Part shown: piece by piece, positions 1-64,000 of the stretch
Layout: each line of letters opens with the position of its first letter
Numbering within the stretch: position 1 is the stretch's first letter
Assembly (NCBI GenBank): GCA_031409775.1
Contig: JANNXY010000042.1
Coordinates: 165-64,164 of the forward strand
Source: a bacterium
GTDB taxonomy: Bacteria > Patescibacteriota > Minisyncoccia > Phycocordibacterales > CAIZIN01
Length of the DNA stretch: 64,000 bases
Reading direction: 5' to 3'
Notes under the pieces: generated by a model
The model's database searches: none
What the model saw: the letters and a program-made list of their open reading frames with translations, nothing else
Told to the model about the DNA's origin: nothing
Made by a program: the position numbers and the translations under genes

Positions 1-17
1 TCGGAGGGTTTTTAAAT

Positions 18-290
18 TTAATTCTTTACTTCAATTAGACTTTCAATCTCATCATATTTTGCCCGAAGAACCGCTTGTTCATCGAAATCTGGGGTTCTTC
101 CTGTATTTGAAAATTCATGGGTCATATCATGTAGCTCAGTAAGCTTGGCGGATGCTGCTTCGTAGTTGGCTGGACCTATTTGGCCTCGCAACTGAAATAA
201 ATTATCCAAATTAACCCCTACTTTGTTAAGAAAATTACTAAACCATTTTTTTCCTTCCTCATTTTCTTTTATTGGATCACCTTCACTCAT
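18..290 (-). CDS. hypothetical small protein (90 aa), no recognisable motif
   Basis: Intact ORF 15 nt downstream of, and co-directional with, the large membrane protein gene; no homology recognised. Confidence 0.35.
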   Translation of the reverse strand: MSEGDPIKENEEGKKWFSNFLNKVGVNLDNLFQLRGQIGPANYEAASAKLTELHDMTHEFSNTGRTPDFDEQAVLRAKYDEIESLIEVKN

Positions 291-305
291 TTTTGTATAT
301 TAATT

Positions 306-3140
306 TTAATTGTTAGAAATTATATCATTATTTTCTGGTTTTGGCTTGTTTTGTCTGATTATATAGGCAAACATTAGCCCAAACAGTATTACAACGAGTC
401 CCAACCCTCCCCACACGATCCATGGATATTTCTCTGTTATACGGCTCTCGTCTGGATCACATTTGTCCCCCACTTTGTCTAGATCGATATCACTCTGGTT
501 CTGGTTCGGCTCGTTTACACAGTTGTCTGTGCTGTTCACTACTCCATCACGATCGAAGTCATCGCAGGCATCCCCACGGCCGTTCTGATCTACATCACTC
601 TGATCAGTGTTGGCGATACGAACACAGTTATCCTGCATATCAGGGATGTTGTCCTTGTCAGTATCTGCAGGTTTATAGTCTGAATTCTGAACTATTTTTC
701 CTATAGATGCTTTCACCACGCCCTTGTCATCTCTCAGATTTGGCATCTCGCCGGTATTCAATGCCACAAATGATTCTGGGTCGCTATAAATGCGGTAACC
801 CACTCCTGGTTGAGCTAGAAACCGAACTGCAGAGTATGACTTTACTGTATCGAGATTTATTATCGTTAACTCATTGATTCGCAAGGGCTGTGAATATTCC
901 ATCTGAATAGTCCAGTTTGATGAATTGGTTTCTGGAAATTGTATAGTGTTCGAATTAGGTCGGATTCTGGAGAGGATTACTTTCTCATTTCCATTTGTAT
1001 CAAATGCCCTTACGGTAATAGAGGTAGGCAAAGCTACGTACTGATCAAAAGAAAAAACAATCGAATTGCTTCGAATAGATTTAGGGTACCGGAGAGAAAG
1101 AGAAACGGAACCCTGTGAACCATCTGCGGGCAAATCAAATGTTCGAGAGGTTTCGTAGTCATCGTCAGAAAGTTCATCAGAATTACTTGGGGTCATTTTC
1201 GTACTCGAATCTCCAACAATCAAACTCGGAATAAATTTATTTGATCCTGGTACGAAAACTCCAACTAGAGAGCGCGAATTATTATGTATAGGAACTTCTA
1301 CAACAGTCGGGACTTTAATCTCTGGGATGATTACACTTCCCACATTTCTAAATGATCCTACTTGAGCTGCCTGAGCTATGGTCATAGCACTTACTACATT
1401 CCCACCCAGTAAAGGAATTACCAAAAGTAAAACTAGCGCCGCAGGCTTACTTTTCTTTATAAAAGCAGTACTGATAAAGAGGATCCCAATAACGATAAAT
1501 GTCACAATGCGCGGTGCGAGATCCATATGCCACACATCTACGAATACAAGCCTAGCGACCACCAGTATAAGTATTGTTGCGCCATAGTGCTTGAAATTGA
1601 TCACATTACTCATAAGCCCATAAACATATGCAGCCAGTCCGATAATACTGTACACCAGCAATGATCCAAATGTCGCGGTACTTTCTAGAGTATTCCCTGC
1701 ATGGAAGCACAGCCACACAAGTGACAACAGATACACGGAACCTACTACATTGAGCGCAGTGTGGCCGTAGAGATGTGCAATACCTTTGTCTGCATCTTCT
1801 TTGTGAGACGAATAATAAAATACTCCGAGGAACATAAATGTAAGTCCCACCGCGAGAATGACAGAGAAATCCTCGTGCAATATATATGTGTTCCATTTAT
1901 TTGATAGAAAGCTTGGCAATGCCATGAGAGCCGGCACCGCCATAAGCCACGCCATCGCGTAGCCTGCAGAAATTTTCTTGGTAACCAAATAGCTTGCAAT
2001 AGATATTGCAGCCGCTTCGAATGTAAATGCGAGCACAAGCGATGGCCCATCGAGCTCTATGGACGTCGCTACCGCGAGGAATACCACTGATACGAGAGAA
2101 TATACGTAGAACAATTTCTCTTTGCCGGTCTTTACATATACGAAGAAGCTCCCTGCTGCAAATACCACCATCCACACTGCGAGCACCATACTCTGCAACT
2201 CCTCACGTACTATGGTCATGGTAGTAAGCATGATGAGTATTGAATTTATAATTGCCACAAATACATCAGACGGACTCGCTCCAGACTTAGACCGAACAAG
2301 TCCTATAATGCTCACTGCGAAATACAGTACAGATAGCACAAAAATAATGCCCAGTATAAAAAGATTATCTCGAGCTTCGAATCTGTCAAAGACATTCCAC
2401 ATACTATAGAATAATATTCCGAGAACAGAAACAGCATTTACCACCCTCCAATTCTTCATAGCTGCGACCCAGACAGACCCCACAGTGATCACGAGCAGAT
2501 AGACATAGAGCAGATCGATGTCCACGCGACTATCAGTGAGTATCGGCGCGATGAAGCCTATGAGTACAGAATAAATCGCAAGCCTTCTCATATCGAACAT
2601 CACCGCCACAAAGCCCAGGTATACTGCGACGATAAATGGTATTGATAGAGCTACTGCAGGAGTAAAGAATCCATAGACCACCTGCGATGCGTAGCTAGTT
2701 ATGACCACGAGAGCCGAACCAAGTACGAGGAGCATTGTTCCCTGCACGCTGTTTGATTGCATACGCAAGGTTCCCCACACAGCGATGATCGATCCCACGA
2801 TGAGCCCGAGCGCCACGCGAGCATGGGGACCTATCCAATTGTGCACGAATGCATAACTTATAAACCAGCCGAATCCAACGAGGATCATTAGTACACCGAC
2901 CTTGAGCAGCCAGTTCTCGCTAAACCATTTAAAGAATTTGTCCAGTGGATCCGGTCCGGATGGCGGAGGCATCACGTACGCGGGTTGTGCAGGAGCGGAA
3001 ACTGGATTATAAGCAACTACGGGTGCCACCCTCTCAACTGACTTGTGCCCGATCTGTGCTTCGAGGTTCGACACGCGGCTAGATAGACTAACTAGCTTGA
3101 TAATCACCACCACGAGCGCTACAAATAGTATAAATGACAT
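306..3140 (-). CDS. polytopic membrane protein (DUF2339-like, >20 predicted TM helices) with C-terminal thrombospondin type-3-like Ca-binding repeats and a terminal TM anchor
   Basis: 944 aa ORF. The N-terminal ~600 aa is dominated by hydrophobic helices. The C-terminal region contains repeated DxDxDGxxDxxDNC-type motifs (DTDKDNIPDMQDNC; DQSDVDQNGRGDACDDFDRDGVVNSTDNC; DIDLDKVGDKCD). A final hydrophobic segment WIVWGGLGLVVILFGLMFAYII follows. Confidence 0.6.
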   Translation of the reverse strand: MSFILFVALVVVIIKLVSLSSRVSNLEAQIGHKSVERVAPVVAYNPVSAPAQPAYVMPPPSGPDPLDKFFKWFSENWLLKVGVLMILVGFGWFISYAFVHNWIGPHARVALGLIVGSIIAVWGTLRMQSNSVQGTMLLVLGSALVVITSYASQVVYGFFTPAVALSIPFIVAVYLGFVAVMFDMRRLAIYSVLIGFIAPILTDSRVDIDLLYVYLLVITVGSVWVAAMKNWRVVNAVSVLGILFYSMWNVFDRFEARDNLFILGIIFVLSVLYFAVSIIGLVRSKSGASPSDVFVAIINSILIMLTTMTIVREELQSMVLAVWMVVFAAGSFFVYVKTGKEKLFYVYSLVSVVFLAVATSIELDGPSLVLAFTFEAAAISIASYLVTKKISAGYAMAWLMAVPALMALPSFLSNKWNTYILHEDFSVILAVGLTFMFLGVFYYSSHKEDADKGIAHLYGHTALNVVGSVYLLSLVWLCFHAGNTLESTATFGSLLVYSIIGLAAYVYGLMSNVINFKHYGATILILVVARLVFVDVWHMDLAPRIVTFIVIGILFISTAFIKKSKPAALVLLLVIPLLGGNVVSAMTIAQAAQVGSFRNVGSVIIPEIKVPTVVEVPIHNNSRSLVGVFVPGSNKFIPSLIVGDSSTKMTPSNSDELSDDDYETSRTFDLPADGSQGSVSLSLRYPKSIRSNSIVFSFDQYVALPTSITVRAFDTNGNEKVILSRIRPNSNTIQFPETNSSNWTIQMEYSQPLRINELTIINLDTVKSYSAVRFLAQPGVGYRIYSDPESFVALNTGEMPNLRDDKGVVKASIGKIVQNSDYKPADTDKDNIPDMQDNCVRIANTDQSDVDQNGRGDACDDFDRDGVVNSTDNCVNEPNQNQSDIDLDKVGDKCDPDESRITEKYPWIVWGGLGLVVILFGLMFAYIIRQNKPKPENNDIISNN

Positions 3141-3178
3141 AATTTATGAATTAATAATTATGTCTATATATTACCATG

Positions 3179-4960
3179 TTATGACAATTTCTCTAGCCTA
3201 GCTATATCTTCCTCGATAGATTTGAGCCCCGCTTCAAAGAATTCCGGCTTAGAGGTATCGACGCCGATGTCCTTAAATATCTGATACGGTGATTTGGAAC
3301 CACCAGCAGACAAGAACTCTTTTATCTTGTTTATGAAACCCTTGTCTTCTTTGTACTTGGCATAGAGCGCTTTGGAAATTATCTGACCATAAGCGTAGGA
3401 GTAGACGTAGAAGAAATATCTAAAGTGAGAAACGTAGACAAATGAATATCCCTCGTCTGGCTTCACATCCATCGCTTTACCTATGTAGCTCTCGATATGC
3501 TTCTTGTATAAGTCGGCGTACTCCCTGCTCGAAAGTGCCCCTTTTTGCCTCACCAAGTTGTGCATTTCGAGCTCGAAGTTAAAGAAAGCGATCTGGCGGA
3601 ATATGGTAGACATGTCATCCTGGATACGATCGAACAGGGCTATTTTCTTTTCTTTCTCTGACATCATTTCAAACACTTTCTCGAATGCAATGTTCTCGAA
3701 GAATGTTGAAGCAACTTCGGCAACAGAAATAGTATAGTTTTCATACAACACCGGCTGGCTACGAGAAAGTTCCGAATGTATCGCATGTCCCATCTCGTGA
3801 GCTAGAGTAGTATATGAGTTCAAGTTGTCCGTGTGATTGAGGAGAATTATGGTTGGTATATCGTGGCCGTTATTGCAAAATGCACCAGTTCTCTTGCCTT
3901 TCATAGGATAAACATCTATCCTCCCTGACTCTGCCATACTGAGTAGTATATTGCTGAATTTCACATCAGCACTAGCAAATGATTCTGCCGCCAAATCTAC
4001 CGCTTTGTTGAAAGGGATTTTCATCTTGGTCTTGCCTATACTTATCGAAGTGTCTGCTATGCGGAGCTTCTTTAGCTTGAGTAGCTTGGCTTTGAGTTTG
4101 TAGAACTTATGTGAAATGTAGAATTTATCAGTTATAGTATTGACCAAAGTCTCTATAGAATTCAAATCATTCTGGTAACCCACAACAGTTAGCTCATATG
4201 GTTTAGAGACATTGCGTAGATCATCGTCAATTTTCTTGTTGGTAACTACAGCGTTGAGCTCGGCTTCTGCAATAAATGAAATACTTTTTAGCTTCTGTGA
4301 TATCAGGTCACGAAGCTTGTAGCGGTCGGATTTGTTTAGCTCATTTATCATTCCTATCGCTTTACCCATCGGTAGCTTCTTGCCTTTCCATACTATCTGC
4401 TGCTGGTCCTGGAGCTTGCCTGAAACATCTGTCCACATGTTGTAGGCAGGCTGACGCTTGAGGTTGATGATCTTTTCTTCGGCTTCAGTTAAATTGTATT
4501 TGGCAGTAATAAAAATCCTTTCCAAGAAATATTTGTAACCTCCAAGAGTTTTATTAGTTAGAAATTCTTTTTGTTTATCTTTATCAATCTTACCAAGAGC
4601 AATTTCAAAGAAAATAATCTGGTTCGCAGCCATAGTTAGTCTGTTCTCCATCTTGTTTAACATCGCACGCATTGTGTCATTGTTACTATCCTTTTCTAAA
4701 AGCATCGACAGATACCAACCCGGCTTCCAAGTGCCTGCGGTTCTGTTTAGATTTTCCCAGTCTTCGAGTGCTTTGGCCAAACCTTCAGAAGTTTCTAGAT
4801 AATCAGATTTGTCTTTGTATTTCTTGGCAAACTTCCAGTAAACTTTCTCAATCATTTTGCAATCTTCTTCGATCCGAGGATCACTGATAGATTTGTAAAT
4901 ATCACTAAAATCCCATTCGGTCTTATACTTTGTATTTTTGCTGGTTTTTAAGTTTTTCAT
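3179..4960 (-). CDS. pepF: oligoendopeptidase F (peptidase M3B)
   Basis: 593 aa; HEMGH zinc-binding HExxH motif and overall PepF-like sequence (LAHEMGHAIHSE). Confidence 0.85.
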   Translation of the reverse strand: MKNLKTSKNTKYKTEWDFSDIYKSISDPRIEEDCKMIEKVYWKFAKKYKDKSDYLETSEGLAKALEDWENLNRTAGTWKPGWYLSMLLEKDSNNDTMRAMLNKMENRLTMAANQIIFFEIALGKIDKDKQKEFLTNKTLGGYKYFLERIFITAKYNLTEAEEKIINLKRQPAYNMWTDVSGKLQDQQQIVWKGKKLPMGKAIGMINELNKSDRYKLRDLISQKLKSISFIAEAELNAVVTNKKIDDDLRNVSKPYELTVVGYQNDLNSIETLVNTITDKFYISHKFYKLKAKLLKLKKLRIADTSISIGKTKMKIPFNKAVDLAAESFASADVKFSNILLSMAESGRIDVYPMKGKRTGAFCNNGHDIPTIILLNHTDNLNSYTTLAHEMGHAIHSELSRSQPVLYENYTISVAEVASTFFENIAFEKVFEMMSEKEKKIALFDRIQDDMSTIFRQIAFFNFELEMHNLVRQKGALSSREYADLYKKHIESYIGKAMDVKPDEGYSFVYVSHFRYFFYVYSYAYGQIISKALYAKYKEDKGFINKIKEFLSAGGSKSPYQIFKDIGVDTSKPEFFEAGLKSIEEDIARLEKLS

Positions 4961-4969
4961 CTAGCCAAT

Positions 4970-5545
4970 CTAACATATATCCCGAAGGATACCAAAATCC
5001 TTTACCAAAGTATCTTTCAATTTCTGATTATAGATTGCGGCTGCGGGGTGGTAGAGCGGGATGATTTTTACTTTACCCCATTTAGAATCTGCGAGATATG
5101 ACTTGCCATGTGCAGCGGAAATTGGCTCGATCTCATAACTCAAGCCAAATTTATCCATAATATAATTCATAGAATAACGACCGAGAGTGGCGATGACTTT
5201 CGGCTTGATTATTTCTAATTCCTGATCTAGATGTGGTCCGTACAATCTGATTTCCTCGGGAGTTGGATCGCGGTTCTCTGGCGGGCGGTCGTTTACGATA
5301 TTGGTGATGTAGATATCATCTCGGCTTAGGTTTACCGACTCGAGCAATCCATCTAGAATCTTCCCTGCTGCACCACAGAAAGGTTTGCCAGATTTGGCCT
5401 CATTGCGGCCTGGAGCCTCCCCTACGAACACGATCTCAGCTGTGTGACTTCCCTCACCTACCACAGGTAAGTAGCCGTTTTCGGTGCGATATTTGTAGAG
5501 GGGTAGCTTTGTATTATTTATGAGTTCTTTGTAAATAGAGTCCAT
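4970..5545 (-). CDS. uracil-DNA glycosylase superfamily protein (family-4-like)
   Basis: 191 aa; GEAPG motif (motif A of family 4/5 UDGs) and a C-terminal HPAA motif (YHPAAAIY). Only two Cys residues, so probably no Fe-S cluster. A TATAAT box lies 6 nt upstream of the ATG, suggesting a leaderless transcript. Confidence 0.7.
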   Translation of the reverse strand: MDSIYKELINNTKLPLYKYRTENGYLPVVGEGSHTAEIVFVGEAPGRNEAKSGKPFCGAAGKILDGLLESVNLSRDDIYITNIVNDRPPENRDPTPEEIRLYGPHLDQELEIIKPKVIATLGRYSMNYIMDKFGLSYEIEPISAAHGKSYLADSKWGKVKIIPLYHPAAAIYNQKLKDTLVKDFGILRDIC

Positions 5546-5744
5546 GGGGAGATTATAACATCCCTCCTGCCTCAGAAGGCAGTGCTCCCTTCAAAGGGAG
5601 AATTATACTCGCAGCTTCCCCAAAACTACGTTTATAACTGCAGCTAGGAACAGGAGCACAGGTACCTCGTGATGGGTTACAAATATTTCTAAATAGTGCA
5701 AAGTATTATTTACAAAAGAAACAAGTGATGTATGTGTCATATGT

Positions 5745-5780
5745 ACGCAAGAAAGCCTCTTCCGAAATAGAAAGAGGCTT
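5745..5780 (+). terminator. rho-independent terminator-like hairpin (GCCTCTTCCGAAATAGAAAGAGGC followed by TTTT)
   Basis: Perfect 9-bp GC-containing stem with a T-run on the plus strand only. No annotated plus-strand gene lies upstream. Confidence 0.5.
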
Positions 5781-5840
5781 TTAATGCTTGATTATCTTTC
5801 CACTTGGATGTGGACTAGAATTAGCACCTAACTCAATAGG

Positions 5841-6284
5841 TTGCTCACAGGTCGTTGGGCTAGTTCCCTCGCTGTAGTCTGGATATCGTATGAGGCTTTC
5901 AATGCTTTGCTTATTATACCACACTATGATAATGTGCAAGCAGAAAAACATCGACTTATGCACCATAATACATTATTCCACTTTGGTGAAGCTGCAATTT
6001 CACATGCAGAATTATGTGCTGAAACACTTCTCAATGCCGATCCAGATAAAATGCTTCACAGTTTGGATAAGGATGGTTTCTACTACATGCTCTATGGAGA
6101 TGAACTTAAGTATTTGATAATCTTTAGCAGATTCTTTGATCCTGAAGCGAATTTTGTTACGCTGCGCGGTTGCCCTACTGGTCCTGGGAGACAAGCTGGT
6201 AGGGACGAGATAATGAGACATATTGGGTCAGCAAAGAGATTTGCTACGGAGGTACTGGAAAGATGCAAAGAGCTCAGAGCCTAG
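5841..6284 (+). CDS. hypothetical protein (uncertain ORF)
   Basis: 147 aa ORF with no recognisable motifs. It overlaps conflicting ORFs on both strands, so the coding status is unresolved. Confidence 0.25.
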   Translation: MLTGRWASSLAVVWISYEAFNALLIIPHYDNVQAEKHRLMHHNTLFHFGEAAISHAELCAETLLNADPDKMLHSLDKDGFYYMLYGDELKYLIIFSRFFDPEANFVTLRGCPTGPGRQAGRDEIMRHIGSAKRFATEVLERCKELRA

Positions 6285-6296
6285 AACAGGTTCTTT

Positions 6297-6566
6297 TTAA
6301 TTTATCGCACCTTCTTTGCGTAGTAATTCCTTCTTACTCTTGCCCTGCAAGCCATTGTACTCACCAATTTTGCCATCGCTTCGGATCACGCGGTGACAGG
6401 GCACAGATTTATCAGCATTTGCTGCCATGATAGTCCCTACTGCCCGAGATGCTCCGGGACTACCGGCCTTGGTAGCGACACCCTTGTAGGTCATGGTCAT
6501 CCCCTTTGGAATTTTCTTTACTATGCTTAAAACTTTTTCTTTAAATTTATTTTTTGCTTCTTTCAT
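6297..6566 (-). CDS. MGMT-family methylated-DNA--protein-cysteine methyltransferase DNA-binding domain protein
   Basis: 89 aa; PCHRV active-site motif (VPCHRVIRSDGKIGEY) typical of the Ogt/Ada C-terminal domain. Confidence 0.7.
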   Translation of the reverse strand: MKEAKNKFKEKVLSIVKKIPKGMTMTYKGVATKAGSPGASRAVGTIMAANADKSVPCHRVIRSDGKIGEYNGLQGKSKKELLRKEGAIN

Positions 6567-6576
6567 TTATATATAT

Positions 6577-7413
6577 TTAGCATCCACAGAGATCCTTGAT
6601 GTCTTGCATAATCTGATCCTTCTTCTCTAGAAGCGACGGCATAGCGTGCAATATATCCTCGCGATCTTTGAGCGTGACACAGTCCACAATCTTCTGGGAA
6701 ATTATATACTGCTTCTCTGCTGTGGTAAGTGACGGCAGACATGTCACGGGGTGAATACCTGTCTCGATGATCATGTCATGCAGGTGACCCTTGGCTGGAT
6801 AGTTCCACCCGATCATGTTCACACCAGCGCAGGTGCCGTATTGGATGGCCTTCTCTGTAAATTTAGTATTGGTGATAAGCAATCCATCTGTCATCTGCTT
6901 CTGTCCATCAGGAGTTGTAACTTGTACATTGCGCAAGTCGTCGAAACGGGATTTGATATATAGAGCGACCTTGAGGTCGGATTTGGCACCCAGCTCGCTA
7001 TGGAATTTCACCTCGCCTAGGATAAGTGTCTGATCATTCCATGCCACTACATCTACCTCGTGATCAACGCACGTACCTTGGATAATTCTGCCAGTTTCTA
7101 CATTGTAACCCTTCTTGCGCAGTATTGCTGCGACGAACTGCTCGAATGGGAATCCCGTAGGACCGAACTCTGCGATAGATCGGCGGAGCGAGTAACGGAG
7201 TGCGGGAGTCCTACCAACCTTGTCATGGAGCAAGTCAAATGCTCTACGGTAAATAACATTGGTAGTTACAGGCTCTTTGATCCAAGCAGAAATTTCTTCC
7301 GATATTTCCTTTGCTGTTATAACAGATGCACCGGCTCGCTCTAGCGAGCTGCGTAGCTTCTGTGCGTCGAATTCTTCTTCGGTTCCGTCGGTTTTGAGTA
7401 TCAGGGGTTTCAT
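6577..7413 (-). CDS. ATP-cone domain protein fused to a PD-(D/E)xK (Mrr-like) restriction-endonuclease-fold domain
   Basis: The N-terminal ~90 aa resembles an ATP-cone (MKPLILKTDGTEEEFDAQKL...). The central region carries a D...EVK nuclease motif (CVDHEVDVVAWNDQTLILGEVKFH). It lies 10 nt upstream of the MGMT-like gene. Confidence 0.55.
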   Translation of the reverse strand: MKPLILKTDGTEEEFDAQKLRSSLERAGASVITAKEISEEISAWIKEPVTTNVIYRRAFDLLHDKVGRTPALRYSLRRSIAEFGPTGFPFEQFVAAILRKKGYNVETGRIIQGTCVDHEVDVVAWNDQTLILGEVKFHSELGAKSDLKVALYIKSRFDDLRNVQVTTPDGQKQMTDGLLITNTKFTEKAIQYGTCAGVNMIGWNYPAKGHLHDMIIETGIHPVTCLPSLTTAEKQYIISQKIVDCVTLKDREDILHAMPSLLEKKDQIMQDIKDLCGC

Positions 7414-7424
7414 TGGGGGATTTG

Positions 7425-7904
7425 CTAGCCTTTGATATCGATCTCTACTTCATCTATATTCTTGTCTGCTGGTACCTCAAACAGATTCAGCTGGATTGGC
7501 TTGCTATTCATTAAACCCTGAATTGACATAGGGTTTCCACCGGTTGTTTCTACTTTGAATTTCCTGTTGGTGATAACTTGGCTGCAAATTTCTTCTTCGT
7601 TTCTAGATGTATCCAGTGTGATAGTTGCAGATGTCTCGGTGTCTTTGGATATTGCAGAGACTAGGCTATAGCAAGGTGTAGGGAGATCGAGTGATCCAGC
7701 GTATATATGCTTGCCGTCTTTGTATTGATGCTTCACATTGATCACAGATACATAGTAGTCGCTGCCTGGGATAGGTAGGTTGTCTACTACGTCGTTCTTG
7801 TTCCAGTTCATCGCAGAATATACTCCCGCCACTAGAAGTATTATGACCAGTAGTACTGCAATAATCTTGCCCATATTATTTGAATTTTGCATATTTTCGT
7901 CCAT
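7425..7904 (-). CDS. membrane-anchored hypothetical protein
   Basis: 159 aa; N-terminal hydrophobic anchor (IIAVLLVIILLVAGVY) followed by a soluble domain; no homology recognised. Confidence 0.4.
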   Translation of the reverse strand: MDENMQNSNNMGKIIAVLLVIILLVAGVYSAMNWNKNDVVDNLPIPGSDYYVSVINVKHQYKDGKHIYAGSLDLPTPCYSLVSAISKDTETSATITLDTSRNEEEICSQVITNRKFKVETTGGNPMSIQGLMNSKPIQLNLFEVPADKNIDEVEIDIKG

Positions 7905-7919
7905 ATAGTTTATATTAGT

Positions 7920-8996
7920 TTATAACAAATCTATTATACCACCACCTACACATTCCTCGCCATCATATATAACTAGCGACTGGCCAGAAGCGATGGTAGC
8001 TGGAAATCCTGATTTGCTATTTGCTTTCCAAATATTTCCATGATTTTCTAAATCAATTTCGATCAATTCTCCGTGATATCTGTACTGTGCAGTTAGATTG
8101 TGATTACTTGTCCACTTTTCTTTGTCTAGAATATTTACTTTGGATAAATTAATAATATGGTCTGTGTGATTTTCGTTAGACTGCTTGGTTCCCACTGTAA
8201 TAGTATTGTTATCGATATTTTTACTTAGTACATAAAGTGGTTTGTCATTATCTGTCTTCGCCTGTATCGTGAATCCATGTCGCTCTCCAATACTATAGAA
8301 AAACGCTCCGTCGTGGTATCCTATCACTTCGCCTTTAGTATTTAGAACATCTCCCCTTTTTTCCTTTATAAAGTTCTTTAGAAAATCTTTCATGTTTAAT
8401 TTACCTAGAAAGCACAATCCCTGACTATCCTTCTTGTCACTTGTAAATAATTTGAATTTCTTTGCGAGTTTTCTCACTTCGGCTTTCTCGAGCCCACCTA
8501 TCGGGAACTGGATATTATTTAAATCTTCTTTCTTTATTCCATACAAGAAATACGATTGCTCTTTGGCCTTGTCTTTGCTCTTGAACAATCTACCATTTAT
8601 CACCTGAGCATAGTGGCCTGTCGCTACATAGTTTGCACCGTTGGCCATCGCCCAATTATAAAATACGCCGAATTTCACATGAGTATTGCACATCACATCT
8701 GGGTTCGGGATTCTACCTACGCGGTATTCTGCGATCATATAGTCCACAACCTCTTTCTTGTACGCTTCCACAGCATCGCAATCTCGGAAAGGTATGCCGA
8801 GCTGTGCACAGATTCGCATCGCGTCTCTCCTATCGTCACGGCTCGTGCATTCCATAAATGGTGGCTGCCAGACGTTGATAAACACTCCAGTCACATCGTA
8901 TCCAGCATCTACTAGCATCGCTGCCGCCACCGACGAGTCTACCCCGCCCGATATGCCTACAAAAACTTTTTTACCTTTTCCATTTTCAACTTTCAT
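7920..8996 (-). CDS. mnmA: tRNA-specific 2-thiouridylase MnmA
   Basis: PP-loop SGGVDSS (VGISGGVDSSVAA) and overall MnmA architecture, 358 aa. Confidence 0.9.
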   Translation of the reverse strand: MKVENGKGKKVFVGISGGVDSSVAAAMLVDAGYDVTGVFINVWQPPFMECTSRDDRRDAMRICAQLGIPFRDCDAVEAYKKEVVDYMIAEYRVGRIPNPDVMCNTHVKFGVFYNWAMANGANYVATGHYAQVINGRLFKSKDKAKEQSYFLYGIKKEDLNNIQFPIGGLEKAEVRKLAKKFKLFTSDKKDSQGLCFLGKLNMKDFLKNFIKEKRGDVLNTKGEVIGYHDGAFFYSIGERHGFTIQAKTDNDKPLYVLSKNIDNNTITVGTKQSNENHTDHIINLSKVNILDKEKWTSNHNLTAQYRYHGELIEIDLENHGNIWKANSKSGFPATIASGQSLVIYDGEECVGGGIIDLL

Positions 8997-9003
8997 TTTA
9001 ACT

Positions 9004-10362
9004 TTAGTAATTATCTCGCAAGAAGCGAATCATTTCGCGGCTGTCGGCGTAGACGTCTTCAGAATTAAGTAAGATCACGACAATTGGACGTTTCTCACCC
9101 TGGACAGTTTCCTCATAGACTCCTATATATGTTTCCCCTGCTGCTGTGGTCTTGCCTATTTTACCCCCTAGAAAAGTACTATTTAAACCCGGAACGGTGT
9201 TGAAATTCTGCAGATCTGAATACAGAGGATCCCCATAGACACTCGTCGTGACTCGGCCAGCACTCAGGTTGAATACAAATCTGCGATTATTGAGAACGTA
9301 TTTAGCGAGAGCGTATAGATCCTGCGCAGATGATACATTGCCATCACCTCCACCATAGGGGTCGACGAATCTGGTGTCCTTCATATTGATAGCCTGAGCT
9401 TTCTTGTTCATGAGACCCACGAAATAGTTCTTGCCCATACTGTCGGCTATCACATTGGCGGCCTCGTTCGATGACTCCATGAGTAATGGAAATAATAGGT
9501 CATAGACGGTTATAACCTGACCCGACTTGAGCCGAGGTTTAGAAGTGGTCGCCATCGAGTAATCATTTACCGTGAGGTTCTTCTCTATGTGGATATACTC
9601 AGTTGCAACTAGAGCTGTCATTATCTTGGTAATAGAAGCAACAGGGACCTGGTCACTTATACCCTGACTAGCCAGTATCGTATCGTTCTTCAGATCTGCT
9701 AATAAGTATTTCTCTGCTGTGACATGGGGCGTCTGACCGATATATTTAAATGAATCATTCTGCACATCTGACTCGTATACAATTACAGGCATACCGACTT
9801 TGGTTAGGTTGTACACGATCTCTGCATCTGCTGTAGATAGTCGTATACATCCACCAGAATAAGTCGAAGAAACCTCTGTACCATCCTCATAATACGGCCA
9901 TCCATGTATAAAGAAGTTGCCCTGGAATATCATACTCCATGGCTGGTATACATGTCCGATCGAGGATAAGTGATTCTTTTTCTTGGCTTCTATTTTATAA
10001 ATACCTGCAGGGGTTTCCCACCATGAGCCCTCTTTACCTTTGGATTTTATCTCGATTTCTTTGTTCAATTCTCCATCTATATATATGCGAAGTTTCATGG
10101 CTGTGAGGTCTGCTTCTACGAAGCTTTTCTTGTCTACCGTCAGAGAATTCTTGACCCTGCTAAAGTAGTTGATATCCGACATAGCAGCTGTAGAGCCATA
10201 GATAAAATCATTATCGTTCAATTTATCTGGCTCGGGGAAATTGTAGCCTTCTAGCGGGTTCTGGTACAAGAATCCCGCAACACCTATTACGATAATCAAT
10301 ATACCGGTTATGACCCCTCCCCATACTTTCTTATTACTTTTTTTTGAATTATTTGTTTCCAT
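9004..10362 (-). CDS. bifunctional L,D-transpeptidase (YkuD) / D-alanyl-D-alanine carboxypeptidase (peptidase S11) fusion protein
   Basis: N-terminal TM anchor. YkuD catalytic motif HGW...SGGCIRL. C-terminal PBP5-like motifs in order: SITK (SxxK), SSNEAANV (SxN) and GKIGKTT (KTG-like). Confidence 0.7.
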   Translation of the reverse strand: METNNSKKSNKKVWGGVITGILIIVIGVAGFLYQNPLEGYNFPEPDKLNDNDFIYGSTAAMSDINYFSRVKNSLTVDKKSFVEADLTAMKLRIYIDGELNKEIEIKSKGKEGSWWETPAGIYKIEAKKKNHLSSIGHVYQPWSMIFQGNFFIHGWPYYEDGTEVSSTYSGGCIRLSTADAEIVYNLTKVGMPVIVYESDVQNDSFKYIGQTPHVTAEKYLLADLKNDTILASQGISDQVPVASITKIMTALVATEYIHIEKNLTVNDYSMATTSKPRLKSGQVITVYDLLFPLLMESSNEAANVIADSMGKNYFVGLMNKKAQAINMKDTRFVDPYGGGDGNVSSAQDLYALAKYVLNNRRFVFNLSAGRVTTSVYGDPLYSDLQNFNTVPGLNSTFLGGKIGKTTAAGETYIGVYEETVQGEKRPIVVILLNSEDVYADSREMIRFLRDNY

Positions 10363-10363
10363 A

Positions 10364-11329
10364 CTAGTCTTTTATATATTTAGATTTGTTTATATTGTGT
10401 TCATCGAGTGATTTGGCATAGTACATTTTCCCGTCGTCACCTGTTAGGAAATATAAATAAGGTGTATCGATAGGCGTAACTGTATCCCTGATTGACTCGA
10501 TCCCTGGATTAGATATCGGACTAGGAGGAAGGCCTTTGTATTTATAAGTATTATACGGTGAGTCCAGCTTCAGATCTGCCACAGTGAGCTCCGCACTGGT
10601 TTTATTGTTGATAAACCTAAACGTCGCATCGACCTGTAGTGGCATTCCGATCTCTAGCCTCTTCCACAATATACCCGCTACTATTCTGCGACTTTCTTTG
10701 TCATTGGCCTCTTCTTCTACTATAGAAGCCATAGTGATAATGTCCGAGAGTGGTTTGTTGAATGCACCTATTTCTTGGCTGACTTCCTTTATTCTAGTTT
10801 CGAATGTCGTTGTGAGCTTGTCTATAACAAGCGGTGTAGTGGCGAGTGGCATGAACAAATACGTATCCGGGAACAAGTAACCCTCTTTGTCCTCTGCTTT
10901 CTCTACGAATGCCTCTGCGTCGAACCCGATGAGGTTGTCTGCTAGTATCTCCGACATTTCCCTAGAACTTATTCCTTCTGGAAGAGTAATCTTCCTCGGT
11001 ATGAATCCGTAGATACCCCTACTAATACGTTTGGCAACTCCGTATACACTGAGTGGCTTCTCGAACAAATAACTACCAGCCTGTACATGTGTCTCGCTAC
11101 CTGTGAGTACTATTGCCAAATGCAGCATGGTCGGAGATCTGACTAGGCCCTGGTTCGCGAGGTGCTTGGCAATACTGTACGATCCTCTATCTGCTGGGAT
11201 TTCAACTATTGTATCAGATTCAAATGTAGGCGGTGCGAAGAAATAGTATGAAAAAACACAAATTAAAACTAGCCCTAGGATTCCAGAAATTATGATTTTG
11301 TACTTGTGGGCTTGGAACATCATATACAT
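10364..11329 (-). CDS. mltG: endolytic murein transglycosylase MltG (YceG family)
   Basis: 321 aa with an N-terminal TM and a YceG-like domain. Its start overlaps the stop of the upstream gene by 1 nt. Confidence 0.8.
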   Translation of the reverse strand: MYMMFQAHKYKIIISGILGLVLICVFSYYFFAPPTFESDTIVEIPADRGSYSIAKHLANQGLVRSPTMLHLAIVLTGSETHVQAGSYLFEKPLSVYGVAKRISRGIYGFIPRKITLPEGISSREMSEILADNLIGFDAEAFVEKAEDKEGYLFPDTYLFMPLATTPLVIDKLTTTFETRIKEVSQEIGAFNKPLSDIITMASIVEEEANDKESRRIVAGILWKRLEIGMPLQVDATFRFINNKTSAELTVADLKLDSPYNTYKYKGLPPSPISNPGIESIRDTVTPIDTPYLYFLTGDDGKMYYAKSLDEHNINKSKYIKD

Positions 11330-12624
11330 TATACTGGAAGATTACCTGGTGGTTCAGCCTTCTTGGACAGTACGCGGTCAAACGACGGAGTCTGCACCAC
11401 CTGGCCTGGGAAGTGATACACGGTTGCGAGCTCCTCGCTGTTTAGCACCATGTGCTTTTCTTTGTTGGGTTCATAGAAATAATCTCTGGCTCTATATACT
11501 TCAAATAATTCCTGCTTTTTCTTCAACAATTTTTTGCCAAATATATCTTGCCAAGGGTAGTCAAACGATGTTGCGTTCTTTGGCTTGAAGCCATTTAGAT
11601 TGTGCGAGCCGTACTGCTTGAATATACTCGTGAGCCCACCAATGTTCGATGCGTCAAAGAACTCATTCTCTGATATATACATTGCCCGGATCCCTACATC
11701 GTATGCGGGCTTGGATACACTCCTCTCGAGCGCATTGATCACTTCTGACTGACCCTTGCTCACATTGGGGAATACTTTCTGTTCCTTGCCGTCTTTGTCC
11801 TTGATCACTTGCACCGTTTCTTCTTTGATCTTCTTTATCTCCTCGGCTGCAGAATCCTTCCAATTATCTTTCTTCTTCCAGAGCTCTTTCCAGGCGTCAT
11901 TGTAACCTTTCTCTAGCAAAGTCTTCTTAAACTTTCCCCAGCGTAGAGAAAAAGGTATCAAATCCTCATCCTTGTGCCCCCGCACAATAAACTGGATCCA
12001 GACTTGCTGACGCTGTCCTACGCTTCCCAGAAACTCTATCGTAGGTGTAATAGGATCTACTTTGAATTCTTCTTCTAGGAGCTTCTCCTCTCCGATACCG
12101 AAGTCACGGTAAGTCTTTATCGGGAATGCATCCGCTTTGCTAAGCTCGATCTCGCATCCCCATAGACCGTATTCACTAGGATTGTAGTTTATCTTCTTTG
12201 TATAATCTTTGACCTCTGTGACCTCGATACCTGGATACTGTGCATATAGCTGTGTCTCTGTAAATTTCTTCCAACCTGTCCATGTCCAGATGAAGAATCT
12301 AACCTTGCCCTCGATAGATGCAAGCTCGAGTGAGAAGTACGGACGAGTCTTGCCCAAGAAGTTCCTGTCGTACCATGTACCTTCGCCGCCAGTCTGGTTC
12401 AGGTTGAGCAGGAATGCCTCCATAGCGGATGGAGTCTTGGTAACTTCTTTGGGTAATAAGATTTCCAACACTACAGGGTTCTGCTTGTTCCAGAACACGC
12501 GACGCTTGTACGCAACAAATGTTTCGAAAAACTTACCCCACAGAAGAAATGGCAAAGAGACAGTAGCTATAGTTATAGCGTACCTGATTATAGAAGGGAC
12601 ATAATCCACCAATGATTCATTCAT
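11329..12624 (-). CDS. hypothetical membrane-anchored protein (431 aa)
   Basis: N-terminal TM (IIRYAITIATVSLPFLLW) followed by a large soluble domain with no recognised motifs. Translationally coupled to mltG. Confidence 0.4.
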   Translation of the reverse strand: MNESLVDYVPSIIRYAITIATVSLPFLLWGKFFETFVAYKRRVFWNKQNPVVLEILLPKEVTKTPSAMEAFLLNLNQTGGEGTWYDRNFLGKTRPYFSLELASIEGKVRFFIWTWTGWKKFTETQLYAQYPGIEVTEVKDYTKKINYNPSEYGLWGCEIELSKADAFPIKTYRDFGIGEEKLLEEEFKVDPITPTIEFLGSVGQRQQVWIQFIVRGHKDEDLIPFSLRWGKFKKTLLEKGYNDAWKELWKKKDNWKDSAAEEIKKIKEETVQVIKDKDGKEQKVFPNVSKGQSEVINALERSVSKPAYDVGIRAMYISENEFFDASNIGGLTSIFKQYGSHNLNGFKPKNATSFDYPWQDIFGKKLLKKKQELFEVYRARDYFYEPNKEKHMVLNSEELATVYHFPGQVVQTPSFDRVLSKKAEPPGNLPV

Positions 12625-12633
12625 GTGTATATT

Positions 12634-13668
12634 CTATACTATAGAATAAATATTGTCTTTGTTTTTCTTGAAATGCTTGGGGTTCTGGAGATTTACGAGT
12701 ATTGTATTTTCTTTTACATATCTTTCTTTCATAACCTTGTCGATGATCTGCTCTTTGGTCATTGGGCCGTTTTTAGAAATTACTGACTTGATAACGTCTT
12801 TGACTACACCTGAAATATATCCCCATTCAGCTAGTGCGTATAGACCTCTACCTACGAGAACGAACCTTTTGTCTTTGATAAGCTCATTGTGAGTGGTAGC
12901 AACATGTGCGCGCTTGCCAAATATAGAAGATATCGCCTTGGCTACTTCTCTAAAGTGGATTGGTGAACCGTGTCTTCTGATAATTAGGAATGCATAGTCG
13001 CGCATGCCTTTGAGTCTGATGTTGGGTGAAGTTGCCTTGCCCCATTCACCGAGTGGGTTCTTGCCTATAGTCTTCGACATAGAGAGCCATCGCTTGATCA
13101 TTTCTTCATTCTTATACTCATCTGATAGATCCTTGACATGTTCTAGGAACTGCTTGATAAGCTCGGTCTCTGGGATTATGTCCTCATCATCTAGGTTCTC
13201 GTAGATCTTGCGGAGAGAGAGGTGAATCTTCTTGGACAACTCTTCGTCGATATGCCATCTATGGGTAAACTCATCATCGTCTTTCATTTTCTTGAATTCG
13301 GGAGCGAGAACAAGCATGAAATGAACATGGTTCTGAACTGACTTGTCTTTGCCTACTGAACGTAGTATCTCCTGCTCTGCAACGATACTTCCTAAATCCT
13401 TTATTATCTTTTGTAATTCTTCGAATGGTGCACGCTCTTTCTTGTATACATCAGATTTGCGGATGTTCTGGAGTGCGTATTCTTCGATCTGTCGAACACG
13501 CTCACGGGTGATGCCGTATTTCTTGCCTATTGCTTCTAGGGTGACTTTCTTCTGATCTGTACCTAGTCCATAACGAGCCGTGAGTATATCCCGGGCGCGG
13601 ACTGGTAATGCGCCTAAAAGCTTTTTAACTACCTGCTTTGGTTTGAATTCCATGCGTGTGGTTGTCAT
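12634..13668 (-). CDS. sigma-70 region-4-like HTH DNA-binding protein with C-terminal winged-helix-like region
   Basis: N-terminal segment LPVRARDILTARYGL...TLEAIGKKYGITRERVRQIEEYAL resembles sigma region 4. No sigma regions 2 or 3 were recognised. Confidence 0.45.
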   Translation of the reverse strand: MTTTRMEFKPKQVVKKLLGALPVRARDILTARYGLGTDQKKVTLEAIGKKYGITRERVRQIEEYALQNIRKSDVYKKERAPFEELQKIIKDLGSIVAEQEILRSVGKDKSVQNHVHFMLVLAPEFKKMKDDDEFTHRWHIDEELSKKIHLSLRKIYENLDDEDIIPETELIKQFLEHVKDLSDEYKNEEMIKRWLSMSKTIGKNPLGEWGKATSPNIRLKGMRDYAFLIIRRHGSPIHFREVAKAISSIFGKRAHVATTHNELIKDKRFVLVGRGLYALAEWGYISGVVKDVIKSVISKNGPMTKEQIIDKVMKERYVKENTILVNLQNPKHFKKNKDNIYSIV

Positions 13669-13715
13669 AATTAAACAATTTATAAATAAAGATAGTTAGT
13701 AGATTATCATTATTA

Positions 13716-16559
13716 TCAATTTCCGTCAACTACAATACTGACTAGCCTGCCAGGGACGTATATTTCCTTCTTTATTACCCTCCCGGCGATCCACTTATCC
13801 ACAGCTGGTAGGGCTCTAGTAAGCTCAATAACATCTTTCTGTGTCGCTTCCCTGCTTACTTCTAGTTCAGCCCTAACCTTGCCATTTACCTGTATCGCAA
13901 TCTTTATAGTATCTGAAACAAGCTTGGATGCATCGTATGAGGGCCAGTTTGCCTTGTGGACAGAGGATTTGTGGCCTATCTGGCTCCAGAGCTCTTCGGT
14001 TACATGTGGGGCAAATGGGGCAAGTAGCTGGAGCACGGTCTCGTAGACTTTATTATTTACGCTTTCTTCTTTCTCTAGTCTATTTAAGAGGATCATAAGT
14101 GTAGAGATGGCGGTGTTGAACGACATTTTCTCTATATCTTCGCTTACTTTCTTTATACTTTGATTAAGTAGAATTTCTACGTCAGAGGGAGTTTTAATCT
14201 TCTTGTCCAATTTCTCTGCTAGCTTCCAAACGCGTTCCACGAACCTACGTGAGCCAACTACACTATCTGAACTCCATGCAACAGGTTGGTCAAATGGACC
14301 CATGAACATTTCAAATACACGGAGACTATCTGCTCCATAGATCTTTACCAAGTCATCCGGATTAACAACATTACCCTTTGATTTGGACATTTTTTCTCCG
14401 CCTTCAGCAAGTATTAGCCCGTGGGAGGTTCTCTTAGCGTATGGTTCAATCGTAGGAACTTCTCCGATATCATAGAGAAATTTGTGCCAGAATCGAGAAT
14501 ACAAAAGATGCAGCGTAGTATGCTCCATGCCGCCGTTGTACCAGTCCACTGGGGTCCATTTATCAAGCTTATTCTTGTCAGCGAAAGATTTTTTATTCTT
14601 TGGGTCTATATATCGCAAATAATACCAAGAAGATCCAGCCCAGTTGGGCATTGTATCTGTTTCCCTTTCAGCATCGCCCTTACACTTCGGGCATTGGACG
14701 TTGACCCATTTGGAAATAGTTGATAGCGGGGACTCTCCGTTGTCAGTGGGCTCATAATGCTTTACTTTGGGCAATACGACCGGCAAATCCTTCTCTGGTA
14801 CAGGTACCCAACCACAATCATTACAATTTATCATTGGAATTGGCTCTCCCCAATATCGCTGGCGAGAGAAGACCCAGTCTTTCAATTTATACTTTACGAC
14901 CTTACGGCCGAATTCATTTGTAATTTTTCCTTTTGCTTCATTTGCAGTTAGTCCATCAAACTCGCCTGAGTTGATTACAATTCCATCGCCTGTGTAAGGA
15001 GGGAAATATTCTGAACTCATGCGTTCGAGCCAGAACTTGAGCTCTGAGTTTACCATTTTGCCTACAACGAATTCCTGAGGGGAAACCCACAATATTTCAT
15101 TGGTTTCTTCTTCACCAGCAGCTATTTCAGTTCTATCGTTTCCAATAAGTTCGAAATACGCAGCGGTCGTGATGGCCACTCTGTTTTCATCTTTGTGTTT
15201 AGCAAAGTAAGAAGCTTGCACCGGTCCCCCGAGAGTTTTTATAAATTTCAAATTTGTGTAGCCAGTTTCCTCTATAACTTCGCGGACAGCAGCTTGTTCT
15301 GCGCTTTCATTTTCTTCTATCCCACCTATCACCACGGTATCCCATCCAAATTTACTATTGCGGATAATCAAGTATTTATCTTGGTTCGGATCGTACACTA
15401 TCGCATGTGCATTCTTCCTTACTTTAGAGGACTTGTCTGACCTCGGAGGATTCACATGGTCTACAACCGAAGGCATGATTACGTCTCTTATTTCCAAATC
15501 GTATTTCTTTGCGAATTTAAAGTCACGTTCATCGTGAGCTGGCACTGCCATTACTGCACCTGTTCCATAATTAACCAGAACATAGTCTGCTATCCAAATC
15601 GGAATTTCTTCCCCTGTTGCAGGGTTTATGGCTACTACGCCTTTTACTTCCACCCCAGTCTTTTCCTTGGTAGCATCAGTTCTGTCTATCTCGGTTTTGT
15701 CTTTTGATTTTTTTATATAATCCTCTACTTCCTTTTTATTTTCTATTGGGAGTTCAGCTATCAGCCTGTGTTCTGGTGCTAGCACGATATAGGTTACGCC
15801 ATATAGTGTGTCGGCACGAGTGGTAAATACTGTGATTTTCTCAGAACTGTCCTTGATCTGGAAATCAATCTCCGCACCTTCACTCCTACCAATCCAATTG
15901 CGTTGCTGGATCTTTATCTTTTCAAGGAAATCTACAGTGTCCAAATCTTTGTCCAATCTGTCTGCGTATTTGGTGATAGCAAGCATCCATTGATCCTTGT
16001 CCCTCTTTTCTACTGCAGTTCCACATCGTTCACATTTACCATCTACTACCTCTTCGTTGGCGAGGCCGATTTTATCTTTGGGACACCAATTTATATTCAT
16101 TTTGGATTTGTAAGCCAAACCTTTCTCAAACATCTTTAGAAATATCCACTGTGTCCATTTATAGTATTCGGGATCAGTTGTATTGACCTCTCGTGACCAG
16201 TCAAAGGAAGCTCCTAAGTTTTTAATTTGTTTTCTGAAATTACCTGTATTTTGCTTAGTAACAAACGCGGGCTGTTTACCAGTTTTAATAGCATAGTTTT
16301 CAGTAGGAAGTCCAAATGCATCCCATCCCATGGGATAAAGCACGTTAAACCCTTCTACTCGTCTCTTCCTTGCAATTGCATCCAGGGCAATATATGGCCT
16401 CACATGACCGACATGGAGACCGTCGCCAGACGGAAAAGGAAATTCAACCAGTGCATAGAATTTAGGCTTATCTGTCTTTTCGCTTGTTTTATAAAGCTTC
16501 TTCTCTTCCCACTTCTTCTGCCATTTCTTCTCTATTTTCTTGTGATCATAAGACTTCAT
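13716..16559 (-). CDS. leuS: leucyl-tRNA synthetase with inserted Nudix-fold domain
   Basis: HVGH (HIGH), editing-domain TTRADT and AVPAHDERD motifs, and KMSKSKGN. At 947 aa it is longer than E. coli LeuS because of a ~140 aa insertion containing GGIEENESAEQAAVREVIEETGY, which fits GX5EX7REUXEEXGU. Confidence 0.95.
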   Translation of the reverse strand: MKSYDHKKIEKKWQKKWEEKKLYKTSEKTDKPKFYALVEFPFPSGDGLHVGHVRPYIALDAIARKRRVEGFNVLYPMGWDAFGLPTENYAIKTGKQPAFVTKQNTGNFRKQIKNLGASFDWSREVNTTDPEYYKWTQWIFLKMFEKGLAYKSKMNINWCPKDKIGLANEEVVDGKCERCGTAVEKRDKDQWMLAITKYADRLDKDLDTVDFLEKIKIQQRNWIGRSEGAEIDFQIKDSSEKITVFTTRADTLYGVTYIVLAPEHRLIAELPIENKKEVEDYIKKSKDKTEIDRTDATKEKTGVEVKGVVAINPATGEEIPIWIADYVLVNYGTGAVMAVPAHDERDFKFAKKYDLEIRDVIMPSVVDHVNPPRSDKSSKVRKNAHAIVYDPNQDKYLIIRNSKFGWDTVVIGGIEENESAEQAAVREVIEETGYTNLKFIKTLGGPVQASYFAKHKDENRVAITTAAYFELIGNDRTEIAAGEEETNEILWVSPQEFVVGKMVNSELKFWLERMSSEYFPPYTGDGIVINSGEFDGLTANEAKGKITNEFGRKVVKYKLKDWVFSRQRYWGEPIPMINCNDCGWVPVPEKDLPVVLPKVKHYEPTDNGESPLSTISKWVNVQCPKCKGDAERETDTMPNWAGSSWYYLRYIDPKNKKSFADKNKLDKWTPVDWYNGGMEHTTLHLLYSRFWHKFLYDIGEVPTIEPYAKRTSHGLILAEGGEKMSKSKGNVVNPDDLVKIYGADSLRVFEMFMGPFDQPVAWSSDSVVGSRRFVERVWKLAEKLDKKIKTPSDVEILLNQSIKKVSEDIEKMSFNTAISTLMILLNRLEKEESVNNKVYETVLQLLAPFAPHVTEELWSQIGHKSSVHKANWPSYDASKLVSDTIKIAIQVNGKVRAELEVSREATQKDVIELTRALPAVDKWIAGRVIKKEIYVPGRLVSIVVDGN

Positions 16560-16578
16560 ATAGTAGTAACATATACTA

Positions 16579-17571
16579 CTATTCCATCGGCTTTGTGTCT
16601 ATCGGATAGCGCTTGGGATCGATAGTACGAGTAAAGCAATTAGCGCCTTCGGTATGCTCGAAGCTCTCGTTCATTGGGAAACCGCCAATACTCGTATCCA
16701 TATCCATCGCAGGATAAGGATAGGTCATTGAACCACCATAGCTTCCACGACCCTTGTTATCGTCCGTAGCTAGGGCGAAATCAGCACAGATTTCAAACGC
16801 TGGCGAGGTCGAGGCTACTTTATTATATCCATATACCTGACCTGATTCTGGATCTAGGAACTGATCTTTTACTTCTGGATATAGTGGATCGATAAGCTCA
16901 TCTAGAGTCTCTGGGACTGCACCTGTGCGCTGATAATGGCTCACAACCTGCCACTGAATGTTCTGCAAATTCTCAATACGAGTCTGATCATCACGAAGCT
17001 TGCGCTGATCCTGTGGCAATCCAACGATAAATAATCCGCCAATTATACTTACGATAACTACCACCGAAGTAACTGTGGTAAAAATTCTTAATAAATTAGG
17101 TTTCGAAAAATATATTTGTCGTAGGTCGCGAACTGTGTACCAAAACACCGCAAATGCCACAATGAAAACTACTGCAAATTTAGAGACAAATCTGCTTGAA
17201 ATCTCGCCAGAAAGGAAAGTGTTGATAAGGCTTATGAGGTCGCCTGCAACCACTACCCCCGCAACAAACAAAGTAAAATAAGAAAGCCATCTGCGTACCG
17301 ACCAATCTCGAAGTGCCTCGTTGCTTTTTAATTCCTTGAACATGAGTTTGGACAGATAGATAAGTATAGGAAATGCAACGACGAGTGTTGACAGCGCGAA
17401 CCTGATCGGAGAATAAAAAGGGTTATAGTCTCCAGCCAGTCTGTCTGGGAATACATAGTCGATCACTCCGAACGCGAACACTAGGAAGCTAGTGACAGAT
17501 GTATACAGGGCAGCGACAATTCCAATCTGCAAGAAGAAATCTTTTGCTTTTGAGTTGTGATTTGTAGACAT
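16579..17571 (-). CDS. integral membrane protein with C-terminal extracytoplasmic domain (hypothetical)
   Basis: 330 aa; several N-terminal TM helices then a soluble C-terminal region; no specific family recognised. Confidence 0.4.
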   Translation of the reverse strand: MSTNHNSKAKDFFLQIGIVAALYTSVTSFLVFAFGVIDYVFPDRLAGDYNPFYSPIRFALSTLVVAFPILIYLSKLMFKELKSNEALRDWSVRRWLSYFTLFVAGVVVAGDLISLINTFLSGEISSRFVSKFAVVFIVAFAVFWYTVRDLRQIYFSKPNLLRIFTTVTSVVVIVSIIGGLFIVGLPQDQRKLRDDQTRIENLQNIQWQVVSHYQRTGAVPETLDELIDPLYPEVKDQFLDPESGQVYGYNKVASTSPAFEICADFALATDDNKGRGSYGGSMTYPYPAMDMDTSIGGFPMNESFEHTEGANCFTRTIDPKRYPIDTKPME

Positions 17572-17642
17572 GATTCGTGATTAATAACAATAAGTGCTTA
17601 TTATACTATAATTAAAAAACTGCGAACACTATTTGTTCACAG

Positions 17643-17957
17643 TTATGCATACCCGACAGGACCCTCGTACGCGAGTGGTTCAGGTATTACCTGATCTGGT
17701 TCAGGTTCTGGTTCTGCAGGCATGTCGTCAGGAGCTGAACCATTTTTTTTAACCTTTTCCTCTATTGCTGGGACCGTTTTACTTTTTAAACTTATAATCG
17801 CAGGGACAAATAAGATGACAGTGCAATAGGAAGTTGCTGCAAAGAAAAAAAGCATCAAATACAGGTGCTTGTTGCTTTTCTTCCAAATTGAGTAAATTAT
17901 AAACCCTGTGATTATTACTGCGTCAAAGATCAATACCGCATATTGTGTTGTAGACAT
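17643..17957 (-). CDS. small membrane protein with acidic/Pro-rich C-terminus
   Basis: Likely start at MSTTQYAVLIF; two TM helices; C-terminal PEPEPEPD tract. Confidence 0.35.
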   Translation of the reverse strand: MSTTQYAVLIFDAVIITGFIIYSIWKKSNKHLYLMLFFFAATSYCTVILFVPAIISLKSKTVPAIEEKVKKNGSAPDDMPAEPEPEPDQVIPEPLAYEGPVGYA

Positions 17958-18016
17958 AGATTTTCTTTCTTCTGCCCTAAACTCTATACTTATTGCACAA
18001 ATTTGCAAGTGTTGTG

Positions 18017-19087
18017 TTAGACCTTGAACTCCATTACATCCCCATCCTTCACAATGTATTCCTTGCCTTCTGTGCGCCAGTTGCCTTTCTTTAGTAATTC
18101 CTCCCAGGATATAACATCAGCTTTGATGAACTTCTCCTCAAAGTCACCATGGATCGCTGCGCCTGCCTGCGGCGCTGTCGAACCGTCTAGTATGGTCCAG
18201 GCACGAGTCTCCTTCTCCCCTGTTGTGAAATATGTTGCGAGGTTCAGTAGCTTGTAACCGGTCTTTATAAGGTCGTCTACTCCATCTGAGCTTGCCCCGA
18301 GTTCTTTGCGGAACATTTCTTTCTCTTCGCCCTGGAAGTCTTTGAGCTCATGCTCAACCCCCGCGTCAACAATCACATAGGTAAAACTATTTTTATTTAA
18401 AAATTCAACAAGCTTCTGAAAACGCTCATCATTGGTTTCGTCGAGGTTTGTCGCACCAGCCTTCTTATTGAGTACATACATAAATGGCTTCATGGTAAGC
18501 AGATGTAAATGCTTCGCTATCACCTTTTCTTCTTTGGTTAGTTTGCATTGGTTGGCGAGTAGTCCCGTCTCTAGTACCACAGCGAGTTTCTCACATACAG
18601 CAAGCTCGGCGATGGCATCCTTCTTGCCAGCCTTTACGTCTTTGCCTAGATTACCTATACGCCTCTTTACCGTTTCTTGGTCAGCCAATATTAATTCCAA
18701 ATTAATAACTTCGATATCAGACAATGGATCGATCTTGTTGTTTACATGGAGTATATTTCCGTCTTCAAATATTCTCACCACTTCGCATATCGCATCCGTC
18801 TCGCGGATATTCGACAGGAATGCATTGCCGAGCCCTTCGCCTGCAGATGCGCCCTTTACAAGCCCTGCGATGTCTACGAATTCGATCGCTGCTGGGATCG
18901 TCTTCTGAGTTTTACTAAACTCCGCGAGCTTGTACAGCCTCTCGTCCGGCACCGCAACCACCCCTACAGACGGGTCAATGGTTGCAAATGGATAATTGGC
19001 AATAAGCACACCCTTATTTGTAAGTGCATTAAACAACGTCGATTTCCCCACATTTGGCAGTCCTACAATTCCTAAAGATAATTTCAT
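18017..19087 (-). CDS. ychF: ribosome-binding ATPase YchF (Obg family, TGS domain)
   Basis: G1 motif GIVGLPNVGKSTLFNALT; 356 aa with a C-terminal TGS-like region. Confidence 0.9.
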   Translation of the reverse strand: MKLSLGIVGLPNVGKSTLFNALTNKGVLIANYPFATIDPSVGVVAVPDERLYKLAEFSKTQKTIPAAIEFVDIAGLVKGASAGEGLGNAFLSNIRETDAICEVVRIFEDGNILHVNNKIDPLSDIEVINLELILADQETVKRRIGNLGKDVKAGKKDAIAELAVCEKLAVVLETGLLANQCKLTKEEKVIAKHLHLLTMKPFMYVLNKKAGATNLDETNDERFQKLVEFLNKNSFTYVIVDAGVEHELKDFQGEEKEMFRKELGASSDGVDDLIKTGYKLLNLATYFTTGEKETRAWTILDGSTAPQAGAAIHGDFEEKFIKADVISWEELLKKGNWRTEGKEYIVKDGDVMEFKV

Positions 19088-19185
19088 AGTTTATTGATAG
19101 TAACACACTGGATAAAATTGGAAAGTGAAATCACAATTTGATCGAGGAGAGTTCTAGCGACAACTCTTCATTAACCGACGAACCA

Positions 19186-19215
19186 TTGACATACTGGTAA
19201 TATATATGCTATAAT
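19186..19215 (+). promoter_or_regulatory. near-consensus sigma70 promoter (TTGACA-N18-TATAAT)
   Basis: TTGACA at 19186-19191 and TATAAT at 19210-19215. A ~115 nt leader follows, containing a 14-bp imperfect stem (GTTGGTGAGGGATT...AATCCCCCACCAAC). Confidence 0.5.
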
Positions 19216-19338
19216 AGAGACGCTAATAGTTCTTTGAATAAGTTGGTGAGGGATTTTAGGATAGAACCTATTCTATTATACAATCCCCCACCAACTCCCA
19301 GAAGGAGAAGGTGTACCGGGAAGAAAAACAACGTAGAT

Positions 19339-19659
19339 ATGAAAATCCAACTCCACAACATCCTGCTCGTCCTCATCGCCGGTCTCCTCATCAATATCAC
19401 AGTGAAGACGCCTGAACCGGCAAAGTCTGTCGCTACGTCTGGCTACCAGATAGTCACGGCTGAAGTCGTCTCGCGCGGCACGGTGGGTGCATATGGTCAC
19501 GCCCAACGTGGCTACATGCTCCGCACGCCAACCGGTTTGAAGTTCGTTCCTGATGGCGGGATGAACCTTCCAGAAAACGTCAAAGCGGTCTTTCTGACCA
19601 CCTACCCCAACGGCAACAGCGAGATCACTGGCACGTTCTACTACGAGAGCCAGCTCTAA
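19339..19659 (+). CDS. small secreted/membrane-anchored hypothetical protein
   Basis: Start reassigned to MKIQLHNILLVLIAGLL, an N-terminal hydrophobic signal-like segment preceded by a GGAAG RBS. Local GC is clearly higher than in the flanks. The longer ORF 19234.. is rejected. Confidence 0.45.
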   Translation: MKIQLHNILLVLIAGLLINITVKTPEPAKSVATSGYQIVTAEVVSRGTVGAYGHAQRGYMLRTPTGLKFVPDGGMNLPENVKAVFLTTYPNGNSEITGTFYYESQL

Positions 19660-19701
19660 ATCTTCTGCGGAGTCGGCATCACAACAGGTTCCAATCCTGT
19701 A

Positions 19702-19740
19702 AAACGCACCTCGCTACGGCTTGGTGCGTTTCTTTATTTC
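19702..19740 (+). terminator. rho-independent terminator (AACGCACC...GGTGCGTT + TCTTTATTT)
   Basis: 8-bp stem followed by a T-rich run, directly after the 19339..19659 gene. Confidence 0.6.
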
Positions 19741-19886
19741 CTCACCATCCAGCTCAGCTTCGGTAACTTAATCACAAACTCAAATGGTACCCACTTCTCT
19801 ATCTCACTATGTTGGGTAGAAAACTGACCATACCTTAAGATAATTTCATAGCTAGGTGATAGTAGCATAAAAACTGAAGAATTTGA

Positions 19887-20570
19887 ATGGAAAGTCTTCA
19901 GAACTCTGATATACTATTAATTATGAATAATAAAATCTTAATGGTAGGAATAGCAGCACTTACTGTAGGCGTTATTGGTGGCTATGCCATTGCCAATACA
20001 AATATAGTAGACGCACCAATTAGTAATCAGAGGCAAGCGGATGCCACCCCTATGGGCATGCATCGTATGTCCGGCGACTCAATGATGGTTAACGGGAACA
20101 CAAACACAGGTAGTATGAACAATATGGACCATATGATGTCTATGATGGTACAAAGTGAGCGAGAGTTCATCGATGGAATGATACCGCACCATCAGGAAGC
20201 AGTGGACACAGCCAAGGAAGTAATGGCACGAGGTGGTACAACCCCTGAAATAAAACAATTGGTTCAAAACATTGTGGTAGCTCAAGAAAAGGAAATTGCT
20301 GAGATGAAAATGTGGTATAAAACTTGGTACAAAGAAGCATACAAGGAAGATGACAAATACAAACCTATGATGCGAGAACTTTCTTCTCTTTCGGGGAAAG
20401 AACTAGACCAAACATTTCTCGAGGATATGATAATGCATCATATGGGAGCGATTATGATGGCCCAAAGTGTTCAACCGCATATTGAACATCAGGAGATGGA
20501 GAAACTCACTCAAGCTATTGTCACGAGCCAATCAGCTGAAATCAGACAGATGAGACAAATGCCCAGGTAG
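19887..20570 (+). CDS. DUF305-family protein with Met-rich N-terminal tract (putative periplasmic copper/metal-binding protein)
   Basis: Paired MIPHHQEAV and MIMHHMGAIMMAQ motifs characteristic of DUF305. N-terminal TM/signal. Met-rich stretch MGMHRMSGDSMMVNGNTNTGSMNNMDHMMSMMV reminiscent of MxM/MxxM Cu(I) motifs. Confidence 0.6.
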   Translation: MESLQNSDILLIMNNKILMVGIAALTVGVIGGYAIANTNIVDAPISNQRQADATPMGMHRMSGDSMMVNGNTNTGSMNNMDHMMSMMVQSEREFIDGMIPHHQEAVDTAKEVMARGGTTPEIKQLVQNIVVAQEKEIAEMKMWYKTWYKEAYKEDDKYKPMMRELSSLSGKELDQTFLEDMIMHHMGAIMMAQSVQPHIEHQEMEKLTQAIVTSQSAEIRQMRQMPR

Positions 20571-20605
20571 GTTGGAGATCAATGATATCGACTTCAATAT
20601 CATTC

Positions 20606-21355
20606 TTACAAAATCCCTATACTTGCAAGCAGAGTCTGTAGCTCCTCTCCACCTAGTTTCCTGTATTTGTTCTGACCTAGATCACCGAGCTCGATATTCA
20701 TGATCCTGGTGCGACGTAGTGTCACCACCTGGTTGTGCATCGCTTCTACCATGCGACGGATCTGATGCTTCTTGCCTTCGGTAAGCACTATGCTAAATGT
20801 CTTGTCGTCTATTATGTCCACCTCGCAAGGACGTGTGAGATCGTCCTCTATGGTCACACCCCGCTCCATCTGCTCCTCGAAGCTACCACGGAGCTTGTTG
20901 GCCACTGTTACTATGTATTCCTTGTCATGTTCGCGATCAGGGTTCAGGAGCTTGTCGGTGAGTCTGCCGTCATTGGTAAGTATTATGAGCCCGTCAGACA
21001 TCTTGTCGAGTCTACCTACTGGGAATACTCCTGTAAGTCCCGATGCCTCGAGTATGTCCTTCTCGCCGAGCTGTGGTGAATGGGTGATCACTCCTACAGG
21101 CTTGTTATAAGCATAATAGACATGTGGCGTAGGCTTGCCAGAGTATTTGACCTCTACCAGGTCGCTATGGCTTACCTTGTCACCGAGCACAGCGACTTTA
21201 CCATTGAGGTACACCTTGCCGGCCTTGACCAATTCATCACCACCTCTACGGGTAGTGATGTTCTTCATCGCGAGGTATTTGTTGATACGCATCGGGTACT
21301 CTGCATCAGGCGCTATAGGGGTTTCTTTCATAAAGGGAGTATATGCTAAAGTCAC
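20606..21355 (-). CDS. pseudouridine synthase, RsuA/RluB family (S4 domain plus catalytic domain)
   Basis: S4-like N-terminus (MRINKYLAMKNITTRRGGDELVKAGKVYLNG) and catalytic motif PVGRLDKMSDGLIILTNDG. Confidence 0.85.
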   Translation of the reverse strand: MTLAYTPFMKETPIAPDAEYPMRINKYLAMKNITTRRGGDELVKAGKVYLNGKVAVLGDKVSHSDLVEVKYSGKPTPHVYYAYNKPVGVITHSPQLGEKDILEASGLTGVFPVGRLDKMSDGLIILTNDGRLTDKLLNPDREHDKEYIVTVANKLRGSFEEQMERGVTIEDDLTRPCEVDIIDDKTFSIVLTEGKKHQIRRMVEAMHNQVVTLRRTRIMNIELGDLGQNKYRKLGGEELQTLLASIGIL

Positions 21356-21436
21356 GCATTGAGCAATTTACTCATCTTTACACAATCCATTAAACATGTA
21401 ACATACTCATTAGAATAGCTATTTAACTCAAAACAT

Positions 21437-21826
21437 ATGATAACACTAGCACCCGAAGATACACTCGCTGGATGGATGGTAATGATGAGGATATATGTCA
21501 AACAATTCAAAAACTTACCGAGGGAAGAAAATCGTGAGGAAAGCGTAAAAGAATTTCGTCGAGAAGTAGAATTAGGCATGAAGGAAATTGAAGGAAAAAT
21601 GACTTCCCTCGCCATAGAAAGCGACAGTAGAAAAAGACATTTTCATCTGACCAATTGGGCAAGTCGCATGCAGGTTTTCCTTCTTAACCTAGGAATTCTA
21701 GATAGAAACCTTGCCCTCACAAAAGGACAAAGGTGGAACTGGAATGAGGTTATTTGCGCAATGGCTTTCCTGCAAGCTATATACAAAGGCGCTTGCGTCA
21801 CGCTCTGGCAAAATTGCGCAGAATGA
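21437..21826 (+). CDS. hypothetical protein (129 aa)
   Basis: ORFan. Its stop TGA overlaps the ATG of the next ORF (ATGA at 21823-21826). Confidence 0.35.
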   Translation: MITLAPEDTLAGWMVMMRIYVKQFKNLPREENREESVKEFRREVELGMKEIEGKMTSLAIESDSRKRHFHLTNWASRMQVFLLNLGILDRNLALTKGQRWNWNEVICAMAFLQAIYKGACVTLWQNCAE

Positions 21827-22104
21827 AAAAAGTAATGTTTGAAATCGAGCCTCCGAAAGCTGAACGAGTTGAACTAGCTGCTGTAGGACATGTAACGAAA
21901 AAGGGTCCTTTTCGAATTCAGATTTTAAAGGGAAATTATTGGATTACTATGGAACCATGCGAACTGATTCCCAACCCACCTATTGCCGCCAAAGCAAATA
22001 GTATTAATCACAGATACGATTATTTTGCTAATTACAGAATCCATGCCAAAGATGGCCCATGCCATCTAGAAGTTATCCCCCTCGCTCCAGTCAAAAGACA
22101 TTGA
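21823..22104 (+). CDS. hypothetical protein (93 aa), translationally coupled to the upstream ORF
   Basis: Start at MKKVMFEIEPP, overlapping the upstream stop (ATGA). No homology recognised. Confidence 0.35.
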   Translation: MKKVMFEIEPPKAERVELAAVGHVTKKGPFRIQILKGNYWITMEPCELIPNPPIAAKANSINHRYDYFANYRIHAKDGPCHLEVIPLAPVKRH

Positions 22105-22267
22105 GAGCGAGTTTTTATTTCTTGAATATTTATCTTTATGATAAAGTAATTGCAGATGAAACTCTTGCTAACTATACTTATCCTATCTTTGTTTACTATT
22201 GTCCCCGCCGTATTCCGAGAAATCCTAATCGTGTCAAAGAGAAAACGGAGCCAAAAGACAATTGACA

Positions 22268-22303
22268 CTCTGCGCATGGTCAAATAGCGCAGAGATTTTT
22301 ATT
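22268..22303. terminator. bidirectional intrinsic terminator between convergent genes (CTCTGCGC...GCGCAGAG + ATTTTTATTT)
   Basis: 8-bp GC-rich stem with an 11-nt loop, a T-run on the plus strand and an A/T-rich sequence on the minus side. It sits between the 21823..22104 (+) gene and nrnA (-). Confidence 0.5.
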
Positions 22304-23301
22304 TATAATTTATCTATAAAGAATTTAACAGCTTCGAGTGGATCTGCGATATCTGTAATAGTACCTCCGGCAGCCAAGTCATGTCCCCCGCCGATATTTA
22401 GCTTCTCTACAATTTCTCGAACGTTTTCACCAGTTGGAAGCGAGCGGAGGGAAAGCCTACAGCCAACAGACTTAGGCATCACTGTAAATCCCCACGGATG
22501 ATCCTGGATTTTACGAATATATTGCGATATAAATATGCTCTTTCCGCTCGTCAGATCGTTTTCAGTTACATTATTGTTATCTATAAATTCTCGACTAACG
22601 TAACTATATGAAAAGTTTTTTAGTCCTTTTACACTTCCATGTCTAAGGTTTCCTATTAACTCTCTGATTACTTCAAAAACTTCTGGGGTAATATACCTAT
22701 ACCTTGATTGAAATTCTTGGATCTCGATCTGGCCAGTTTCTATTAGAATTTTTGCTATTTCCAATGTTCTAGTCTGGTTTGGTTTCAGGTATGAGAAGTT
22801 GCCTGTATCTCCGAGGACCCCAAGTAAAAAAGTTTCTGCTAAACTCTTGTCAATTTCGACATTTGAACACAACTCAAATATAATCTCTGCACAACATGGC
22901 CTAGAAGTATCAGAAATTAAGAGCGTGAATTGGTCTGGCGGGGATTTGTGATGGTCCACACATATTGTGTTTACTAGATTTGCGAACTTCTCTGGTCTAT
23001 TTGAAGCCCTAATCCATGATTGTGCATCCAGAATAATTTGCAAATCACTGTCTCCAATTCCGTCTGAACAATCTTCTAGGAACTCAATTTGGTCAAAATA
23101 TCTAAAGCTCGTAAACCTACTATCACGCTCACCACTGTAAACTATCCGTACTTTCTTGTTCGGGTGAATTTGTTTGATAACTGAATATAAACTTAATGTC
23201 GAACTAATTGAGTCATCATCTGGTGACATATGCGAAGTGATAAAGATGCTCTGTGCGGCATCTATCATCTGCCAGAATTTTGTCTTTAATTGGTCTTCCA
23301 T
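22303..23301 (-). CDS. nrnA: DHH/DHHA1 phosphoesterase, NrnA-like oligoribonuclease/pAp phosphatase
   Basis: DHH motif (ICVDHHKS), N-terminal SHMSPDDDSISS, and DHHA1 GGGH motif (NIGGGHDLAAGG). Confidence 0.8.
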   Translation of the reverse strand: MEDQLKTKFWQMIDAAQSIFITSHMSPDDDSISSTLSLYSVIKQIHPNKKVRIVYSGERDSRFTSFRYFDQIEFLEDCSDGIGDSDLQIILDAQSWIRASNRPEKFANLVNTICVDHHKSPPDQFTLLISDTSRPCCAEIIFELCSNVEIDKSLAETFLLGVLGDTGNFSYLKPNQTRTLEIAKILIETGQIEIQEFQSRYRYITPEVFEVIRELIGNLRHGSVKGLKNFSYSYVSREFIDNNNVTENDLTSGKSIFISQYIRKIQDHPWGFTVMPKSVGCRLSLRSLPTGENVREIVEKLNIGGGHDLAAGGTITDIADPLEAVKFFIDKL

Positions 23302-24509
23302 ATTTCTTCTTGTCTCACGAGCAGACTATCTGACTGCTCTGGATGCTTCATAATAGACTTTACTATATTCTCCATTCTAGCACCTTGGGAACCTTTGACC
23401 AGTATCATGTCATGAGCGTGGATATGCTTCTGCAGATAATTCTGCGCATCAGTCATGTTTCTAAATGAGTGGATCTTGCCATGATGCATCTTGGCTTCCC
23501 TGGCGCCTTTGGCGAAGTCTTCGGCTCTCATACCCACTGTTACCAGCACATCGACGCAGTCCTTTGCAAGCACTCCCAGCCTTACGTGTTCACGTATGGT
23601 ATGTTTGCCTAGCTCGAGCATGTCACCAAGTACAGCGACTTTCCTGTGATTTGACTTGATGCCTTTCATCGTTAGGAGTGCTTCTTCGAGCGCGATAGGT
23701 GAAGAATTGTATGTATCATCTATTATCTGTGAGCCGTGTATTCCGTCGATGAGCTTCATTCTGCCTGGCGGAGATTTGTGGTGACGCAATGCTTCAGAGA
23801 CTTCCAATCTGTTTAAATTCCTCGCCTCTGCAACTGCGAGTGCAGCAAGTAGTGGATACTGATGATGCTGCCCCACAACTCCCACTAGCTCGAACGGATT
23901 GTCAGAAGACTTGATATCTGCATCCAAACTGAACCCGTATGTGATTATTTTCTTACCCTCTATTCTCTTTGTTAGATTCATAATCTCTGGGTCATCGGCG
24001 TTCAGTATGGCTACACCATTTTTCTTTAGGCCCTTTACTATCTTTTTGTCTTCTTCGTTGAGCTCATGTGGGGAGTCGAAAAACTCTACATGCACCGGTA
24101 CCTCTGGACATCGAGTAAGTATAGCTATGTCGAGCTTGAGCCATTTCATAATGTCACCTACATCACCTGGTCTGTCTGATCCGATCTCGAGTAGCAACAC
24201 TTCTGGATAGTCTGACTTGAAAACGCATTTGGTTAGTCCACTCCACATGATCCTGATCCACTCTATAGGGTTGTTGTAGCCAGATGGGAGATCGAGTACT
24301 GTAAGTGGTACCCCGAATTCGCTGTTGAAACTCTTTTGTGACTTTCTCACTTTGCCAAATGGAGATAGCGCAGTATATACAGCGTCTTTGGTCGAAGTCT
24401 TCCCGACACTACCTGCTATACCTATCGTAAATGGTTTGTATTTGCGCAATACTATTCTGGCTTCAATTCGCAATATAGCTATCACTAACTTTTTAAATAT
24501 ATTTTTCAT
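23286..24509 (-). CDS. murF: Mur ligase family protein, most likely UDP-MurNAc-tripeptide--D-Ala-D-Ala ligase MurF
   Basis: P-loop GIAGSVGKTSTKD. Located immediately downstream of ftsI within the dcw cluster. Shorter (407 aa) than E. coli MurF. Confidence 0.7.
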   Translation of the reverse strand: MKNIFKKLVIAILRIEARIVLRKYKPFTIGIAGSVGKTSTKDAVYTALSPFGKVRKSQKSFNSEFGVPLTVLDLPSGYNNPIEWIRIMWSGLTKCVFKSDYPEVLLLEIGSDRPGDVGDIMKWLKLDIAILTRCPEVPVHVEFFDSPHELNEEDKKIVKGLKKNGVAILNADDPEIMNLTKRIEGKKIITYGFSLDADIKSSDNPFELVGVVGQHHQYPLLAALAVAEARNLNRLEVSEALRHHKSPPGRMKLIDGIHGSQIIDDTYNSSPIALEEALLTMKGIKSNHRKVAVLGDMLELGKHTIREHVRLGVLAKDCVDVLVTVGMRAEDFAKGAREAKMHHGKIHSFRNMTDAQNYLQKHIHAHDMILVKGSQGARMENIVKSIMKHPEQSDSLLVRQEEIWKTN

Positions 24510-24520
24510 ATTATCAATAA

Positions 24521-26230
24521 TTATCTATCTGGTGGGATATTGTAATAGCTTATCAGAAAATCAGTCATGTTGTTAAATGGCGAAGTGAGTGTATGTGATG
24601 CATAATCTACACCCTTGGGATAAACTGTATATAGAAACACGATGAATCGAGGTTTATACGCAGGGAAATAGCCAAAGAACGAATGCAAATAACGATCATC
24701 ATAATACCCACCCTGTGGGCTAGGGATCTGGGCTGTACCGGTCTTGGCGGCTATTGCATAATGATCATGCTTGATCTCGCCACCGAGCAGCGCCTCGTCT
24801 ACTACATTTACCAACATGCGTGTTATTTCTTCTGATGTCTCTGGCTTGATGATCTGGACTTTGTCACCCAACTCGGTCTGCTTGGTGACACCTATTTTGT
24901 AATTTATAGATTTAGCCAGATGTGGATGTACTCTGTAACCACCGTTCGCTAGAGCCGACAATGCAGATAGTGTAGATATCGGCGTGAGAGCGATACCTTG
25001 TCCGAATGATGCCGTCACAGGCTCGATCATCCTACCAGTGTCTAGATTGTCAGTTAGCGGGCTACCTTCGTATGGCAAGTCTATACCAGTCTTCTCTGTG
25101 ATGCCGAAGCTCTTCATATAGTCTGTAAACCTATCCCTACCGATTCTCTCTACTATATGCGCCATACCAACATTAAGTGACTTGGACAATGCAGTCTGCA
25201 TATCTATCGTACCGTATGCCTTCCGATCGAAATTGTAAATGGTTGCTTTATCAAATGTCGCAAAGCCTTTGTCGTTGTAAGTACTACCTGGAGTAATCAC
25301 ACCTGCATCTAGTCCAGCAGCAACTGTGAGTGGTTTGATTATGGATCCCATCTCGTAAACACTTTCGACCATGTTGTTGGAGAATGTCTCGAGGTCTTCT
25401 ACCTCTCTAGTGTTGTTGGGATCAAATGACGGTGTGAGCGCCATCGCATAGATCTCACCTGTATTGGGGTCCATCACTATCCCACCAGTCTGGCTAGATG
25501 ACCAACGAGTATTGGTACTCTCTATGACATCTTCTAGGTAACCCTGGACAGTCGGTTCTACCGACAACACGATATCACCTTCGAGGCTCTTTTTATTCAA
25601 AACATTATCTTTTATACCGTGCAGTAGTTCGGTAAAGAAATTCGCATAAGTATTCTCTGTTGTTCTAGATAGAACTTCGTCATAATACGACTCTAAACCA
25701 TAGTAGGCACCGAGTTTGTCACCTTTGTAAGACAGGAACCCCACCATGTGTGATCCAGTATTCCCACCTGGGTAGTATCTCCATCTTTCTTTGTAAATAT
25801 CTACACCTGGTATATCTAGCTTCTCTATGGACTTGGCTACATCTGACTCTACTCTATCTGCTACTTCTTCGAAAGGATCTTTGGCTTTAGAAGACTTGGC
25901 CATGAAATCTGTATAGTCTATACCTGAAATATACTTCGACAAACCGCTGTAAACAGCCTCTCTGTCAGTAATCTTGGTCGGGTTGATAGATACCATGTAT
26001 CCGTTCTTGAGCCCGGCAGCTGCGATGAGCGATCCGTCCTTGGCGGTAAAGAATATAGAACCTCTATCAAACAGACTTGTATAGGGTCGCGCATACTGTC
26101 GATCTGCTCTAGCACTATATGTCTCACCGTTTACAACCTGGACTAGATACAATTTAATCACAATTATAATTGCAAAAAGAAATATAGGAACTGTGATCAA
26201 TCTAATACGGAAAGTCAATTTATCAGACAT
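24521..26230 (-). CDS. ftsI: penicillin-binding protein FtsI (class B PBP, divisome transpeptidase)
   Basis: N-terminal TM; SIIKP (SxxK), SKSLN region and KTGTA motifs; position after ftsL in the dcw cluster. Confidence 0.8.
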   Translation of the reverse strand: MSDKLTFRIRLITVPIFLFAIIIVIKLYLVQVVNGETYSARADRQYARPYTSLFDRGSIFFTAKDGSLIAAAGLKNGYMVSINPTKITDREAVYSGLSKYISGIDYTDFMAKSSKAKDPFEEVADRVESDVAKSIEKLDIPGVDIYKERWRYYPGGNTGSHMVGFLSYKGDKLGAYYGLESYYDEVLSRTTENTYANFFTELLHGIKDNVLNKKSLEGDIVLSVEPTVQGYLEDVIESTNTRWSSSQTGGIVMDPNTGEIYAMALTPSFDPNNTREVEDLETFSNNMVESVYEMGSIIKPLTVAAGLDAGVITPGSTYNDKGFATFDKATIYNFDRKAYGTIDMQTALSKSLNVGMAHIVERIGRDRFTDYMKSFGITEKTGIDLPYEGSPLTDNLDTGRMIEPVTASFGQGIALTPISTLSALSALANGGYRVHPHLAKSINYKIGVTKQTELGDKVQIIKPETSEEITRMLVNVVDEALLGGEIKHDHYAIAAKTGTAQIPSPQGGYYDDRYLHSFFGYFPAYKPRFIVFLYTVYPKGVDYASHTLTSPFNNMTDFLISYYNIPPDR

Positions 26231-26248
26231 AATACAACTATATCATCA

Positions 26249-26563
26249 CTATCTCATTCTGTTTATAGACATCGCAGTTTCTCTGTCCAAGCCTATAAAC
26301 TGAGGCTTCTTTACTTCAACAAACCCCATCTCCCCTGCCTTCTCGAGAGTTACAGACTGTTTGAGCGCGATGTACTGAAACTCAGACTCAGCGAGTGAGC
26401 TCGTAATAGTAGATATGCTACGAGCGAACTGTGAATTATCCGAAGCATTCTTCATCATGTAGCCCAAATTTGCAATATAAAAAATAAGTGCACATGCACA
26501 CAATGTCATAATCGACTTTATTACGTATTCTCGGATTTGGTTTATATTTCTAAATGATTTCAT
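26249..26563 (-). CDS. ftsL: FtsL-like cell-division protein (small bitopic membrane protein)
   Basis: 104 aa with one TM helix and a short periplasmic tail. Lies between rsmH and ftsI, overlapping rsmH by 4 nt. Confidence 0.5.
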   Translation of the reverse strand: MKSFRNINQIREYVIKSIMTLCACALIFYIANLGYMMKNASDNSQFARSISTITSSLAESEFQYIALKQSVTLEKAGEMGFVEVKKPQFIGLDRETAMSINRMR

Positions 26564-27468
26564 AATATTTTCTTTATAACCCGGAGTTTAGAACTACGTG
26601 ATCTAGGGTTATCACTAACCTCTGTATCACTTGGAACTATTGGCTTCTTGGTCAGTATTTCTCCACTACATGCGGACTCTAGCGATCTGAAGTACTGCTT
26701 GACTATCCTGTCCTCCAAGCTATGGAAACTGATCACCGCGATACGACCACCCACTGCGAGCTTGCCCCACGTCTTCTCCAGACCTTCTTTAAGCGCATTC
26801 ATCTCGTCATTTACAGCTATGCGTAATGCCTGGAAAGTCTTGGTAGCAGGATGAGTTCTGCCATGTCTCGCGTAGAACGGTACCGCACTATATATACATT
26901 TCTCTAGCTCTGCGGAAGTCTCGATAGGCTTAGACTCTCTCTGCTCTACTATCGCTCTGGCTATACGTCTCGCGAATTTGTCCTCACCGAATCCATAGAT
27001 GATGTCCGCTAGCGTTTCTTCTGCCCATGTGTTGACTACATCATATGCACTCAGTGCATTTGGGTCTGTAGAGAGCGTCATGCGTAGAGGCTCATCCTTC
27101 TGGAAGCTGAACCCTCGTCCAGACTCATATGTAAATGAGCTAACCCCGAGGTCGAACAGTGCTTTGTCGATATGGTCGATAGAGTGCTTCTCTAGTGCTC
27201 GGTCTACATAGCGGAAATTGATTTCTTCGAAGATGAATCTGCAATTGTCTGTGCAGTTCATTAGTCTCTTCTCCGAGCGTGAAATCGCGTCTGAATCAGC
27301 ATCGAGTCCAATCACAGTGAGCCCCGATGTAGATCTACAGATCGCTTCGCTATGTCCACCAGCACCGAGTGTCGCATCGAGGACGATGTCGCCTGGTACA
27401 ATGGACAAGCCTTGTATGGATTCGTTTAAAAGAACTGGTATGTGGACTAGGCGGGCTAGATCAGACAT
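26560..27468 (-). CDS. rsmH: 16S rRNA (cytosine1402-N4)-methyltransferase RsmH (MraW)
   Basis: SAM-binding DATLGAGGHS motif and MraW family architecture, 302 aa. Confidence 0.9.
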   Translation of the reverse strand: MSDLARLVHIPVLLNESIQGLSIVPGDIVLDATLGAGGHSEAICRSTSGLTVIGLDADSDAISRSEKRLMNCTDNCRFIFEEINFRYVDRALEKHSIDHIDKALFDLGVSSFTYESGRGFSFQKDEPLRMTLSTDPNALSAYDVVNTWAEETLADIIYGFGEDKFARRIARAIVEQRESKPIETSAELEKCIYSAVPFYARHGRTHPATKTFQALRIAVNDEMNALKEGLEKTWGKLAVGGRIAVISFHSLEDRIVKQYFRSLESACSGEILTKKPIVPSDTEVSDNPRSRSSKLRVIKKIL

Positions 27469-27469
27469 A

Positions 27470-27904
27470 TTAGATTGCTCCTATTTCCCCAAGTTTGGAA
27501 GCCATCTGGTCTGCTTCCTTGCTTACCTTTGACTTGTATGACTTCCAAGTCGACTCATCCCACAGCTCGAGCCTGTTGAACACACCCGCAAACACCACCT
27601 TGTCAGCAATGCTTGCAAATGACTTCAAATGCTCTGGAATAAGTATCCTCCCGCTCGCATCGACATCTACCTCTACGGCTCCAGCGAGCATAAATCGGTT
27701 GAACCCGCGAGATGTTGCATCAAGCATACCGAGACCACCTAGCTTCTCGGCTATCTTCTGCCACTCCTTGGTCGAGTAGACAAACAAGCACTGGTCTAGG
27801 CCGTGGGTTATAACGATAGATTTGCCAATCACTTTGCGAAATTTCACAGGAAGCGAAGTTCTTTTCTTTTCATCAACGGTTTGTGTGTATTCGCCTATTA
27901 GCAT
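27470..27904 (-). CDS. mraZ: transcriptional regulator MraZ
   Basis: 144 aa; duplicated MraZ/SpoVT-AbrB halves; first gene of the dcw cluster. Confidence 0.9.
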   Translation of the reverse strand: MLIGEYTQTVDEKKRTSLPVKFRKVIGKSIVITHGLDQCLFVYSTKEWQKIAEKLGGLGMLDATSRGFNRFMLAGAVEVDVDASGRILIPEHLKSFASIADKVVFAGVFNRLELWDESTWKSYKSKVSKEADQMASKLGEIGAI

Positions 27905-27919
27905 AAAGTTACTTTACCA

Positions 27920-27975
27920 CTATTTCCCACTTGATACCATTCTATCCCACAATCCCCCTTTCCGCTCCCCACTTA
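27920..27975 (-). promoter_or_regulatory. three direct GTGGG repeats (minus-strand sense) upstream of mraZ, a candidate MraZ operator
   Basis: CCCAC at 27925-27929, 27945-27949 and 27967-27971 on the plus strand, spaced ~20-22 bp apart. E. coli MraZ boxes are TGGGN direct repeats at 10-bp periodicity, so the match is partial. Confidence 0.3.
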
Positions 27976-28156
27976 TCCACTTTTTCCCTCAATTCTAGAG
28001 TTACACAACATCCTCCGCTCTTTTGCAAAGCCAAAAGCCCACCTCCCTCAAGGCCTGCCTCGCCGGCAAGGCGGGGAGGAATTTATGCTTGACAAATTTC
28101 CTTTCCTTATGTTAAATTATGACCTGAACAGCTCTTTGAGCACAACCTACTAAAAT

Positions 28157-28426
28157 ATGAAAAAACCTGTTTGGCTTATTAAACTCCTACATTTTTGGGT
28201 AAAATTTATTGGTGGGATTGAGGGAGACGCATCATACTTTTACGAAAAAGTTCCTTGTGCTGATGGATTCCATCATACAGAATTCACAATATTTTGTTCA
28301 GGTACTACAAAGGAAGCAGAGGCCTATCCATCCTCAAACTTTGACCTGATTTCCGAAAAGGACAAAGAACTGATAAGAGACTTTGTCACCAAGCTTGGTT
28401 TCAAACTTAAGCAACAGTCAAAATAA
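28157..28426 (+). CDS. hypothetical small protein (89 aa)
   Basis: Intact ORF between divergent mraZ and lysK regions; no motifs. Confidence 0.3.
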   Translation: MKKPVWLIKLLHFWVKFIGGIEGDASYFYEKVPCADGFHHTEFTIFCSGTTKEAEAYPSSNFDLISEKDKELIRDFVTKLGFKLKQQSK

Positions 28427-28443
28427 ATAATGACTGATTTTAT

Positions 28444-30024
28444 TTAAACCACTTCCTTAAATCTCTTGATTAGAAATTCGCGGTCGAGGACAGAGAGGAA
28501 CCAGCCGGCCTTGGGACCAGAAGATTTTCCTAGAATGGAGAGGTAGATCGCGGAGAAGAATTCTTTGGGTTCGATTTGAAGACTTTCTTTGATCTCATGA
28601 AGCTTGGTGTGGAATGCCTGGCCTTCGATAGACTGATTCGCCTCGATGAATTCTACGAGCAGAGTAAGTGCCTGTTTCTGGATATCAGAGAAGTTCTTTG
28701 CACTTTCTGGTACTTCCTTTTTAATTTCGAATTTATATTCCTCGGGAGCGAATTCTGCAATCCATTTCTGTACATATGTGATACGGTGAAGCAATTCTTT
28801 CTTGTCTTCGTCGGTGAGAGTAATTTCTTGGAGTTTTTCAATTTCCTTTACTGGATCCAAATGCGGCATCTGGGAAATGAATGCGACAGTTGAAAACCTC
28901 GGCAAATGCCTCTCGGTAATATTGCCCTGATCCTCTGGCTTATGCGATAGGTAAAAGGCGCGGGTGAAATCGTCTTTAACACCTCCGAAATACTTTTTCG
29001 CGTAAGTATCGTAGTTATCAAATAGAATTGGCACGGTATCTCCTGCCGGATCGAATTCGAGGACCTTCATTGGTTCTTTGTATATAAGTAAAAATCTAAA
29101 TAACTCTGCAGGGAGTAAATCTGCAATCTCTCGCGATGATGACCCAGCACCTTTGGAACTGGACATTTTCTTGCCACCGACTTGAAAGAATTCATAAGGA
29201 ATGTTAAATGGTGGCTCAACACCGAACACTTCGCGAGCGATGGTATCTGCGACTTCCCTTGCACCACCTTTGGTCGAGTGATCCTTGCCGCCTCCCTCTA
29301 CATGGACTCCGATTATCTTGAACTTGGCAGCCCATTCTACCTTCCACGGAAGCTTGGCACGACCATCAAACGGAGATATCCTGCCCTGCTTGCCACATCC
29401 CGTGGCCCATTTGACGAAGTCACCACATGTATACTCGACTGTCTCCCCGTCCCAGTTTCGAGCCTTGGTAGTCCCCACCTTGCCACACTGCTCACATACC
29501 ACAGAAAGCGCGAGCCAATCATCAGCACGAACTGAGCCAGAAATTCTCTTGTAAATTTCTCGGATCTTGTCTGCATTATCTAGAGCGAGCCTGATAGCTT
29601 CGTTATATTTACCAGACTTGTACAATTCACTAGATCGGTAGAATTCCGGATAGAATCCTGTATCAGTTATCACCTGCATGAACTCGCTCGCGAAATATTC
29701 TGCATAGTTGGTTGCTATCGCATCAGGAGACGGGACGTTGCACAGAGGCTTGCCCATGTGCTCTCTGAATTTATTTTCATCCAGATACACCGGCAATCCA
29801 TCCATCGGATCATAGTCGTTGATTTCGTAAAGGAATTTGTGAAAGATTCCTTTCTCCTTTAGCACCTCATCGATCATGCCATGTATTGCAACACCTCGCA
29901 TCGATCCTACATGTACGCGACCAGAGGCGGTCTTCTCGTCACGTATGACAAGAGGCTTGCCGCTCTTTATAACAGCGTCAAAATGCTTTTCTATTTCCGA
30001 TCCTATTCGGTCGGTCCAAAACAT
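28444..30024 (-). CDS. lysK: lysyl-tRNA synthetase, class I (LysK type)
   Basis: HVGS (HIGH-like) at RVHVGSMRG and KMSSSKG signature typical of class I LysRS; 526 aa. Confidence 0.85.
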   Translation of the reverse strand: MFWTDRIGSEIEKHFDAVIKSGKPLVIRDEKTASGRVHVGSMRGVAIHGMIDEVLKEKGIFHKFLYEINDYDPMDGLPVYLDENKFREHMGKPLCNVPSPDAIATNYAEYFASEFMQVITDTGFYPEFYRSSELYKSGKYNEAIRLALDNADKIREIYKRISGSVRADDWLALSVVCEQCGKVGTTKARNWDGETVEYTCGDFVKWATGCGKQGRISPFDGRAKLPWKVEWAAKFKIIGVHVEGGGKDHSTKGGAREVADTIAREVFGVEPPFNIPYEFFQVGGKKMSSSKGAGSSSREIADLLPAELFRFLLIYKEPMKVLEFDPAGDTVPILFDNYDTYAKKYFGGVKDDFTRAFYLSHKPEDQGNITERHLPRFSTVAFISQMPHLDPVKEIEKLQEITLTDEDKKELLHRITYVQKWIAEFAPEEYKFEIKKEVPESAKNFSDIQKQALTLLVEFIEANQSIEGQAFHTKLHEIKESLQIEPKEFFSAIYLSILGKSSGPKAGWFLSVLDREFLIKRFKEVV

Positions 30025-30034
30025 TTTTTTAACA

Positions 30035-30499
30035 TTAGGCTATATCGATAACTTTGTAATTTACTTCACCTTTGGGAGTATTGAATGTGAATGCTTCGCC
30101 TTTCTTTTTGCCCATGAGAGCTGCACCTAGAGGAGATACGTATGAGATCTTGCCTTCGGCGGTGTTGGTCTCCTCGGATCCGACGATTTTAAAAACTTTC
30201 TTTTCTTTGTCGCCTTCTTTCTGAGCTGTTACAGTAGAACCTATTTCTACTTTCTCGCTATGATGGAGGGCCATTATGACAGCGGATTTGAGTAGGTTCT
30301 CGAGCTTCATTATGCGCTCCTCTGTAGATGCCTGGAGCTCGCGAGCCTGTTGGTATTCGGCGTTCTCTGATAAATCCCCCAGGCTTTTGGCATATTCTAG
30401 GGATTCTGCGATTTCTTTGCGCTTGCTGGATTTGAGCACTTCTAGCTCCGCTCTTAGCTCTTCAAATTTTTCTTTTGTTAGGTATTCTTTATCGTTCAT
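30035..30499 (-). CDS. greA: transcription elongation factor GreA
   Basis: 154 aa; N-terminal coiled-coil and C-terminal FKBP-like domain typical of GreA. Confidence 0.9.
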   Translation of the reverse strand: MNDKEYLTKEKFEELRAELEVLKSSKRKEIAESLEYAKSLGDLSENAEYQQARELQASTEERIMKLENLLKSAVIMALHHSEKVEIGSTVTAQKEGDKEKKVFKIVGSEETNTAEGKISYVSPLGAALMGKKKGEAFTFNTPKGEVNYKVIDIA

Positions 30500-30585
30500 G
30501 TTGTTTTATTAAATATAAAAATGTCTGGTTATTATACACGAAAATGAAGTTTTTACAAATTTGATGAGATTGACACAATCTAGTT

Positions 30586-32247
30586 TTAATTGTCAAAATA
30601 TTCTGGTGTATTTATATTCATCCAGTCTACGAGCTGGCGCATAACAAACACCGCTCCTACTGTGTTGGATCTAGGACCCTGCTCCATCATAACTACGAAT
30701 GCGTATTTGGGATTATCATACGGCCAGAAGCCTTCATTCCAAGAATTTACCTTGGCCTTGGTAGTTCCGAGCTCTGCTGTACCAGTCTTCCCCGCAATCT
30801 CTACATAAGGCACATTGAGAGCTTTGGCGGTACCGATGAGTGCTCCCTGCCTCATTCCTTCTCTTATAATCTTTAGGTTTCCTGGATTGACCCCTAGATC
30901 TGTAGAGCTAGCTACAGTACTACTAGCCACTCTAAGTATTGTAGGATCTATTAGCTTGCCACCGTTAGCTATCGCTGACACTGCCCTGAGTGCCTGCATA
31001 GGAGTCGCTTGGAATCCGTATTGTCCGATAGAGGTAAAGTAGGTATCCCCAAGTCTCCAGTCATCACCGTCAAAATGCTTTTTCTTCCATTCTGGATTCG
31101 GCACTGTTCCTGACTTGCCTTCGAAGAATCCCACAAGTGGCGAGCCGAACCCAAATAGTCTGTAATATTTGTCGAGTTTGGTAATCCCGAGGCCTTTGAT
31201 ATCTGCGAACCCTCCACCTATTTCATAGAAATACACATTGGATGACAATGCTATCGCTTTGCGCATATCCACTGGACCATGTGCTTTCCAATCATTGAAT
31301 GCTGTACTCTGTGATGGATTATACGGGTTTACTACTTCTATCTTGCCGGTACTAACTATTATTTTGTCCGGTGATATAGTTCCCTCCTCCAGTGCACCTA
31401 GTGCGACATATGGCTTCACGATTGACCCAGGTGTATACAACCCATGGTTAAGTCGACTCAGAAATAGGTTCCTGGGGTCATTGAAATACTCTTTTATCTT
31501 TGCACTATCACTACCCTCTGTCATCACTGACGAGCTGAATTCTGGATAACTAGTAAATGCCACGAGCTCTCCAGTATGGACATTCATAATAGCAGCTGCT
31601 CCACCAGAGAACCCGATATCATCTGACAATTTCTCCATATATTCATATAGCTTGGCCTGGATACGCGAATCCACAGATAGTTTAAGTGTTTCTCCATGCT
31701 CTGCTGGTTCTAGTACATTCTCGGATACTACTTTACCAAGTGCATCTGTCTCTGTGATCTTGATACCGTTTTTACCTTGGAGTATATAGTCATAATATTG
31801 CTCCGAACCAGTCTTACCTTTGAGCTCATGGTCAAAGTAGATGCCCTTCTTGTCCTTCTTGGGATAGCTTATATACCCGAGTAGCTGACTGAAGCCAGAT
31901 GTCGTAGTGTATACCCTGGTGTTAAACAGCTCGCCCTCACGCGGTGTGTTCCATGCGAGTAGCACATCATTGCGATCAACTATCGTACCTCTTTCGGCAA
32001 ATACAATATCGTTGTTGAGTCTGTTGTTCTCGCTAATTTTTGCATAGACTTCACCTTTACTTATCTGTAGTGCCCATGCTCTAGAAACGAAAAATAGTCC
32101 AAAAAAAAGAAAAAGTAACCCTATAAATAAAATGGTTCTACGAGGGATACTTTTCTCCATTCTACCCTCGAACTGGTTGTCATCGAACCTTGGTAGGTTG
32201 CGTGCATCCATAAATATTTCGTCTGGGAATACTTCGTGATTCTTCAT
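30586..32247 (-). CDS. mrdA: penicillin-binding protein 2 (elongasome transpeptidase MrdA)
   Basis: SIVKP (SxxK), SSN and KTGTA motifs; directly downstream of mreBCD. Confidence 0.85.
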   Translation of the reverse strand: MKNHEVFPDEIFMDARNLPRFDDNQFEGRMEKSIPRRTILFIGLLFLFFGLFFVSRAWALQISKGEVYAKISENNRLNNDIVFAERGTIVDRNDVLLAWNTPREGELFNTRVYTTTSGFSQLLGYISYPKKDKKGIYFDHELKGKTGSEQYYDYILQGKNGIKITETDALGKVVSENVLEPAEHGETLKLSVDSRIQAKLYEYMEKLSDDIGFSGGAAAIMNVHTGELVAFTSYPEFSSSVMTEGSDSAKIKEYFNDPRNLFLSRLNHGLYTPGSIVKPYVALGALEEGTISPDKIIVSTGKIEVVNPYNPSQSTAFNDWKAHGPVDMRKAIALSSNVYFYEIGGGFADIKGLGITKLDKYYRLFGFGSPLVGFFEGKSGTVPNPEWKKKHFDGDDWRLGDTYFTSIGQYGFQATPMQALRAVSAIANGGKLIDPTILRVASSTVASSTDLGVNPGNLKIIREGMRQGALIGTAKALNVPYVEIAGKTGTAELGTTKAKVNSWNEGFWPYDNPKYAFVVMMEQGPRSNTVGAVFVMRQLVDWMNINTPEYFDN

Positions 32248-32522
32248 TACCTTCTCATTTTATCCTTTATTATTGATATAGCAAAATACGTGATTATGAA
32301 GCCTAGATACCATAACAAATGAATCTTTTCGAGCCTACCAAATGAGTTGATAGATACAAATAGTGCAAACAGCATCAGTCCCTCGATCCAAGCATCGATC
32401 AGGATGAGGCCTACGGCAATCAGGGTGAGTGGGAACACCCACGGCAGAAGCAGTATAGATAATATGATTGCGATATCAAATGTTATCCGTGATAATTTCT
32501 GCATTATTTTAATATTACCCAT
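32247..32522 (-). CDS. mreD: rod shape-determining protein MreD-like small membrane protein
   Basis: 91 aa, 3-4 TM helices, located between mreC and mrdA with overlapping start/stop. Confidence 0.55.
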   Translation of the reverse strand: MGNIKIMQKLSRITFDIAIILSILLLPWVFPLTLIAVGLILIDAWIEGLMLFALFVSINSFGRLEKIHLLWYLGFIITYFAISIIKDKMRR

Positions 32523-33205
32523 TTGATAGAAGAGGTAGTTTCAGGTAAACTAACATATATCTTCTGTAATGTAGCCTCACCTTCGGCTTCAACTGATTCG
32601 ACGATTCCTATTATGTATAACTCTCTCTCCCTACTATATACAGTGTCACCGACTTTTACATTTATATCGCGTGGTAAATCTGCAACGAATTTACCATTAC
32701 CTTGGCCTTTGAGAAATACTTCTGAACCATTTATATCTGCGTGTGTAGTAATATCCGGTGAAGTAATCATGGTGACTATAGAGAAATCTCTGAACACTTC
32801 TGTCACATTACCGACAAACATTTCTGCTTTGTAAGCTTGGTTCCCTACCACAACACCGTGCATATCACCACGATCTATCACGAGCTTGTCATACATTGTA
32901 AATGGAGGTCTACGAGTTATCTTGCTAAGGATTCCAGTACTAGTCGGTGCTGTTTCTAGCTGTGCTATAGAATCATATTGCTCTGACTTGACCAGTAGAC
33001 TTCGCAGTGTAAGCCCTGTGTCGCCATTATTTGTTTTACCAAATAAATTCGACTCAGTGAACCAGACAGGGTTTATAGTGCTGATTATGGCTGGTGCTAG
33101 TATGTAGAGTAGTGCGATCACACATATCACCAGTGTCACAACGACAGCTTTGGAAGTGATAGATTGAGTATTTCTTTTCTTATTGAATCCTGACTGGTAA
33201 TTCAT
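32504..33205 (-). CDS. mreC: rod shape-determining protein MreC
   Basis: N-terminal TM, coiled-coil, and beta-rich C-terminal domain; follows mreB. Confidence 0.75.
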   Translation of the reverse strand: MNYQSGFNKKRNTQSITSKAVVVTLVICVIALLYILAPAIISTINPVWFTESNLFGKTNNGDTGLTLRSLLVKSEQYDSIAQLETAPTSTGILSKITRRPPFTMYDKLVIDRGDMHGVVVGNQAYKAEMFVGNVTEVFRDFSIVTMITSPDITTHADINGSEVFLKGQGNGKFVADLPRDINVKVGDTVYSRERELYIIGIVESVEAEGEATLQKIYVSLPETTSSIKWVILK

Positions 33206-34247
33206 CTTCGTTTTGAATTAGAACGTCTTTGTAATCTTCTAGGTTCTCTAGGATTATACCCGTACCCCTAGCCACTGCAGTGAGTGGGTCCTCGGCAATA
33301 AATACTGGAATCTGGAGATGCTCATGCAGGAGCTCGTCTAGACCCTTGATAAGTGCTCCTCCACCTGTGAGGTGCACACCCCGATACATTATATCTGATA
33401 AGATCTCTGGTGGCGTGTTCTCTAGCACCTCCTTGGCTGCTTCTACCAGGGTATCTATCGACTGGCCCATCGCCTCTCGTATGTCTGCATCGGTTATCAC
33501 AACCTCTTTGGGTAGACCGGTGACCAGATCCCGACCCCGTACAGCGATCTCTAGTGTATCTGACTTGGGTATTACTCTGCCTATTCCCATCTTTATCCTC
33601 TCTGCAGTTCTCTCGCCCATGAGTATCTTTAGTTCATTTCTAATATAAGAAATAATATCACTGTTGAATTTGTCCCCTGCGATTTTTAGGTTTTTTGATC
33701 TTACAATTCCACCTAGCGAAATTACTGCTATGTCAGTTGTACCTCCACCGATGTCTATCACCATGTTACCCACAGGTTCTTTGACAGGGAGTCTGATACC
33801 TATCGCAGCTGCCATAGGCTCCTCTACGATATGTACTTCGCGCGCGCCGGCTGACCGCGTAGCGTCACGCACGGCGCGCGTCTCTACGTTGGTGACACCA
33901 GACGGAACACCTACTACAACGCGTGGTCCGAACAATTTCTTCTGACCTTCTTGGACCTTGTTGAGTAGATAAGACATCATTTCCTCTGTTATCTCGTAGT
34001 CAGATATCACTCCGTCGATGAGCGGGTGTACTGCTGTGATGTGTCCCGGGGTTCTACCCAGCATCATCTTGGCTTCCATACCTACAGCGACAACTCGGCC
34101 TGTTTTCTGATTTATCGCCACGACAGATGGCTCGTTGATCACCACTCCTTTGCCGGGAATATAAACCAGAGTGTTCGCTGTACCGAGATCGATTCCGATG
34201 TCGTTGGAGAATTTGGCGTAGAATTTTTCGAAAAAGTTAGAGAACAT
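33180..34247 (-). CDS. mreB: rod shape-determining actin homolog MreB
   Basis: Actin-fold phosphate motifs (IGIDLGTANTLVY; DIGGGTTD); 355 aa. Confidence 0.95.
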   Translation of the reverse strand: MFSNFFEKFYAKFSNDIGIDLGTANTLVYIPGKGVVINEPSVVAINQKTGRVVAVGMEAKMMLGRTPGHITAVHPLIDGVISDYEITEEMMSYLLNKVQEGQKKLFGPRVVVGVPSGVTNVETRAVRDATRSAGAREVHIVEEPMAAAIGIRLPVKEPVGNMVIDIGGGTTDIAVISLGGIVRSKNLKIAGDKFNSDIISYIRNELKILMGERTAERIKMGIGRVIPKSDTLEIAVRGRDLVTGLPKEVVITDADIREAMGQSIDTLVEAAKEVLENTPPEILSDIMYRGVHLTGGGALIKGLDELLHEHLQIPVFIAEDPLTAVARGTGIILENLEDYKDVLIQNEDELPVRIQ

Positions 34248-34248
34248 A

Positions 34249-35490
34249 TTATGATAGCCATTCGATTATTTCTGTCATAGATTTGACCACGGTCTTGCCT
34301 GTCTGGCGATTCTTTACCTCTACTGCATCCTGATGCGACTTCTTGCCAACTATTATCTGATACGGGATACCGATGAGGTCTGCATCAGCGAATTTCTCCC
34401 CCGCTCTCACGCCCTCGCGGTCGTCATAAAGCACTGCACCATCGAGCTCTTTGTAAATATCATCTGCCAAGGACTTAACAGTTTGCTCCTCTGGTGACAG
34501 ACAGAGCAGATGTGCTCTAAATGGAGCGACAGATTCTGGCCAGACAATACCTTTTTCGTCTGACAGAACTTCGACAATAGTACCCATGAGTCTAGTAATA
34601 CCGATGCCATATGAACCCATGATCACTGGTATCTGCTCACCTTTCTCGTCTTTGTAATTTAAATCTAGCTTGTCAGAAAACTTTGTACCTAGGTTAAATA
34701 TATTTCCAACTTCGATAGATTTCTTCTCTATCAATTTGCTAGTATCGATCCCGAGCTTCTCGCCAATACCTGACTCCATAACTTCTTGGTTTATAGAGAT
34801 TCCTTTCTCTGTATCTACAAACACTGTGTCTTCTCCTGCATCAGAAATAGTCTGGAACTCATCAGAGAATTCGCTAAATATTCCACCAGAGGCAAATGTT
34901 TTCATAGTGATGCCACCTAACCCAGCTCTCGCAAATACTTTCATATACGCTTCGCTTGCTTTCTCATAAAACTCTGCATGTTCGGTATCTGTTCTGGAGA
35001 ATGAATATAGATCCTTCATCAAGAATTCTTTGCCGCGCATGATGCCGGATTTGGCTCGCAATTCATTGCGAAATTTGGTTTGGAATTGGTAAGCGTATTT
35101 AGGCAGGTCTCGATACGACTGGATATACTCAGCCATGATCGCTGTGAGTGGCTCCTCGTGGGTGATACCAAGCCCTGTCTCACCACCGGATTTGAACTCA
35201 GTCTTGAACCAATTATCGACAACAGCGTCATTCCACCTGCCGGTGCGCTCCCAAGTTTCTTTGTTCTGAAGTGCTGTGAGTGATATCTCCTGTCCACCGA
35301 TATTGTTCATTTCTTCTCTCACAATATTTTTCAAATTATCTATTACCTTTAATCCTAATGGCAAATACGAATAAACTCCGGCCATTTCCTTGTGCACATA
35401 GCCTGCACGTATGAGTAATTGCGCGTTCTTTGAAACTTCATCGGCTGGAGCCTCCTTCCTGGTCTTTGTAAATAGTTGTGATTGCTTCAT
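34249..35490 (-). CDS. proS: prolyl-tRNA synthetase (class II, short form lacking the INS editing domain)
   Basis: Typical bacterial ProRS N-terminus (MKQSQLFTKTRKEAPADEVSKNAQLLIRAGYV) but only 413 aa. Confidence 0.85.
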   Translation of the reverse strand: MKQSQLFTKTRKEAPADEVSKNAQLLIRAGYVHKEMAGVYSYLPLGLKVIDNLKNIVREEMNNIGGQEISLTALQNKETWERTGRWNDAVVDNWFKTEFKSGGETGLGITHEEPLTAIMAEYIQSYRDLPKYAYQFQTKFRNELRAKSGIMRGKEFLMKDLYSFSRTDTEHAEFYEKASEAYMKVFARAGLGGITMKTFASGGIFSEFSDEFQTISDAGEDTVFVDTEKGISINQEVMESGIGEKLGIDTSKLIEKKSIEVGNIFNLGTKFSDKLDLNYKDEKGEQIPVIMGSYGIGITRLMGTIVEVLSDEKGIVWPESVAPFRAHLLCLSPEEQTVKSLADDIYKELDGAVLYDDREGVRAGEKFADADLIGIPYQIIVGKKSHQDAVEVKNRQTGKTVVKSMTEIIEWLS

Positions 35491-35868
35491 GCATGTATTC
35501 TACTTGAAATTACCATATCCTCCAAACCCTTGACACTTCCGTTGTTTATTTATAATATAATTTTCAGTATGTCTATCCTACAACTTGTTCTTTTCCTTTT
35601 AGCTATCATCGGCTTTTCATTTGGATTTATCTTCTTGATTGGTGCATTAATTGATGGAGCAATATTTCCACTTTGTATCCCTAGTTGGTTATTTGGAATT
35701 TCCTTCTGGGAATTCTTGTGGTCTACAAAAGACCCTGAACCCACTACACACATACTCATTGGATCAGTCCTGTTTGTATTATTTTTATTCGGACTTTTCA
35801 CCTGTATATTCATTTACAACCAAGAGCGAATAAAAAATTTTCTGAGTGAACAGTTTGATTCATGGTAA
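35482..35868 (+). CDS. small integral membrane protein (hypothetical)
   Basis: 128 aa with 3-4 hydrophobic helices; no homology. Confidence 0.3.
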   Translation: MLHACILLEITISSKPLTLPLFIYNIIFSMSILQLVLFLLAIIGFSFGFIFLIGALIDGAIFPLCIPSWLFGISFWEFLWSTKDPEPTTHILIGSVLFVLFLFGLFTCIFIYNQERIKNFLSEQFDSW

Positions 35869-35932
35869 GATCTGCTGCACAATCGCGAATTAATTCGTGG
35901 TTTTTTTATTTCAACAACCTCGCTACATCATC

Positions 35933-37063
35933 CTATTTATTAAACATTGCAACATATTGGTACAATTCAAAAGATCGGTTTCTTGAAAAACCCGTTTTTT
36001 CTTTTAAGATCCCTTTTTCAACAAATTCCTCAATAAGTCGATTTGCTGTTATAAACACAACACCTAGTTCATGCGCTATCTGATTCACACCCATTATTGG
36101 CTGTGAAAAAAGTCTAAGTAATAATTTTTGTCCCAGTGGAGCACGCCTGCCCATTGTCATTATTTTTTTCTCATATTCTTGTCGTAGAGTTACTATATTT
36201 TCCAAAGTCTCTTTGCCTTTCGTTGCAGTACTGATAACCCCAGATAGAAAAAACTTTATCCATTGCTCTACACTATTTGATGAACGTACTAGAGTCAATG
36301 AGTCATAATATGAACCCTTATTTTTTGCAAAAAAGTCAGAGAGATAAAGCGTTGGACGTTGTAATACCCCACCTTCTACTAATTGAAGTGTGACCAACAA
36401 TCGTCCAATTCTCCCGTTACCATCCAAGAAAGGATGGATGGTTTCAAACTGATAGTGACTTATAGCCATTTTTAATAATATTGGTATTTCTAGTTGCTTG
36501 TTATGCCAAAATTTTTGCAGATCGGAAAGCAATTCTTCCACTTCAGTGGGGTGCGGTGGGATAAAGAAGGCATCTTTCAGACTCGATCCTCCAATCCAAT
36601 TTTGACTTTTTCTAATTTCGCCAGGGGTTCTGTGTTCACCGCGAACACCGGATAAAAGAATTTTGTGAGCAGATTTCAACAATCTCATAGACAAAGGTAG
36701 ATTCTCGAGTTCTTTTATCGAATGGTTTATTGCTTGGATATAGTTTTGCACCTCTCTCCAGTCATCTCTACGCTCTGGTTCAATATCTTCTTTCGGGGAG
36801 AGTATTTCATCTATCCCAGTCTTAGTTCCTTCAATACGACTAGATGTTATTGCCTCTTTGGCAATATGCATCTTGATAAAATAGTCCACATCAGGAACGA
36901 GTGTTGAGTAAGCATTGAGTTCACCTAAAAGCCTCATTGCCTCGGAAAGCAAAATATCAATCTTTTTATCTTCCCATTCAAATGGTTTATTAATCAGAAA
37001 AGGACTAAAGCACTTATATTCCAACTGCTGCTTATATATACCCGCTTTAAATGTTTGCTTCAT
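35933..37063 (-). CDS. Fic/DOC family protein (putative AMPylator) with N-terminal inhibitory motif and C-terminal winged helix
   Basis: Fic active-site motif [13 protein letters not shown]-terminal SxxxEG ([11 protein letters not shown]) inhibitory-helix motif, i.e. a class II Fic layout. Confidence 0.85.
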
Positions 37064-37119
37064 ATGTGTAATTATAGTTTTTTATATTTACACTTTAGCA
37101 TATATATGTAAATAAGCAA

Positions 37120-38217
37120 CTACTTTAGGAGTCTTGCCACATCTCCCCAAGTGATCACGAGCATGAGCGTTATAAGTAGGAGAAAGCCGATGCCGTTTAT
37201 GTAGCCTTGGATCCGTGCAGGAACTTTGCGCCTGGATACTGCTTCTATAAGCACTACGAAGAGTCTACCGCCATCGAGCGCTGGAAATGGTACAAGGTTT
37301 ATCACTGCAAGGTTGATAGATATAAGCGCTGTAAACCCGAGTAGGTAGAGTACACCAAACTGTGACGCATCCCCTACCATCCCGACAATTCCTACTGGAC
37401 CTGTGACAGAGTCGAGACTCGCCTGTCCACGAAAGCTCTGTAAGACGAGTTTACCGAGCCCAACAAATGTATCGCGGAATATTTGCAACGTCATCTTGCC
37501 ACCCTCAAATATCGCCTGGAAGAATGGATATCGTATAACCCCCACCGTACTCATGCTGATACCGATTGCTGGTGAACCCTCTACAATACCTGCTACTGGC
37601 ACTACTTCTACAGTACGGACATCACCACCTTTCTCTAGCTCTAGAGTGACTGGAGTATCTATCCACGCAGACTTGATCACGTTCTTTACGTCTTCTACAT
37701 TACGAGGTTCTACTAATGTGGTAGTGTTGCGCGCACGCAGTATCACATCACCGGACTTGATCATAGCTAGATCTGCTGGACTGCCTGGCGAGACCTGTAG
37801 GATCATGACCTGCGGATCCTGCACAGGAACAGTAGACATGTCATCGAGTGCTGTCGGATAGCCGAACATGAACGCTACTGCAACGAGCATCCAAGCAAAG
37901 ATGATGTTGAAAGTTACGCCTGCAATGAGCACAGCGGCCTGCACATACCATGGCTTGTGGGACATGTTGCGGGAACGGTCATGGTCGTCTTTGTTATCTA
38001 GGTCTGGATTCTCGCCATGGATGCGGACAAATCCACCAAATGGAACTATATTGAGTGAATACACAGTCTCGCCACGCTTCCAGGAGAATAGCTTCGGTGG
38101 GAATCCTAGTGCGAATTCTGTGACTTTGATTTTGAAAAACTTGGCAACAGAGAAATGCCCTAGCTCATGAACAAACACCAACACCAACAGTATGATTATA
38201 AATAGTAATATAGACAT
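37120..38217 (-). CDS. rseP: site-2 protease RseP (M50 zinc metalloprotease with PDZ domain)
   Basis: HELGH HExxH motif in the first TM region, a central PDZ-like domain, and the C-terminal LDGG motif. Confidence 0.85.
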   Translation of the reverse strand: MSILLFIIILLVLVFVHELGHFSVAKFFKIKVTEFALGFPPKLFSWKRGETVYSLNIVPFGGFVRIHGENPDLDNKDDHDRSRNMSHKPWYVQAAVLIAGVTFNIIFAWMLVAVAFMFGYPTALDDMSTVPVQDPQVMILQVSPGSPADLAMIKSGDVILRARNTTTLVEPRNVEDVKNVIKSAWIDTPVTLELEKGGDVRTVEVVPVAGIVEGSPAIGISMSTVGVIRYPFFQAIFEGGKMTLQIFRDTFVGLGKLVLQSFRGQASLDSVTGPVGIVGMVGDASQFGVLYLLGFTALISINLAVINLVPFPALDGGRLFVVLIEAVSRRKVPARIQGYINGIGFLLLITLMLVITWGDVARLLK

Positions 38218-38218
38218 A

Positions 38219-38770
38219 TTAGTTCATTATTTCTTTCTCTTTCTTGTCGAAGTGCGTATCGAACGTAGAATTCGATTCTGTAACGAGCTTGTCTACTTCT
38301 GTCTTGTGTCTCATCGCTTCGTCTTCACTAATTTCGCTATCTTTTTTCTTGGTATCTATCAATGCGTTAATTTTATTGCGTTCCTGACGTAACTCGACAC
38401 GGGCTTCTTCGAGCTTTTCTTTGACTATCTTTACGAGTGCACTCCTGCGGTCACCTGTGAGCTCTGGGAAGAATAGTCGTAGACCTTTCTCATCTATTGC
38501 AGTCGATAATCCCAAGTTGGATACAGATATGGCCTTTTCGATAGATTTCACCAGTGTCATGTCCCATGGTGTTATACGGATGGTTTTGGGATCTTCGACT
38601 GACAGGTTGGCTACCTGGTTAATAGGCATCATGGATCCGTATGCTTCGACAGAAATATTGTCGAGTATCGCGCTTGTAGCACGACCTGTTCTGATACCAG
38701 AAAGCTCTTTGGAGAGCCAGTCAGCTATCTCTGCGATACGCTTTTTAAAAGATGAAAATTCGTTTATCAT
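38219..38770 (-). CDS. frr: ribosome recycling factor
   Basis: 183 aa; canonical RRF sequence. Confidence 0.95.
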   Translation of the reverse strand: MINEFSSFKKRIAEIADWLSKELSGIRTGRATSAILDNISVEAYGSMMPINQVANLSVEDPKTIRITPWDMTLVKSIEKAISVSNLGLSTAIDEKGLRLFFPELTGDRRSALVKIVKEKLEEARVELRQERNKINALIDTKKKDSEISEDEAMRHKTEVDKLVTESNSTFDTHFDKKEKEIMN

Positions 38771-38793
38771 ATAATTAGTATAAAGTATTGAGG

Positions 38794-39813
38794 CTAAAAA
38801 GCCAGTGCCGCTGCGGACTCAAGTATCTGCTTTACCGATGAGCTCTGGTCGAGCAGGTACGATCGCATCTCTAGAATCATCCTCTGGTTCCTAATAGGTT
38901 TGTTGGTGTTACGCATAGCTGTGATTATCTGGTCCAATAAATCAACTGCACGGTCCTTGCCAAATTTCTCTGATTTGATTCCTTCGACTATTTTACTACT
39001 TTCTAGCAATAGCTCTTTTACGCTCAGTTTTATATCATTTATTTTATTACTTACTTTCGAATCAAATTTGGATTCCAGTCGCGATCTAAGAGTTGGTAGA
39101 ATACGTTCAGGGAATTGAGTAACGAAGAAAAAAACAGTATCTCGCGGCGGTTCCTCTACTACTTTGAGCAATGTGTTCTGTGCTTCTGCGTTCATGGTTA
39201 TAAACTCGAGCATCACTATCCTTTTCTTGTTTCCAAATGTGTGTCTAGATAAAGCATCTTTGACTTCGCGAGCTGTATCTATCTTGAAGTTGGTTTCTCT
39301 GTATACAAGCAACTCTAAATTACCTTTATCCTCTTTCGATAAAATCCCTTCTGCTATTTCTTTGGTCAAGAGGTATGCGTGATGCATCGGGGGTATTTTA
39401 GCATTTCCCCTCCTTATCCTAGGAGGGGTGGTCGTAGACCGGGGAGGTAGATTCTCTTGAATTTTACTTAAAACTCCACTTAGATTATTTCTTACTTCAC
39501 TATTCCAAAATCTTATAACGCTCAAATTTAATTCTTTGAAAAATTCTGTTCTTACTTTATCATATTCTTGATCTTCACTATGCGAATTCCCGTCGACTTC
39601 AATAATCAAACTCTTTTCACTGCAATAGAAATCAACTACATATCTGCCTATCCCCGTCTGCCTTCTGAATTTATAACCCAAGCCATTTCCTTTCAATTTT
39701 GACCAAAGTAAAACTTCCTCTTTGCTCATATTATGTCGGAGAAATCTTCTTTTTTCCTTTGAATTCGCTAGATTAAATATTCTATCAGTATTCATAGAAG
39801 AATTATACACCAC
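38794..39813 (-). CDS. holB: in-frame fusion ORF: DUF559 (Vsr-like endonuclease fold) domain + DNA polymerase III delta' (HolB)-like C-terminal part
   Basis: aa ~7-120 match DUF559 (KFRRQTGIGRYVVDFYCSEKSLIIEVDGNSHS...VIRFWNSEV). aa 143-339 match clamp-loader delta' (MHHAYLL..., LLKVVEEPP, LRSRL). The listed GTG start lies inside the inverted repeat, so the likely DUF559 start is the ATG at 39795 and the likely native holB start is the ATG at 39387. Confidence 0.65.
   Translation of the reverse strand: MVYNSSMNTDRIFNLANSKEKRRFLRHNMSKEEVLLWSKLKGNGLGYKFRRQTGIGRYVVDFYCSEKSLIIEVDGNSHSEDQEYDKVRTEFFKELNLSVIRFWNSEVRNNLSGVLSKIQENLPPRSTTTPPRIRRGNAKIPPMHHAYLLTKEIAEGILSKEDKGNLELLVYRETNFKIDTAREVKDALSRHTFGNKKRIVMLEFITMNAEAQNTLLKVVEEPPRDTVFFFVTQFPERILPTLRSRLESKFDSKVSNKINDIKLSVKELLLESSKIVEGIKSEKFGKDRAVDLLDQIITAMRNTNKPIRNQRMILEMRSYLLDQSSSVKQILESAAALAF
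39403..39447. repeat. right inverted repeat of DUF559 cassette (also encodes PPRSTTTPPRIRRGNAK linker)
   Basis: See the mobile_element entry; contains palindrome CCCCTCC-N8-GGAGGGG. Confidence 0.6.
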
Positions 39814-39854
39814 CCCGGCCTCCGGCCACCCCTCCTAGGATAAGGAGGGGAAAT
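39811..39854. repeat. left inverted repeat of DUF559 cassette (supplies TATAAT 7 nt upstream of the DUF559 ATG)
   Basis: Reverse complement matches 39403-39447; contains palindrome CCCCTCC-N8-GGAGGGG. Confidence 0.6.
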
Positions 39855-39855
39855 A

Positions 39856-40869
39856 CTACCTCTTTGACAATATGGTTTTCTTGTATGCATCTAGGTGTTC
39901 GAGTGCAGTACCTGTGCCTTTGGCCACACAATGCATCGGGTCCTCGGCAAGCGTGCATTTAACACCCGTACGTCGATAGACAAGTTCTGGGAAGTTGCGT
40001 AGTAGTGATGAGCCACCTGTCATAATTATACCCTGGTCGATAATATCTGATGCGAGCTCTGGTGGGGTTTCCTGTAATACATCCTTTATAGCCTTGATCA
40101 TCTCGCGAAGCTCTTTGGAAATTGCTTTCACTATTTCGTTAGTCTTGATCTCTGTTGATCGTGGAAGTCCAGTGAGGAAATCACGGCCTTTGACTATCAC
40201 CACGAGCTCTTCGTCGAGGAAGACCGCCGAACCTATTTCTAGCTTTATTCGTTCGGCGGTCTTGTCCCCTATCGCTAGGTTGAAATTCTTCTTTATATAA
40301 TCAGTTATTGCTGCATCTATCTTGTTGCCTGCACATTTGACTGATGTAGATGCTACTATACCTCCGAGCGAGATCACCGCCACATCTGTAGTACCACCTC
40401 CAATATCCACTACCATGTGACCTTTGGGTTCATATATCGGTATCCCTGCGCCGATCGCAGCAAGTATGGGCTCTTTGACCACATAAGCGTTCTTGGCTCC
40501 AGCTTTGATAGTCGCCTCGATCACTGCCCTACGCTCCGTTGAAGTGATTCCTGCGGGAACAGAAACCATTACCTCTGGTTTCCAGATATTCCATTTACCC
40601 AATGATTTGTTCATATAGTATCGGAGCATTGCTTCTGTCACACGATAGTCAGCGATCACCCCGTCTTTGAGCGGTCTATAGGCTATGATGTTCTCTGGGG
40701 TTCGACCTATCATAGCCTTGGCATCGAGCCCAACAGCCAGAATCCTATTGTCCTGTTCTGATACAGCTACAACAGAAGGTTCGTTTAGAACTATGCCTTG
40801 ACCAGGGACAAAAACCAGTGTATTTGCAGTTCCTAGATCTATTCCTAATTTGGGTGAAAACCAGCTCAT
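39856..40869 (-). CDS. MreB-like actin homolog (second paralog)
   Basis: LGIDLGTANTLVF and DIGGGTTD motifs; 337 aa; separate from the mreBCD operon. Confidence 0.85.
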   Translation of the reverse strand: MSWFSPKLGIDLGTANTLVFVPGQGIVLNEPSVVAVSEQDNRILAVGLDAKAMIGRTPENIIAYRPLKDGVIADYRVTEAMLRYYMNKSLGKWNIWKPEVMVSVPAGITSTERRAVIEATIKAGAKNAYVVKEPILAAIGAGIPIYEPKGHMVVDIGGGTTDVAVISLGGIVASTSVKCAGNKIDAAITDYIKKNFNLAIGDKTAERIKLEIGSAVFLDEELVVIVKGRDFLTGLPRSTEIKTNEIVKAISKELREMIKAIKDVLQETPPELASDIIDQGIIMTGGSSLLRNFPELVYRRTGVKCTLAEDPMHCVAKGTGTALEHLDAYKKTILSKR

Positions 40870-40914
40870 TTGGTGGTAATAGTAATATCTTTTGCTTAGG
40901 TTTACAATGTAAAC

Positions 40915-42795
40915 ATGTATTTAATCCGAGTAATACCAATATCTAGAGGAATTGACAAGGACTCGCTTACATATTTCAGCCTCAGAGACTGCCCTGTGGG
41001 ACACATCGCAAGCATCCAGATAAGGAGTAGAATGGCCCCAGCTATAGTGTATTCAAGCGAGAAAGTGGAGATGGAGAAGAGCTCTATCAAGCAACTCCCG
41101 TATGAGTTGAAAAAGATTTCCGATGCTGGGAGCGGTAGTCAGCCATTTTTTAACCAAGCATTTATGAAGGCTGTAGAAAATATCGCAACACATCATGCAT
41201 CATCTGCAGGTGCGGTGATCGAAGCTCTCACACCATCTAACGTACTCTCTGAGCATGTATCAATCATATCAAAGGTGGCAGAAATTCCAGTCGACAATCA
41301 CCCCACAGAGAACCTGATGTTCCAAGCCGACGACGAGACTCGACTTGCACATTACAAAAGCATAATAAGAGAAGAATTCGCCAAGAAAAATTCTGTATTT
41401 ATACTTGTACCGACAGTTCACGAAGCCAACTTTATCAAAGAAGGTTTAGAAAAAGGTATCGAATCATATACCTATGTAGCTCACGGTGGTCTGTCCAAGA
41501 AAGCTTCTGTACATCTATGGAACGAAGTGATAAGCAATTCACACCCTGTATTGGTTATAGGAACTGCGATATTTCTATCTATACCGCGAAGATGGAATAC
41601 GATCATAGTAGAGCGCGAGAGTTCTAGGCATTACAAAATGTCACAGAGACCGTTCCTAGATGTTCGACGTGTCGCAGAGAAGCTGGCCCTGCATTCGAAA
41701 GCGACATGTATATTTGCAGACGTGATGCTACGCGCAGAAACTCTCTGTAGGTACGAAGATGGCGAGATACACGAAGTGAGTAAACCCCAATGGAGGTCTA
41801 TGTCGAATTCCAAGATAAACCTAGTAGACCTCCGTAGTCTCAAATTCTCTATACTAAGTAATGAGCTGAGGCAACTGATTTCTGACAACAAATCCAACGG
41901 TCGGAGGCTGTTTATCTATGTATCACGTAGGGGTAATTCTCCACAGATTATATGTCGGGACTGTGGCAACACGGTTATGTGTAACAGGTGTAGTGCACCC
42001 GTAGTGCTGCATACATCAGCTGCCAAAAGTGATCGATACTTCCTCTGCCATAGTTGTGGCGAGCGACGTACCGCAGATGAGTCATGCACTCACTGCGAGA
42101 GCTGGCACCTACAGGGCTACGGTGTGGGCATAGAATCTGCCCAAGAACTCCTGAGTAAAGAATTTCCAAATATCAAAATATTTAGAATCGACTCCGACAC
42201 TACACCCACAGACAAGAAAGCGACAGCTGTAATAGATGAATTCTATACCAACCCCGGTAGCATACTACTAGGCACTGACCGTGCGCTGTACTACCTCAAG
42301 GAACCGATCGAGAATGTCGCTATAGCATCACTCGACTCTCTGTTCTCGCTCCCCGACTTCCGAATCCAAGAAAAGATATTCCACACCATTCTACAGCTAC
42401 GATCGCTCTCGTCACATACATTCATCGCACAGACGCGCTACACCGACAATCCGTTGTGGAACTATGCGCTCAAAGGAAACCTCATCGACTTCTACCGCTC
42501 AGAAAAGGACTCTCGCAAGCAGTTCCACTATCCACCGTACAAGACACTTATAAAGATCACCTACACAGGTACACCAGCATTAGTCCGCAAGGAAATGTCG
42601 AACCTCAAATCAATATTGGAACCGTATGTTGTAAACATCTTCCCTGCGTTTATCGAGAACAAGAAAGGTAAATTTGTAATGCATGGACTACTCCGCCTCG
42701 ACAAGCGTGACTGGCCGAACCTGGACCTCCATGACAAACTCCGCTCCCTCCCGCCAAGCTTTGCCGTAAATGTCGATCCCGAGAATTTGCTTTAG
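40915..42795 (+). CDS. priA: primosomal protein N' (PriA) homolog with degenerate helicase ATPase motifs
   Basis: PriA-like 3'-DNA-binding N-terminus and the characteristic CxxC-rich Zn-binding insert (CRDCGNTVMCNRCSAPVV...CHSCGERRTADESCTHCES) are present. No GxGKT Walker A was found. The DEEH box position reads IIVERESSRHYK. Confidence 0.65.
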   Translation: MYLIRVIPISRGIDKDSLTYFSLRDCPVGHIASIQIRSRMAPAIVYSSEKVEMEKSSIKQLPYELKKISDAGSGSQPFFNQAFMKAVENIATHHASSAGAVIEALTPSNVLSEHVSIISKVAEIPVDNHPTENLMFQADDETRLAHYKSIIREEFAKKNSVFILVPTVHEANFIKEGLEKGIESYTYVAHGGLSKKASVHLWNEVISNSHPVLVIGTAIFLSIPRRWNTIIVERESSRHYKMSQRPFLDVRRVAEKLALHSKATCIFADVMLRAETLCRYEDGEIHEVSKPQWRSMSNSKINLVDLRSLKFSILSNELRQLISDNKSNGRRLFIYVSRRGNSPQIICRDCGNTVMCNRCSAPVVLHTSAAKSDRYFLCHSCGERRTADESCTHCESWHLQGYGVGIESAQELLSKEFPNIKIFRIDSDTTPTDKKATAVIDEFYTNPGSILLGTDRALYYLKEPIENVAIASLDSLFSLPDFRIQEKIFHTILQLRSLSSHTFIAQTRYTDNPLWNYALKGNLIDFYRSEKDSRKQFHYPPYKTLIKITYTGTPALVRKEMSNLKSILEPYVVNIFPAFIENKKGKFVMHGLLRLDKRDWPNLDLHDKLRSLPPSFAVNVDPENLL

Positions 42796-43166
42796 TTTGC
42801 ACCCAGATAATCTTTGATTCTTTGTTTACTCTCATTTTCAGATTCACCTTTGAAGTAAATTTCAATAAATTCAACGGTAGTTGTCGCAGGATAAAAGGCA
42901 TAGATGATGCGAATACCACTTTTTGCCCCACGACCCTTGAGCGACTTACAGGCAAACTTCTTTAGTTTGCAAATTTTTATTTTATCTGTACAAAAGTTGG
43001 GAATCAAGAAAATGGAATTAATATATTCCAAACCTTCATGGTAAGGCTCTATTGTTGCAATCTTGGCGAACTCTAAATCATCTGTAAGAGACCTAAACTT
43101 CTTTTGCAGAAACTTTAAATCCCTTTGGAATTCACTTGTTTCTCTATAAATAATCTTGATCGTCAT
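42792..43166 (-). CDS. RelE/ParE/HigB-superfamily toxin-like protein
   Basis: 124 aa; C-terminal KSGIRIIYAFYP...IEIYFKGESE resembles the RelE/HigB core (GxRxIY...I). Overlaps the upstream HTH-Panacea gene by 23 nt. Confidence 0.5.
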   Translation of the reverse strand: MTIKIIYRETSEFQRDLKFLQKKFRSLTDDLEFAKIATIEPYHEGLEYINSIFLIPNFCTDKIKICKLKKFACKSLKGRGAKSGIRIIYAFYPATTTVEFIEIYFKGESENESKQRIKDYLGAN

Positions 43167-43962
43167 AATTTCTTACAGAAGTTTTCTCAGTCCGATAAAA
43201 AACACCTTCATATTTAATTGGCTGATTTTCTTTGGTAACGATCCATGGGATATCCTCATGAGAGTAGTTGCTCAATTCTGTGGCATTTTTATTGCTTAAT
43301 CTCGCCAATACTTCATCGATGTGCTTTATTTCATTTGCACTGAGTACAGAGAGGTTAGCCTGCCTCTTTGGTAGGTATTTGGTCTGCCCATGTTGGAAAT
43401 AATTACTTTTTACGGTTTCTAGCTCGCCTTTGGACTCCATTGATTCTATGACCTTTTTGAACTCCACTGGAGTCGGGCCAAAATGATTCTTGATATATGT
43501 CGCACCAATGAGCTGTTCTTCGAACTTTTCGTAATAATCAAAGTCGATAAAGTAGAGAAGTTTGTACAGAACCGTCATCCCGACATTTGGCTTGCCACCA
43601 ACCCTTTCGAGTATATAAAGCAATACCTCTTTGAACTTCTTGATGTTTTTCTGCGGGACATCTATGCGCATTCCTATCGTTTCTTTTATTTCCTTTTCGT
43701 CCATTATTCTTATATCCAATTCGAAATTTTTTTTTCCAGAAATGAGGTTTTCAATTTTAATTTCGAAAATCTGTGCGATCTTTTGAGCTTGGGAAATAGT
43801 CAGCTCTTTCTTGCCTTTCTCCACCTCAATGTAGCTTGGGCGTGAAATACCAATCTTTTCAGCAATATAAGCCTGTGACAAATTTGCCTCGTTACGTAAT
43901 TCTTGTAGAAATTTATGTTTAATCATATCCAATATTATATACTCGCCATATTGATATGTCAA
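43144..43962 (-). CDS. XRE-family HTH + Panacea (DUF4065) domain antitoxin-like protein
   Basis: N-terminal HTH (LSQAYIAEKIGISRPSYIEVEKGKKELTISQAQKIAQIF). The central GMTVLYKLLYFIDFDYYEKFEEQLIGATYIKNHFGPTPVEF matches the DUF4065/Panacea KLxKLLYF...GxP...GPV pattern. Confidence 0.55.
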   Translation of the reverse strand: MTYQYGEYIILDMIKHKFLQELRNEANLSQAYIAEKIGISRPSYIEVEKGKKELTISQAQKIAQIFEIKIENLISGKKNFELDIRIMDEKEIKETIGMRIDVPQKNIKKFKEVLLYILERVGGKPNVGMTVLYKLLYFIDFDYYEKFEEQLIGATYIKNHFGPTPVEFKKVIESMESKGELETVKSNYFQHGQTKYLPKRQANLSVLSANEIKHIDEVLARLSNKNATELSNYSHEDIPWIVTKENQPIKYEGVFYRTEKTSVRNYDDQDYL

Positions 43963-44092
43963 TAATAGTTACAATAAAATTGTTAAAATAACTAACATAA
44001 TCTTGATTTTTAGCTCCCCGTACCCTATTACACAATCAAATATCTGTCAAATTCAGCTTTATTTTATTCCTCATTTATTGTATAAATACCCC

Positions 44093-44596
44093 ATGTCAAA
44101 GATAATTCAAAACGGTGATAAGGTGCTCCGCATGGAAGCAGAGTCAGTGGATCCCAAAATGTTTGGGAGCAAGAAGCTCCTCGCTATACTCAAGGATATG
44201 GCCAAGACTGCGAATGCCGAGCAGGACGCAGTGGCTATTGCTGCTCCACAGATCGGAGTGAGCCTGCGCATATTTGTGATTACTGACCGAGTTCGCGAGA
44301 TAATCAAGTCCCCCGACCTCCCACTAATTTATATAAATCCAACAATTATTAAGCAAAGCAAGGACAAGAAAGCAATGGAAGAAGGCTGCCTCTCGGTGCG
44401 CTGGCTCTATGGCAAAGTCCGCAGGTCCTCCCGCGTGACGATCGAAGCATTCGACGAGAGTGGCAACAAATTCACCCGTGGTGCCTCTGGCCTCCTCGCC
44501 CAGATATTCCAGCACGAGACCGATCACCTCGACGGCATCCTATTTATCGATACCGCCAAGAATTTAAGGGAGATGCTGCCAGAGAATCAGGATTAG
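44093..44596 (+). CDS. def: peptide deformylase
   Basis: EGCLS and QHETDHLDG (HExxH) motifs. Start reassigned to MSKIIQNGDKV; the N-terminal extension from 44003 is rejected. Confidence 0.9.
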   Translation: MSKIIQNGDKVLRMEAESVDPKMFGSKKLLAILKDMAKTANAEQDAVAIAAPQIGVSLRIFVITDRVREIIKSPDLPLIYINPTIIKQSKDKKAMEEGCLSVRWLYGKVRRSSRVTIEAFDESGNKFTRGASGLLAQIFQHETDHLDGILFIDTAKNLREMLPENQD

Positions 44597-44759
44597 AATT
44601 TATGTGTTATTTTTTGCATGGAGGAATATTTGCTGTTGCAAAGCAATTTTTTTCCAAAACTTTAATTCAGCAATTAGTTTGGTCGCTGGAGAGTTCTTCT
44701 TTTTTAAGACTAACCCTAGATTCCGTATTCACTTAGGACACTCTGTATAATCAGAGTAC

Positions 44760-45467
44760 ATGAAAAAATCAAAAACTTTTAAATTATTATCTCGCGCCGA
44801 GCGTGATGAAATAGAAATACTACTAGAAAAAGAATATTCTGGGAGATCAATTGCCAAAGCACTCTGTCGTTCTCCGAATACTATCTCGTATGAGATTAGG
44901 AAAAACGGTGGCAAGAAAAAGTACAAGGCTCAAAATGCTCACCAATATGCACAGACCAGAAGAAAAGATACCAAAACACAGTGGAAAAAGATTGAACACA
45001 ATAGCACTCTCAAAACCTTCATCATTGAGAAATTGAAATTACATTGGAATTCCGATGAAATCGCTGGATACATGAGGCGAAAAAAGCTAAAGTTTTATGC
45101 CTCAAAAACAGCTATCTATGAGTGGCTTAGGAGTGAGTACGGACAACAATATTGCAAGCATCTCTACTCTGGTCGATACAGGGTCAAACGCCACAAGACG
45201 AGCAAGAAGAAACGGGAGATGATTCCTAATCGAGTGAGCATTGAGAAGCGTCCAAAGGCCATTCTGAAGCGAGGTAGGTTTGGTCACTGTGAAGCTGATA
45301 CTGTAGTCTCAGCCAAAGATGGCTCTGGAGGAGTCTCAGTGTTTCAAGAAAGAAAATCTCGCTTGTATCAGGCAAAAAAGGCGCTAGGTATGAGTGCCAA
45401 AGAACATGTGATTAATCAAGAACCCCGCGGCAGAGCCGTCCCCTCGCAAAGCCTCGGCGGGGTATGA
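44760..45467 (+). pseudogene. IS30-family transposase remnant (N-terminal HTH and start of DDE domain only), interrupted by IS200-type insertion
   Basis: N-terminal HTH region and GHCEADTV (IS30 GHWEGDxI equivalent) followed by ERKSRLY. Homology ends at ~45430, where the IS200 right end begins. No C-terminal DDE/E part is found downstream. Confidence 0.65.
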
Positions 45468-45995
45468 ATTGATGCATGGTCTAGTGCCAAAGGGTGAGCT
45501 GTACTGATTCGACCGTCTTTCCCTGGTTTTCTATGTATTTCTTTACTATATCCCAGTTTCCACGCTCGCCTACTGTAGCGAGATAGTAACCATCACTCCA
45601 GAACTCTCCTCCCCACAGATCTTTACGCAGTTCAGGAAATCGCCTGAATAGTTGTTTGGCTGTAATGCTTTTGAACATCGTCACTACTTCGATACCTGAA
45701 TACTTCGGGTGATAAGAGCAGAGTATGTGAATATGGTTAATATCGCATCCTAGGTTTTCAAAATCGATTTCGTATCTTTCACCGATTTCCTTGGCGATTT
45801 CTAATACGGCGAGCTCCACTGGTTTGTCTAACAGAGCTTTGCGGTATTTGACGGGAAAGACTATGTGATAGTGGGTATTGTATGCGCAGTGATTGCTTTT
45901 CTTGACCATGCATCTAGTATATCTGAAAACCAAGGGTTTTCAGACTTTCCTTAGCAGAAACCCCGCCCTAGAAGGGACGGGGAATGGGGGAGATT
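45425..45995 (-). mobile_element. IS200-type element (tnpA only) with subterminal GC-rich hairpins
   Basis: Left-end hairpin CCCCGCCCTAGAAGGGACGGGG at ~45948-45975 and an imperfect palindrome at ~45436-45470 flank tnpA. The element is inserted into the IS30 transposase gene. Boundaries are approximate. Confidence 0.5.
45481..45933 (-). CDS. tnpA: IS200/IS605-family Y1 (HUH) transposase TnpA
   Basis: 150 aa; HUH motif HIHIL (INHIHILCSY) and the conserved catalytic Tyr region (WSDGYYLATVG) typical of IS200 TnpA. Confidence 0.85.
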   Translation of the reverse strand: MVFRYTRCMVKKSNHCAYNTHYHIVFPVKYRKALLDKPVELAVLEIAKEIGERYEIDFENLGCDINHIHILCSYHPKYSGIEVVTMFKSITAKQLFRRFPELRKDLWGGEFWSDGYYLATVGERGNWDIVKKYIENQGKTVESVQLTLWH

Positions 45996-46013
45996 TAATC
46001 AATCCACGTAAAT

Positions 46014-46685
46014 TTATAATTGTAATTTTTTTGAGTCTGAAATACTCTCTGATAATTCATTAAATGTATACTGGTAGATTTTCCAATCAGAATAATCAAT
46101 TATTTCTTCTGGTTCATCGAATGTAAGCCAGTCGTCTTTAATATTCCCTGAACAATGCTTAAGTTTATTTATATATCTGCCAACAGCGCTGTCTCTATTC
46201 TCTTCATTTTTCTTATAATCTAGACCTATTTTTCCTAAAGTTATTTTTAAGTCAATTAAAGTTTTAGAGGGGATAAATAATTCTGCCTTTCCATTATTAA
46301 TTATATGGTCAGTTATCTCTCGATACCTTAACGCCTCCTCTTTTTGAGATGTTTCTTCATATTTTACACCCAATTCCACTAATTTACTGCAATATAATTT
46401 ATATATCTTCCATTGATTGAAAGACAAATCATTCGTTACCTCATCGTAGGTTTTTTGGATGCGTTGCGAGTATACTGCCACAAGAAAACAAATTGATACC
46501 AAAATAAATCCCTCAGAGGGTGATAACTCATCCTGCATAATTATGAAACCAATAAATATAATCAAAAAAGGATGTTTAACGATAAATTTTTTAATAGAAT
46601 ATAATACTTTACGCATGTTACTTATTATTAAGATTTTGATTACAAACGGATAAAGCAATACTAAGTGCCATAAAAAAACCTCCAC
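46014..46685 (-). CDS. hypothetical membrane-anchored protein (223 aa) in very AT-rich DNA
   Basis: Two N-terminal TM helices then a charged Lys/Glu-rich cytoplasmic domain. Local GC is far below the rest of the window; no homology recognised. Confidence 0.4.
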   Translation of the reverse strand: MEVFLWHLVLLYPFVIKILIISNMRKVLYSIKKFIVKHPFLIIFIGFIIMQDELSPSEGFILVSICFLVAVYSQRIQKTYDEVTNDLSFNQWKIYKLYCSKLVELGVKYEETSQKEEALRYREITDHIINNGKAELFIPSKTLIDLKITLGKIGLDYKKNEENRDSAVGRYINKLKHCSGNIKDDWLTFDEPEEIIDYSDWKIYQYTFNELSESISDSKKLQL

Positions 46686-46803
46686 CTATTACTGCTGGCA
46701 ATGAATCTAATCCCATCTCGCTTGAACTCAATACTCCAAGTAATACTGCAAAGAAACCTATTATTAGTGATGCTAAACCTACAAGATTAGTTAATGTTTT
46801 CAT
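46618..46803 (-). CDS. small hydrophobic protein (61 aa)
   Basis: Two predicted TM helices (LVGLASLIIGFFAVLLGVL; GGGFFMALSIALSV); immediately upstream of, and overlapping, the 223-aa gene. Confidence 0.3.
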   Translation of the reverse strand: MKTLTNLVGLASLIIGFFAVLLGVLSSSEMGLDSLPAVIGGGFFMALSIALSVCNQNLNNK

Positions 46804-46916
46804 ATATATTAAGCATACTCTTATAATGTTGATAATTCAACTACTATTATGTGATTAAATCTATAGAGATTACTGTTGATAAATATACATATTTTAATGA
46901 GTTTAAGCATAGGTGA

Positions 46917-47330
46917 GTGACTGATAACTGTCAAAAACCCAACTTTCTAGCTGGTTCCAACTTTCACTTACAATGTCCACACACGAAACCGCTTCGGCGG
47001 TTTTTATTGTGTGTGGGCCCAAGCAAAGCCTGGGTTGGCTTTGCGTCAGGACTCGAACGGCGGAGCGGGACCCAGATTAGCAAATCTGGGAGCGAGCCGG
47101 TGCCCAGACAAATCATTCGCGACGGCGAAAGATTTAGTCGAGGGAGAGATTCCTGTAGGGTCCACTGAACAGAAAAAACACCCACCGCTGGGTGTTTTCT
47201 CGTGTACGTTGAACGCGGAGCCATATTTTCAAGTACGGAAAATGGCGAGCCGGGGTCGAGGAATTCGTCAGCTGACGAGCTAGCGAATATCCGTGACCAC
47301 AAAATATTTGCAACAATTTCTGTATAAAGT
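46917..47330. ncRNA. GC-rich, highly structured non-coding region with two intrinsic-terminator-like hairpins (unclassified structured RNA candidate)
   Basis: Overlapping open frames on both strands and no credible protein. Nested hairpin CACACAC[AACCGC-TTCG-GCGGTT]TTTTT...GTGTGTG at 46977-47016. Further stems GCAAAGCC/GGCTTTGC and CCCAGAT/ATCTGGG. Hairpin AACACCCA-CCGC-TGGGTGTT (47177-47196) has an A6/T6 run on its minus-strand side. Perfect palindrome CGTCAGCTGACG at ~47258. Confidence 0.35.
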
Positions 47331-47348
47331 TACTATGAAGTTAGAAAT

Positions 47349-47546
47349 ATGCCCGAAGATCCTACTGATCCCAAGAAAATTAGCAATGCATCACTTAGAG
47401 TAAAGATGAGGGGCTGGAGCCCAGAGAAACGCGAAACGTACTTCCGCTTGGTAGCTGTGGTTCAAGTGCACTCCTTTGCGATTTCAGGAGTTAAGCTCGA
47501 CAAGGAGAAAACGCTGCAGAAAATCCGCCGAACATCTCAGAACTGA
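47349..47546 (+). CDS. hypothetical small basic protein (65 aa)
   Basis: Short ORF with no motifs, followed by a hairpin with a T-run at ~47530-47560. Confidence 0.2.
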   Translation: MPEDPTDPKKISNASLRVKMRGWSPEKRETYFRLVAVVQVHSFAISGVKLDKEKTLQKIRRTSQN

Positions 47547-47560
47547 GATCGGCTTTTTAT

Positions 47561-48442
47561 TTACGACAACCTACCCTTCTTCCTGAACTCTGCTCTGCTG
47601 TGCTCGATAGCCAGCTTCCAGAACTCGACAAGTGATGAACCGACACTATGCAACGACTCGAGTAGCGGACTACCCTGGTCCACTACAGGATGCGCGTGTA
47701 TGTCCTGCAGGTATACATGCTTGGGTGTAATGATAAAGTCGAACTGGGCTACATGGCCGAGTCCTAGGTCACTATGTAGGAGCCTCGCAGCGTCTTCTAT
47801 GTATTTCTTCTGAACACTATCGAGCTTGTGAACGATGTGGTACTTGTCCCCGACCTTCTCTACTACTGGAGTGACGTAGATATCTCTTCCACGGAAGCCA
47901 CGCAGGGTGCAGACATGCATAGTTCTGCCCTGTATGTGACGCTCGATATATGCATGACCGTGCTGTGCCATAGTGTCGCGTAGAGAACTAGCAAATACAT
48001 CGAAATCATACGCAAGGTTACCATTGGTTTTACTTGTCTTTATATTTACTGGTAGAAATACCTGCGAGTGTAGCTTGCTGAGCTCGCCCTGACTCAGATC
48101 ATGTCCACGTATATAGAATGTGTGTGGGGTGAGGATGTTGTGATCTTTGGCATGCTTCTTCCAGAGTACTTTGTGACCAGGGGCATTCCACATACTACGC
48201 TCTGAATACGGACTAACGAGTGGCATCTTGTGCCCCAGATGCGTAGGAACAGTATCGGTGAGCACTACCGCTACATCCCCATGATGAACAAAGAAATCAT
48301 CTGCAACTGTACTGCCCTGGAACAGATGTCCGCCCAGCGGGTTCTCTATCACATAAGTGACCTTGAAACCAGCGAGAGCGCTGATCACTTCTTGATCTCT
48401 CGGGCTACCGTCTCCTACTACTATAACTCTTTTAATTTCCAT
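47561..48442 (-). CDS. ATP-grasp family protein, D-alanine--D-alanine ligase-like
   Basis: C-terminal AQFDFIITPKHVYLQDIHAHPVV resembles the Ddl R.DF...yllEvNt.PG region. N-terminal VIVVGDGSPRDQEVISA resembles the Ddl GGxSxEHEVS region. The match is divergent, so this is a family-level call only. Confidence 0.45.
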   Translation of the reverse strand: MEIKRVIVVGDGSPRDQEVISALAGFKVTYVIENPLGGHLFQGSTVADDFFVHHGDVAVVLTDTVPTHLGHKMPLVSPYSERSMWNAPGHKVLWKKHAKDHNILTPHTFYIRGHDLSQGELSKLHSQVFLPVNIKTSKTNGNLAYDFDVFASSLRDTMAQHGHAYIERHIQGRTMHVCTLRGFRGRDIYVTPVVEKVGDKYHIVHKLDSVQKKYIEDAARLLHSDLGLGHVAQFDFIITPKHVYLQDIHAHPVVDQGSPLLESLHSVGSSLVEFWKLAIEHSRAEFRKKGRLS

Positions 48443-48451
48443 GTAGGATTA

Positions 48452-49714
48452 TTATAACAGGAATCTTTTTGCACGTCTCTGTCTATGGAATGTTATCGCG
48501 TATCTGTGACACTCTGCATTGAGCTTGATGATGTCTGTGTTGTATTTATCTACCACATCCGTATCACCAATTATCGCACGAGCTTTGTGTCTGTCATCTT
48601 TAACAACACTTAACACTTTTATTTTTTCAGCTAAACCCTTTTCTGATATAATTTTATCTGCGGCGTTTTTCTGGGCATCTCCGCCATCTACTACGAGTAT
48701 ATCTGGTAGTCTCCACTCTGGATGGTTGAGCCTCCGTGAGAGAGTTTCTGTGAGTGCACCGGTGTCGTTGCTCGATGTGTAGTTTCTTATGATAAATTTC
48801 CTATACTCTGCACGTACGAATTCCCCATCCTGCATCACCACCATGACCCCCACCATATCTGTACCAGACATATGTGCGATGTCGTATGCTTCTAATCGAA
48901 GACTGGGCTCTAGGTTAGAGCTATTAGCTTTCAGTGGAGACTCATACTTTATGAGGGATACATCGCGTATATGCTCGAGTGCAAATATCTGGTTACGAAT
49001 AGTTCTAGCTAGTTCGAACTCTTCTGCTTTCGCGGCAGATTTCATCTCTGTATTCAGACTTGCTAGCAACTTCTTTTTCTTGCCTTGGAAAAACAGTGAT
49101 ATGTTACGAATAGTTCGAGAATATTCTTTCTTTGTAATTACACCTGCACATACACCAGGGCATTTGCCTATCATGTAGTTGAAGCATGGACGTTTTGCGA
49201 GTACACCTGGACATTTCTCGTCTCGATAAGGAAAGATCCTTCGGATAATCTTCAGGGCTTCCTTGATAGACCGGGACTCTGGGTATGGACCGAAGCTAGC
49301 TTTTAGCTGATAGCTTACAGCTTCTAGATCTTTCTTCCTTACGAGCTTTATCACTGGGAAATCTTCGTCTGTTATCACTACACAGTAGAAGCTCTTGTCA
49401 TCTTTCTCTTTAGTATTGAATTCTGGTTTGAATTTGCGGATCAGATCCGCCTCGAGTATGAGCGCCTCGAGTACAGAGTCGGTGGGTTGATGATCTATTG
49501 ACTTGGCTTCGAGCATCATGTTCACGAGTAGCTGACCGCGAGTGGTTATGAGGTCTTTACCAAAGTAGCTCCTCACTCTATCACGCAGGCTTGTCGCCTT
49601 GCCAATGTATAGAATTTTCTTGTTGCGTCCAAGGAAAAAGTACACCCCCGGAGTATCAGGGAGTTTTTTGAGCTTATTTATTAACGCTTTGCTGTGTGTT
49701 TGACTATTCATCAA
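48452..49714 (-). CDS. uvrC: excinuclease ABC subunit C, short form (GIY-YIG + UVR + RNase-H-like endonuclease domains; no C-terminal HhH2)
   Basis: GIY-YIG motif GVYFFLGRNKKILYIGKATSLRDRVRSYF. A UVR-like segment around ELARTIRNQIFALEHI. C-terminal endonuclease region YDIAHMSG; 420 aa. Confidence 0.8.
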   Translation of the reverse strand: MMNSQTHSKALINKLKKLPDTPGVYFFLGRNKKILYIGKATSLRDRVRSYFGKDLITTRGQLLVNMMLEAKSIDHQPTDSVLEALILEADLIRKFKPEFNTKEKDDKSFYCVVITDEDFPVIKLVRKKDLEAVSYQLKASFGPYPESRSIKEALKIIRRIFPYRDEKCPGVLAKRPCFNYMIGKCPGVCAGVITKKEYSRTIRNISLFFQGKKKKLLASLNTEMKSAAKAEEFELARTIRNQIFALEHIRDVSLIKYESPLKANSSNLEPSLRLEAYDIAHMSGTDMVGVMVVMQDGEFVRAEYRKFIIRNYTSSNDTGALTETLSRRLNHPEWRLPDILVVDGGDAQKNAADKIISEKGLAEKIKVLSVVKDDRHKARAIIGDTDVVDKYNTDIIKLNAECHRYAITFHRQRRAKRFLL

Positions 49715-49967
49715 ATGTATTATATACTATATTCATGATAATTCCAACTCAGTTACCTACCGTCGCTCCAGAAATCCAGTTTGCAGGAATGATCAAGATA
49801 GGTGCGAGAGATGCGCTTCGAGATCCCAGCATTATGGGTACCCGTCTGCATCCAGCAACAGTTCTTTCTTTGGCAGAATCTGCAGGGATAAACATTGATC
49901 AAGAGGTCACTAACTTTCTTGCACAAGTACATCAAAAAGCTTTAGTAGCTTAGGGAATATTCCCTTT

Positions 49968-52556
49968 TTATTTAAGTATCTTCTTCAGGTATTTGCCTGT
50001 ATAACTCTTGGGATTGTTGGCAACTTCTTCGGGGGTACCCTTGGCCACCAGTGAGCCACCATTTATACCTCCTTCGGGTCCAATATCGATAACATAGTCA
50101 CATGACTTGATCACGTCAAGGTTATGCTCGATCACGAGAACCGAGTTCCCCTTCTTGACCAGCCTCTCTAGGATCTCGATCAGCTTCCTCACATCCTCGT
50201 AATGTAGACCGATGGTCGGCTCGTCTAGTATATATAGAGTCTTCTCGACATGTGACCTGTACAGCTCCGAGGAAATCTTTACCCTCTGAGCTTCTCCTCC
50301 AGATAAAGTGGTTGCAGACTGACCGAGCTTGAGATACCCGAGCCCTACATCGAGTAGTGTATCGATGCGATCAGATATAGCAGGGATATCTTTGAAAAAT
50401 TCTACGGATTCCTCAACTGTCATCTGGAGTACATCGTAGATGCTCTTTTTCTTGTATTTCACCTCTAGGGTTTCTTTCATAAACCTCTTGCCACCACATA
50501 GGTCACAAGTCACGTAGACAGTTGGTAAGAAATGCATCTCGACTTCTATAACACCATTACCCTGACACGCTTCACAACGGCCACCTTTAACATTGAATGA
50601 GAACCTACCTGGACCCCAACCACGTACCCTGGCGTCTTCGCTCGCAGCAAATAGATCCCTGATATGGGTAAATGCTCCTGTGTATGTCGCAGGGTTAGAC
50701 CGAGGTGTCCTACCGATCGGACTCTGGTCAATGAGTATTGACCTGGAAATGTATTCGGAGCTGAACGCTGTACAGTTAAATACCTCTGCCGTCCTATGCC
50801 TACGCTCGAGTTTCGCCTGCAGATTCTTGTACAGAATTTCATAAACGAAAGAAGACTTGCCCGAGCCGGAGACCCCTGTGACAGCTACGAGCCTACCGAG
50901 CGGTATGTCTACATTCAAATTTTTAATATTAAATACTTTACCACCAGCGATCTTTATCTTGCCTTTATCCTGAGTACGGCGCTCATCAGGTACTTCTATC
51001 TCCTTCTCGCCACGTAGATACGATAATGTGAGCGAGCCGGAAGTATTTTTCTTTGCTGTTAGCAAGTCTTCGAGCCAACCCTGTACCACCACATTGCCAC
51101 CATGCACACCCGCACCTGGTCCAATGTCTATAATATAATCCGACGCATACATAGTGTCCTCGTCGTGCTCGACTACGATGATGGTGTTACCCATGTCTCG
51201 CAGATGTGTGAGAGTCTTGATCAGTCTATCATTGTCGCGCTGATGCAGACCTATAGTAGGCTCATCTAGCACATATAGCGCTCCGACGAGTCCCGAACCT
51301 AGCTGTGATGCCAACCTGATGCGTTGTGCCTCTCCACCAGAGAGCGTGTTGGCTCGCCTGTCTAGAGTCAGATACTCTATACCCACATTCTCCATGAACT
51401 CTAGACGATTCATTATCTCCTTTACGATTACTTTGGAAATCTCGCGCTCCTGTGGGTTTAGTTTTAATTCTAGGAAGAAATTCTGCGCATCTGCAATCGA
51501 TAATGCAGTAATGTTCACAATGTTTTTCTTGTCACCCATGTACACATGCAGAGCTTCTGGACGGAGTCGCGCTCCCATACAAACTGGACATGACTCGTGG
51601 GTAAAGAATTCCTTGGTACCCAACCCATTGCATTCTGGGCATGCTCCGTATGGTGAGTTAAATGAAAACAATCTAGGCTCGATCTCTGGATAAGAAAACC
51701 CATCATATGGGCACATAAATTTGGACGAGATGAGTTTGGACTCATTTCCTGATACGACTCTGATCAGACCATCAGACTCATGGAGCGCACGCTCTATAGA
51801 CTCTGACAAACGCTCTTTGTAGCCGACTTTTTTCTGTCTTATTTCTGATATATAGAACTCATCAACAAGCACATCGATATCGTGCTTCTTGTTCTTGCTT
51901 AGAACTATCTGCTCGCGGAGGTTCATCACCTTGCCATCTACCATGACCTTCTCGAAGCCTTTGCCCAGTAGGTCATAAAGCATTTGATAGTATTCACCCT
52001 TCCTCCCGACAACTAGCGGAGCAAATATTGAAACCTTCATATCGTCGAGCGATACCCCCATCACAGTTTTACTTGATACTTTTAGACCTTCTACTGTATG
52101 CACAATAGTCTCAAATATCTGCTCATTGGTGAGCTTTTTTATTTCTCTACCGCATTCTAGACAATGCGGGGTACCAATCCTCGCAAATAATATTCGCAAA
52201 TAATCGTATATTTCTGTAATAGTTGCAACAGTTGAGCGAGGGTTGTTGGAGCGTGATTTCTGGTCGATTGATATAGCTGGTGATAGGCCAGAAATCTCGT
52301 CTACATCAGGCTTCTGCATTGTATTTAGGAATTGTCTAGCATACGCAGAGAGTGACTCGACATAGCGTCTCTGACCCTCGGCAAATATAGTATCGAATGC
52401 GAGCGAGGATTTACCTGAGCCAGATAAGCCAGTTATCGCGATCATTTTGTTGCGAGGCATCTCTACTGTGATATTCTTTAGGTTATGCGTCCGAGCACCC
52501 TTTACAACAATGGATTCAGCTGGACCAAGTTTGGGATTAGTCTTCTTTTCTTTCAA
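49968..52556 (-). CDS. uvrA: excinuclease ABC subunit A
   Basis: Two ABC ATPase modules (GLSGSGKSSLAFDTIFAEGQRRYVESLSAYARQFL; GVSGSGKSS) and Zn-finger CxxC pairs; 862 aa. Confidence 0.95.
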   Translation of the reverse strand: MKEKKTNPKLGPAESIVVKGARTHNLKNITVEMPRNKMIAITGLSGSGKSSLAFDTIFAEGQRRYVESLSAYARQFLNTMQKPDVDEISGLSPAISIDQKSRSNNPRSTVATITEIYDYLRILFARIGTPHCLECGREIKKLTNEQIFETIVHTVEGLKVSSKTVMGVSLDDMKVSIFAPLVVGRKGEYYQMLYDLLGKGFEKVMVDGKVMNLREQIVLSKNKKHDIDVLVDEFYISEIRQKKVGYKERLSESIERALHESDGLIRVVSGNESKLISSKFMCPYDGFSYPEIEPRLFSFNSPYGACPECNGLGTKEFFTHESCPVCMGARLRPEALHVYMGDKKNIVNITALSIADAQNFFLELKLNPQEREISKVIVKEIMNRLEFMENVGIEYLTLDRRANTLSGGEAQRIRLASQLGSGLVGALYVLDEPTIGLHQRDNDRLIKTLTHLRDMGNTIIVVEHDEDTMYASDYIIDIGPGAGVHGGNVVVQGWLEDLLTAKKNTSGSLTLSYLRGEKEIEVPDERRTQDKGKIKIAGGKVFNIKNLNVDIPLGRLVAVTGVSGSGKSSFVYEILYKNLQAKLERRHRTAEVFNCTAFSSEYISRSILIDQSPIGRTPRSNPATYTGAFTHIRDLFAASEDARVRGWGPGRFSFNVKGGRCEACQGNGVIEVEMHFLPTVYVTCDLCGGKRFMKETLEVKYKKKSIYDVLQMTVEESVEFFKDIPAISDRIDTLLDVGLGYLKLGQSATTLSGGEAQRVKISSELYRSHVEKTLYILDEPTIGLHYEDVRKLIEILERLVKKGNSVLVIEHNLDVIKSCDYVIDIGPEGGINGGSLVAKGTPEEVANNPKSYTGKYLKKILK

Positions 52557-52571
52557 AGTCTAGAAATAGTA

Positions 52572-53390
52572 CTATACCGAAGGCTTCTTGGCCAGAGCTT
52601 TAATTTCTTCGAAAATTCTGTCGAGCCCTACAAGTGCTTTGACAAAGAATTTGCTTGCTCCGAGCTTGAAACATTTTTCCATATCGTTTCTTTGGTCTAG
52701 ATTAGACAATACTATTACTGGAATCGGCTTAGTTCTTTCATTTGCTTTTATCTTTTCTAGGATTTCGAATCCACTCGCCCCTGGCAATACTAGATCTAGA
52801 ATAATAGCATCATACATCGATTTCTCGAGAAATACATAAGCTTCCTCGCCACTTTTAGCCAAGGAATAATTGGCACCAGTTGCAGCCAGCTTACGACTTA
52901 CAATAGATGCTAGAAACATATCGTCTTCTACCCACAATACAGATGTACCTTTGAGATTTACACCTTCAGATGCAACCCCTTCGACATCGATAATACTCTC
53001 AGTTGATGAAGTAGGATTCGATGCCTTGCCTAGAACTTTGTTTACACTTTCAAATACTTCCTCTGGAGTAATATTCGCCTTGATGAGCCTGTCTGATACG
53101 CTCAACTTGTCTAATCTATCAGACTGAACAAGTTGACCAGAGTTGGATATGAGTATTACTGGAATTTTGAGCAGCTCGCTATCTTTGGCCCTGGCCTCTA
53201 GAACTTGATAGCCATCCATTGACGGGATTTCGAGATCGAGCAATACGACGTCAGGTGACATCATTGTCATCTCTGACAGTCCTACTGCCCCATCCCTGAC
53301 CCAGCCCACATCGAATCCTTTGAGTTGAAAGAATTTCTCTAGTATTTTGCCCATATTTTCGTCATCTTCAATAATTAGAATTTTCGTCAT
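52572..53390 (-). CDS. response regulator with two tandem receiver (REC) domains and no output domain
   Basis: REC1 (ILIIEDDENMGK...VVLLDLEIPSMDG...) and REC2 (VLWVEDDMFLAS...AIILDLVLPGASG...), each with the conserved Asp and Lys. Confidence 0.8.
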   Translation of the reverse strand: MTKILIIEDDENMGKILEKFFQLKGFDVGWVRDGAVGLSEMTMMSPDVVLLDLEIPSMDGYQVLEARAKDSELLKIPVILISNSGQLVQSDRLDKLSVSDRLIKANITPEEVFESVNKVLGKASNPTSSTESIIDVEGVASEGVNLKGTSVLWVEDDMFLASIVSRKLAATGANYSLAKSGEEAYVFLEKSMYDAIILDLVLPGASGFEILEKIKANERTKPIPVIVLSNLDQRNDMEKCFKLGASKFFVKALVGLDRIFEEIKALAKKPSV

Positions 53391-53399
53391 GTTATGTTG

Positions 53400-54374
53400 T
53401 TATCCTGATTTTGGTAAACTAAATGTAAACACTGAACCTTTGCCCTCCTCTGACTCGAACCCTACGGTTCCTCCGTGTTTCTCTATTATACTTTTAACTA
53501 TAAATAAACCCAAGCCCGAACCATTGGCAACTTCCTTGGAAGCGTTTCTAGCTCTGTAGAATTTGCTAAATATGTATGCCTGCTGGTCTTTGGGTATACC
53601 TATCCCCGTATCTCTAACGCTTACATTTACGTTGTTGTGCTCTTCGTATACTTGGATTGTAATACTACCATTGTCTGGTGTATATTTTACAGCATTCTCT
53701 AGCAAGTTTTGGATTACCCCACGAATTTTTTCCTTGTCAGCAAATGTATTACATATATCCCCACTACATCCAGCATAGTGCAAATTAATCTTCTTTAAAT
53801 CTGCTGCCGGCTTCACTTCATATGTGACATCATCTATCAACTCACCGATATTGACAGCAACCTTCATCAAATCGTTTCTACCATTATCCAACTTGTCTGC
53901 GAGCAACATTCCTTCTACAAGTGATATCAAGTGATTATTACTCTCCTCTCCTCTGCGCAGAAATTCCTCTTGGTCCAAGTTCAGCGGACCAAGTTCCTTT
54001 TTTAGTAGCATTAGTAACATCCACTTCATCGCAGATAGTGGTGTCCTCATCTGATGAGCGATAATAGAGATGAATTCGGACTTCTGATTATCAATCATTC
54101 GTAACTTGTCATTGGCCTTCATGAGTTCTAGATCCCTCTTTATGAGTAGTTTAGACGATTCATCTTGTTCTTTGATCAACCCTGTGAGCTTGAGTCTCTG
54201 ATCTACGCCGAAACTCACGATCTTTTTAAAGAATGCTACTAGAAATACAATATTGATGAGAAGTAGGTAGCTCGTATATATGAGTTCGACTTCCTCATGT
54301 GTGAGCTTCACAGCAAGTATAATACCTACTGAAATCAAAAGCTCTGTAATTATAAGAAATGGTATGGTCCACAT
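53400..54374 (-). CDS. sensor histidine kinase (HisKA + HATPase_c) with two N-terminal TM helices
   Basis: H-box IAHQMRTPLSAMKWML; N box (LLENAVKYTP), G1 (VRDTGIGIP) and G2 (GSGLGLFIVKS). Confidence 0.85.
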   Translation of the reverse strand: MWTIPFLIITELLISVGIILAVKLTHEEVELIYTSYLLLINIVFLVAFFKKIVSFGVDQRLKLTGLIKEQDESSKLLIKRDLELMKANDKLRMIDNQKSEFISIIAHQMRTPLSAMKWMLLMLLKKELGPLNLDQEEFLRRGEESNNHLISLVEGMLLADKLDNGRNDLMKVAVNIGELIDDVTYEVKPAADLKKINLHYAGCSGDICNTFADKEKIRGVIQNLLENAVKYTPDNGSITIQVYEEHNNVNVSVRDTGIGIPKDQQAYIFSKFYRARNASKEVANGSGLGLFIVKSIIEKHGGTVGFESEEGKGSVFTFSLPKSG

Positions 54375-54377
54375 AAA

Positions 54378-55538
54378 TTATTCTGCCAGAATTAATATTA
54401 CCACAGTTTCGTTGTGAAATTCAGATCTGCATTGCTCGCCATAAGTGTAGAATCCGATCATGGGGACGTCGGGGCTTATTACACTCTGAATCTTCTTTAT
54501 TTCTTCGCTAGATCTCTCACCGAACAATTTGCGACGAGCTATACAACTAAATAGAATAACAGCCCTAGGTATAGATCCTCTGATCTGTGTCATGGCACCA
54601 ACTGCAGCTTCACCAGCTGCGTTTATCGCTTCATCGAAGCTACCTATCATTATCTGTATATCGACACCCTCGGGGACTTCGGCTACACAAGTTATGGAGC
54701 CACTGGGATCAACTGTCAGAGGATCTCTAATCAGCATTTCGTTGTTCGAAGGATTCTTTATCCCCAATGGATACATGATTGCCAGTCTGGCTAGCTTCTC
54801 TTTCTCGATGTCCACTGCTTCTTTGCCGAAATAGTCTTTATAGATATTTATAGCCGGCTTGCCATCTAGCTCATGTATTATTGAACCCTCGGCCCTAGTT
54901 ACCTTGCGAGGGGTTCCAATAGGGATCCAGCCATGTCGCACACCGATGCCAGCCTTGATCGGGCCAGATATGGCTAGGGCGACCACTGATCCTGTGTAGA
55001 CCTTGCCATTTAAGTATTGATAAGTTTTTTCAAACACTAGCCCATCCCCAGCTGTCCCACCAACTATCGGGAAGTTGTCTCCGAGCACACTAGCTATACC
55101 TCTCACTATCTCGGCCCCGTTCCCAGTAAATGCATCTGGGAACATCATGAACACATCTGGATTTCCAGATATCTGATCTACAATAGATTTCGCAACACTT
55201 TCTCCGGCTTTGCGCGCACCATCGGTGATATTGCTTCCTATCGCTGAATAGAATTTAAGGTTATCGGAATATAACGCCATCACTGCAATAGAATCCCTGT
55301 TCGATGGGCCCTCAGTCGTGATCTCTCCTGCTGTAGAGCATCCAATAATAGTTGAATCAGGACCTACGATAGACACGATTCCCTCCAGGAGCTTCTCCTG
55401 ATCATAAGACACATAGGCAAAAACAATATAAGCACTCGCTTTGCTTTCTTTGATTGATAAAAGTGCTTGTCTGGCGGCATTTGCTCCTTCGATGAAAGCA
55501 TCCGTGCCAGCACTAGATCCTACTCCTGCTTTTAACAT
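54378..55538 (-). CDS. FIST (FIST_N/FIST_C) sensory domain protein
   Basis: 386 aa; sequence pattern typical of FIST-domain proteins. Directly upstream of the kinase and regulator. Confidence 0.6.
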   Translation of the reverse strand: MLKAGVGSSAGTDAFIEGANAARQALLSIKESKASAYIVFAYVSYDQEKLLEGIVSIVGPDSTIIGCSTAGEITTEGPSNRDSIAVMALYSDNLKFYSAIGSNITDGARKAGESVAKSIVDQISGNPDVFMMFPDAFTGNGAEIVRGIASVLGDNFPIVGGTAGDGLVFEKTYQYLNGKVYTGSVVALAISGPIKAGIGVRHGWIPIGTPRKVTRAEGSIIHELDGKPAINIYKDYFGKEAVDIEKEKLARLAIMYPLGIKNPSNNEMLIRDPLTVDPSGSITCVAEVPEGVDIQIMIGSFDEAINAAGEAAVGAMTQIRGSIPRAVILFSCIARRKLFGERSSEEIKKIQSVISPDVPMIGFYTYGEQCRSEFHNETVVILILAE

Positions 55539-55545
55539 GAAGATA

Positions 55546-57582
55546 TTATAAACCCTTTCTCTTCTTTTTGGTAGGCTTCACACCTTGCAAACTGCGTATC
55601 TCATCACGGATGAGTGCTGCTGTTTCAAAGTCGAGCTCTTCTACCGCTTGTCGCATTTGATCTTCTTTTTCTTTTAGATATTTCTCGGGATCTTTCTCAT
55701 ATAATGATTTCTCCAGGTTTACGAGCACATCCACTGCTTTATCATGATCTTTGCGGAGTTCCTCGGTGATGTCTCTTATTTTCTTTATGATTGTCTTTGG
55801 CGTAATGCCGTGCTTGGTATTGTAAGCAACCTGGATTTTCCTTCTCCTATCGGTCTCCTTTATTGACCTCTCGATAGATCCTGTCATCTTGTCTGCATAC
55901 AGAGTTACGCGACCCTCTACATTGCGCGCAGCGCGACCGATAATCTGGATAAGTGAAGTTTCCGAACGCAGGAAGCCTTCTTTGTCTGCATCGAATATCC
56001 CAATCATCGCTACTTCTGGCAAATCGATTCCTTCTCGCAGAAGGTTAACTCCCACGAGCACATCATACTCCCCCTTCCTCAGATCTGTGAGTATTTCGAT
56101 TCTCTCGATCGTTTTGATATCACTGTGCAGGTATCTCGCCTTTATATTTTTTTCCTTTAGATATTCTGACAGATCCTCTGCCATTTTCTTGGTCAGTGTC
56201 GTACCTATCACCCTGAAGCCTTTGGCGATCACTTTCTCTGCCTCTGCGATGAAGTCTGCAATCTGGCCTTTGTAACCCCCCTTCTCTGTCACGGGTTTGA
56301 TAGTCACTATCGGATCAACGAGCCCAGTCGGCCTGATAATCTGCTCCACTACCTGCTCACTATGTTCTGCCTCGTATTGTGATGGTGTAGCTGAAGTGTA
56401 AATACATTGTCCAACCCTTTCTTCGAACTCGACGAATTTGAGAGGTCGGTTGTCCCTAGCAGATGGTAGTCTGAATCCATAATCGATCAGAGTATTCTTG
56501 CGCGAAGCATCACCGGCATACATACCACCGATCTGTGGTATAGATACATGTGATTCATCTATGATAGTTAGGAAATTCGGGCTGCCATCTGCATCATGTG
56601 GGAAGTATGACAGAAGCGTATCTGGTGCCTCACCAGGCATCTTGCCGGAGAAATGTCTAGAATAATTCTCTATACCGTTGCAGTAACCTATTTCCTTGAT
56701 CATTGCTAGGTCATAGCTGGTCTTTCTCTTTAGTCTTTCTACTTCTAGCACCTTACCCTCTTTTTCTAATTCTTTTAATCTAGTTGCGAGCTCCGCCTTG
56801 ATCGTCTCGTAGGCCCTCTTCTGCTGTGTAGGATCAGAGATGAAATGTTTGGCAGGGAAAATAAACACATGCTTTTCTTCGGAAATTATTGTGCGCGTCA
56901 CTGCATCGATCAGAGTTACCCCACTGATTTTGTTACCATCAAATGTCACCCTTATTATATACCGCTCACTTACAGGCATAACCTCGGCCGAGTTGCCTAG
57001 GGCACGGAACTGACCTGGTGATAGATCTGCGGTAGTTCTTTCGAAGTGAATACCCACAAGTTTCTTTAGAAATTCTTGTCTAGAGATTTCCATACCCACT
57101 TCAACTCTCATATTTACCCTCTCGTACTCCGCTGGACTACCGAGTCCATAAATACACGAAACAGATGCCACGATAATCACGTCTTTGCGGGTAAGCAATG
57201 CTTGGGTAGATGCATGTCGCAAACGCTCGATCTCTTCGTTGATCATAGCCTCCTTCTCTATATATGTATCAGAATTCGGCATATAAGCCTCTGGCTGGTA
57301 GTAGTCGTAGTATGATACAAAGTAATGCACAGCATTGTTGGGGAAGAAATCCCTGTACTCCTGTGCGAGCTGAGCCGCGAGAGTCTTGTTGTGAGCGATC
57401 ACCAGTGTTGGCTTGCCGATCTGGGCGATCACATTGGCTACTGTAAAAGTCTTGCCAGATCCAGTCACACCCAGTAGTGTCTGATGCTTGTAGCCATCAC
57501 GAATGCCCATAACAAGGTCCTTGATAGCTTGTGGCTGATCCCCTGCTGGGCTAAATGCGTTGTTGATTTGGAATAGGGGCAT
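55546..57582 (-). CDS. uvrB: excinuclease ABC subunit B
   Basis: Helicase motif I GVTGSGKTFTVANVI, DExH-like core, and a C-terminal UVR domain; 678 aa. Confidence 0.95.
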   Translation of the reverse strand: MPLFQINNAFSPAGDQPQAIKDLVMGIRDGYKHQTLLGVTGSGKTFTVANVIAQIGKPTLVIAHNKTLAAQLAQEYRDFFPNNAVHYFVSYYDYYQPEAYMPNSDTYIEKEAMINEEIERLRHASTQALLTRKDVIIVASVSCIYGLGSPAEYERVNMRVEVGMEISRQEFLKKLVGIHFERTTADLSPGQFRALGNSAEVMPVSERYIIRVTFDGNKISGVTLIDAVTRTIISEEKHVFIFPAKHFISDPTQQKRAYETIKAELATRLKELEKEGKVLEVERLKRKTSYDLAMIKEIGYCNGIENYSRHFSGKMPGEAPDTLLSYFPHDADGSPNFLTIIDESHVSIPQIGGMYAGDASRKNTLIDYGFRLPSARDNRPLKFVEFEERVGQCIYTSATPSQYEAEHSEQVVEQIIRPTGLVDPIVTIKPVTEKGGYKGQIADFIAEAEKVIAKGFRVIGTTLTKKMAEDLSEYLKEKNIKARYLHSDIKTIERIEILTDLRKGEYDVLVGVNLLREGIDLPEVAMIGIFDADKEGFLRSETSLIQIIGRAARNVEGRVTLYADKMTGSIERSIKETDRRRKIQVAYNTKHGITPKTIIKKIRDITEELRKDHDKAVDVLVNLEKSLYEKDPEKYLKEKEDQMRQAVEELDFETAALIRDEIRSLQGVKPTKKKRKGL

Positions 57583-57602
57583 TGGGGTATTATATTATAC
57601 AT

Positions 57603-58847
57603 TTATTTACGCTGGTATATCGCTAGAAACTCCTCTTTGAATTTCAAAAAGGTTCCAGATAGAATATGCTCCCGCATTTCTTTGACCAGGTTGATAATGA
57701 AATACAAATTGTGAATACAGCACAGGGTGGATGCCAGGATTTCTTTGGCACGGTGGAGGTATGCGACATAAGCTCGGGTATAATTGCGACAAGTAAAGCA
57801 GTCACATTTACTATCAATCGGTCCGAGATCGCTCCTGAACTCTCTATTCAATATATTTATCTTGCCTCTACGAGTATACAGATTGCCGTGACGACCGATA
57901 CGAGTAGGCGCTACACAGTCAAATAAATCACAGCCCTGCTCCACCGCCATGAACAAGTCCTCTGGCTCGCCTATGCCCAGCAGATGGCGTGGTTTGTCAT
58001 CGGGGAGGATTTCATTGACCCATTTCACCGCAGTAGACATGTCTTCCTTGGCAAATGACCCACCGATACCGAATCCGTCGAATGCTCCTCCATTAACTTC
58101 CATCTTGCCTATTATTTCAGCAGACTCTTTGCGCAAATCTTCGAACCTGCCTCCCTGCACGATGCCGAACAGGGCTTGCATCGGCTTGCCGAAGCGTTTC
58201 GCGGAGGCGGCCTGATGATACTTTAAACTCTGTCTGGCCCAACGATGAGTTCTGTCCAGCGCCTCCCTCTGATACGTATACGTTTCGTTGGGCGATGTGC
58301 ATTCGTCGAAAGCAAATATCATATCCGCCCCAAGGTTATGCTGGATCTCGATCGATCGTGATGGAGTGATGTAATGCAGAGCTCCATCGAGGTGGGATTT
58401 AAATGTCACACCTTCCTCATCGATCTTGGCAAGTATGGGGTCGCGGTCCTCGAGCATTTCACGCTTAGCCTCACGTAGAAGCATCGGCGCGTCAGTTGGT
58501 TTGGTGATCTTACTTATATCTTTGCCATAGGCAGCACCGAGCGAGAACACCTGAAACCCACCTGAGTCCGTCATGAGCGGGCCTGGCCAATTCATCATCT
58601 GGTGCAGTCCTCCCTGCTCGGCTACTGCATGGTCACCAGGTTCCAGAAACAAATGATAGGTATTGCAGAGTCCTACCTGTGCACCAGTTTCTACTAGCTG
58701 CTCTGGGGTCATGGCCTTGAATGCTCCCTTGGTACCTACTGTCACAAAAGCGGGTGTATTTATATTGCCGTGTTTAGTCTCTATCACCCCCGCCCTCCCT
58801 AGCTTGTTTGGAATTTTCTTTTCTATACTAAATTTAATAGCAGGCAT
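57603..58847 (-). CDS. tgt: queuine tRNA-ribosyltransferase
   Basis: Tgt (beta/alpha)8 core motifs (LLGIGEPED) and Zn site CDCFTCRNYTRAYVAYLH. Confidence 0.9.
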   Translation of the reverse strand: MPAIKFSIEKKIPNKLGRAGVIETKHGNINTPAFVTVGTKGAFKAMTPEQLVETGAQVGLCNTYHLFLEPGDHAVAEQGGLHQMMNWPGPLMTDSGGFQVFSLGAAYGKDISKITKPTDAPMLLREAKREMLEDRDPILAKIDEEGVTFKSHLDGALHYITPSRSIEIQHNLGADMIFAFDECTSPNETYTYQREALDRTHRWARQSLKYHQAASAKRFGKPMQALFGIVQGGRFEDLRKESAEIIGKMEVNGGAFDGFGIGGSFAKEDMSTAVKWVNEILPDDKPRHLLGIGEPEDLFMAVEQGCDLFDCVAPTRIGRHGNLYTRRGKINILNREFRSDLGPIDSKCDCFTCRNYTRAYVAYLHRAKEILASTLCCIHNLYFIINLVKEMREHILSGTFLKFKEEFLAIYQRK

Positions 58848-58854
58848 AATTTGT

Positions 58855-58995
58855 CTATTCGACCAGTGCTGGTGAGGTTTCTAGGTCAGTATCGGTGATC
58901 GGGACCAGTCCGCTATCAGAGAAAATAATGAAATATCCCACTACTATAACAGCTATAGAAACCGCGATACATTCTTTCTTACTTAATGTTTTCAT
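58855..58995 (-). CDS. possible small membrane protein (46 aa), not in supplied ORF track
   Basis: ATG at 58995 (minus); MKTLSKKECIAVSIAVIVVGYFIIFSDSGLVPITDTDLETSPALVE with one TM helix. It sits in the gap between the ABC ATPase gene and tgt. Confidence 0.2.
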   Translation of the reverse strand: MKTLSKKECIAVSIAVIVVGYFIIFSDSGLVPITDTDLETSPALVE

Positions 58996-59008
58996 ATAAT
59001 TAATATTA

Positions 59009-59668
59009 TCAAATAATTAGTCCGTCATCTAGCTTGACGATCCTTTGTGCCATTTTCCCATAATCCTCTTCGTGGGTCACCATGATGATGGTCTGACCCT
59101 GCGCATGAAGCTCCTGGAATATCTCCATAACTTTCTTCGAGGATTCATTGTCAAGATTCGCTGTCGGCTCGTCCGCGAAAAGGATCTTGGGATTGTGAGC
59201 GATGGCACGGGAAATAGACACTCGCTGCTGCTCACCTCCGGAGAGGTTCGCTGGGAGGTTATTCTGTCTATGTGTCAGCCCCATTCGATCCAGCGCATGG
59301 ATGGCTTCTTTAAATGCTCGTGACTTGCTCTTGCCTTGCATAAGGAGTGGTAGCGCGATGTTCTCTATAGCAGTGAGGTCCGGAAGCAATGCATAGTCCT
59401 GGAATACGTAACCAAGTTTGTTGAGTCTAAACGATGTCTTGTCCGCAGCGGACATTTTCTCGGTATTGATCCCGTCGACAATGATCGTGCCGGATGTAGG
59501 CTCGTCGAGTAGCGACATCTGATACATAAATGTAGACTTACCTGCGCCAGATCGGCCCATGATGGCGATGAACTCCCCATTCTGCGCAGTGAAATCAATA
59601 CCCTTGAGAATCTGGGTTTGTACACTTCCGTTCTTGAATGATTTTGTCAGGTTTTTTACTTCGATCAT
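59009..59668 (-). CDS. ABC transporter ATP-binding protein (MacB/LolD-type)
   Basis: Walker A GRSGAGKST, signature LSGGEQQR and Walker B ILFADEPT. Start reassigned to MIEVKNLTKSF, because the N-terminal extension overlaps a hairpin. Confidence 0.85.
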   Translation of the reverse strand: MIEVKNLTKSFKNGSVQTQILKGIDFTAQNGEFIAIMGRSGAGKSTFMYQMSLLDEPTSGTIIVDGINTEKMSAADKTSFRLNKLGYVFQDYALLPDLTAIENIALPLLMQGKSKSRAFKEAIHALDRMGLTHRQNNLPANLSGGEQQRVSISRAIAHNPKILFADEPTANLDNESSKKVMEIFQELHAQGQTIIMVTHEEDYGKMAQRIVKLDDGLII

Positions 59669-59697
59669 ACTTAATGAGATTATAACATCTAAAAGCA

Positions 59698-59718
59698 GAA
59701 AAGCCCCGCAGGGCTTTT
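59698..59718. terminator. GC-rich hairpin (GAAAAGCCCCGCAGGGCTTTTC) between NYN fragment and ABC ATPase gene
   Basis: 8-bp stem with modest T-runs on both sides; could be an intra-operon attenuator or terminator. Confidence 0.35.
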
Positions 59719-59880
59719 CTAGACTACTCATGATGAACAAACTTGCGTTATATTATTACTTCATGTAAACTATAAATTGTAGTTGAAAGACTATCCTCGC
59801 CTGTAGGATAACAGGATTGTCTTTATTCCCACCCTCGGCTTCGGCCGGGGGTGGTTTGTTTATATTCCTTTTCTGAGGTA

Positions 59881-60210
59881 TTATAATTGATCTTTGAGTG
59901 GATCAGCCACTAAAACGAGATTGCTGCTTTCCTCTAACACTCGACTAAGGAAATCTCGAGCACAAATTGTGACAACCTTTTTCTTCTTTGATTGAAGATA
60001 CCGAAGAACCACATCAAAATCACTGTCCCCTGACCAGAAAAATATTGTATCGTACTTCTCTACCTTCTGAAGCATATCCATCGCTATTTCAATGTCAAAA
60101 TTACATTTGCTGATCTTTCCAACAAAGCGACCCTCAACATCAAAGTTATTAATCTCCTTTACTTCTTTCGTTCGAGCGATGAATCCGCACTTACGTGCTT
60201 TTGGGATCAA
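59881..60210 (-). pseudogene. NYN/LabA-like domain fragment (C-terminal two-thirds only)
   Basis: GFIARTKEV...NFDIEIAMDML...WSGDSDFDVVLRYL...KKVVTICARD matches the NYN core. The N-terminal FIDGxN segment is absent, stops lie in frame upstream, and the ORF needs a TTG start. Confidence 0.45.
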
Positions 60211-60283
60211 AAAGATAGGTGTTCCGATAATGCTCTGATTTTAAATCTCCCAAATTCATAATTTATTAATTATCATATTTATA

Positions 60284-61534
60284 TTATCTCCCTAATATCG
60301 AATCCAGTGTGTTCTTGCGCACAATTATCCTCGCAGGCACATACCCAGCTATCATCGTCGCCACCATGAGTAGTCCCACACGTATAGCGGTCTCTATATA
60401 CGGTGCAACGAGAATTCCGTCAGAAAATGGGAAGTCGATAGGGTGTGCATCTACAAACGGTATGAGGAACGCATAAAGCACAATGAGCCCTAGCCCCGAC
60501 CCGACAGCTGCATAGAAGAACGACTGGAACATGTATGATATCTCGATCGTGCGGCCGCTGATACCGATACCTTTGAGAATACCTATGAATTTGCGTCGTG
60601 TGATTGCGTTGATAAATATCACAATAAACACTGTGATCGATGCTACAGCGAGACCGATAGAAGAGATCATGTTACCGAGTAGTGCGAATGTAGTTTTGAT
60701 ATCCTTGAGGAATTTAGGCTCAGCGTCGGCATATGTCTGGACTTTGGCGTATTCACCAACACCGAGGCTGAGAAATTTGTTTTTGAGTGCAAGTACATCT
60801 GTCCCTGGCCTGATACGTGCAGAGATCTCTGCAACACTATAGTCGTCTCTACCGATGAGGCTGCGGAACTGAGTAGCTGGGAAGAAAACTCTCGCACTCA
60901 CTGTGTCGACTTTGGACTTGAGAATGCCTTTGACTGTAACTTCGCGTACAACATCACCGATCTTTATACGGACTTTGCTACCGGCCTTGACCCCCTGTAG
61001 CGCAGTAAACCCCGGTGCCTCTATATCAGAATACTGCTTCAGGAGGAATGATCCAACCATAACCTGGTCAAAGTCATATGGCTTGAGATAGCTACCCTCT
61101 ACTATAAATTTCTTTAGGCTTGTTATGTCGTTCTCTGACTCTGGGTCGATACCCACAAACTGTGCACCGGTAGAGTTGGTATTTTTCGTATTGTCTGTCT
61201 TTTCTTTGTAGCCAGCTTCTATAGTACCGGTATCTAGATATCGTGCGGTGAAATTCTCCACCTCTGGCTGACTGCGCAGTATCTCGAGTATCATAGGTGT
61301 GTTTTCTATATAATCTTTCTTGGCGAGTTTAGAAATTATCAAGTCACTTGTATAGTATTCCTTGTTAGCATTTACGGAACCCTCGATGAGTCCTACTAGT
61401 ACACCAGAGACTACAACGAGATTGAGGAATGTAAGCACCATAACAGATATAATAAGAAGAGTGGTCCACAGACTGGCTCTGCGTATCTGTCGTGTCGCGA
61501 GGAAGAAACCTATCTGAATCTCCTTTAGTAACAT
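60284..61534 (-). CDS. ABC transporter permease, FtsX/MacB-like (N-terminal TM, large periplasmic domain, three C-terminal TMs)
   Basis: 416 aa with a topology typical of MacB/LolC-E permeases. Start overlaps the upstream adaptor gene stop. Confidence 0.75.
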   Translation of the reverse strand: MLLKEIQIGFFLATRQIRRASLWTTLLIISVMVLTFLNLVVVSGVLVGLIEGSVNANKEYYTSDLIISKLAKKDYIENTPMILEILRSQPEVENFTARYLDTGTIEAGYKEKTDNTKNTNSTGAQFVGIDPESENDITSLKKFIVEGSYLKPYDFDQVMVGSFLLKQYSDIEAPGFTALQGVKAGSKVRIKIGDVVREVTVKGILKSKVDTVSARVFFPATQFRSLIGRDDYSVAEISARIRPGTDVLALKNKFLSLGVGEYAKVQTYADAEPKFLKDIKTTFALLGNMISSIGLAVASITVFIVIFINAITRRKFIGILKGIGISGRTIEISYMFQSFFYAAVGSGLGLIVLYAFLIPFVDAHPIDFPFSDGILVAPYIETAIRVGLLMVATMIAGYVPARIIVRKNTLDSILGR

Positions 61535-62976
61535 TAGTTTTCTATTATGGGATCAATAATCAACATTTCACCCTCTGTGAGCCCTCCGATGACTTCGATC
61601 TCGCCACTTGTAGCAACTGAGCCTGTTGTGATCTGCTTTTCTACAATCTCTTCCCCAACCTTTATGTTCACATAGCTGAACCCACCTCTCTCTGTGACCG
61701 CAGATTGTGGGATGAGTATAGAATCATGCTTGACCTCTGTGGTGACGATAACATTGGCGGTGAGACCCGACTTCAATCTGGAGTCCTTCAGAACGAATTC
61801 GAAAGTAACTTTATAAGTTGAAACCCCGTCGCGCAATGTCTCTGCTGGATCTATCGACACAACTCGTACATCGAACAGCACATCACTACCGAACGCATCC
61901 AGCGTTACCTGAGCTAGATTGCCTACACGTATATCGCCAATGTTGATCTCTGGCACAAATGTCTCTATCTGAAATGCATTACTAGAAATAAGCTTGATAA
62001 GTCTGTCGGCCGAAGAAACTATCTCCCCAACCTCTGCATCCTGGACAGTAACTGTCCCAGAGAATGGTGCTGTTATGATCCTCTTTTCTAAATTGGATTT
62101 CAGTCCAGCCACTACCGCTTCGGCTGCAGAGACCTTGGCTTCCTGATAAGGAACTTCTGACTCTACGTCACGGAGCTTGTCTTTGGCCTCTGTTATGCTT
62201 GCGATAGCGATATTGATACTACTACGTGCAGCGGATACATCTGCACGAAATTTGTCTATCTGTATCTGGGTATAGCTGCTTCCTTCTATTTCGAAGTCGT
62301 TAACAGCTATAGAAACTTTATTAAGAAATAACTTGGTTAACAGTAAATTACCCTCAGTTAATACGACATCATTGATACCTAGATTGTCACTCCAATTGCG
62401 TAGCATACGTTCTATATCTGATCTGTCTTTATCTATAGACTGCTTGAGCTCGTAATCGTCGAACGCGAAAACGATCTTGTATTTGTCTGCTTCAAAGAAC
62501 TGATCCACATTGTTGTGTATAGCATCATCTGCACGTACGTATGCATCGCCTATGGCTTGGACGAGCTCGGTCTGCGCGGTGAGGTATTCTGTGCCGGAGA
62601 CACCTTTGGCTCCAGTCTTTAGCTCTGACAGTCTCTGTCTCTCTGCAGATAGATCTGCCTCTGCTTTGGCTATCTCTGCGGTAGCGTCTCCGAGCGATAG
62701 AGACGCGAGAGTCTGACCCGCAGATACGCTACTACCAACTCTCACATTTACAGAGTCAATACGGCCTGATGTATCGAATCCTAGATCGACATCCCTAGAC
62801 GGTACGACCTTGCCCGCTATAGAAACCGTCCTGCTGAACTCACTTTTCTGTATTACCCTAGTAGGTAGACCACTGTCGGTATTATCTTTTCTTAGATAAA
62901 AAGTCCCCACACTGAATACTATGGCAAGTATTATGATCTTCCATATATTATTGGCCACAAAGTTTTTAAATTTCAT
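61534..62976 (-). CDS. HlyD-family periplasmic adaptor (membrane fusion protein, MacA-like)
   Basis: N-terminal TM, biotinyl/lipoyl-like hairpin segments and a long coiled-coil region (AEIAKAEADLSAERQRLSELK). Confidence 0.7.
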   Translation of the reverse strand: MKFKNFVANNIWKIIILAIVFSVGTFYLRKDNTDSGLPTRVIQKSEFSRTVSIAGKVVPSRDVDLGFDTSGRIDSVNVRVGSSVSAGQTLASLSLGDATAEIAKAEADLSAERQRLSELKTGAKGVSGTEYLTAQTELVQAIGDAYVRADDAIHNNVDQFFEADKYKIVFAFDDYELKQSIDKDRSDIERMLRNWSDNLGINDVVLTEGNLLLTKLFLNKVSIAVNDFEIEGSSYTQIQIDKFRADVSAARSSINIAIASITEAKDKLRDVESEVPYQEAKVSAAEAVVAGLKSNLEKRIITAPFSGTVTVQDAEVGEIVSSADRLIKLISSNAFQIETFVPEINIGDIRVGNLAQVTLDAFGSDVLFDVRVVSIDPAETLRDGVSTYKVTFEFVLKDSRLKSGLTANVIVTTEVKHDSILIPQSAVTERGGFSYVNIKVGEEIVEKQITTGSVATSGEIEVIGGLTEGEMLIIDPIIEN

Positions 62977-63000
62977 ACAACAATATTAACATCAAAACAG

Positions 63001-63534
63001 CTATATACCAAGCCCCGCTTTGCGATTGGAATCACCCAACATCTTGCTCATTTCTGTGATAATTATCTCTTTGACCTTGCCGGGGTAAGCGATCTGGGTG
63101 AGATAGAATTCACGTGTCGTTGCTGCAGTCTGTACGAACAGATCACCGTAGTCGAGCATCGTAGGTACGACACCCTCTATCTCTGTGGTTATATCCTGGA
63201 TCATTTCATATCGCATACTAGATACTTCTCTGTTAAATAATCCCTTCTGCTCGATGTCCATGATCCTTTTGTTGGTAATGACCCCAATGTCGAGGTAATA
63301 GTCAGTCCAAGCGAGAAACAGCAGCATCCATATGATAGATAGATACACAAGGTAAAAGAAAGCGAACAATGAATACGCCTCTATATTGTTGAGCTGTGGA
63401 ACGAGGTGGAAGAACGGTATCAGTATCATCGGTAGGAATCCTGCGATACCTATCACCACCAGCCTCAGCACAAATATGAACCAATGTTTGCGTGCGATAT
63501 ATATTACGTATTCGTGTGGCTCGAGCTCCATCAT
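63001..63534 (-). CDS. membrane protein with bacterial PH (bPH_2/YdbS-YdbT-like) domain
   Basis: Two N-terminal TM helices followed by a ~100 aa soluble domain with the bPH_2-like pattern. Confidence 0.45.
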   Translation of the reverse strand: MMELEPHEYVIYIARKHWFIFVLRLVVIGIAGFLPMILIPFFHLVPQLNNIEAYSLFAFFYLVYLSIIWMLLFLAWTDYYLDIGVITNKRIMDIEQKGLFNREVSSMRYEMIQDITTEIEGVVPTMLDYGDLFVQTAATTREFYLTQIAYPGKVKEIIITEMSKMLGDSNRKAGLGI

Positions 63535-63743
63535 ATATTTATAATATTAGACTGGTTCATGATCATCATGGCAGATAGTAGTAGCGTGATCCCGCCAGCG
63601 ACGAAGAAAGTGAAGAGTATAGATCTCATCGTCCGCGATATCCCGAAATACCCCCAATGATACAGTAGCGACAGAGCAACAACTACGAACACAACTCCGG
63701 CGAACCCCAACGTTCCGAACATGACATAGTTTAAATAAGGCAT
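63531..63743 (-). CDS. small membrane protein (70 aa)
   Basis: Two hydrophobic helices; overlaps the downstream gene start by 4 nt. Confidence 0.3.
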   Translation of the reverse strand: MPYLNYVMFGTLGFAGVVFVVVALSLLYHWGYFGISRTMRSILFTFFVAGGITLLLSAMMIMNQSNIINI

Positions 63744-64000
63744 GGGATTATTTTAGCATAAAGTAATTTATATATAAAAATAGCGAGGGTTAGCTCGCTT
63801 AATGAATATGAGTAAGCTTCCCATAATCCAACCTCTCCCCATTAACTCCCTCAATCACATCATGGTGTGTAACAGCGATGAATCTGTCCAATAATTGAAT
63901 CGATTCTGGTAAGCAATTATACAGATCGAGATTGACAGTAATATTTGGTGGCAAAGGGATTTGGAAATCACAGTATGCGTTAAAAGAGACAGCACTTTTC

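Follow-up and report, generated by a model that had tools for sequence, protein, structure and literature searches.

The DUF2339 proteins are also known as the Arc3A family, which defends Pseudomonas aeruginosa against phospholipase toxins and prevents the build-up of lysophospholipids (Ting et al. 2022, eLife, PMC8926400). A 2025 preprint gives independent confirmation, in that Arc3A protects against the lipases TseL and Tle1; the protective function of Arc3 has been demonstrated in proteobacterial members only. Arc3B (DUF3999) co-purifies with Arc3A in P. aeruginosa and is fused to it in some organisms (PMC8926400), and natural Arc3A-Arc3B fusions in a single polypeptide appear in Figure 1-figure supplement 2C of Ting et al. 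2022 (PMC8926400). Among the ultra-small CPR bacteria (Patescibacteria), a DUF2339 protein of 990 aa and 32 transmembrane (TM) helices has been noted as enigmatic in a Gracilibacterium (Sieber et al. 2019, mBio, PMC6851277).

The locus described here lies within a 64,000-nucleotide stretch of DNA from a monoderm CPR bacterium, the whole of which we call the window. It encodes a 944-aa protein that is an in-frame fusion, in one polypeptide, of two genes that nearly all relatives keep as separate neighbours: a DUF2339 gene and a gene for a partner with thrombospondin type-3 (TSP3) repeats. The initial annotation had described one huge membrane scaffold, a description that has to give way to that of two joined genes.

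Architecture of the 944-residue protein

The open reading frame runs on the minus strand at exactly 306 to 3140, from an ATG start through its stop codon, and its parts are as follows.

306..3140, minus strand: complete ORF, 944 aa plus stop, a DUF2339/Arc3A-family gene joined in frame to a normally separate downstream partner gene
1446..3140, minus strand: DUF2339 (Arc3A-family) polytopic membrane part, residues 1-565 (Pfam PF10101, E=1.3e-35)
1386..1445, minus strand: junction helix TM20, residues 566-585 (PAALVLLLVIPLLGGNVVSA), from comparison of the junction DNA and the signal peptides of unfused partners
669..1385, minus strand: all-beta region, predicted to be extracytoplasmic, whose core is a sandwich of the CBM32 / F5-8 type C kind (discoidin, galactose-binding-like), residues 586-824
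447..668, minus strand: thrombospondin type-3 repeats, predicted to bind calcium, residues 825-898 (Pfam TSP_3, E=3.4e-11, 3 stretches)
309..446, minus strand: linker, C-terminal TM anchor (907-925) and short basic cytoplasmic tail, residues 899-944

Ting et al. count as an Arc3A homologue a protein that matches PF10101 above the gathering score, and in a Pfam profile search residues 1-565 matched at 123.7 bits against a cut-off of 33.6, which bears out the DUF2339-like scaffold of the initial annotation. The close N-terminal relatives are all annotated with PF10101; about 60 of the nearest are DUF2339-only proteins of ~590 aa, and stand-alone DUF2339 proteins of Paceibacterota (~580 aa) are 45-52% identical to this part. 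Its 19 TM helices are separated by loops of mostly 3-17 residues and are laid out as an N-terminal helix, a cytoplasmic Pro-rich linker of ~60 aa and 18 closely packed helices, with the conserved motifs ENWLLK, GFGWFxSYAF, NWIGPxGR and RLxxVDVW. The part closes with the family's basic tail, STAFIKKSK, and a cytoplasmic C-terminus. For the whole protein, hydropathy analysis gives about 21 TM helices, one at 907-925 and 20 in residues 1-586; the many-helix N-terminus had been correctly noticed, while the earlier figure of more than 20 helices in the first ~600 residues was a slight overcount.

Like Arc3A of P. aeruginosa (PA5114), the N-terminal part of the 944-aa protein packs many membrane-spanning helices densely and shows no obvious catalytic residues, and in both cases an outward-facing partner with a C-terminal TM helix is encoded alongside. 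PA5114 differs in having 35 TM helices where the CPR DUF2339 proteins have about 19, and in that our source organism is a monoderm CPR bacterium. The Gracilibacterium protein is likewise a CPR DUF2339 protein and of similar length, but it is long through its 32 TM helices, whereas the 944-aa protein is long through its fused ectodomain partner. We saw no Gac/Rsm regulation for the CPR locus, and no aas/lplT-like gene among the 30 window ORFs scanned; aas/lplT adjoins DUF2339 in a betaproteobacterial locus (L003) as an accessory, not a defining, feature of the Arc3A family. Promoter and terminator counts over positions 1-6500 of the window equalled the shuffled expectation and are thus uninformative about an internal start or operon boundaries.

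The cytoplasmic loops of the protein carry 26 Lys and Arg residues and the short outer loops 6, which under the positive-inside rule predicts that residues 586-906 lie outside the cell. Taken with the Sec signal peptides of all unfused homologues, this tally predicts that the Asp-rich TSP3 repeats are extracytoplasmic, not cytoplasmic. The remaining structural features of the initial annotation were also recovered: its beta-rich extracytoplasmic region corresponds to the CBM32/discoidin-like sandwich at 586-824, predicted to lie outside; its calcium-binding repeats correspond to the three stretches within residues 825-898 that match TSP_3 (PF02412) at 43.1 bits against a cut-off of 25; and its C-terminal anchor is the hydrophobic helix at 907-925, flanked by the conserved linker SRITEKYPW and a basic tail (RQNKPKP...).

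The partner and its linkage to DUF2339

The C-terminal 358 aa match at least 623 stand-alone TSP_3 proteins of ~390 aa, at 40-53% identity and with ~95% of the query covered. In order from the N-terminus, these partners comprise a Sec signal peptide, a CBM32/discoidin-like beta-sandwich, TSP3 repeats containing four Cys and, at the C-terminus, a TM anchor; they are predicted to be type I membrane proteins. Conservation is strong, with 38 invariant columns and a mean column identity of 38% over 65 sequences, whose identity to the 944-aa protein is 39-52%. In the beta region (residues 586-824) the motifs VPTVVEVP, YSQPLRINEL and RFLAQP are conserved. The ectodomain has the galactose-binding-like beta-sandwich fold by which CBM32 / F5-8 type C domains are recognised; as for the sequence profiles PF00754 and PF22633, the 944-aa protein matches neither, and only 2/65 relatives give a weak hit, to PF22633 (E=0.1).

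All 65 family members match the TSP_3 profile (best E=2.6e-19). Within the segment, two DxDxDxxxDxxDNC motifs alternate with two NxxQxDxDxxGxGDxCD motifs, the Cys at 839, 859, 874 and 894 are invariant, and a conserved NGRGDAC motif supplies an RGD tripeptide kept throughout the family. The C-terminal family profile aligns with the type-3 repeats in the solved structures of COMP (3fby, E=9.9e-51) and thrombospondin-2 (1yo8, E=2.2e-44), and also with 2rhp and 1ux6, the four structures spanning E values from 1e-50 to 1e-22 with the Asp/Asn/Cys pattern in register. In the thrombospondins and COMP (PDB 1ux6, 1yo8, 3fby), the calcium-binding Asp/Asn motifs and the Cys spacing match those of the partner almost residue for residue. 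The animal proteins differ in having about seven or more repeat pairs against about two here (74 residues), and in a C-terminal lectin-like domain that is absent from the bacterial, membrane-anchored protein. The partner's TSP3 segment is expected to bind calcium and to be stapled by disulfides. A cell-cohesion protein of the MtsC/TraB type (NCBIfam NF047638, NF033763) was considered as an identity and rejected, at 68.9 bits against a cut-off of 350 and 6.4 against 700, with the TSP3 stretch alone covered. Literature searches for thrombospondin repeats in Patescibacteria or Parcubacteria gave nothing relevant.

The two genes travel together. Counting loci with enough flanking sequence, the partner lies directly downstream of DUF2339 on the same strand in 77/77 species-representative (reference-genome) loci; reciprocally, in all 70 partner genes with upstream room, DUF2339 either adjoins upstream (67) or is fused (3). 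The gap from the DUF2339 stop to the partner start has a median of 4 nt, and the genes overlap in 19/77 loci. A membrane module of DUF2339 plus partner is thus essentially invariant in Patescibacteria, and a partner family with no earlier link to an Arc3A-type DUF2339 protein is now linked to one.

In organization, the partner resembles Arc3B (PA5113). Both genes sit immediately downstream of DUF2339 with an overlap or a spacing of a few nucleotides; both products start with a signal sequence, continue into an all-beta ectodomain that finds its best PDB matches among CBM32 / F5-8 type C modules, and finish with a C-terminal TM helix followed by a short basic tail; and both are occasionally fused to their DUF2339 partner. 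In the Arc3A-Arc3B fusions of the figure supplement cited above, as in the 944-aa protein, a DUF2339 protein and its neighbouring partner share one chain, the DUF2339 part there being joined to DUF3999 and here to a TSP3/discoidin protein. Arc3B differs in lacking TSP3 repeats, in its larger beta region, and in being described as an outer-membrane lipoprotein confined to Gram-negative phyla. The signal of the CPR partner, by contrast, is of the signal-peptidase-I type, ends in an AxA-type site and lacks a lipobox Cys. Among DUF3999 proteins, too, no N-terminal Cys was seen, either in sequence P0216 or in the consensus derived from the collected set.

Sequence homology between the partner and Arc3B could not be shown: neither the 944-aa protein nor any of 65 partner-family members matched PF13163 (DUF3999) at E<=10, and hhalign of the partner against DUF3999 gave 5% probability (E=0.0074, 40 columns) with full alignments and <1% with trimmed, local ones. 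The resemblance consists of gene position, signal peptide, fold, anchor and the habit of fusion, and since discoidin-type folds are very common, the shared fold is weak evidence of common descent.

A possible role in membrane protection and its alternatives

We consider it probable that the 944-aa protein is a fused two-gene module whose parts make up a 1:1 membrane complex, with the partner as the CPR counterpart of Arc3B and Arc3-like membrane protection as its role. The DUF2339 protein and its partner would pair one to one in the cytoplasmic membrane, the partner taking the place of Arc3B (DUF3999). If the analogy with Arc3 is followed, the densely packed helices may guard or maintain the lipid bilayer, either by stopping the accumulation of lysophospholipids or by blocking phospholipases, while a calcium-stiffened TSP3 stalk and discoidin-type domain on the outer leaflet could serve to bind glycans, the head groups of lipids or the enzyme mounting the attack. 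Fusion would then leave the kind of function as it is and change how the subunits are tethered and their stoichiometry. It is from this analogy that we infer membrane and lysolipid protection.

CPR bacteria are unable to make their own membrane lipids, and lysolipids are unusually abundant. This background invites a housekeeping reading, which we hold to be unlikely, under which the module is concerned with lipid scavenging and lysolipid management, not defence: it would take up, accommodate or remodel host-derived (lyso)lipids, with the discoidin-type domain at the outer leaflet capturing the head groups of lipids or glycolipids. The case is purely circumstantial, however, as no lipid enzyme or transporter domain was detected, and Arc3A of P. 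aeruginosa has no detectable effect on LPE stability when antagonism is absent (PMC8926400). A broader version, which we hold to be rather improbable, makes the DUF2339 plus TSP3/discoidin module a core membrane-lipid machine of Patescibacteria, an Arc3-type complex turned housekeeping device. Its calcium-loaded discoidin/TSP3 ectodomain would capture host-derived (lyso)lipids at the outer leaflet and its helix bundle would buffer or insert them, the recurrent fusions would mark an obligate 1:1 complex, and the partner would be an Arc3B that has diverged very far. If this were true, Arc3B-type subunits would not be limited to Gram-negative bacteria.

The initial annotation had suggested surface attachment or envelope organization as possibilities, for which we found no specific support. 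Here a calcium-dependent ectodomain of TSP3 repeats and a CBM32-like domain would bind host glycans or the cell's own wall, and the membrane part would be a mere anchor. TSP3 repeats and discoidin/CBM32 modules do occur in adhesive and carbohydrate-binding proteins, the RGD tripeptide is conserved in the family, CPR bacteria are frequently episymbionts, and the TSP3 region partly resembles MtsC, a cell-cohesion protein of Myxococcus, although at 68.9 bits this falls well below the cut-off of 350. Yet the ectodomain is just ~320 aa long, and because its C-terminus is anchored and a second anchor is predicted at its N-terminus in the fused form, it would have little reach past the wall. An anchor of 19 helices is unnecessary for adhesion, and the strict coupling to an Arc3A-family gene points instead to a shared membrane function. 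Host-facing adhesins are usually variable, whereas this family is strongly conserved. An adhesin is therefore quite improbable, and strong conservation with strict coupling is a better fit to a fixed partner subunit.

In-frame joining of the two genes

In the unfused locus L001, the two genes are separated by a stop, 7 nt and an ATG; in the 944-aa ORF the junction DNA has no remnant of a stop or start. Unfused partners begin with MKxK, a hydrophobic stretch and AxA in 77/77 cases, and a basic patch, hydrophobic segment and AxA-like site are kept in the nine fused junctions compared (of 14 fused representatives) and in L164. These comparisons trace TM20 (residues 566-585) back to the partner's Sec signal peptide, of which it retains the h-region and AxA site. 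The helix would lead the chain out of the cytoplasm, where the KKSK patch lies, and in this way keep the ectodomain extracytoplasmic; a putative signal-peptidase site after VSA (residue 585) is possible. The initial annotation had recognized neither the characterised Arc3A family in DUF2339, nor the two-gene fusion, nor the origin of the helix preceding the ectodomain in the partner's former signal peptide.

Fusions are rare: we know 14 fused representatives, 12 of them from an exhaustive search of 1.84 billion representatives. The other fused forms are 33-43% identical to the 944-aa protein, while unfused relatives are closer, at 45-52% for each half. A single ancestral giant scaffold is rejected, because the nearer relatives of each half are unfused, and these identities indicate that DUF2339-partner fusions arose several times independently.

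It is extremely unlikely that a sequencing or assembly error erased the stop between adjacent genes in an organism that truly makes two proteins: genes normally only ~4 nt apart could be joined by a small error, the fused lineage of the 944-aa protein is a singleton so far, and an exact-sequence contig look-up for it (and for P0001) found no match, but simple read-through does not describe a junction at which the usual ~10-residue tail, stop, spacer and partner ATG are all missing and the frame passes directly from STAFIKKSK to the signal-peptide h-region, the identical 944-aa sequence is present in two sources, NCBI and Logan, and there are thirteen further fused representatives, some found repeatedly by different assemblers, with clusters recurring in JGI, ENA and Logan assemblies.

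Arc3A, which protects bacterial membranes, is widespread and as yet lacks a mechanistic explanation, and Arc3B has been thought to be restricted to Gram-negative bacteria. In CPR bacteria, we find an Arc3A-type protein strictly paired with a partner that looks different and is architecturally equivalent. The 77/77 and 70/70 loci, together with the repeated independent fusions, argue strongly on genomic grounds for a two-subunit complex as the functional unit. For work on structure and complementation, the CPR module would add a compact second form of the system, with ~19 helices and a well-modelled ectodomain of 320 aa, and the fused form is a ready single-gene construct for experiments. It would also tie an Arc3-type system to organisms whose membranes are scavenged and rich in lysolipids.

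Architecture and predicted topology

The open reading frame at 306-3140 of the window (minus strand; ATG start, 944 codons and a stop) encodes a protein that joins DUF2339 to type 3 thrombospondin (TSP3) repeats, as the initial annotation correctly described: in Pfam, PF10101 (DUF2339) is matched at E=1.3e-35 (123.7 bits against a curated cut-off of 33.6), and PF02412 (TSP_3) at E=3.4e-11 (43.1 bits against 25), the latter in three stretches of the C-terminal region. In NCBIfam, Myxococcus TSP3 proteins were matched just in part and far below threshold. A Kyte-Doolittle scan, with helix 187-203 added by inspection, gives 21 transmembrane (TM) helices, of which 20 lie within residues 1-586 and one at 907-925, so that an earlier count of more than 20 in the N-terminal ~600 residues was slightly too high. 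Lysine and arginine number 26 in the cytoplasmic segments of this model versus 6 in its short outer loops, which puts residues 586-906 on the outer face of the membrane and the C-terminal tail (RQNKPKP) in the cytoplasm; the Asp-rich repeats are thus predicted to be external, as first proposed, rather than cytoplasmic.

The AlphaFold2 model of the ectodomain, from a 65-sequence alignment, is confident (mean pLDDT 90.8). Its Asp-rich segment (825-898) aligns nearly residue by residue with solved Ca-loaded type 3 repeats of COMP and thrombospondins, and the profile of the family that occurs elsewhere as a separate protein (hereafter the partner) matches these structures at E values of 1e-50 to 1e-22. 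Conservation is strong, with 38 invariant columns among 65 partner-family sequences and conserved motifs VPTVVEVP, YSQPLRIxEL, RFLAQP, NGRGDACDDFDRDG and ESRxTEKYPW. The whole window protein has just five cysteines, and four of them (839, 859, 874 and 894) are the TSP3 cysteines invariant in the family. An RGD tripeptide lies within the repeats (NGRGDAC, residues 853-859; window 564-584, minus strand); across the 65 partner proteins its R reaches at least 90% conservation and its G and D never vary. TSP3-type stretches 43-51% identical to the window repeats also occur in giant proteins of 1670-5579 aa that carry 13-28 of them (search hits P0293-P0295, P0306, P0311, P0317, P0319, P0325, P0336, P0344, P0396 and P0404).

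A linked gene pair and its fusions

A whole-protein search found the full architecture in only five proteins, the query included, and about 60 closer N-terminal relatives that are ~590-aa DUF2339-only proteins from Paceibacterota/Parcubacteria. The C-terminal 358 residues match at least 623 stand-alone proteins of ~390 aa (40-53% identity, ~95% query coverage) whose sole annotation is TSP_3; one of the family, P0174, carries the name 'Peptidase S15' at NCBI, probably a misannotation, as TSP_3 alone is detected. On the contig of P0019, an unfused DUF2339 protein, a partner-type gene starts 7 nt after the DUF2339 gene. We scanned one genome per GTDB species with a DUF2339 alignment and searched the 80 resulting loci for the partner, using an HMM built on its beta region without the TSP3 part. 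The partner lies directly downstream on the same strand in 75 of the 80, two more are adjacent but were mis-scored by ORF delimitation, and three reach a contig edge; no DUF2339 locus among the 80 had room and lacked a partner. The partner starts a median of 4 nt from the DUF2339 stop (-23 to +20 nt in 72/77 loci, with 19 overlaps), and a classical Sec signal peptide opens every partner (77 loci). Reciprocally, 80 metagenome loci were fetched with the partner alignment, 10 of them without upstream room; DUF2339 is upstream in all 70 others, directly adjacent in 67 and fused in frame in three.

The otherwise strict rule is broken by two DUF2339 genes with no downstream partner, in the fetched loci L002 (P0014) and L004 (P0085); in L002, which comes from a close CPR relative, a two-component system follows. 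The CPR-type module also occurs in MAGs labelled Nitrospira, Acidobacteriota, Gammaproteobacteria, Ignavibacteria or Zixibacteria (L006, L013, L021, L036, L037, L038, L043 and L068), which may reflect CPR contigs binned wrongly, imprecise labels or horizontal transfer.

Fusion is rare. When 1.84 billion representatives were searched exhaustively with HMMER, 12 fused proteins emerged (926-988 aa, one alignment spanning both halves), alongside unfused DUF2339 and partner proteins in the hundreds, and with the fused forms P0002 and P0015 the known total is 14. Each half of the window protein shares 45-52% identity with unfused relatives versus only 33-43% with other fused proteins, and the nearest neighbours of several other fused forms are likewise unfused, which on these sequence comparisons implies at least four independent fusion events, and probably more. 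An assembly artefact is unlikely, since the window sequence is present in both NCBI and Logan, and further fused clusters were recovered repeatedly in assemblies from JGI, ENA and Logan.

At the window junction the DUF2339 tail STAFIKKSK, which fits the family consensus STAFIxxKxK, passes straight into PAALVLLLVIPLLGGNVVSA followed by MT, and the DNA contains no stop, spacer or ATG. The segment PAALVLLLVIPLLGGNVVSA represents the h-region and AxA site of the signal peptide that unfused partners carry. A signal peptide inserts N-in/C-out and the DUF2339 chain ends in the cytoplasm, so the topology permits such a fusion; in the predicted arrangement, what was the signal peptide now serves as TM20. 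The basic patch, hydrophobic segment and AxA-like site are kept in all nine displayed fused junctions and in locus L164; in the five remaining fused representatives the junction was not found by motif search. DUF2339 and its partner constitute a two-component membrane module, with the ectodomain predicted outside, that is strictly co-inherited and repeatedly fused, a combination classically taken as genomic evidence that two proteins form a physical complex.

Other features of the window

Features elsewhere in the window:
18-290, minus: 90-aa ORF without Pfam match, on the strand of the fused gene and 15 nt downstream of it
5789-5888, minus: SAM riboswitch (RF00162) match, 44.5 bits against a gathering threshold of 44.4
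7425-7904, minus: 159-aa ORF without Pfam match
11329-12624, minus: 431-aa ORF without Pfam match
13716-16559, minus: leucyl-tRNA synthetase, 947 aa, with an inserted NUDIX hydrolase domain (aa 381-504, E=1.7e-13)
28444-30024, minus: class I type lysyl-tRNA synthetase (PF01921, E=1.7e-85)
40915-42795, plus: 626-aa ORF without Pfam match

The next minus-strand genes after the riboswitch match (UDG, PepF and the DUF2339 fusion) are not methionine- or SAM-related; the match is possibly spurious, or it may control a small gene that has gone unrecognised. The NUDIX domain, an unusual insertion, sits just past the editing domain. Class I is the rarer form of lysyl-tRNA synthetase among bacteria.

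Relationship to Arc3 and possible function

DUF2339 is no longer an uncharacterised family. Ting et al. (eLife 2022, PMC8926400) defined homologues of Arc3A (PA5114) as PF10101 proteins and found Arc3A to be the gene most critical for survival of the T6SS phospholipase Tle3 by P. aeruginosa. Arc3A prevents lysophospholipid accumulation, homologues from other Proteobacteria complement the P. aeruginosa arc3A mutant, and Arc3B (PA5113; PF13163/DUF3999), encoded beside Arc3A, co-immunoprecipitates with it (PMC8926400). That Arc3A protects against TseL and Tle1 was confirmed in a subsequent preprint.

The betaproteobacterial locus L003 (positions 1-12772, Betaproteobacteria bacterium GR16-43) holds a classical arc3 locus within a longer run of genes on one strand: Aas-like (MFS+acyltransferase), DUF2339, DUF3999, DUF2157, DUF4401 and GDYXXLXY. 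The last three, membrane-protein genes, mutually overlap and may belong to the same system. Eleven intermediate DUF2339 proteins of 692-881 aa (P0053, P0302, P0309, P0326, P0328, P0343, P0351, P0354, P0366, P0372 and P0386) match only query residues ~40-480, in 2-4 stretches; they represent further architectures within the family, probably with additional helices.

The partner and Arc3B have five features in common: the position of the gene, its tight coupling to DUF2339, a signal peptide, the class of fold and a C-terminal anchor. Both also tend to fuse with the DUF2339 protein, natural Arc3A-Arc3B single-polypeptide fusions having been described (Ting et al., PMC8926400). The partner's TSP3 segment has no counterpart in Arc3B. 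None of 65 partner-family members matches PF13163, and hhalign of the partner against DUF3999 gave a probability of 5% on full alignments and <1% on trimmed ones. Homology is thus not demonstrable at the sequence level and the partner is not a DUF3999 member; the name used here, Arc3B counterpart, therefore denotes an analogue that may also be a very distant homologue.

If the module works as Arc3 does, its helix bundle would protect or maintain the bilayer against lysophospholipids or phospholipases, and the Ca-stiffened TSP3 stalk and discoidin-type domain would have their site of action at the outer leaflet. For the CPR module, a housekeeping version of this membrane-protection idea is attractive: CPR bacteria lack lipid synthesis and lysolipids are apparently abundant (Probst et al.), and the fused gene's neighbours are housekeeping genes (PepF, UDG, MnmA, YceG, LeuRS, PBPs and MreB). 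We found no support for the initial suggestion that the ectodomain may be an adhesin; the ectodomain is small, predicted to be tethered at both ends in the fused form, conserved, and coupled to an Arc3A-family protein.

In the literature searched we found no description of the TSP3 partner, or of the module in CPR. The module is of the Arc3 type with a different partner, here in a rare fused form, and its very clean genomic pattern offers a tractable construct and a clear hypothesis.

Follow-up and report, generated by a model that had tools for sequence, protein, structure and literature searches.

A conserved fusion of an ATP-cone to a PD-(D/E)xK nuclease, with a possible role in coupling nucleic-acid breakdown to the adenine nucleotide pool

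Ribonucleotide reductases and NrdR control dNTP supply through the ATP-cone, their classic allosteric switch. What would such a sensor do when it is joined to a nuclease? This question is raised by a gene at 6577..7413 (stop codon included) on the minus strand of the window, by which we mean the whole 64-kb stretch of DNA that was analysed. An initial annotation of this locus described a nucleotide-gated nuclease paired with an MGMT-like protein, and we set out below which parts of that description hold, how widely the architecture is conserved and what the protein may do.

The gene encodes a 278-aa protein with three domains, all on the minus strand: an ATP-cone domain with a beta-hairpin lid and four helices (aa 1-85, 7159..7413), a PD-(D/E)xK (Mrr_cat) nuclease core (aa 86-205, 6799..7158) and a C-terminal helical AF1548-like_C/(HhH)2-like domain (aa 206-278, 6580..6798), the last of these a segment of about 70 residues that the initial annotation had overlooked. 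An AlphaFold model of the protein has a pLDDT of 85 and a pTM of 0.70. The proposed union of an ATP-cone with a PD-(D/E)xK nuclease was borne out by HMM searches, in which both domains pass their Pfam cut-offs: the ATP-cone (PF03477) marginally, at 26.3 bits against 25.8 and over aa 5-47 only, and Mrr_cat (PF04471) at 28.2 bits against 21 over aa 87-197. The joining of cone and nuclease is fixed across the whole family. An identical copy of the protein is present in public collections, and its homologs number in the thousands.

The N-terminal assignment gains from the homologs, which score 31.6-37.9 bits against the ATP-cone profile and cover about 80 of its 88 positions, and from the predicted fold, in which the N-terminus of the nuclease has the beta-hairpin lid and four-helix bundle of approximately 90 aa that define a cone. 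In an alignment of 35 members of the Paceibacteria branch, cone residues K7, G10, E13, F15, K19 and L20 are invariant; across 21 sequences drawn from all three branches, K7, G10 and K19 remain invariant and E13 is lost in the Bacteroidota branch. K7, E13, F15, K19 and L20 align with K53, E59, F61, K65 and L66 of the E. coli NrdR inner site, and the cone thus has the elements of a putative adenine-nucleotide pocket, namely a lid lysine and glutamate, a lysine on helix 1 and a hydrophobic floor. The gatekeeper of the NrdR outer site, Tyr131, aligns to K/R77 of the nuclease cone, and discrimination between ATP and dATP may therefore differ from that of NrdR. The protein is not itself an NrdR: it scores 15.4 bits against a TIGR00244 cut-off of 124.65, over aa 3-30 only, and has no Zn-ribbon. 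No link between the nuclease family and nrd genes was seen.

The catalytic residues of the nuclease core are intact. The D...EVK motif singled out by the initial annotation lies in the peptide CVDHEVDVVAWNDQTLILGEVKFH (residues 115-138) and can be read directly from the minus-strand codons for D121 (7051-7053), E134 (7012-7014) and K136 (7006-7008). These three residues and E91 are invariant in both the 35-sequence alignment and the 21-sequence alignment of three deep branches, and E119 and H138 are likewise conserved. In the AlphaFold model, secondary structure elements follow the expected alpha-beta-beta-beta-alpha-beta order, and the core structurally matches many restriction-fold nucleases. 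Four cysteines that are invariant in Paceibacteria (C115, C195, C225 and C245) were considered as ligands of an Fe-S or Zn cluster; we rejected this as a family feature because the archaeal-type branch has Ile, Met, Leu or Val in place of C225 and C245, and because C115 and C195 are missing from some members; a lineage-specific disulfide or metal site would be conceivable. In the literature searched we found no assay of any family member. The fusion and the intact nuclease of the proposed nucleotide-gated enzyme are thus confirmed, and as the fusion is fixed family-wide, gating by a nucleotide may reasonably be supposed.

Clustering at 90% leaves at least 7,500 proteins in the family, and clustering at 50% gives about 1,000 clusters; members are found in Paceibacteria (CPR), archaea, Bacteroidota and Chlamydiota. 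Among the best 150 of the roughly 1,000 clusters at 50% identity, nearly all proteins are 265-310 aa long, and for most of them the alignment to the query is close to full-length. Some databases name members 'restriction endonuclease', and some JGI records call them 'Holliday junction resolvase'. The sole solved relative is AF1548 of Archaeoglobus fulgidus (PDB 1Y88; Mrr_cat plus AF1548-like_C), to which the window protein is homologous across both the nuclease and the C-terminal helical domain (PF22357). Unlike the window nuclease, the crystallised AF1548 chain has no ATP-cone, and we consider this absence to be probably an annotation artefact of a mis-called start codon, since the chain begins near a conserved internal Met that precedes LGPxGFPFE, since a Bathyarchaeia homolog has been called at the same Met although the open frame upstream encodes a cone, and since 76 of 79 archaeal-type relatives, the branch of AF1548, carry the cone. 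For the same reasons, 'stand-alone' cone-less AF1548-like nucleases appear to be mostly gene-calling artefacts. Our literature search (ATP-cone with nuclease terms; AF1548) returned no description of the cone-nuclease fusion; the only relevant paper found was the 2007 GOS paper, which predicted AF1548 to be a restriction-type nuclease.

We then asked what the neighbouring genes say about function. An MGMT/Ogt-type gene (6297..6566, minus) does follow the nuclease gene, as had been noted, across a spacer of exactly 10 nt from the nuclease stop codon to the MGMT start codon (6567..6576, minus, read from the sequence). Its 89-aa product is a single DNA_binding_1 domain scoring 93.5 bits against PF01035 (aa 7-87) and 73 bits against TIGR00589, and it aligns with residues 96-175 of Ada-C (1sfe) through an intact PCHRV motif (Cys57, codon at 6396-6398). 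The C-terminal DNA_binding_1 domain of Ogt and Ada-C, with its PCHRV cysteine, is thus complete here too, and, judged by the human MGMT numbering, its Tyr, Arg finger, Asn and C-terminal Glu are also kept. Classical two-domain Ogt/MGMT proteins have an N-terminal Methyltransf_1N domain as well, and this domain was not found in the 89-aa protein; single-domain COG3695/ATL-type proteins are of similar size, but the window protein, unlike ATLs, retains the reactive cysteine.

A functional partnership of the MGMT protein with the nuclease is not supported. MGMT adjoins the nuclease gene in the window and in its two nearest relatives (L175 and L176, 71-74% identity), one of which also has an adjacent MutT-like NUDIX gene, and beyond this close clade the adjacency recurs at only one of 80 Paceibacteria loci (L025); MGMT lies within 3 kb downstream at 21 of the 80. 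It is absent from the vicinity of the nuclease gene at all 80 archaeal-type loci and in all 11 contexts from Bacteroidota, Chlamydiota and related bacteria. We therefore reject MGMT as a conserved partner beyond the close clade: the pairing is local synteny, and MGMT is a lineage-local neighbour and not an obligate partner.

Upstream of the nuclease gene, separated from it by 11 nt, is an open reading frame (7425..7904, minus) for a predicted membrane-anchored protein of 159 aa with no significant match in Pfam, NCBIfam or PADLOC; a relative occupies the same position in L175, in L176 and at 5 of 80 Paceibacteria loci. Before this reading frame comes mnmA, encoding tRNA 2-thiouridylase (7920..8996, minus; Pfam tRNA_Me_trans, 228.6 bits), the most conserved upstream neighbour in Paceibacteria, where it is on the same strand at 71 of 80 loci and immediately adjacent at 49 of 76. 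The nuclease gene and mnmA are co-directional in the window with short gaps, and no terminator was mapped between them; a search for promoters and terminators yielded a plus-strand hairpin at 6276-6294 and nothing else informative on an operon. Outside Paceibacteria, mnmA is near the nuclease gene at just one of 80 archaeal-type loci and never in the 11 other bacterial contexts, and we therefore set aside a functional link between the two as inherited gene order. In Paceibacteria the nuclease is a single-copy, near-core gene, syntenic next to mnmA within a long housekeeping block whose other members include MgtC, PCMT, PepF and AlaRS. MgtC directly follows the nuclease gene at 12 of 76 Paceibacteria loci and recurs at Bathyarchaeia loci L081-83 and L085 and at L084.

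Among the downstream genes in Paceibacteria, a looser theme of DNA and nucleotide-pool upkeep recurs, made up of UDG, MGMT, Cas4-like, YfbR-like and MutT-like NUDIX genes. In the window a UDG-superfamily uracil-DNA glycosylase is encoded at 4970..5545 (minus; PF03167, 109.9 bits), and such a gene is downstream on the same strand at 45 of 80 Paceibacteria loci. A Cas4-like PDDEXK_1 nuclease is downstream at 26 of 80, and a gene for a YfbR-like 5'-deoxynucleotidase directly follows the nuclease gene at 8 of 76. These counts, together with the MGMT gene adjacent in the window and its nearest relatives and the NUDIX gene in one of those, are what a DNA-repair endonuclease would lead one to expect, with MGMT, UDG, the Cas4-like nuclease and the MutT-like NUDIX as its companions and the cone tying incision to the dNTPs available for repair synthesis. 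The recurrent neighbours UDG, MGMT and Cas4-like nuclease are compatible with repair too. The repair genes vary, however, in presence and order within the housekeeping block, the 6 kb around each of the 80 archaeal-type loci and the 11 other bacterial contexts contain neither MGMT nor UDG, and synteny in a single class can reflect inherited gene order and not functional coupling; on balance we regard a repair role as unlikely, while giving it serious weight.

A different association emerges in other lineages. In a conserved cassette, the nuclease gene comes first and is followed by genes for a beta-CASP MBL hydrolase, a thymidine/AMP-phosphorylase-like protein and a PRPP-synthetase-like protein. 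All four genes are present on a Pontibacter plasmid, on a Criblamydia plasmid, at the metagenomic locus L084, at the Cyclobacterium-type L169 and at L174 (the cassette loci being L084, L165, L166, L169 and L174), and the Pontibacter, Criblamydia and L084 cassettes, which were compared gene by gene, are 50-72% identical. The islands in which the cassette sits also hold DeoC, PPK2, PFK and Usp, and that of Criblamydia adds phosphoketolase and acetate kinase. The full cassette is seen in only 5 of 11 non-CPR bacterial contexts; at L170 the nuclease gene is followed by the beta-CASP hydrolase gene. Cultured Pontibacter, Sporocytophaga and Flavobacterium possess the family, which there heads the cassette. 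At Bathyarchaeia-type loci (L081-83, L085, L086 and L100), the nuclease gene comes directly after genes for R15P-isomerase-like and AMP-phosphorylase-like proteins, and most of the 80 archaeal-type loci have unrelated housekeeping neighbours. No cassette gene was found in the 64-kb window or within the flanks (up to 5 kb on each side) of the 80 Paceibacteria loci; the window gene is a member of the family but stands outside the cassette.

Based on these data, the explanation that we tentatively favour, and that could well be right, is a metal-dependent, sequence-nonspecific PD-(D/E)xK endonuclease that is gated by adenine nucleotides and feeds nucleotide salvage or catabolism. The case for salvage comes from the cassette in independent lineages, from the phosphorylase and isomerase neighbours in Bathyarchaeia and from the YfbR-like gene in Paceibacteria. 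The (HhH)2-like C-terminal domain would hold the enzyme on a nucleic-acid backbone, most likely that of DNA, and the cone would bind ATP and/or dATP, with the nucleotide probably toggling the protein between active and inactive oligomeric states by analogy with ribonucleotide reductases and NrdR. In this way the adenine (deoxy)nucleotide pool could set when imported, damaged or surplus nucleic acid is broken down, and the mononucleotides released might be salvaged or catabolised by way of nucleotide phosphorolysis and the pentose-bisphosphate pathway, or be recycled as dNMPs. Nucleotide binding, the direction of regulation and the choice of DNA or RNA as substrate are what we infer, and for the window gene itself the salvage link would be carried over from non-Paceibacteria branches that are 36-42% identical.

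The initial annotation had also offered a defence element that senses nucleotide pools, a suggestion that our searches and the housekeeping context speak against. Such an element would be a Mrr-like, type IV defence or restriction nuclease or an abortive-infection effector, firing when phage perturbs the ATP/dATP pool, and the Mrr_cat match, two plasmid-borne family members and the 'restriction endonuclease' labels are in keeping with it. In PADLOC-DB v2, however, there is no family-level match, the best being a 20.8-bit match of the nuclease domain only, to PDC-S02, and no viral relatives of the nuclease were found in IMG/VR contigs or in 50,697 GenBank phage records (INPHARED). A methyltransferase, helicase or other defence partner was not found nearby, the plasmid-borne members sit in metabolic cassettes, and the combination of a family match with an island or mobile context that marks a defence system was not found. 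Genes for defence tend to be patchily distributed and to evolve fast, and against this stands a gene that in Paceibacteria is conserved, single-copy and syntenic beside mnmA, with approximately 50% identity across the class; we consider a defence role improbable. Equally hard to credit, in place of a degradative nuclease, are a catalytically inactive DNA-binding regulator that senses nucleotides in the manner of NrdR and a structure-specific Hjc/RecU-like resolvase, readings suggested by a cone that is closest to NrdR cones, by weak Pfam matches to Hjc, YraN (UPF0102) and NERD, by the JGI resolvase names and by the presence of an (HhH)2 domain in RuvA as well, but opposed by an E...D...ExK signature whose invariance over very deep divergence would argue against loss of catalysis, by the lack of a Zn-ribbon and the low TIGR00244 score, by Hjc matches that are insignificant (E 0.16-0.18) and by the expectation that archaea with the nuclease family encode Hjc already.

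For the gated salvage nuclease that we favour, a wider interpretation is possible, if rather speculative: the family could extend ATP-cone effectors beyond ribonucleotide reduction for the first time, as an ATP/dATP-switched nuclease that forms the gated entrance to nucleic-acid catabolism and salvage, a core gene in CPR and many archaea, and the gene that heads a horizontally transferred nucleic-acid-to-pentose cassette in the stress or energy-starvation islands of Bacteroidota and Chlamydiota. A cone-nuclease fusion so conserved and so widespread implies that nucleic-acid degradation, too, may be wired to the adenine (deoxy)nucleotide pool. If true, this would explain how nucleotide-auxotrophic ultrasmall cells safely break down DNA that they have acquired, or nucleic acids of their own. 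Paceibacteria are generally reported to be limited in biosynthesis and are presumed to rely on nucleic acids that they scavenge (PMC5113843; bioRxiv 10.1101/2019.12.18.881540), and CPR and DPANN are known for an AMP-phosphorylase/R15P-isomerase/RuBisCO nucleoside pathway (PMC5113843, PMC6389311); a gated cytoplasmic nuclease would be a missing piece in the Paceibacteria scavenging picture. The only solved family structure, 1Y88, probably represents the enzyme without its regulatory domain. Members in cultured Pontibacter, Sporocytophaga and Flavobacterium make the hypothesis open to biochemistry, and to genetics where tools exist.

The protein can be compared with several known systems. By sequence profile and predicted fold, residues 1-85 form an ATP-cone like those of NrdR and ribonucleotide reductases, and the residues that cover adenine in E. 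coli NrdR are kept. The same logic might be expected here, in which binding of ATP or dATP alters oligomeric state and output, with the difference that the output domain is a nuclease and not a Zn-ribbon or a reductase. With Mrr and type IV restriction endonucleases the protein has the PF04471 catalytic domain in common; unlike them, it has no N-terminal modified-DNA-recognition domain, and its family is neither patchy nor island-like in distribution and has no family-level entry in defence catalogues. The ligand-gated PD-(D/E)xK nucleases of CRISPR type III and CBASS (Card1/Can2, Cdn1, NucC and Cap4) offer a mechanistic likeness only, not membership: they act in defence and sense a cyclic oligonucleotide second messenger through a CARF or SAVED domain, whereas the nuclease described here has a housekeeping or metabolic context and an ATP-cone whose presumed ligand, ATP or dATP, is a primary metabolite.

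The initial annotation described an ATP-cone fused to a PD-(D/E)xK nuclease domain with a D...EVK motif, and this description holds. The 278-aa protein encoded on the minus strand at 6577..7413 (hereafter the nuclease) exceeds the Pfam cut-offs for both Mrr_cat (aa 87-197; 28.2 bits against 21) and ATP-cone (PF03477; aa 5-47; 26.3 bits against 25.8), and the D...EVK peptide, CVDHEVDVVAWNDQTLILGEVKFH, spans residues 115-138. The cone score is marginal; it is nonetheless backed by homologs, in which the full domain is covered at 31.6-37.9 bits, by a profile built from 20 family members over their N-terminal 85 aa, whose best PDB matches are NrdR ATP-cones aligned end to end (E 0.005), and by matching pocket residues. 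In Escherichia coli NrdR, adenine is covered by K53, E59 and K65 and the pocket floor comprises V51, F61 and L66 (bioRxiv 10.1101/2025.03.28.645925); these align with K7, E13, K19, I5, F15 and L20 of the nuclease, respectively, five of which are invariant in the Paceibacteria branch, with position 5 always hydrophobic. The NrdR outer-site gatekeeper Tyr131 corresponds to K/R77, so discrimination between ATP and dATP need not follow NrdR. The nuclease core has the order alpha-beta-beta-beta-alpha-beta, and E91, D121, E134 and K136 are invariant both in 35 Paceibacteria sequences and across three deep branches represented by 21 sequences. We hold this domain-level description with high confidence.

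Searches with the window protein returned 3,648 proteins at E <= 1e-3, and a Bacteroidota query returned at least 7,522 at E <= 1e-10. There are 1,016 clusters at 50% identity, 379 of them scoring at or below 1e-30; among the best 150, nearly all are 265-310 aa long and most align over almost the entire query, indicating that the three-domain architecture (ATP-cone, nuclease, C-terminal (HhH)2-like domain) is fixed and that homologs keep the nuclease fusion. We observed three branches. The first, Paceibacteria/Parcubacteria, covers at least 599 GTDB species; the second is archaeal-type, its members bearing names from Bathyarchaeia or Nanoarchaeota and having neighbours that encode TFIIB; the third unites Bacteroidota (Pontibacter, Adhaeribacter, Sporocytophaga, Flavobacterium, Cyclobacterium and Saprospiraceae) with Criblamydia (Chlamydiota). 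The nuclease belongs to a catalogued family that lacks functional study; its members are variously named 'ATP cone domain-containing protein', 'restriction endonuclease', 'ATPase' or 'Holliday junction resolvase'. NCBIfam contains no model for it, and we found no literature description of the fusion.

Database entries resembling AF1548, the Archaeoglobus fulgidus relative that provides the family's sole solved structure (PDB 1Y88), are about 200 aa long and have no cone. These 'stand-alone' nucleases are mostly start-codon mis-calls: 76 of 79 full ORFs of the archaeal-type branch carry the cone (Paceibacteria N-terminal HMM, E 1e-16 to 1e-26), in the Bathyarchaeia locus L081 (5764..6000) a complete one is encoded by the open frame ahead of the annotated Met, and the annotated starts of cone-less entries coincide with a conserved internal Met directly before LGPxGFPFE. 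AF1548 numbering implies annotation from that same Met (PMC1821046), and a 76% identical relative keeps the last cone helix upstream of it. Judged from these sequences, the crystallised AF1548 construct therefore probably does not include its regulatory domain.

In the window, the nuclease gene and the 89-aa MGMT gene (6297..6566, minus strand) close a tightly packed co-directional run in which they are preceded by mltG/yceG (10364..11329), a YkuD-Peptidase_S11 fusion (9004..10362), mnmA (7920..8996) and a 159-aa membrane-anchored protein (7425..7904), with gaps of 15, 11 and 10 nt after mnmA. The fusion combines L,D-transpeptidase and D-Ala-D-Ala carboxypeptidase domains in one 452-aa chain. 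The 159-aa protein, anchored at its N-terminus, had no detectable family match; both closest relatives, as well as 5 of 80 Paceibacteria loci, keep its position between mnmA and the nuclease gene. The next minus-strand gene, 750 nt past MGMT, encodes a UDG-superfamily glycosylase (4970..5545). Between the two lies a convergent plus-strand ORF of 147 aa (5841..6284), ending at a terminator-like hairpin (6276..6294) followed by a T-run; it found no match in Pfam, NCBIfam or PADLOC and no counterpart among the 80 Paceibacteria loci, and may be a lineage-specific gene or no gene at all. Elsewhere in the window, the 947-aa leucyl-tRNA synthetase (13716..16559, minus strand) has a NUDIX domain (PF00293, 51 bits, aa 381-504) inserted directly past its editing domain. 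Such an insertion is unusual among tRNA synthetases; the same architecture recurs in the related contig L176, where the enzyme has 946 aa.

MGMT had been proposed as the partner of the nuclease, and its gene does lie exactly 10 nt downstream with PCHRV intact. The single-domain protein aligns with Ada-C residues 96-175 and is missing the N-terminal domain found in classical Ogt. The reactive Cys is kept, as are the usual Tyr, the Arg finger, the Asn and the Glu. By sequence, the protein could plausibly be active as an alkyltransferase on its own. The pairing, however, is confined to a close clade: MGMT adjoins the nuclease gene in its two closest relatives (71-74% identity; gaps of 47 and 0 nt), is immediately downstream in one of 80 Paceibacteria loci (L025), and neither MGMT nor UDG was found within 6 kb in any of 80 archaeal-type metagenomic loci. 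We see no mechanistic tie between the two proteins. In Paceibacteria the nuclease gene sits within a long co-directional housekeeping block (in order: sigma-like/HARE-HTH protein, DUF8128, MltG, MnmA, nuclease, small variable genes, UDG, PepF, AlaRS). Of 80 loci, 71 have MnmA upstream, and in 49 of 76 it is the immediate neighbour. Downstream genes encode UDG (45/80), a Cas4-like PDDEXK_1 nuclease (26/80), MgtC (21/80), MGMT (21/80), a YfbR-like HD_3 5'-deoxynucleotidase (11/80) and PCMT (9/80). The MgtC-family gene recurs across distant lineages: it directly follows the nuclease gene in 12 of 76 Paceibacteria loci, lies about 4 kb from it in L081-83 and L085 (Bathyarchaeia), and is placed 3 kb upstream in the metagenomic contig L084.

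Most archaeal-type neighbours are lineage-specific housekeeping genes (DJ-1/PfpI, Glu_synthase-like, thioredoxin-reductase-like, DHH/DHHA1, HypF); in Bathyarchaeia-type loci L081-83, L085, L086 and L100, an IF-2B-type, ribose-1,5-bisphosphate-isomerase-like gene and a ~514-aa AMP/thymidine-phosphorylase-like gene directly precede the nuclease. Among 11 contexts from other bacteria, a co-directional four-gene cassette occurs at five places: the Pontibacter actiniarum plasmid (L165, 1972..6597), the Criblamydia sequanensis plasmid (L166, 7995..12602), L084 (5816..10767), a Cyclobacterium-type contig (L169, 7001..11666) and contig L174 (7001..11671). It begins with the nuclease gene; the genes that follow encode a beta-CASP MBL hydrolase (~455 aa), a thymidine/AMP-phosphorylase-family protein (~500 aa) and a PRPP-synthetase-family protein (297 aa). 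In L170 the nuclease is followed by the beta-CASP hydrolase. Cassette genes are 50-72% identical between phyla (Pontibacter, Criblamydia and L084 compared), and the cassette and Bathyarchaeia phosphorylases share 40% identity. Islands around the cassettes and most other Bacteroidota copies hold Usp, PFK, 2-hydroxyacid dehydrogenase, a GAPDH-like protein, PPK2, DeoC, P-type ATPases and metal efflux genes; those flanking the Criblamydia copy include genes for phosphoketolase, glycogen phosphorylase and acetate kinase. Energy and nucleotide metabolism, not defence, characterise these surroundings. A keyword search of the literature found no paper on the cassette.

We tentatively favour, at somewhat less than even confidence, an ATP-cone-gated nonspecific nuclease whose products feed salvage or catabolism. 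The cone would bind ATP and/or dATP and, by analogy with RNR and NrdR, could control the nuclease through oligomerisation; nucleic acid would be cut without sequence specificity, and the products would enter salvage or catabolism. Nucleotide-processing enzymes are repeated neighbours of the family, among them a beta-CASP nuclease, DeoC, a 5'-deoxynucleotidase and proteins resembling AMP/thymidine phosphorylase, PRPP synthetase and R15P isomerase. The cassette was not found in the 64-kb window, so the salvage link is extrapolated from branches 36-42% identical. The AMP-phosphorylase/R15P-isomerase/RuBisCO nucleoside pathway is known from CPR, DPANN and Bathyarchaeia (PMC5113843, PMC6389311), and biosynthetic capacity is limited in many CPR (bioRxiv 10.1101/2019.12.18.881540). 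A cytoplasmic nuclease that is both core and gated is in keeping with this background.

The initial annotation had instead suggested a damage-responsive nuclease or a defence element sensing nucleotide pools. A defence role now appears unlikely: PADLOC gave a match, but of just 20.8 bits and to the nuclease domain, no relatives were found in IMG/VR or 50,697 phage records, and both plasmid copies are situated in the metabolic cassette; the family is strongly conserved and does not represent mobile defence. The earlier observations are confirmed and their interpretation is supported in part, the MGMT partnership and the defence role being the unsupported parts. Some member names evoke a junction resolvase, yet this or a non-catalytic regulator is improbable, the invariant catalytic residues speaking against lost catalysis. 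The gated-nuclease hypothesis is specific and testable in cultured bacteria; if ATP-cone-gated, the nuclease would combine two known principles in a new form, the allostery of ATP-cones and the gating of PD-(D/E)xK nucleases by ligands.

What the first reader, a model, noticed from the sequence alone, without database searches (positions are those of the whole stretch)
15015..15437. Nudix hydrolase fold inserted in frame inside leucyl-tRNA synthetase
LeuS here is 947 aa. The editing-site region (AVPAHDERD) is conserved. Downstream of it, E. coli LeuS has only a short linker of roughly 45 residues before the conserved NSGEF segment; that figure comes from recalled sequence. This gene instead carries ~185 residues there (aa ~346-530). 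The extra ~140 aa contains a perfect Nudix box, G-GIEEN-E-SAEQAAV-RE-V-I-EE-T-G-Y, which fits GX5EX7REUXEEXGU at nt 15258-15326. The flanks are LeuS in the same frame, so the insert is expressed as part of the synthetase. A pyrophosphohydrolase module next to the editing and aminoacylation sites is not a described LeuS feature. One possibility is hydrolysis of aminoacyl-adenylate, Ap4A or other nucleotide by-products. Another is a separately folding enzymatic or regulatory domain.
Basis: partly seen in the sequence, partly recalled or inferred. Interest (0 to 1): 0.75.

Follow-up and report, generated by a model that had tools for sequence, protein, structure and literature searches.

The report
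Nudix enzyme nested inside leucyl-tRNA synthetase
This bacterium's leucyl-tRNA synthetase carries a complete, apparently active Nudix pyrophosphatase domain spliced into its proofreading domain, an undescribed arrangement shared by hundreds of related tiny-genome (Patescibacteria) bacteria that hints at a link between tRNA charging and nucleotide by-product clean-up.

Summary

It is not a one-off. All 120 closest LeuRS homologues carry the domain, and 149 species-representative genomes, nearly all labelled Patescibacteria/Parcubacteria, matched two insert-specific peptide patterns. Relatives have Nudix copies at three sites in LeuRS, up to three per protein. 93% of full-length proteins keep at least one canonical box.

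The same Nudix subfamily is also nested in ProRS. As a free-standing gene it sits within two genes of an aaRS gene in 6 of 11 cases examined (argS, thrS, two types of leuS, proS twice).

The closest folds are an uncharacterised Nudix, RppH and ApnA hydrolases. No curated subfamily threshold is reached.

My best inference, untested, is a small-molecule dinucleoside-polyphosphate (Ap4A-type) hydrolase coupled to aaRS chemistry. I found no published description.

The parts
13716..16559 (-). leuS CDS, 947 aa, bacterial-type leucyl-tRNA synthetase with a nested Nudix domain
   Evidence: ORF. TIGR00396 scores 1023.6 bits against a cut-off of 548.4. The full-length AF2 model has pLDDT 89.1 and matches solved bacterial LeuRS structures with TM 0.82-0.83.
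14997..15476 (-). The insertion: aa 362-521, comprising two linkers and the Nudix domain. It replaces the 14-residue loop (residues 363-376) of T. thermophilus LeuRS.
   Evidence: Alignment to 1h3n; coordinates.
15048..15419 (-). Nudix fold core, aa 381-504
15258..15326 (-). Nudix box GGIEENESAEQAAVREVIEETGY (aa 412-434). It contains the metal-binding/catalytic residues E418, R426, E427, E430 and E431.
   Evidence: Regex match. G412, E427 and G433 are invariant, and E418, R426, E430 and E431 are conserved in at least 90% of 96 homologues. The box is intact in 90 of 96.
15180..15209 (-). X-loop region downstream of the box: Y451 (17 residues after the box end) and the conserved K456-D-E-N459-R460 motif
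   Evidence: K456 and N459 are invariant and R460 is at least 90% conserved. Position +17 is Y (90) or F (82) in 187 site-A copies with a canonical box. The significance of the X-loop is taken from PMC5389931.
15111..15113 (-). E483, a conserved acidic residue outside the Nudix box. It is a candidate extra catalytic or metal ligand.
   Evidence: At least 90% conserved in A1 and invariant in A2 as E118. The proposed role is inferred by analogy with other Nudix enzymes and was not tested.
15477..15902 (-). CP1 editing domain, N-terminal part (aa 220-361). It includes the Thr-rich TTRADT motif (nt 15807-15824) and AVPAHDERD (nt 15522-15548).
   Evidence: PF13603 matches aa 220-367 to profile positions 1-146 of 185. 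T246, T247, R248, D250, T251, D343, R345 and D346 are invariant in 96 homologues.
14880..14996 (-). CP1 editing domain, C-terminal part, which resumes after the insert (aa 522 to about 560, YTGDGIVINSGEF...)
   Evidence: Aligns to Tth 377 onwards. The end point is approximate.
16404..16415 (-). HIGH motif (HVGH, aa 49-52) of the aminoacylation site
   Evidence: H49, G51 and H52 are invariant.
14379..14393 (-). KMSKS motif (aa 723-727) of the aminoacylation site
   Evidence: K723, S725 and K726 are invariant.

Best explanation
SHOWN. This is a bacterial-type LeuRS whose catalytic (HIGH, KMSKS) and editing (Thr-rich, GTG/Asp) sites are intact. A surface hairpin loop of the CP1 editing domain has been replaced by a complete Nudix pyrophosphohydrolase domain, so one domain is nested in another that is itself nested in the Rossmann fold. 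The insertion is old and vertically inherited across Parcubacteria/Paceibacteria-type Patescibacteria. Its catalytic residues are under purifying selection, so the protein is most likely a bifunctional enzyme.

INFERRED. The Nudix module is an acidic enzyme acting on small molecules, from the polyphosphate-chain branch of the superfamily (RppH, ApnA hydrolases, MutT1). It most likely hydrolyses dinucleoside polyphosphates such as Ap4A/Np4N, which aminoacyl-tRNA synthetases make when ATP attacks the enzyme-bound aminoacyl-adenylate. Fusing the hydrolase to a synthetase, or encoding it next to one, would guarantee that it is made with, and stays close to, a source of these nucleotides in organisms with minimal genomes. 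I do not claim that LeuRS proofreading itself uses the Nudix site.
For: Architecture:
- Profile, motif and alignment evidence.
- Confident fold and Nudix structural neighbours.

Conservation:
- All 120 best LeuRS homologues carry PF00293.
- An exhaustive phmmer search gave 470 cluster representatives, and most of the 150 listed are LeuRS proteins or fragments.
- 149 species-representative genomes encode it, and all 80 retrieved loci show LeuRS flanks.
- The box is intact in 90 of 96 homologues, and 146 of 157 full-length proteins keep at least one canonical box.
- Editing and synthetic motifs are invariant.

Link to aaRS in general:
- The same subfamily is nested in ProRS (P0260 and L095).
- Free-standing relatives lie 13 nt after argS, 86 nt before thrS, 2 nt before a LeuS-Nudix gene and 35 nt after an archaeal-type leuS.
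- Two more lie within two genes of proS.
- In total 4 of 11 are adjacent and 6 of 11 are within two genes. The rough binomial probabilities are 0.0016 and 0.0003, assuming chance rates of 5% and 10%.

Substrate class:
- Top characterised fold neighbours are RppH, Rv2985/MutT1, Ndx1 and the Aquifex and lupin Ap4A hydrolases.
- RppH models are the NCBIfam families hit by all 28 members tested.
- An aromatic residue sits at box +17, in the X-loop, where a Tyr correlates with ApnA hydrolases.
- The domain is acidic: pI 5.0 in the window and a family median of 5.7, against 8.6 for the LeuRS scaffold. This argues for a small-molecule substrate rather than RNA.
- According to the literature, aaRSs are a main Ap4A source, and Nudix enzymes including RppH degrade it (PMC10148737).
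Against: - No activity was measured.
- No curated Nudix subfamily model reaches its cut-off; the best score is 31.6 bits against a required 103.
- The box +17 residue is Phe rather than Tyr in about half the family.
- From my own knowledge, untested here, LeuRS is a weak Ap4A producer and ArgRS makes none.
- Several observations fit a host-independent housekeeping role. The subfamily also occurs in an M17 aminopeptidase and an S51 peptidase, next to fpg/mutM, and next to the dUTPase, ITPase and Tmk house-cleaning genes. Unrelated hydrolases (alpha/beta, HAD, His_Phos_1) are nested in the same aaRS scaffolds.
- The tools do not expose model coordinates, so I could not measure the geometry between the Nudix site and the LeuRS sites.
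Confidence: 0.45

Rival explanations
1. The Nudix domain is an autonomous housekeeping enzyme with no mechanistic tie to LeuRS. It would act as a nucleotide-pool sanitiser or general NDP-X hydrolase (MutT-like, NTP/dNTP, ADP-sugar). Under this view it was fused into an essential, constitutively expressed gene as part of a general tendency of streamlined Patescibacteria genomes to nest small hydrolases in large proteins. The only benefit would be co-expression.
For: - The same subfamily exists as a separate gene. It is also nested in non-aaRS hosts: an M17 aminopeptidase with GNAT domains, and an S51 peptidase.
- One free-standing member follows fpg/mutM.
- Another sits among thymidylate kinase, dUTPase and ITPase-family genes.
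- Five of 11 free-standing members have no aaRS nearby.
- LeuRS and IleRS of these organisms also host alpha/beta-hydrolase, HAD and histidine-phosphatase domains.
- JGI names the standalone members 'MutT (NUDIX family)'.
Against: - MutT models are matched only weakly and by few members (6-7 of 28).
- The enrichment next to or inside five different aaRS types, including fused and unfused combinations with both bacterial-type and archaeal-type leuS, is hard to explain by chance.
- Repeated independent insertions into LeuRS at three sites suggest selection for the association.
Confidence: 0.3
2. The domain is an RppH-like RNA 5'-end pyrophosphohydrolase or decapping enzyme. It would remove pyrophosphate or Np4A/NAD-type caps from RNA, possibly including tRNA(Leu) bound to the synthetase.
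For: - RppH NCBIfam models are hit by 28 of 28 members.
- The best profile-to-PDB sequence hits are the decapping effectors AvrM14-A and AvrM14-B.
- The host protein binds RNA.
Against: - Scores are far below the RppH cut-offs (24 bits against 116).
- The domain is acidic, with net charge -7 in the window and a family median of -4, unlike an RNA-binding surface.
- RNase P leaves a 5' monophosphate on tRNA (established knowledge), so tRNA offers no obvious substrate.
- The free-standing and peptidase-fused relatives have no RNA-binding partner.
Confidence: 0.12
3. The insert is mainly a structural or regulatory module of LeuRS. It could, for example, modulate CP1 movement between the aminoacylation and editing states, or act as a nucleotide sensor. 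Catalysis would then be irrelevant or vestigial.
For: - About 7% of full-length proteins have no canonical box. In multi-copy proteins, all ten second copies at site B and both site-C copies lack a strict box.
- The insertion sites lie in or next to the mobile CP1 region.
Against: - 93% of full-length proteins retain at least one canonical box.
- The catalytic Glu and Arg residues are among the few invariant or nearly invariant positions in an otherwise fast-evolving insert.
- Reference LeuRS proteins work without the domain.
Confidence: 0.05
4. The feature is an artefact or a selfish element: an assembly chimera, a frameshifted gene pair, an intein or a mobile insertion.
For: None found. A few database entries are short fragments annotated as 'MutT'.
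Against: - The identical protein occurs on two independent contigs.
- The architecture recurs in more than 150 full-length proteins from independent sources (NCBI, JGI, ENA, Logan) and in 80 of 80 retrieved genome loci.
- Base composition is uniform.
- The junction sequences (...DVI|MPSVVDH... and ...YFPP|YTGDG...) show no intein-type Cys/Ser/Thr or His-Asn junction residues.
Confidence: 0.01

Closest known systems
Canonical bacterial LeuRS (T. thermophilus 1H3N/2BYT; E. coli 4AQ7/4ARC)
   Same: The scaffold, the HIGH and KMSKS motifs and the CP1 editing domain with Thr-rich and Asp motifs are all shared. Sequence identity is 34-37% and TM-score 0.82-0.83.
   Different: The reference proteins have a 14-residue loop where this protein has a 160-residue Nudix module. 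This protein also lacks the leucine-specific domain before KMSKS, where it has only EGGE.
E. coli RppH (NudH/YgdP), an RNA pyrophosphohydrolase and Ap4A/Np4A-cap hydrolase
   Different: Only 18-20% identity, and far below the family cut-off. This domain is acidic and is nested in a synthetase rather than free-standing.
Nudix-type ApnA hydrolases: Aquifex aq_158 (3I7U), lupin 1F3Y, T. thermophilus Ndx1, and M. tuberculosis Rv2985 / M. smegmatis MutT1
   Different: No significant subfamily-level sequence membership. Phe replaces Tyr in about half the family. Activity is untested.
Enterococcus faecalis MutT/Nudix protein 2AZW
   Different: It is a free-standing structural-genomics protein with no function named in the entry, so it gives no functional transfer.
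Other class Ia synthetases carrying an extra enzyme domain, e.g. NCBIfam NF040702 'isoleucine--tRNA ligase, N-acetyltransferase domain-containing'
   Same: This is a precedent for a bacterial aaRS fused to an unrelated enzyme. The family name appears in the scan output.
   Different: The partner domain and the host are different. Here the partner is nested inside the editing domain, which a 2026 survey of domain insertions recorded as never acting as a host (PMC13114784).

Membership tests
Nudix hydrolase superfamily (PF00293) | Profile match above the Pfam gathering score | tested here: met
   51.2 bits against 21.1, E 1.7e-13, aa 381-504.
Nudix hydrolase superfamily (PF00293) | Nudix box GX5EX7REUXEEXGU | tested here: met
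   aa 412-434 match exactly. The box is conserved in 90 of 96 homologues.
Nudix hydrolase superfamily (PF00293) | Alpha/beta/alpha Nudix fold | tested here: met
Nudix hydrolase superfamily (PF00293) | Metal-dependent pyrophosphohydrolase activity | not testable with these tools
   Requires an enzyme assay.
Bacterial leucyl-tRNA synthetase (TIGR00396) | Equivalog model above its cut-off, with HIGH and KMSKS motifs and a CP1 editing domain containing the Thr-rich and Asp motifs | tested here: met
   1023.6 bits against 548.4. Motif positions come and their invariance. PF13603 scores E 1e-68.
Nudix-type Ap4A/ApnA hydrolase | Tyr in the X-loop about 17 residues downstream of the box (Dunn 1999, as summarised in PMC5389931) | tested here: inconclusive
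   The window has Y451 at box end +17. Across the family the residue is Y in 90 and F in 82 of 187 copies. I could not check the exact counting convention of the original paper.
Nudix-type Ap4A/ApnA hydrolase | Hydrolysis of Ap4A to ATP + AMP | not testable with these tools
   Requires an enzyme assay.
RppH (NCBIfam PRK00714 models) | Equivalog model above its cut-off | tested here: not met
   Best score for the window insert is 24.2 bits against a cut-off of 116. All 28 members hit only weakly.
RppH (NCBIfam PRK00714 models) | Basic RNA-binding surface | tested here: not met
   The insert has pI 5.0 and net charge -7, and the family median pI is 5.7. This is a sequence-level proxy only.
MutT 8-oxo-dGTPase (TIGR00586 / PRK10776) | Equivalog model above its cut-off | tested here: not met
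   16.4 bits against 148. Only 6-7 of 28 members give any hit.
NudB dihydroneopterin-triphosphate diphosphatase (PRK09438) | Equivalog model above its cut-off | tested here: not met
   31.6 bits against 103.

The most novel reading that the evidence does not exclude
This Nudix subfamily is a dedicated partner of aminoacyl-tRNA synthetases. It would be physically or operonically coupled to LeuRS, ProRS, ArgRS, ThrRS and IleRS in ultra-small bacteria, in order to destroy Ap4A/Np4N (or another adenylate-derived by-product) at its source. On this reading, Patescibacteria LeuRS is a true bifunctional enzyme that both charges tRNA and clears an alarmone, and the repeated insertions at three LeuRS sites reflect selection for that coupling.
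Probability: 0.3. Interest if true: 0.8.

Novelty: new variant of a known kind. Interest (0 to 1): 0.6.

Why it matters
Three reasons.

1. Aminoacyl-tRNA synthetases have been known since the 1960s to make Ap4A, but whether cells manage that by-product at the synthetase itself is still open. A natural fusion that is clade-wide and under selection, together with repeated gene adjacency to five different synthetases, is Rosetta-stone-type evidence for such a link. It also provides a single polypeptide on which to test the idea.

2. It shows that the LeuRS editing domain, recently catalogued as never hosting another domain, tolerates a 160-residue enzyme in a surface loop. That is relevant to aaRS engineering and to annotation: NCBI names several of these proteins only 'class I tRNA ligase family protein'.

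3. It exposes a wider, undescribed habit in Patescibacteria of nesting small hydrolases (Nudix, HAD, alpha/beta hydrolase, histidine phosphatase) inside class I synthetases.

Tried and rejected
- The search for related loci with the 28-sequence insert alignment failed because no stretch was conserved enough. It worked with a 6-sequence alignment.
- The AFDB50 fold library was unavailable, so I could not list UniProt/AFDB entries with this architecture.
- The structure tool returns no coordinates. I therefore could not measure the distance or orientation between the Nudix metal site and the LeuRS synthetic and editing sites.
- Five literature searches found no description. They combined Nudix with leucyl-tRNA synthetase, aaRS, Parcubacteria, editing domain, CP1 and Patescibacteria, or CPR with aaRS and domain insertion. 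The library lacks most subscription journals, so this is absence of evidence only.
- NCBIfam scans gave no subfamily assignment.
- PDB sequence searches gave only weak, mixed Nudix hits.
- No tRNA gene lies in the window, so tRNA(Leu) could not be inspected.
- I considered and rejected an assembly chimera or frameshift (recurrence), an intein or mobile element (no junction motifs, uniform GC), and a recent horizontal insertion (copies within one protein are only 20-45% identical).
- I considered aminoacyl-adenylate hydrolysis. I rank it low because the acyl-phosphate mixed anhydride is not a typical Nudix substrate. This rests on established knowledge of the superfamily and was not tested.
Full report

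Yes. The window has one uninterrupted minus-strand ORF, 13716..16559, encoding 947 aa. It scores 1023.6 bits against the bacterial leuS equivalog TIGR00396 (cut-off 548.4). The match comes in two pieces that break at profile position 376/377.

Pfam finds the LeuRS editing domain PF13603 at aa 220-367, but only profile positions 1-146 of 185. It finds NUDIX PF00293 at aa 381-504 with E 1.7e-13 and 51.2 bits, against a gathering score of 21.1.

The strict Nudix box GX5EX7REUXEEXGU matches once, at aa 412-434 = nt 15258-15326. The finding's 15015-15437 equals aa 375-515. It is the only such box in any six-frame ORF of the window.

Against T. thermophilus LeuRS (1h3n), aa 1-361 pair with Tth 1-362 and aa 522-732 with Tth 377-593. 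So 160 residues stand where Thermus has 14. Base composition is uniform across the gene.

**2. What is it structurally?**

The insert alone (aa 366-522, modelled with 27 homologous inserts) folds with pLDDT 92.7 and pTM 0.85 into a beta-sheet/helix Nudix-like topology. In the full-length model (pLDDT 89.1, pTM 0.78) the same region stays confident. It emerges between two short beta-strands, aa 364-366 and about 527-528.

The LeuRS motifs HVGH, KMSKS, TTRADT and AVPAHDERD are all present. They are invariant among 96 homologues. The synthetase therefore looks fully functional, and the Nudix domain is nested inside CP1, which is itself an insertion in the Rossmann fold.

**3. How widespread is it?**

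- All 120 best-scoring LeuRS homologues (59-67% identity where alignable) carry PF00293 according to precomputed Pfam. The few named ones are Patescibacteria, Paceibacterota or Paceibacter.
- An exhaustive phmmer search of 1.84 billion cluster representatives with the insert alone found 470 hits at E of 1e-3 or better. Most of the 150 listed are LeuRS proteins or LeuRS fragments with the domain at the same place.
- A scan of one genome per species found 149 genomes, using only two peptide patterns. The 80 retrieved loci include ones labelled Giovannoni-, Vogel-, Taylor-, Nomura-, Yanofsky-, Wolfe-, Wildermuth-, Staskawicz-, Moran-, Magasanik- and Uhrbacteria.
- All 80 loci have LeuRS sequence on one or both sides of the domain, and 77 have it on both.
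- Some record titles say Gammaproteobacteria, Saccharibacteria or Fimivivens. I treat these automated MAG labels as unreliable.

**4. Conservation**

The insert evolves faster than the scaffold. The mean frequency of the commonest residue per column is 0.56, against 0.71-0.82 for the scaffold regions. The catalytic positions are nevertheless fixed. R381, W406, G412, E427, G433, K456, N459 and W491 are invariant. G413, E418, A424, R426, E430, E431, T432, R460, L471 and E483 are conserved in at least 90% of sequences. The box is canonical in 90 of 96 homologues.

**5. Unexpected extras in relatives**

Mapping every Nudix copy onto LeuRS coordinates gives three insertion sites:

| Site | Position (window numbering) | Copies |
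|---|---|---|
| A | about aa 361, the site used here | 211 |
| B | about aa 210-240, at the entrance to CP1 | 44, often two in tandem |
| C | about aa 580-630 | 2 |

- Some LeuRS proteins have three copies (P0125, P0128, P0024, P0027, P0038). Copies within one protein are only 20-45% identical, so the duplications are old.
- One Magasanikbacteria locus (L073) has a copy only at site B.
- Of 157 full-length proteins, 146 keep at least one canonical box. Second site-B copies and site-C copies are usually degenerate.
- Some LeuRS proteins additionally host an alpha/beta-hydrolase domain (PF06821/PF00561) or a HAD domain (PF13419).

**6. Clues to function from where the subfamily occurs**

The same Nudix subfamily, at 30-42% identity to the insert, is found in several other settings:

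- nested in a ProRS (P0260, and L095:2762-4693);
- nested in an M17 aminopeptidase with two GNAT domains (P0253);
- fused to an S51 peptidase (P0288).

I looked up the genomic context of 11 free-standing members.

| Member | Context |
|---|---|
| P0273 | 13 nt downstream of argS; close to an ileS that hosts a histidine-phosphatase domain and is followed by another Nudix |
| P0285 | 86 nt upstream of thrS-miaA |
| P0145 | 2 nt upstream of a LeuS-Nudix gene, in the same synteny as this window |
| P0224 | 35 nt downstream of an archaeal-type leuS with no nested Nudix |
| P0153, P0167 | within two genes of proS |
| five others | no aaRS nearby; one follows fpg/mutM |

I assumed a 5% chance of being adjacent to an aaRS gene and a 10% chance of being within two genes. 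These rates are rough figures for a genome of about 800 genes with about 20 aaRS genes. Under them, 4 of 11 and 6 of 11 give probabilities of 0.0016 and 0.0003. The sample is small and the members are not fully independent, but five different synthetases are involved.

**7. Most likely mechanism**

Shown: a catalytically competent-looking Nudix domain is expressed as part of an intact LeuRS.

Inferred: it acts on a small nucleotide substrate common to aaRS chemistry.

Ap4A/Np4N is the best candidate for these reasons:

- aaRSs are a principal Ap4A source, and Nudix enzymes, including RppH and Aquifex aq_158, degrade it (PMC10148737).
- The characterised fold neighbours are concentrated in the polyphosphate-chain branch of the superfamily.
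- RppH models are the NCBIfam families matched by all members, though far below cut-off.
- The X-loop residue 17 positions after the box is Tyr in this protein and Tyr or Phe across the family. A Tyr there correlates with ApnA hydrolases (PMC5389931).
- The domain is acidic, pI 5.0 against 8.6 for the scaffold. This disfavours an RNA substrate.

Weaknesses:

- No assay has been done.
- Structural scores are nearly flat across Nudix specificities.
- LeuRS is not known as a strong Ap4A producer (my own knowledge).
- The subfamily also occurs in non-aaRS hosts and in house-cleaning neighbourhoods. This fits the rival view that it is an autonomous housekeeping enzyme that has merely been fused.

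My probabilities are about 0.45 for the aaRS-coupled ApnA-type hydrolase and 0.30 for uncoupled housekeeping. I give 0.12 to RppH-like RNA end processing, 0.05 to a mainly structural role and about 0.01 to an artefact.

**8. Comparison with what is known**

The protein is a member of the Nudix superfamily and of bacterial LeuRS; the sequence and structural membership tests are met, and catalytic activity was not testable. It is not a member of the RppH, MutT or NudB equivalogs, whose cut-offs are not reached.

Enzyme-aaRS fusions exist elsewhere, for example the NCBIfam family 'isoleucine--tRNA ligase, N-acetyltransferase domain-containing' listed. I found no description of a Nudix domain nested in LeuRS:

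- The 2017 review of the Nudix clan contains no occurrence of 'tRNA'.
- A 2026 survey of domain insertions records PF13603 as an insertion-only module with no host events.
- Five full-text searches found nothing relevant.

The sequences themselves are already in public databases and carry automatic Pfam hits. The novelty is therefore interpretive: a new variant of a known kind.

**9. Verdict**

This is a real, ancient and selectively maintained bifunctional architecture. It is typical of a large bacterial radiation rather than unique to this genome. Its biochemical role is unknown but experimentally tractable. Interest score: 0.6.

Noticed in passing
window 14394-14405 (aa 719-722, minus strand): This LeuRS lacks the leucine-specific domain. 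Thermus residues from about 594 to 636 have no counterpart, and only the tetrapeptide EGGE precedes KMSKS.
   Followed up: partly
P0125, P0128, P0024, P0027, P0038; L013:4001-6394: Related LeuRS proteins carry two or three Nudix copies, at sites about aa 210-240 (often in tandem) and about aa 361. Rare copies occur at about aa 580-630. Copies within one protein are only 20-45% identical, and second copies usually have degenerate boxes.
   Followed up: partly
P0012, P0024 (alpha/beta hydrolase PF06821/PF00561); P0051 (HAD PF13419): Some Patescibacteria LeuRS proteins also host an alpha/beta-hydrolase domain or a HAD phosphatase domain, in addition to Nudix.
   Followed up: no
L082:7386-10889 (+): An IleRS of 1167 aa with a histidine-phosphatase domain (His_Phos_1, aa 506-669) nested in it. 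A 141-aa Nudix gene follows directly. Thymidylate kinase, dUTPase and an ITPase-family gene are nearby.
   Followed up: no
P0260; L095:2762-4693 (+): A ProRS (TIGR00408 type) with the same Nudix subfamily inserted between the anticodon-binding domain and the C-terminal domain. A free-standing paralogue lies two genes upstream in L095.
   Followed up: partly
L091:1069-4492: An archaeal-type LeuRS (965 aa, PRK12300/TIGR00395) without a nested Nudix is followed 35 nt later by a free-standing member of the same Nudix subfamily.
   Followed up: partly
P0253 (1318 aa): An M17 leucyl-aminopeptidase-family protein with two GNAT domains and Nudix domain(s) of this subfamily inserted.
   Followed up: no
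L003:3085-3602: A Giovannonibacteria LeuRS has about 170 extra residues near site B that did not register as Nudix in tblastn. This may be a degenerate copy or another domain.
   Followed up: no
window 5789-5888 (-): A borderline SAM riboswitch hit (RF00162, 44.5 bits against a gathering score of 44.4). It lies about 240 nt upstream of a uracil-DNA glycosylase family gene (4970-5545), which is an odd target for a SAM riboswitch.
   Followed up: no
window 34252-35499 (-) and 28447-30039 (-): The window also encodes a minimal ProRS (416 aa; core plus anticodon domain only) and a class I LysRS (531 aa). Neither carries a nested domain.
   Followed up: no
window 11329-19087 (-); also the contig: The gene order YchF GTPase, DUF5671, leuS, Sigma70_r4/HARE-HTH protein, DUF8128 is conserved in a relative. 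In that relative an extra free-standing Nudix gene sits between DUF5671 and leuS.
   Followed up: partly
whole window: Almost all long ORFs are on the minus strand; only one ORF of at least 250 aa, 40900-42792, is on the plus strand. No tRNA genes were found in the 64 kb.
   Followed up: no
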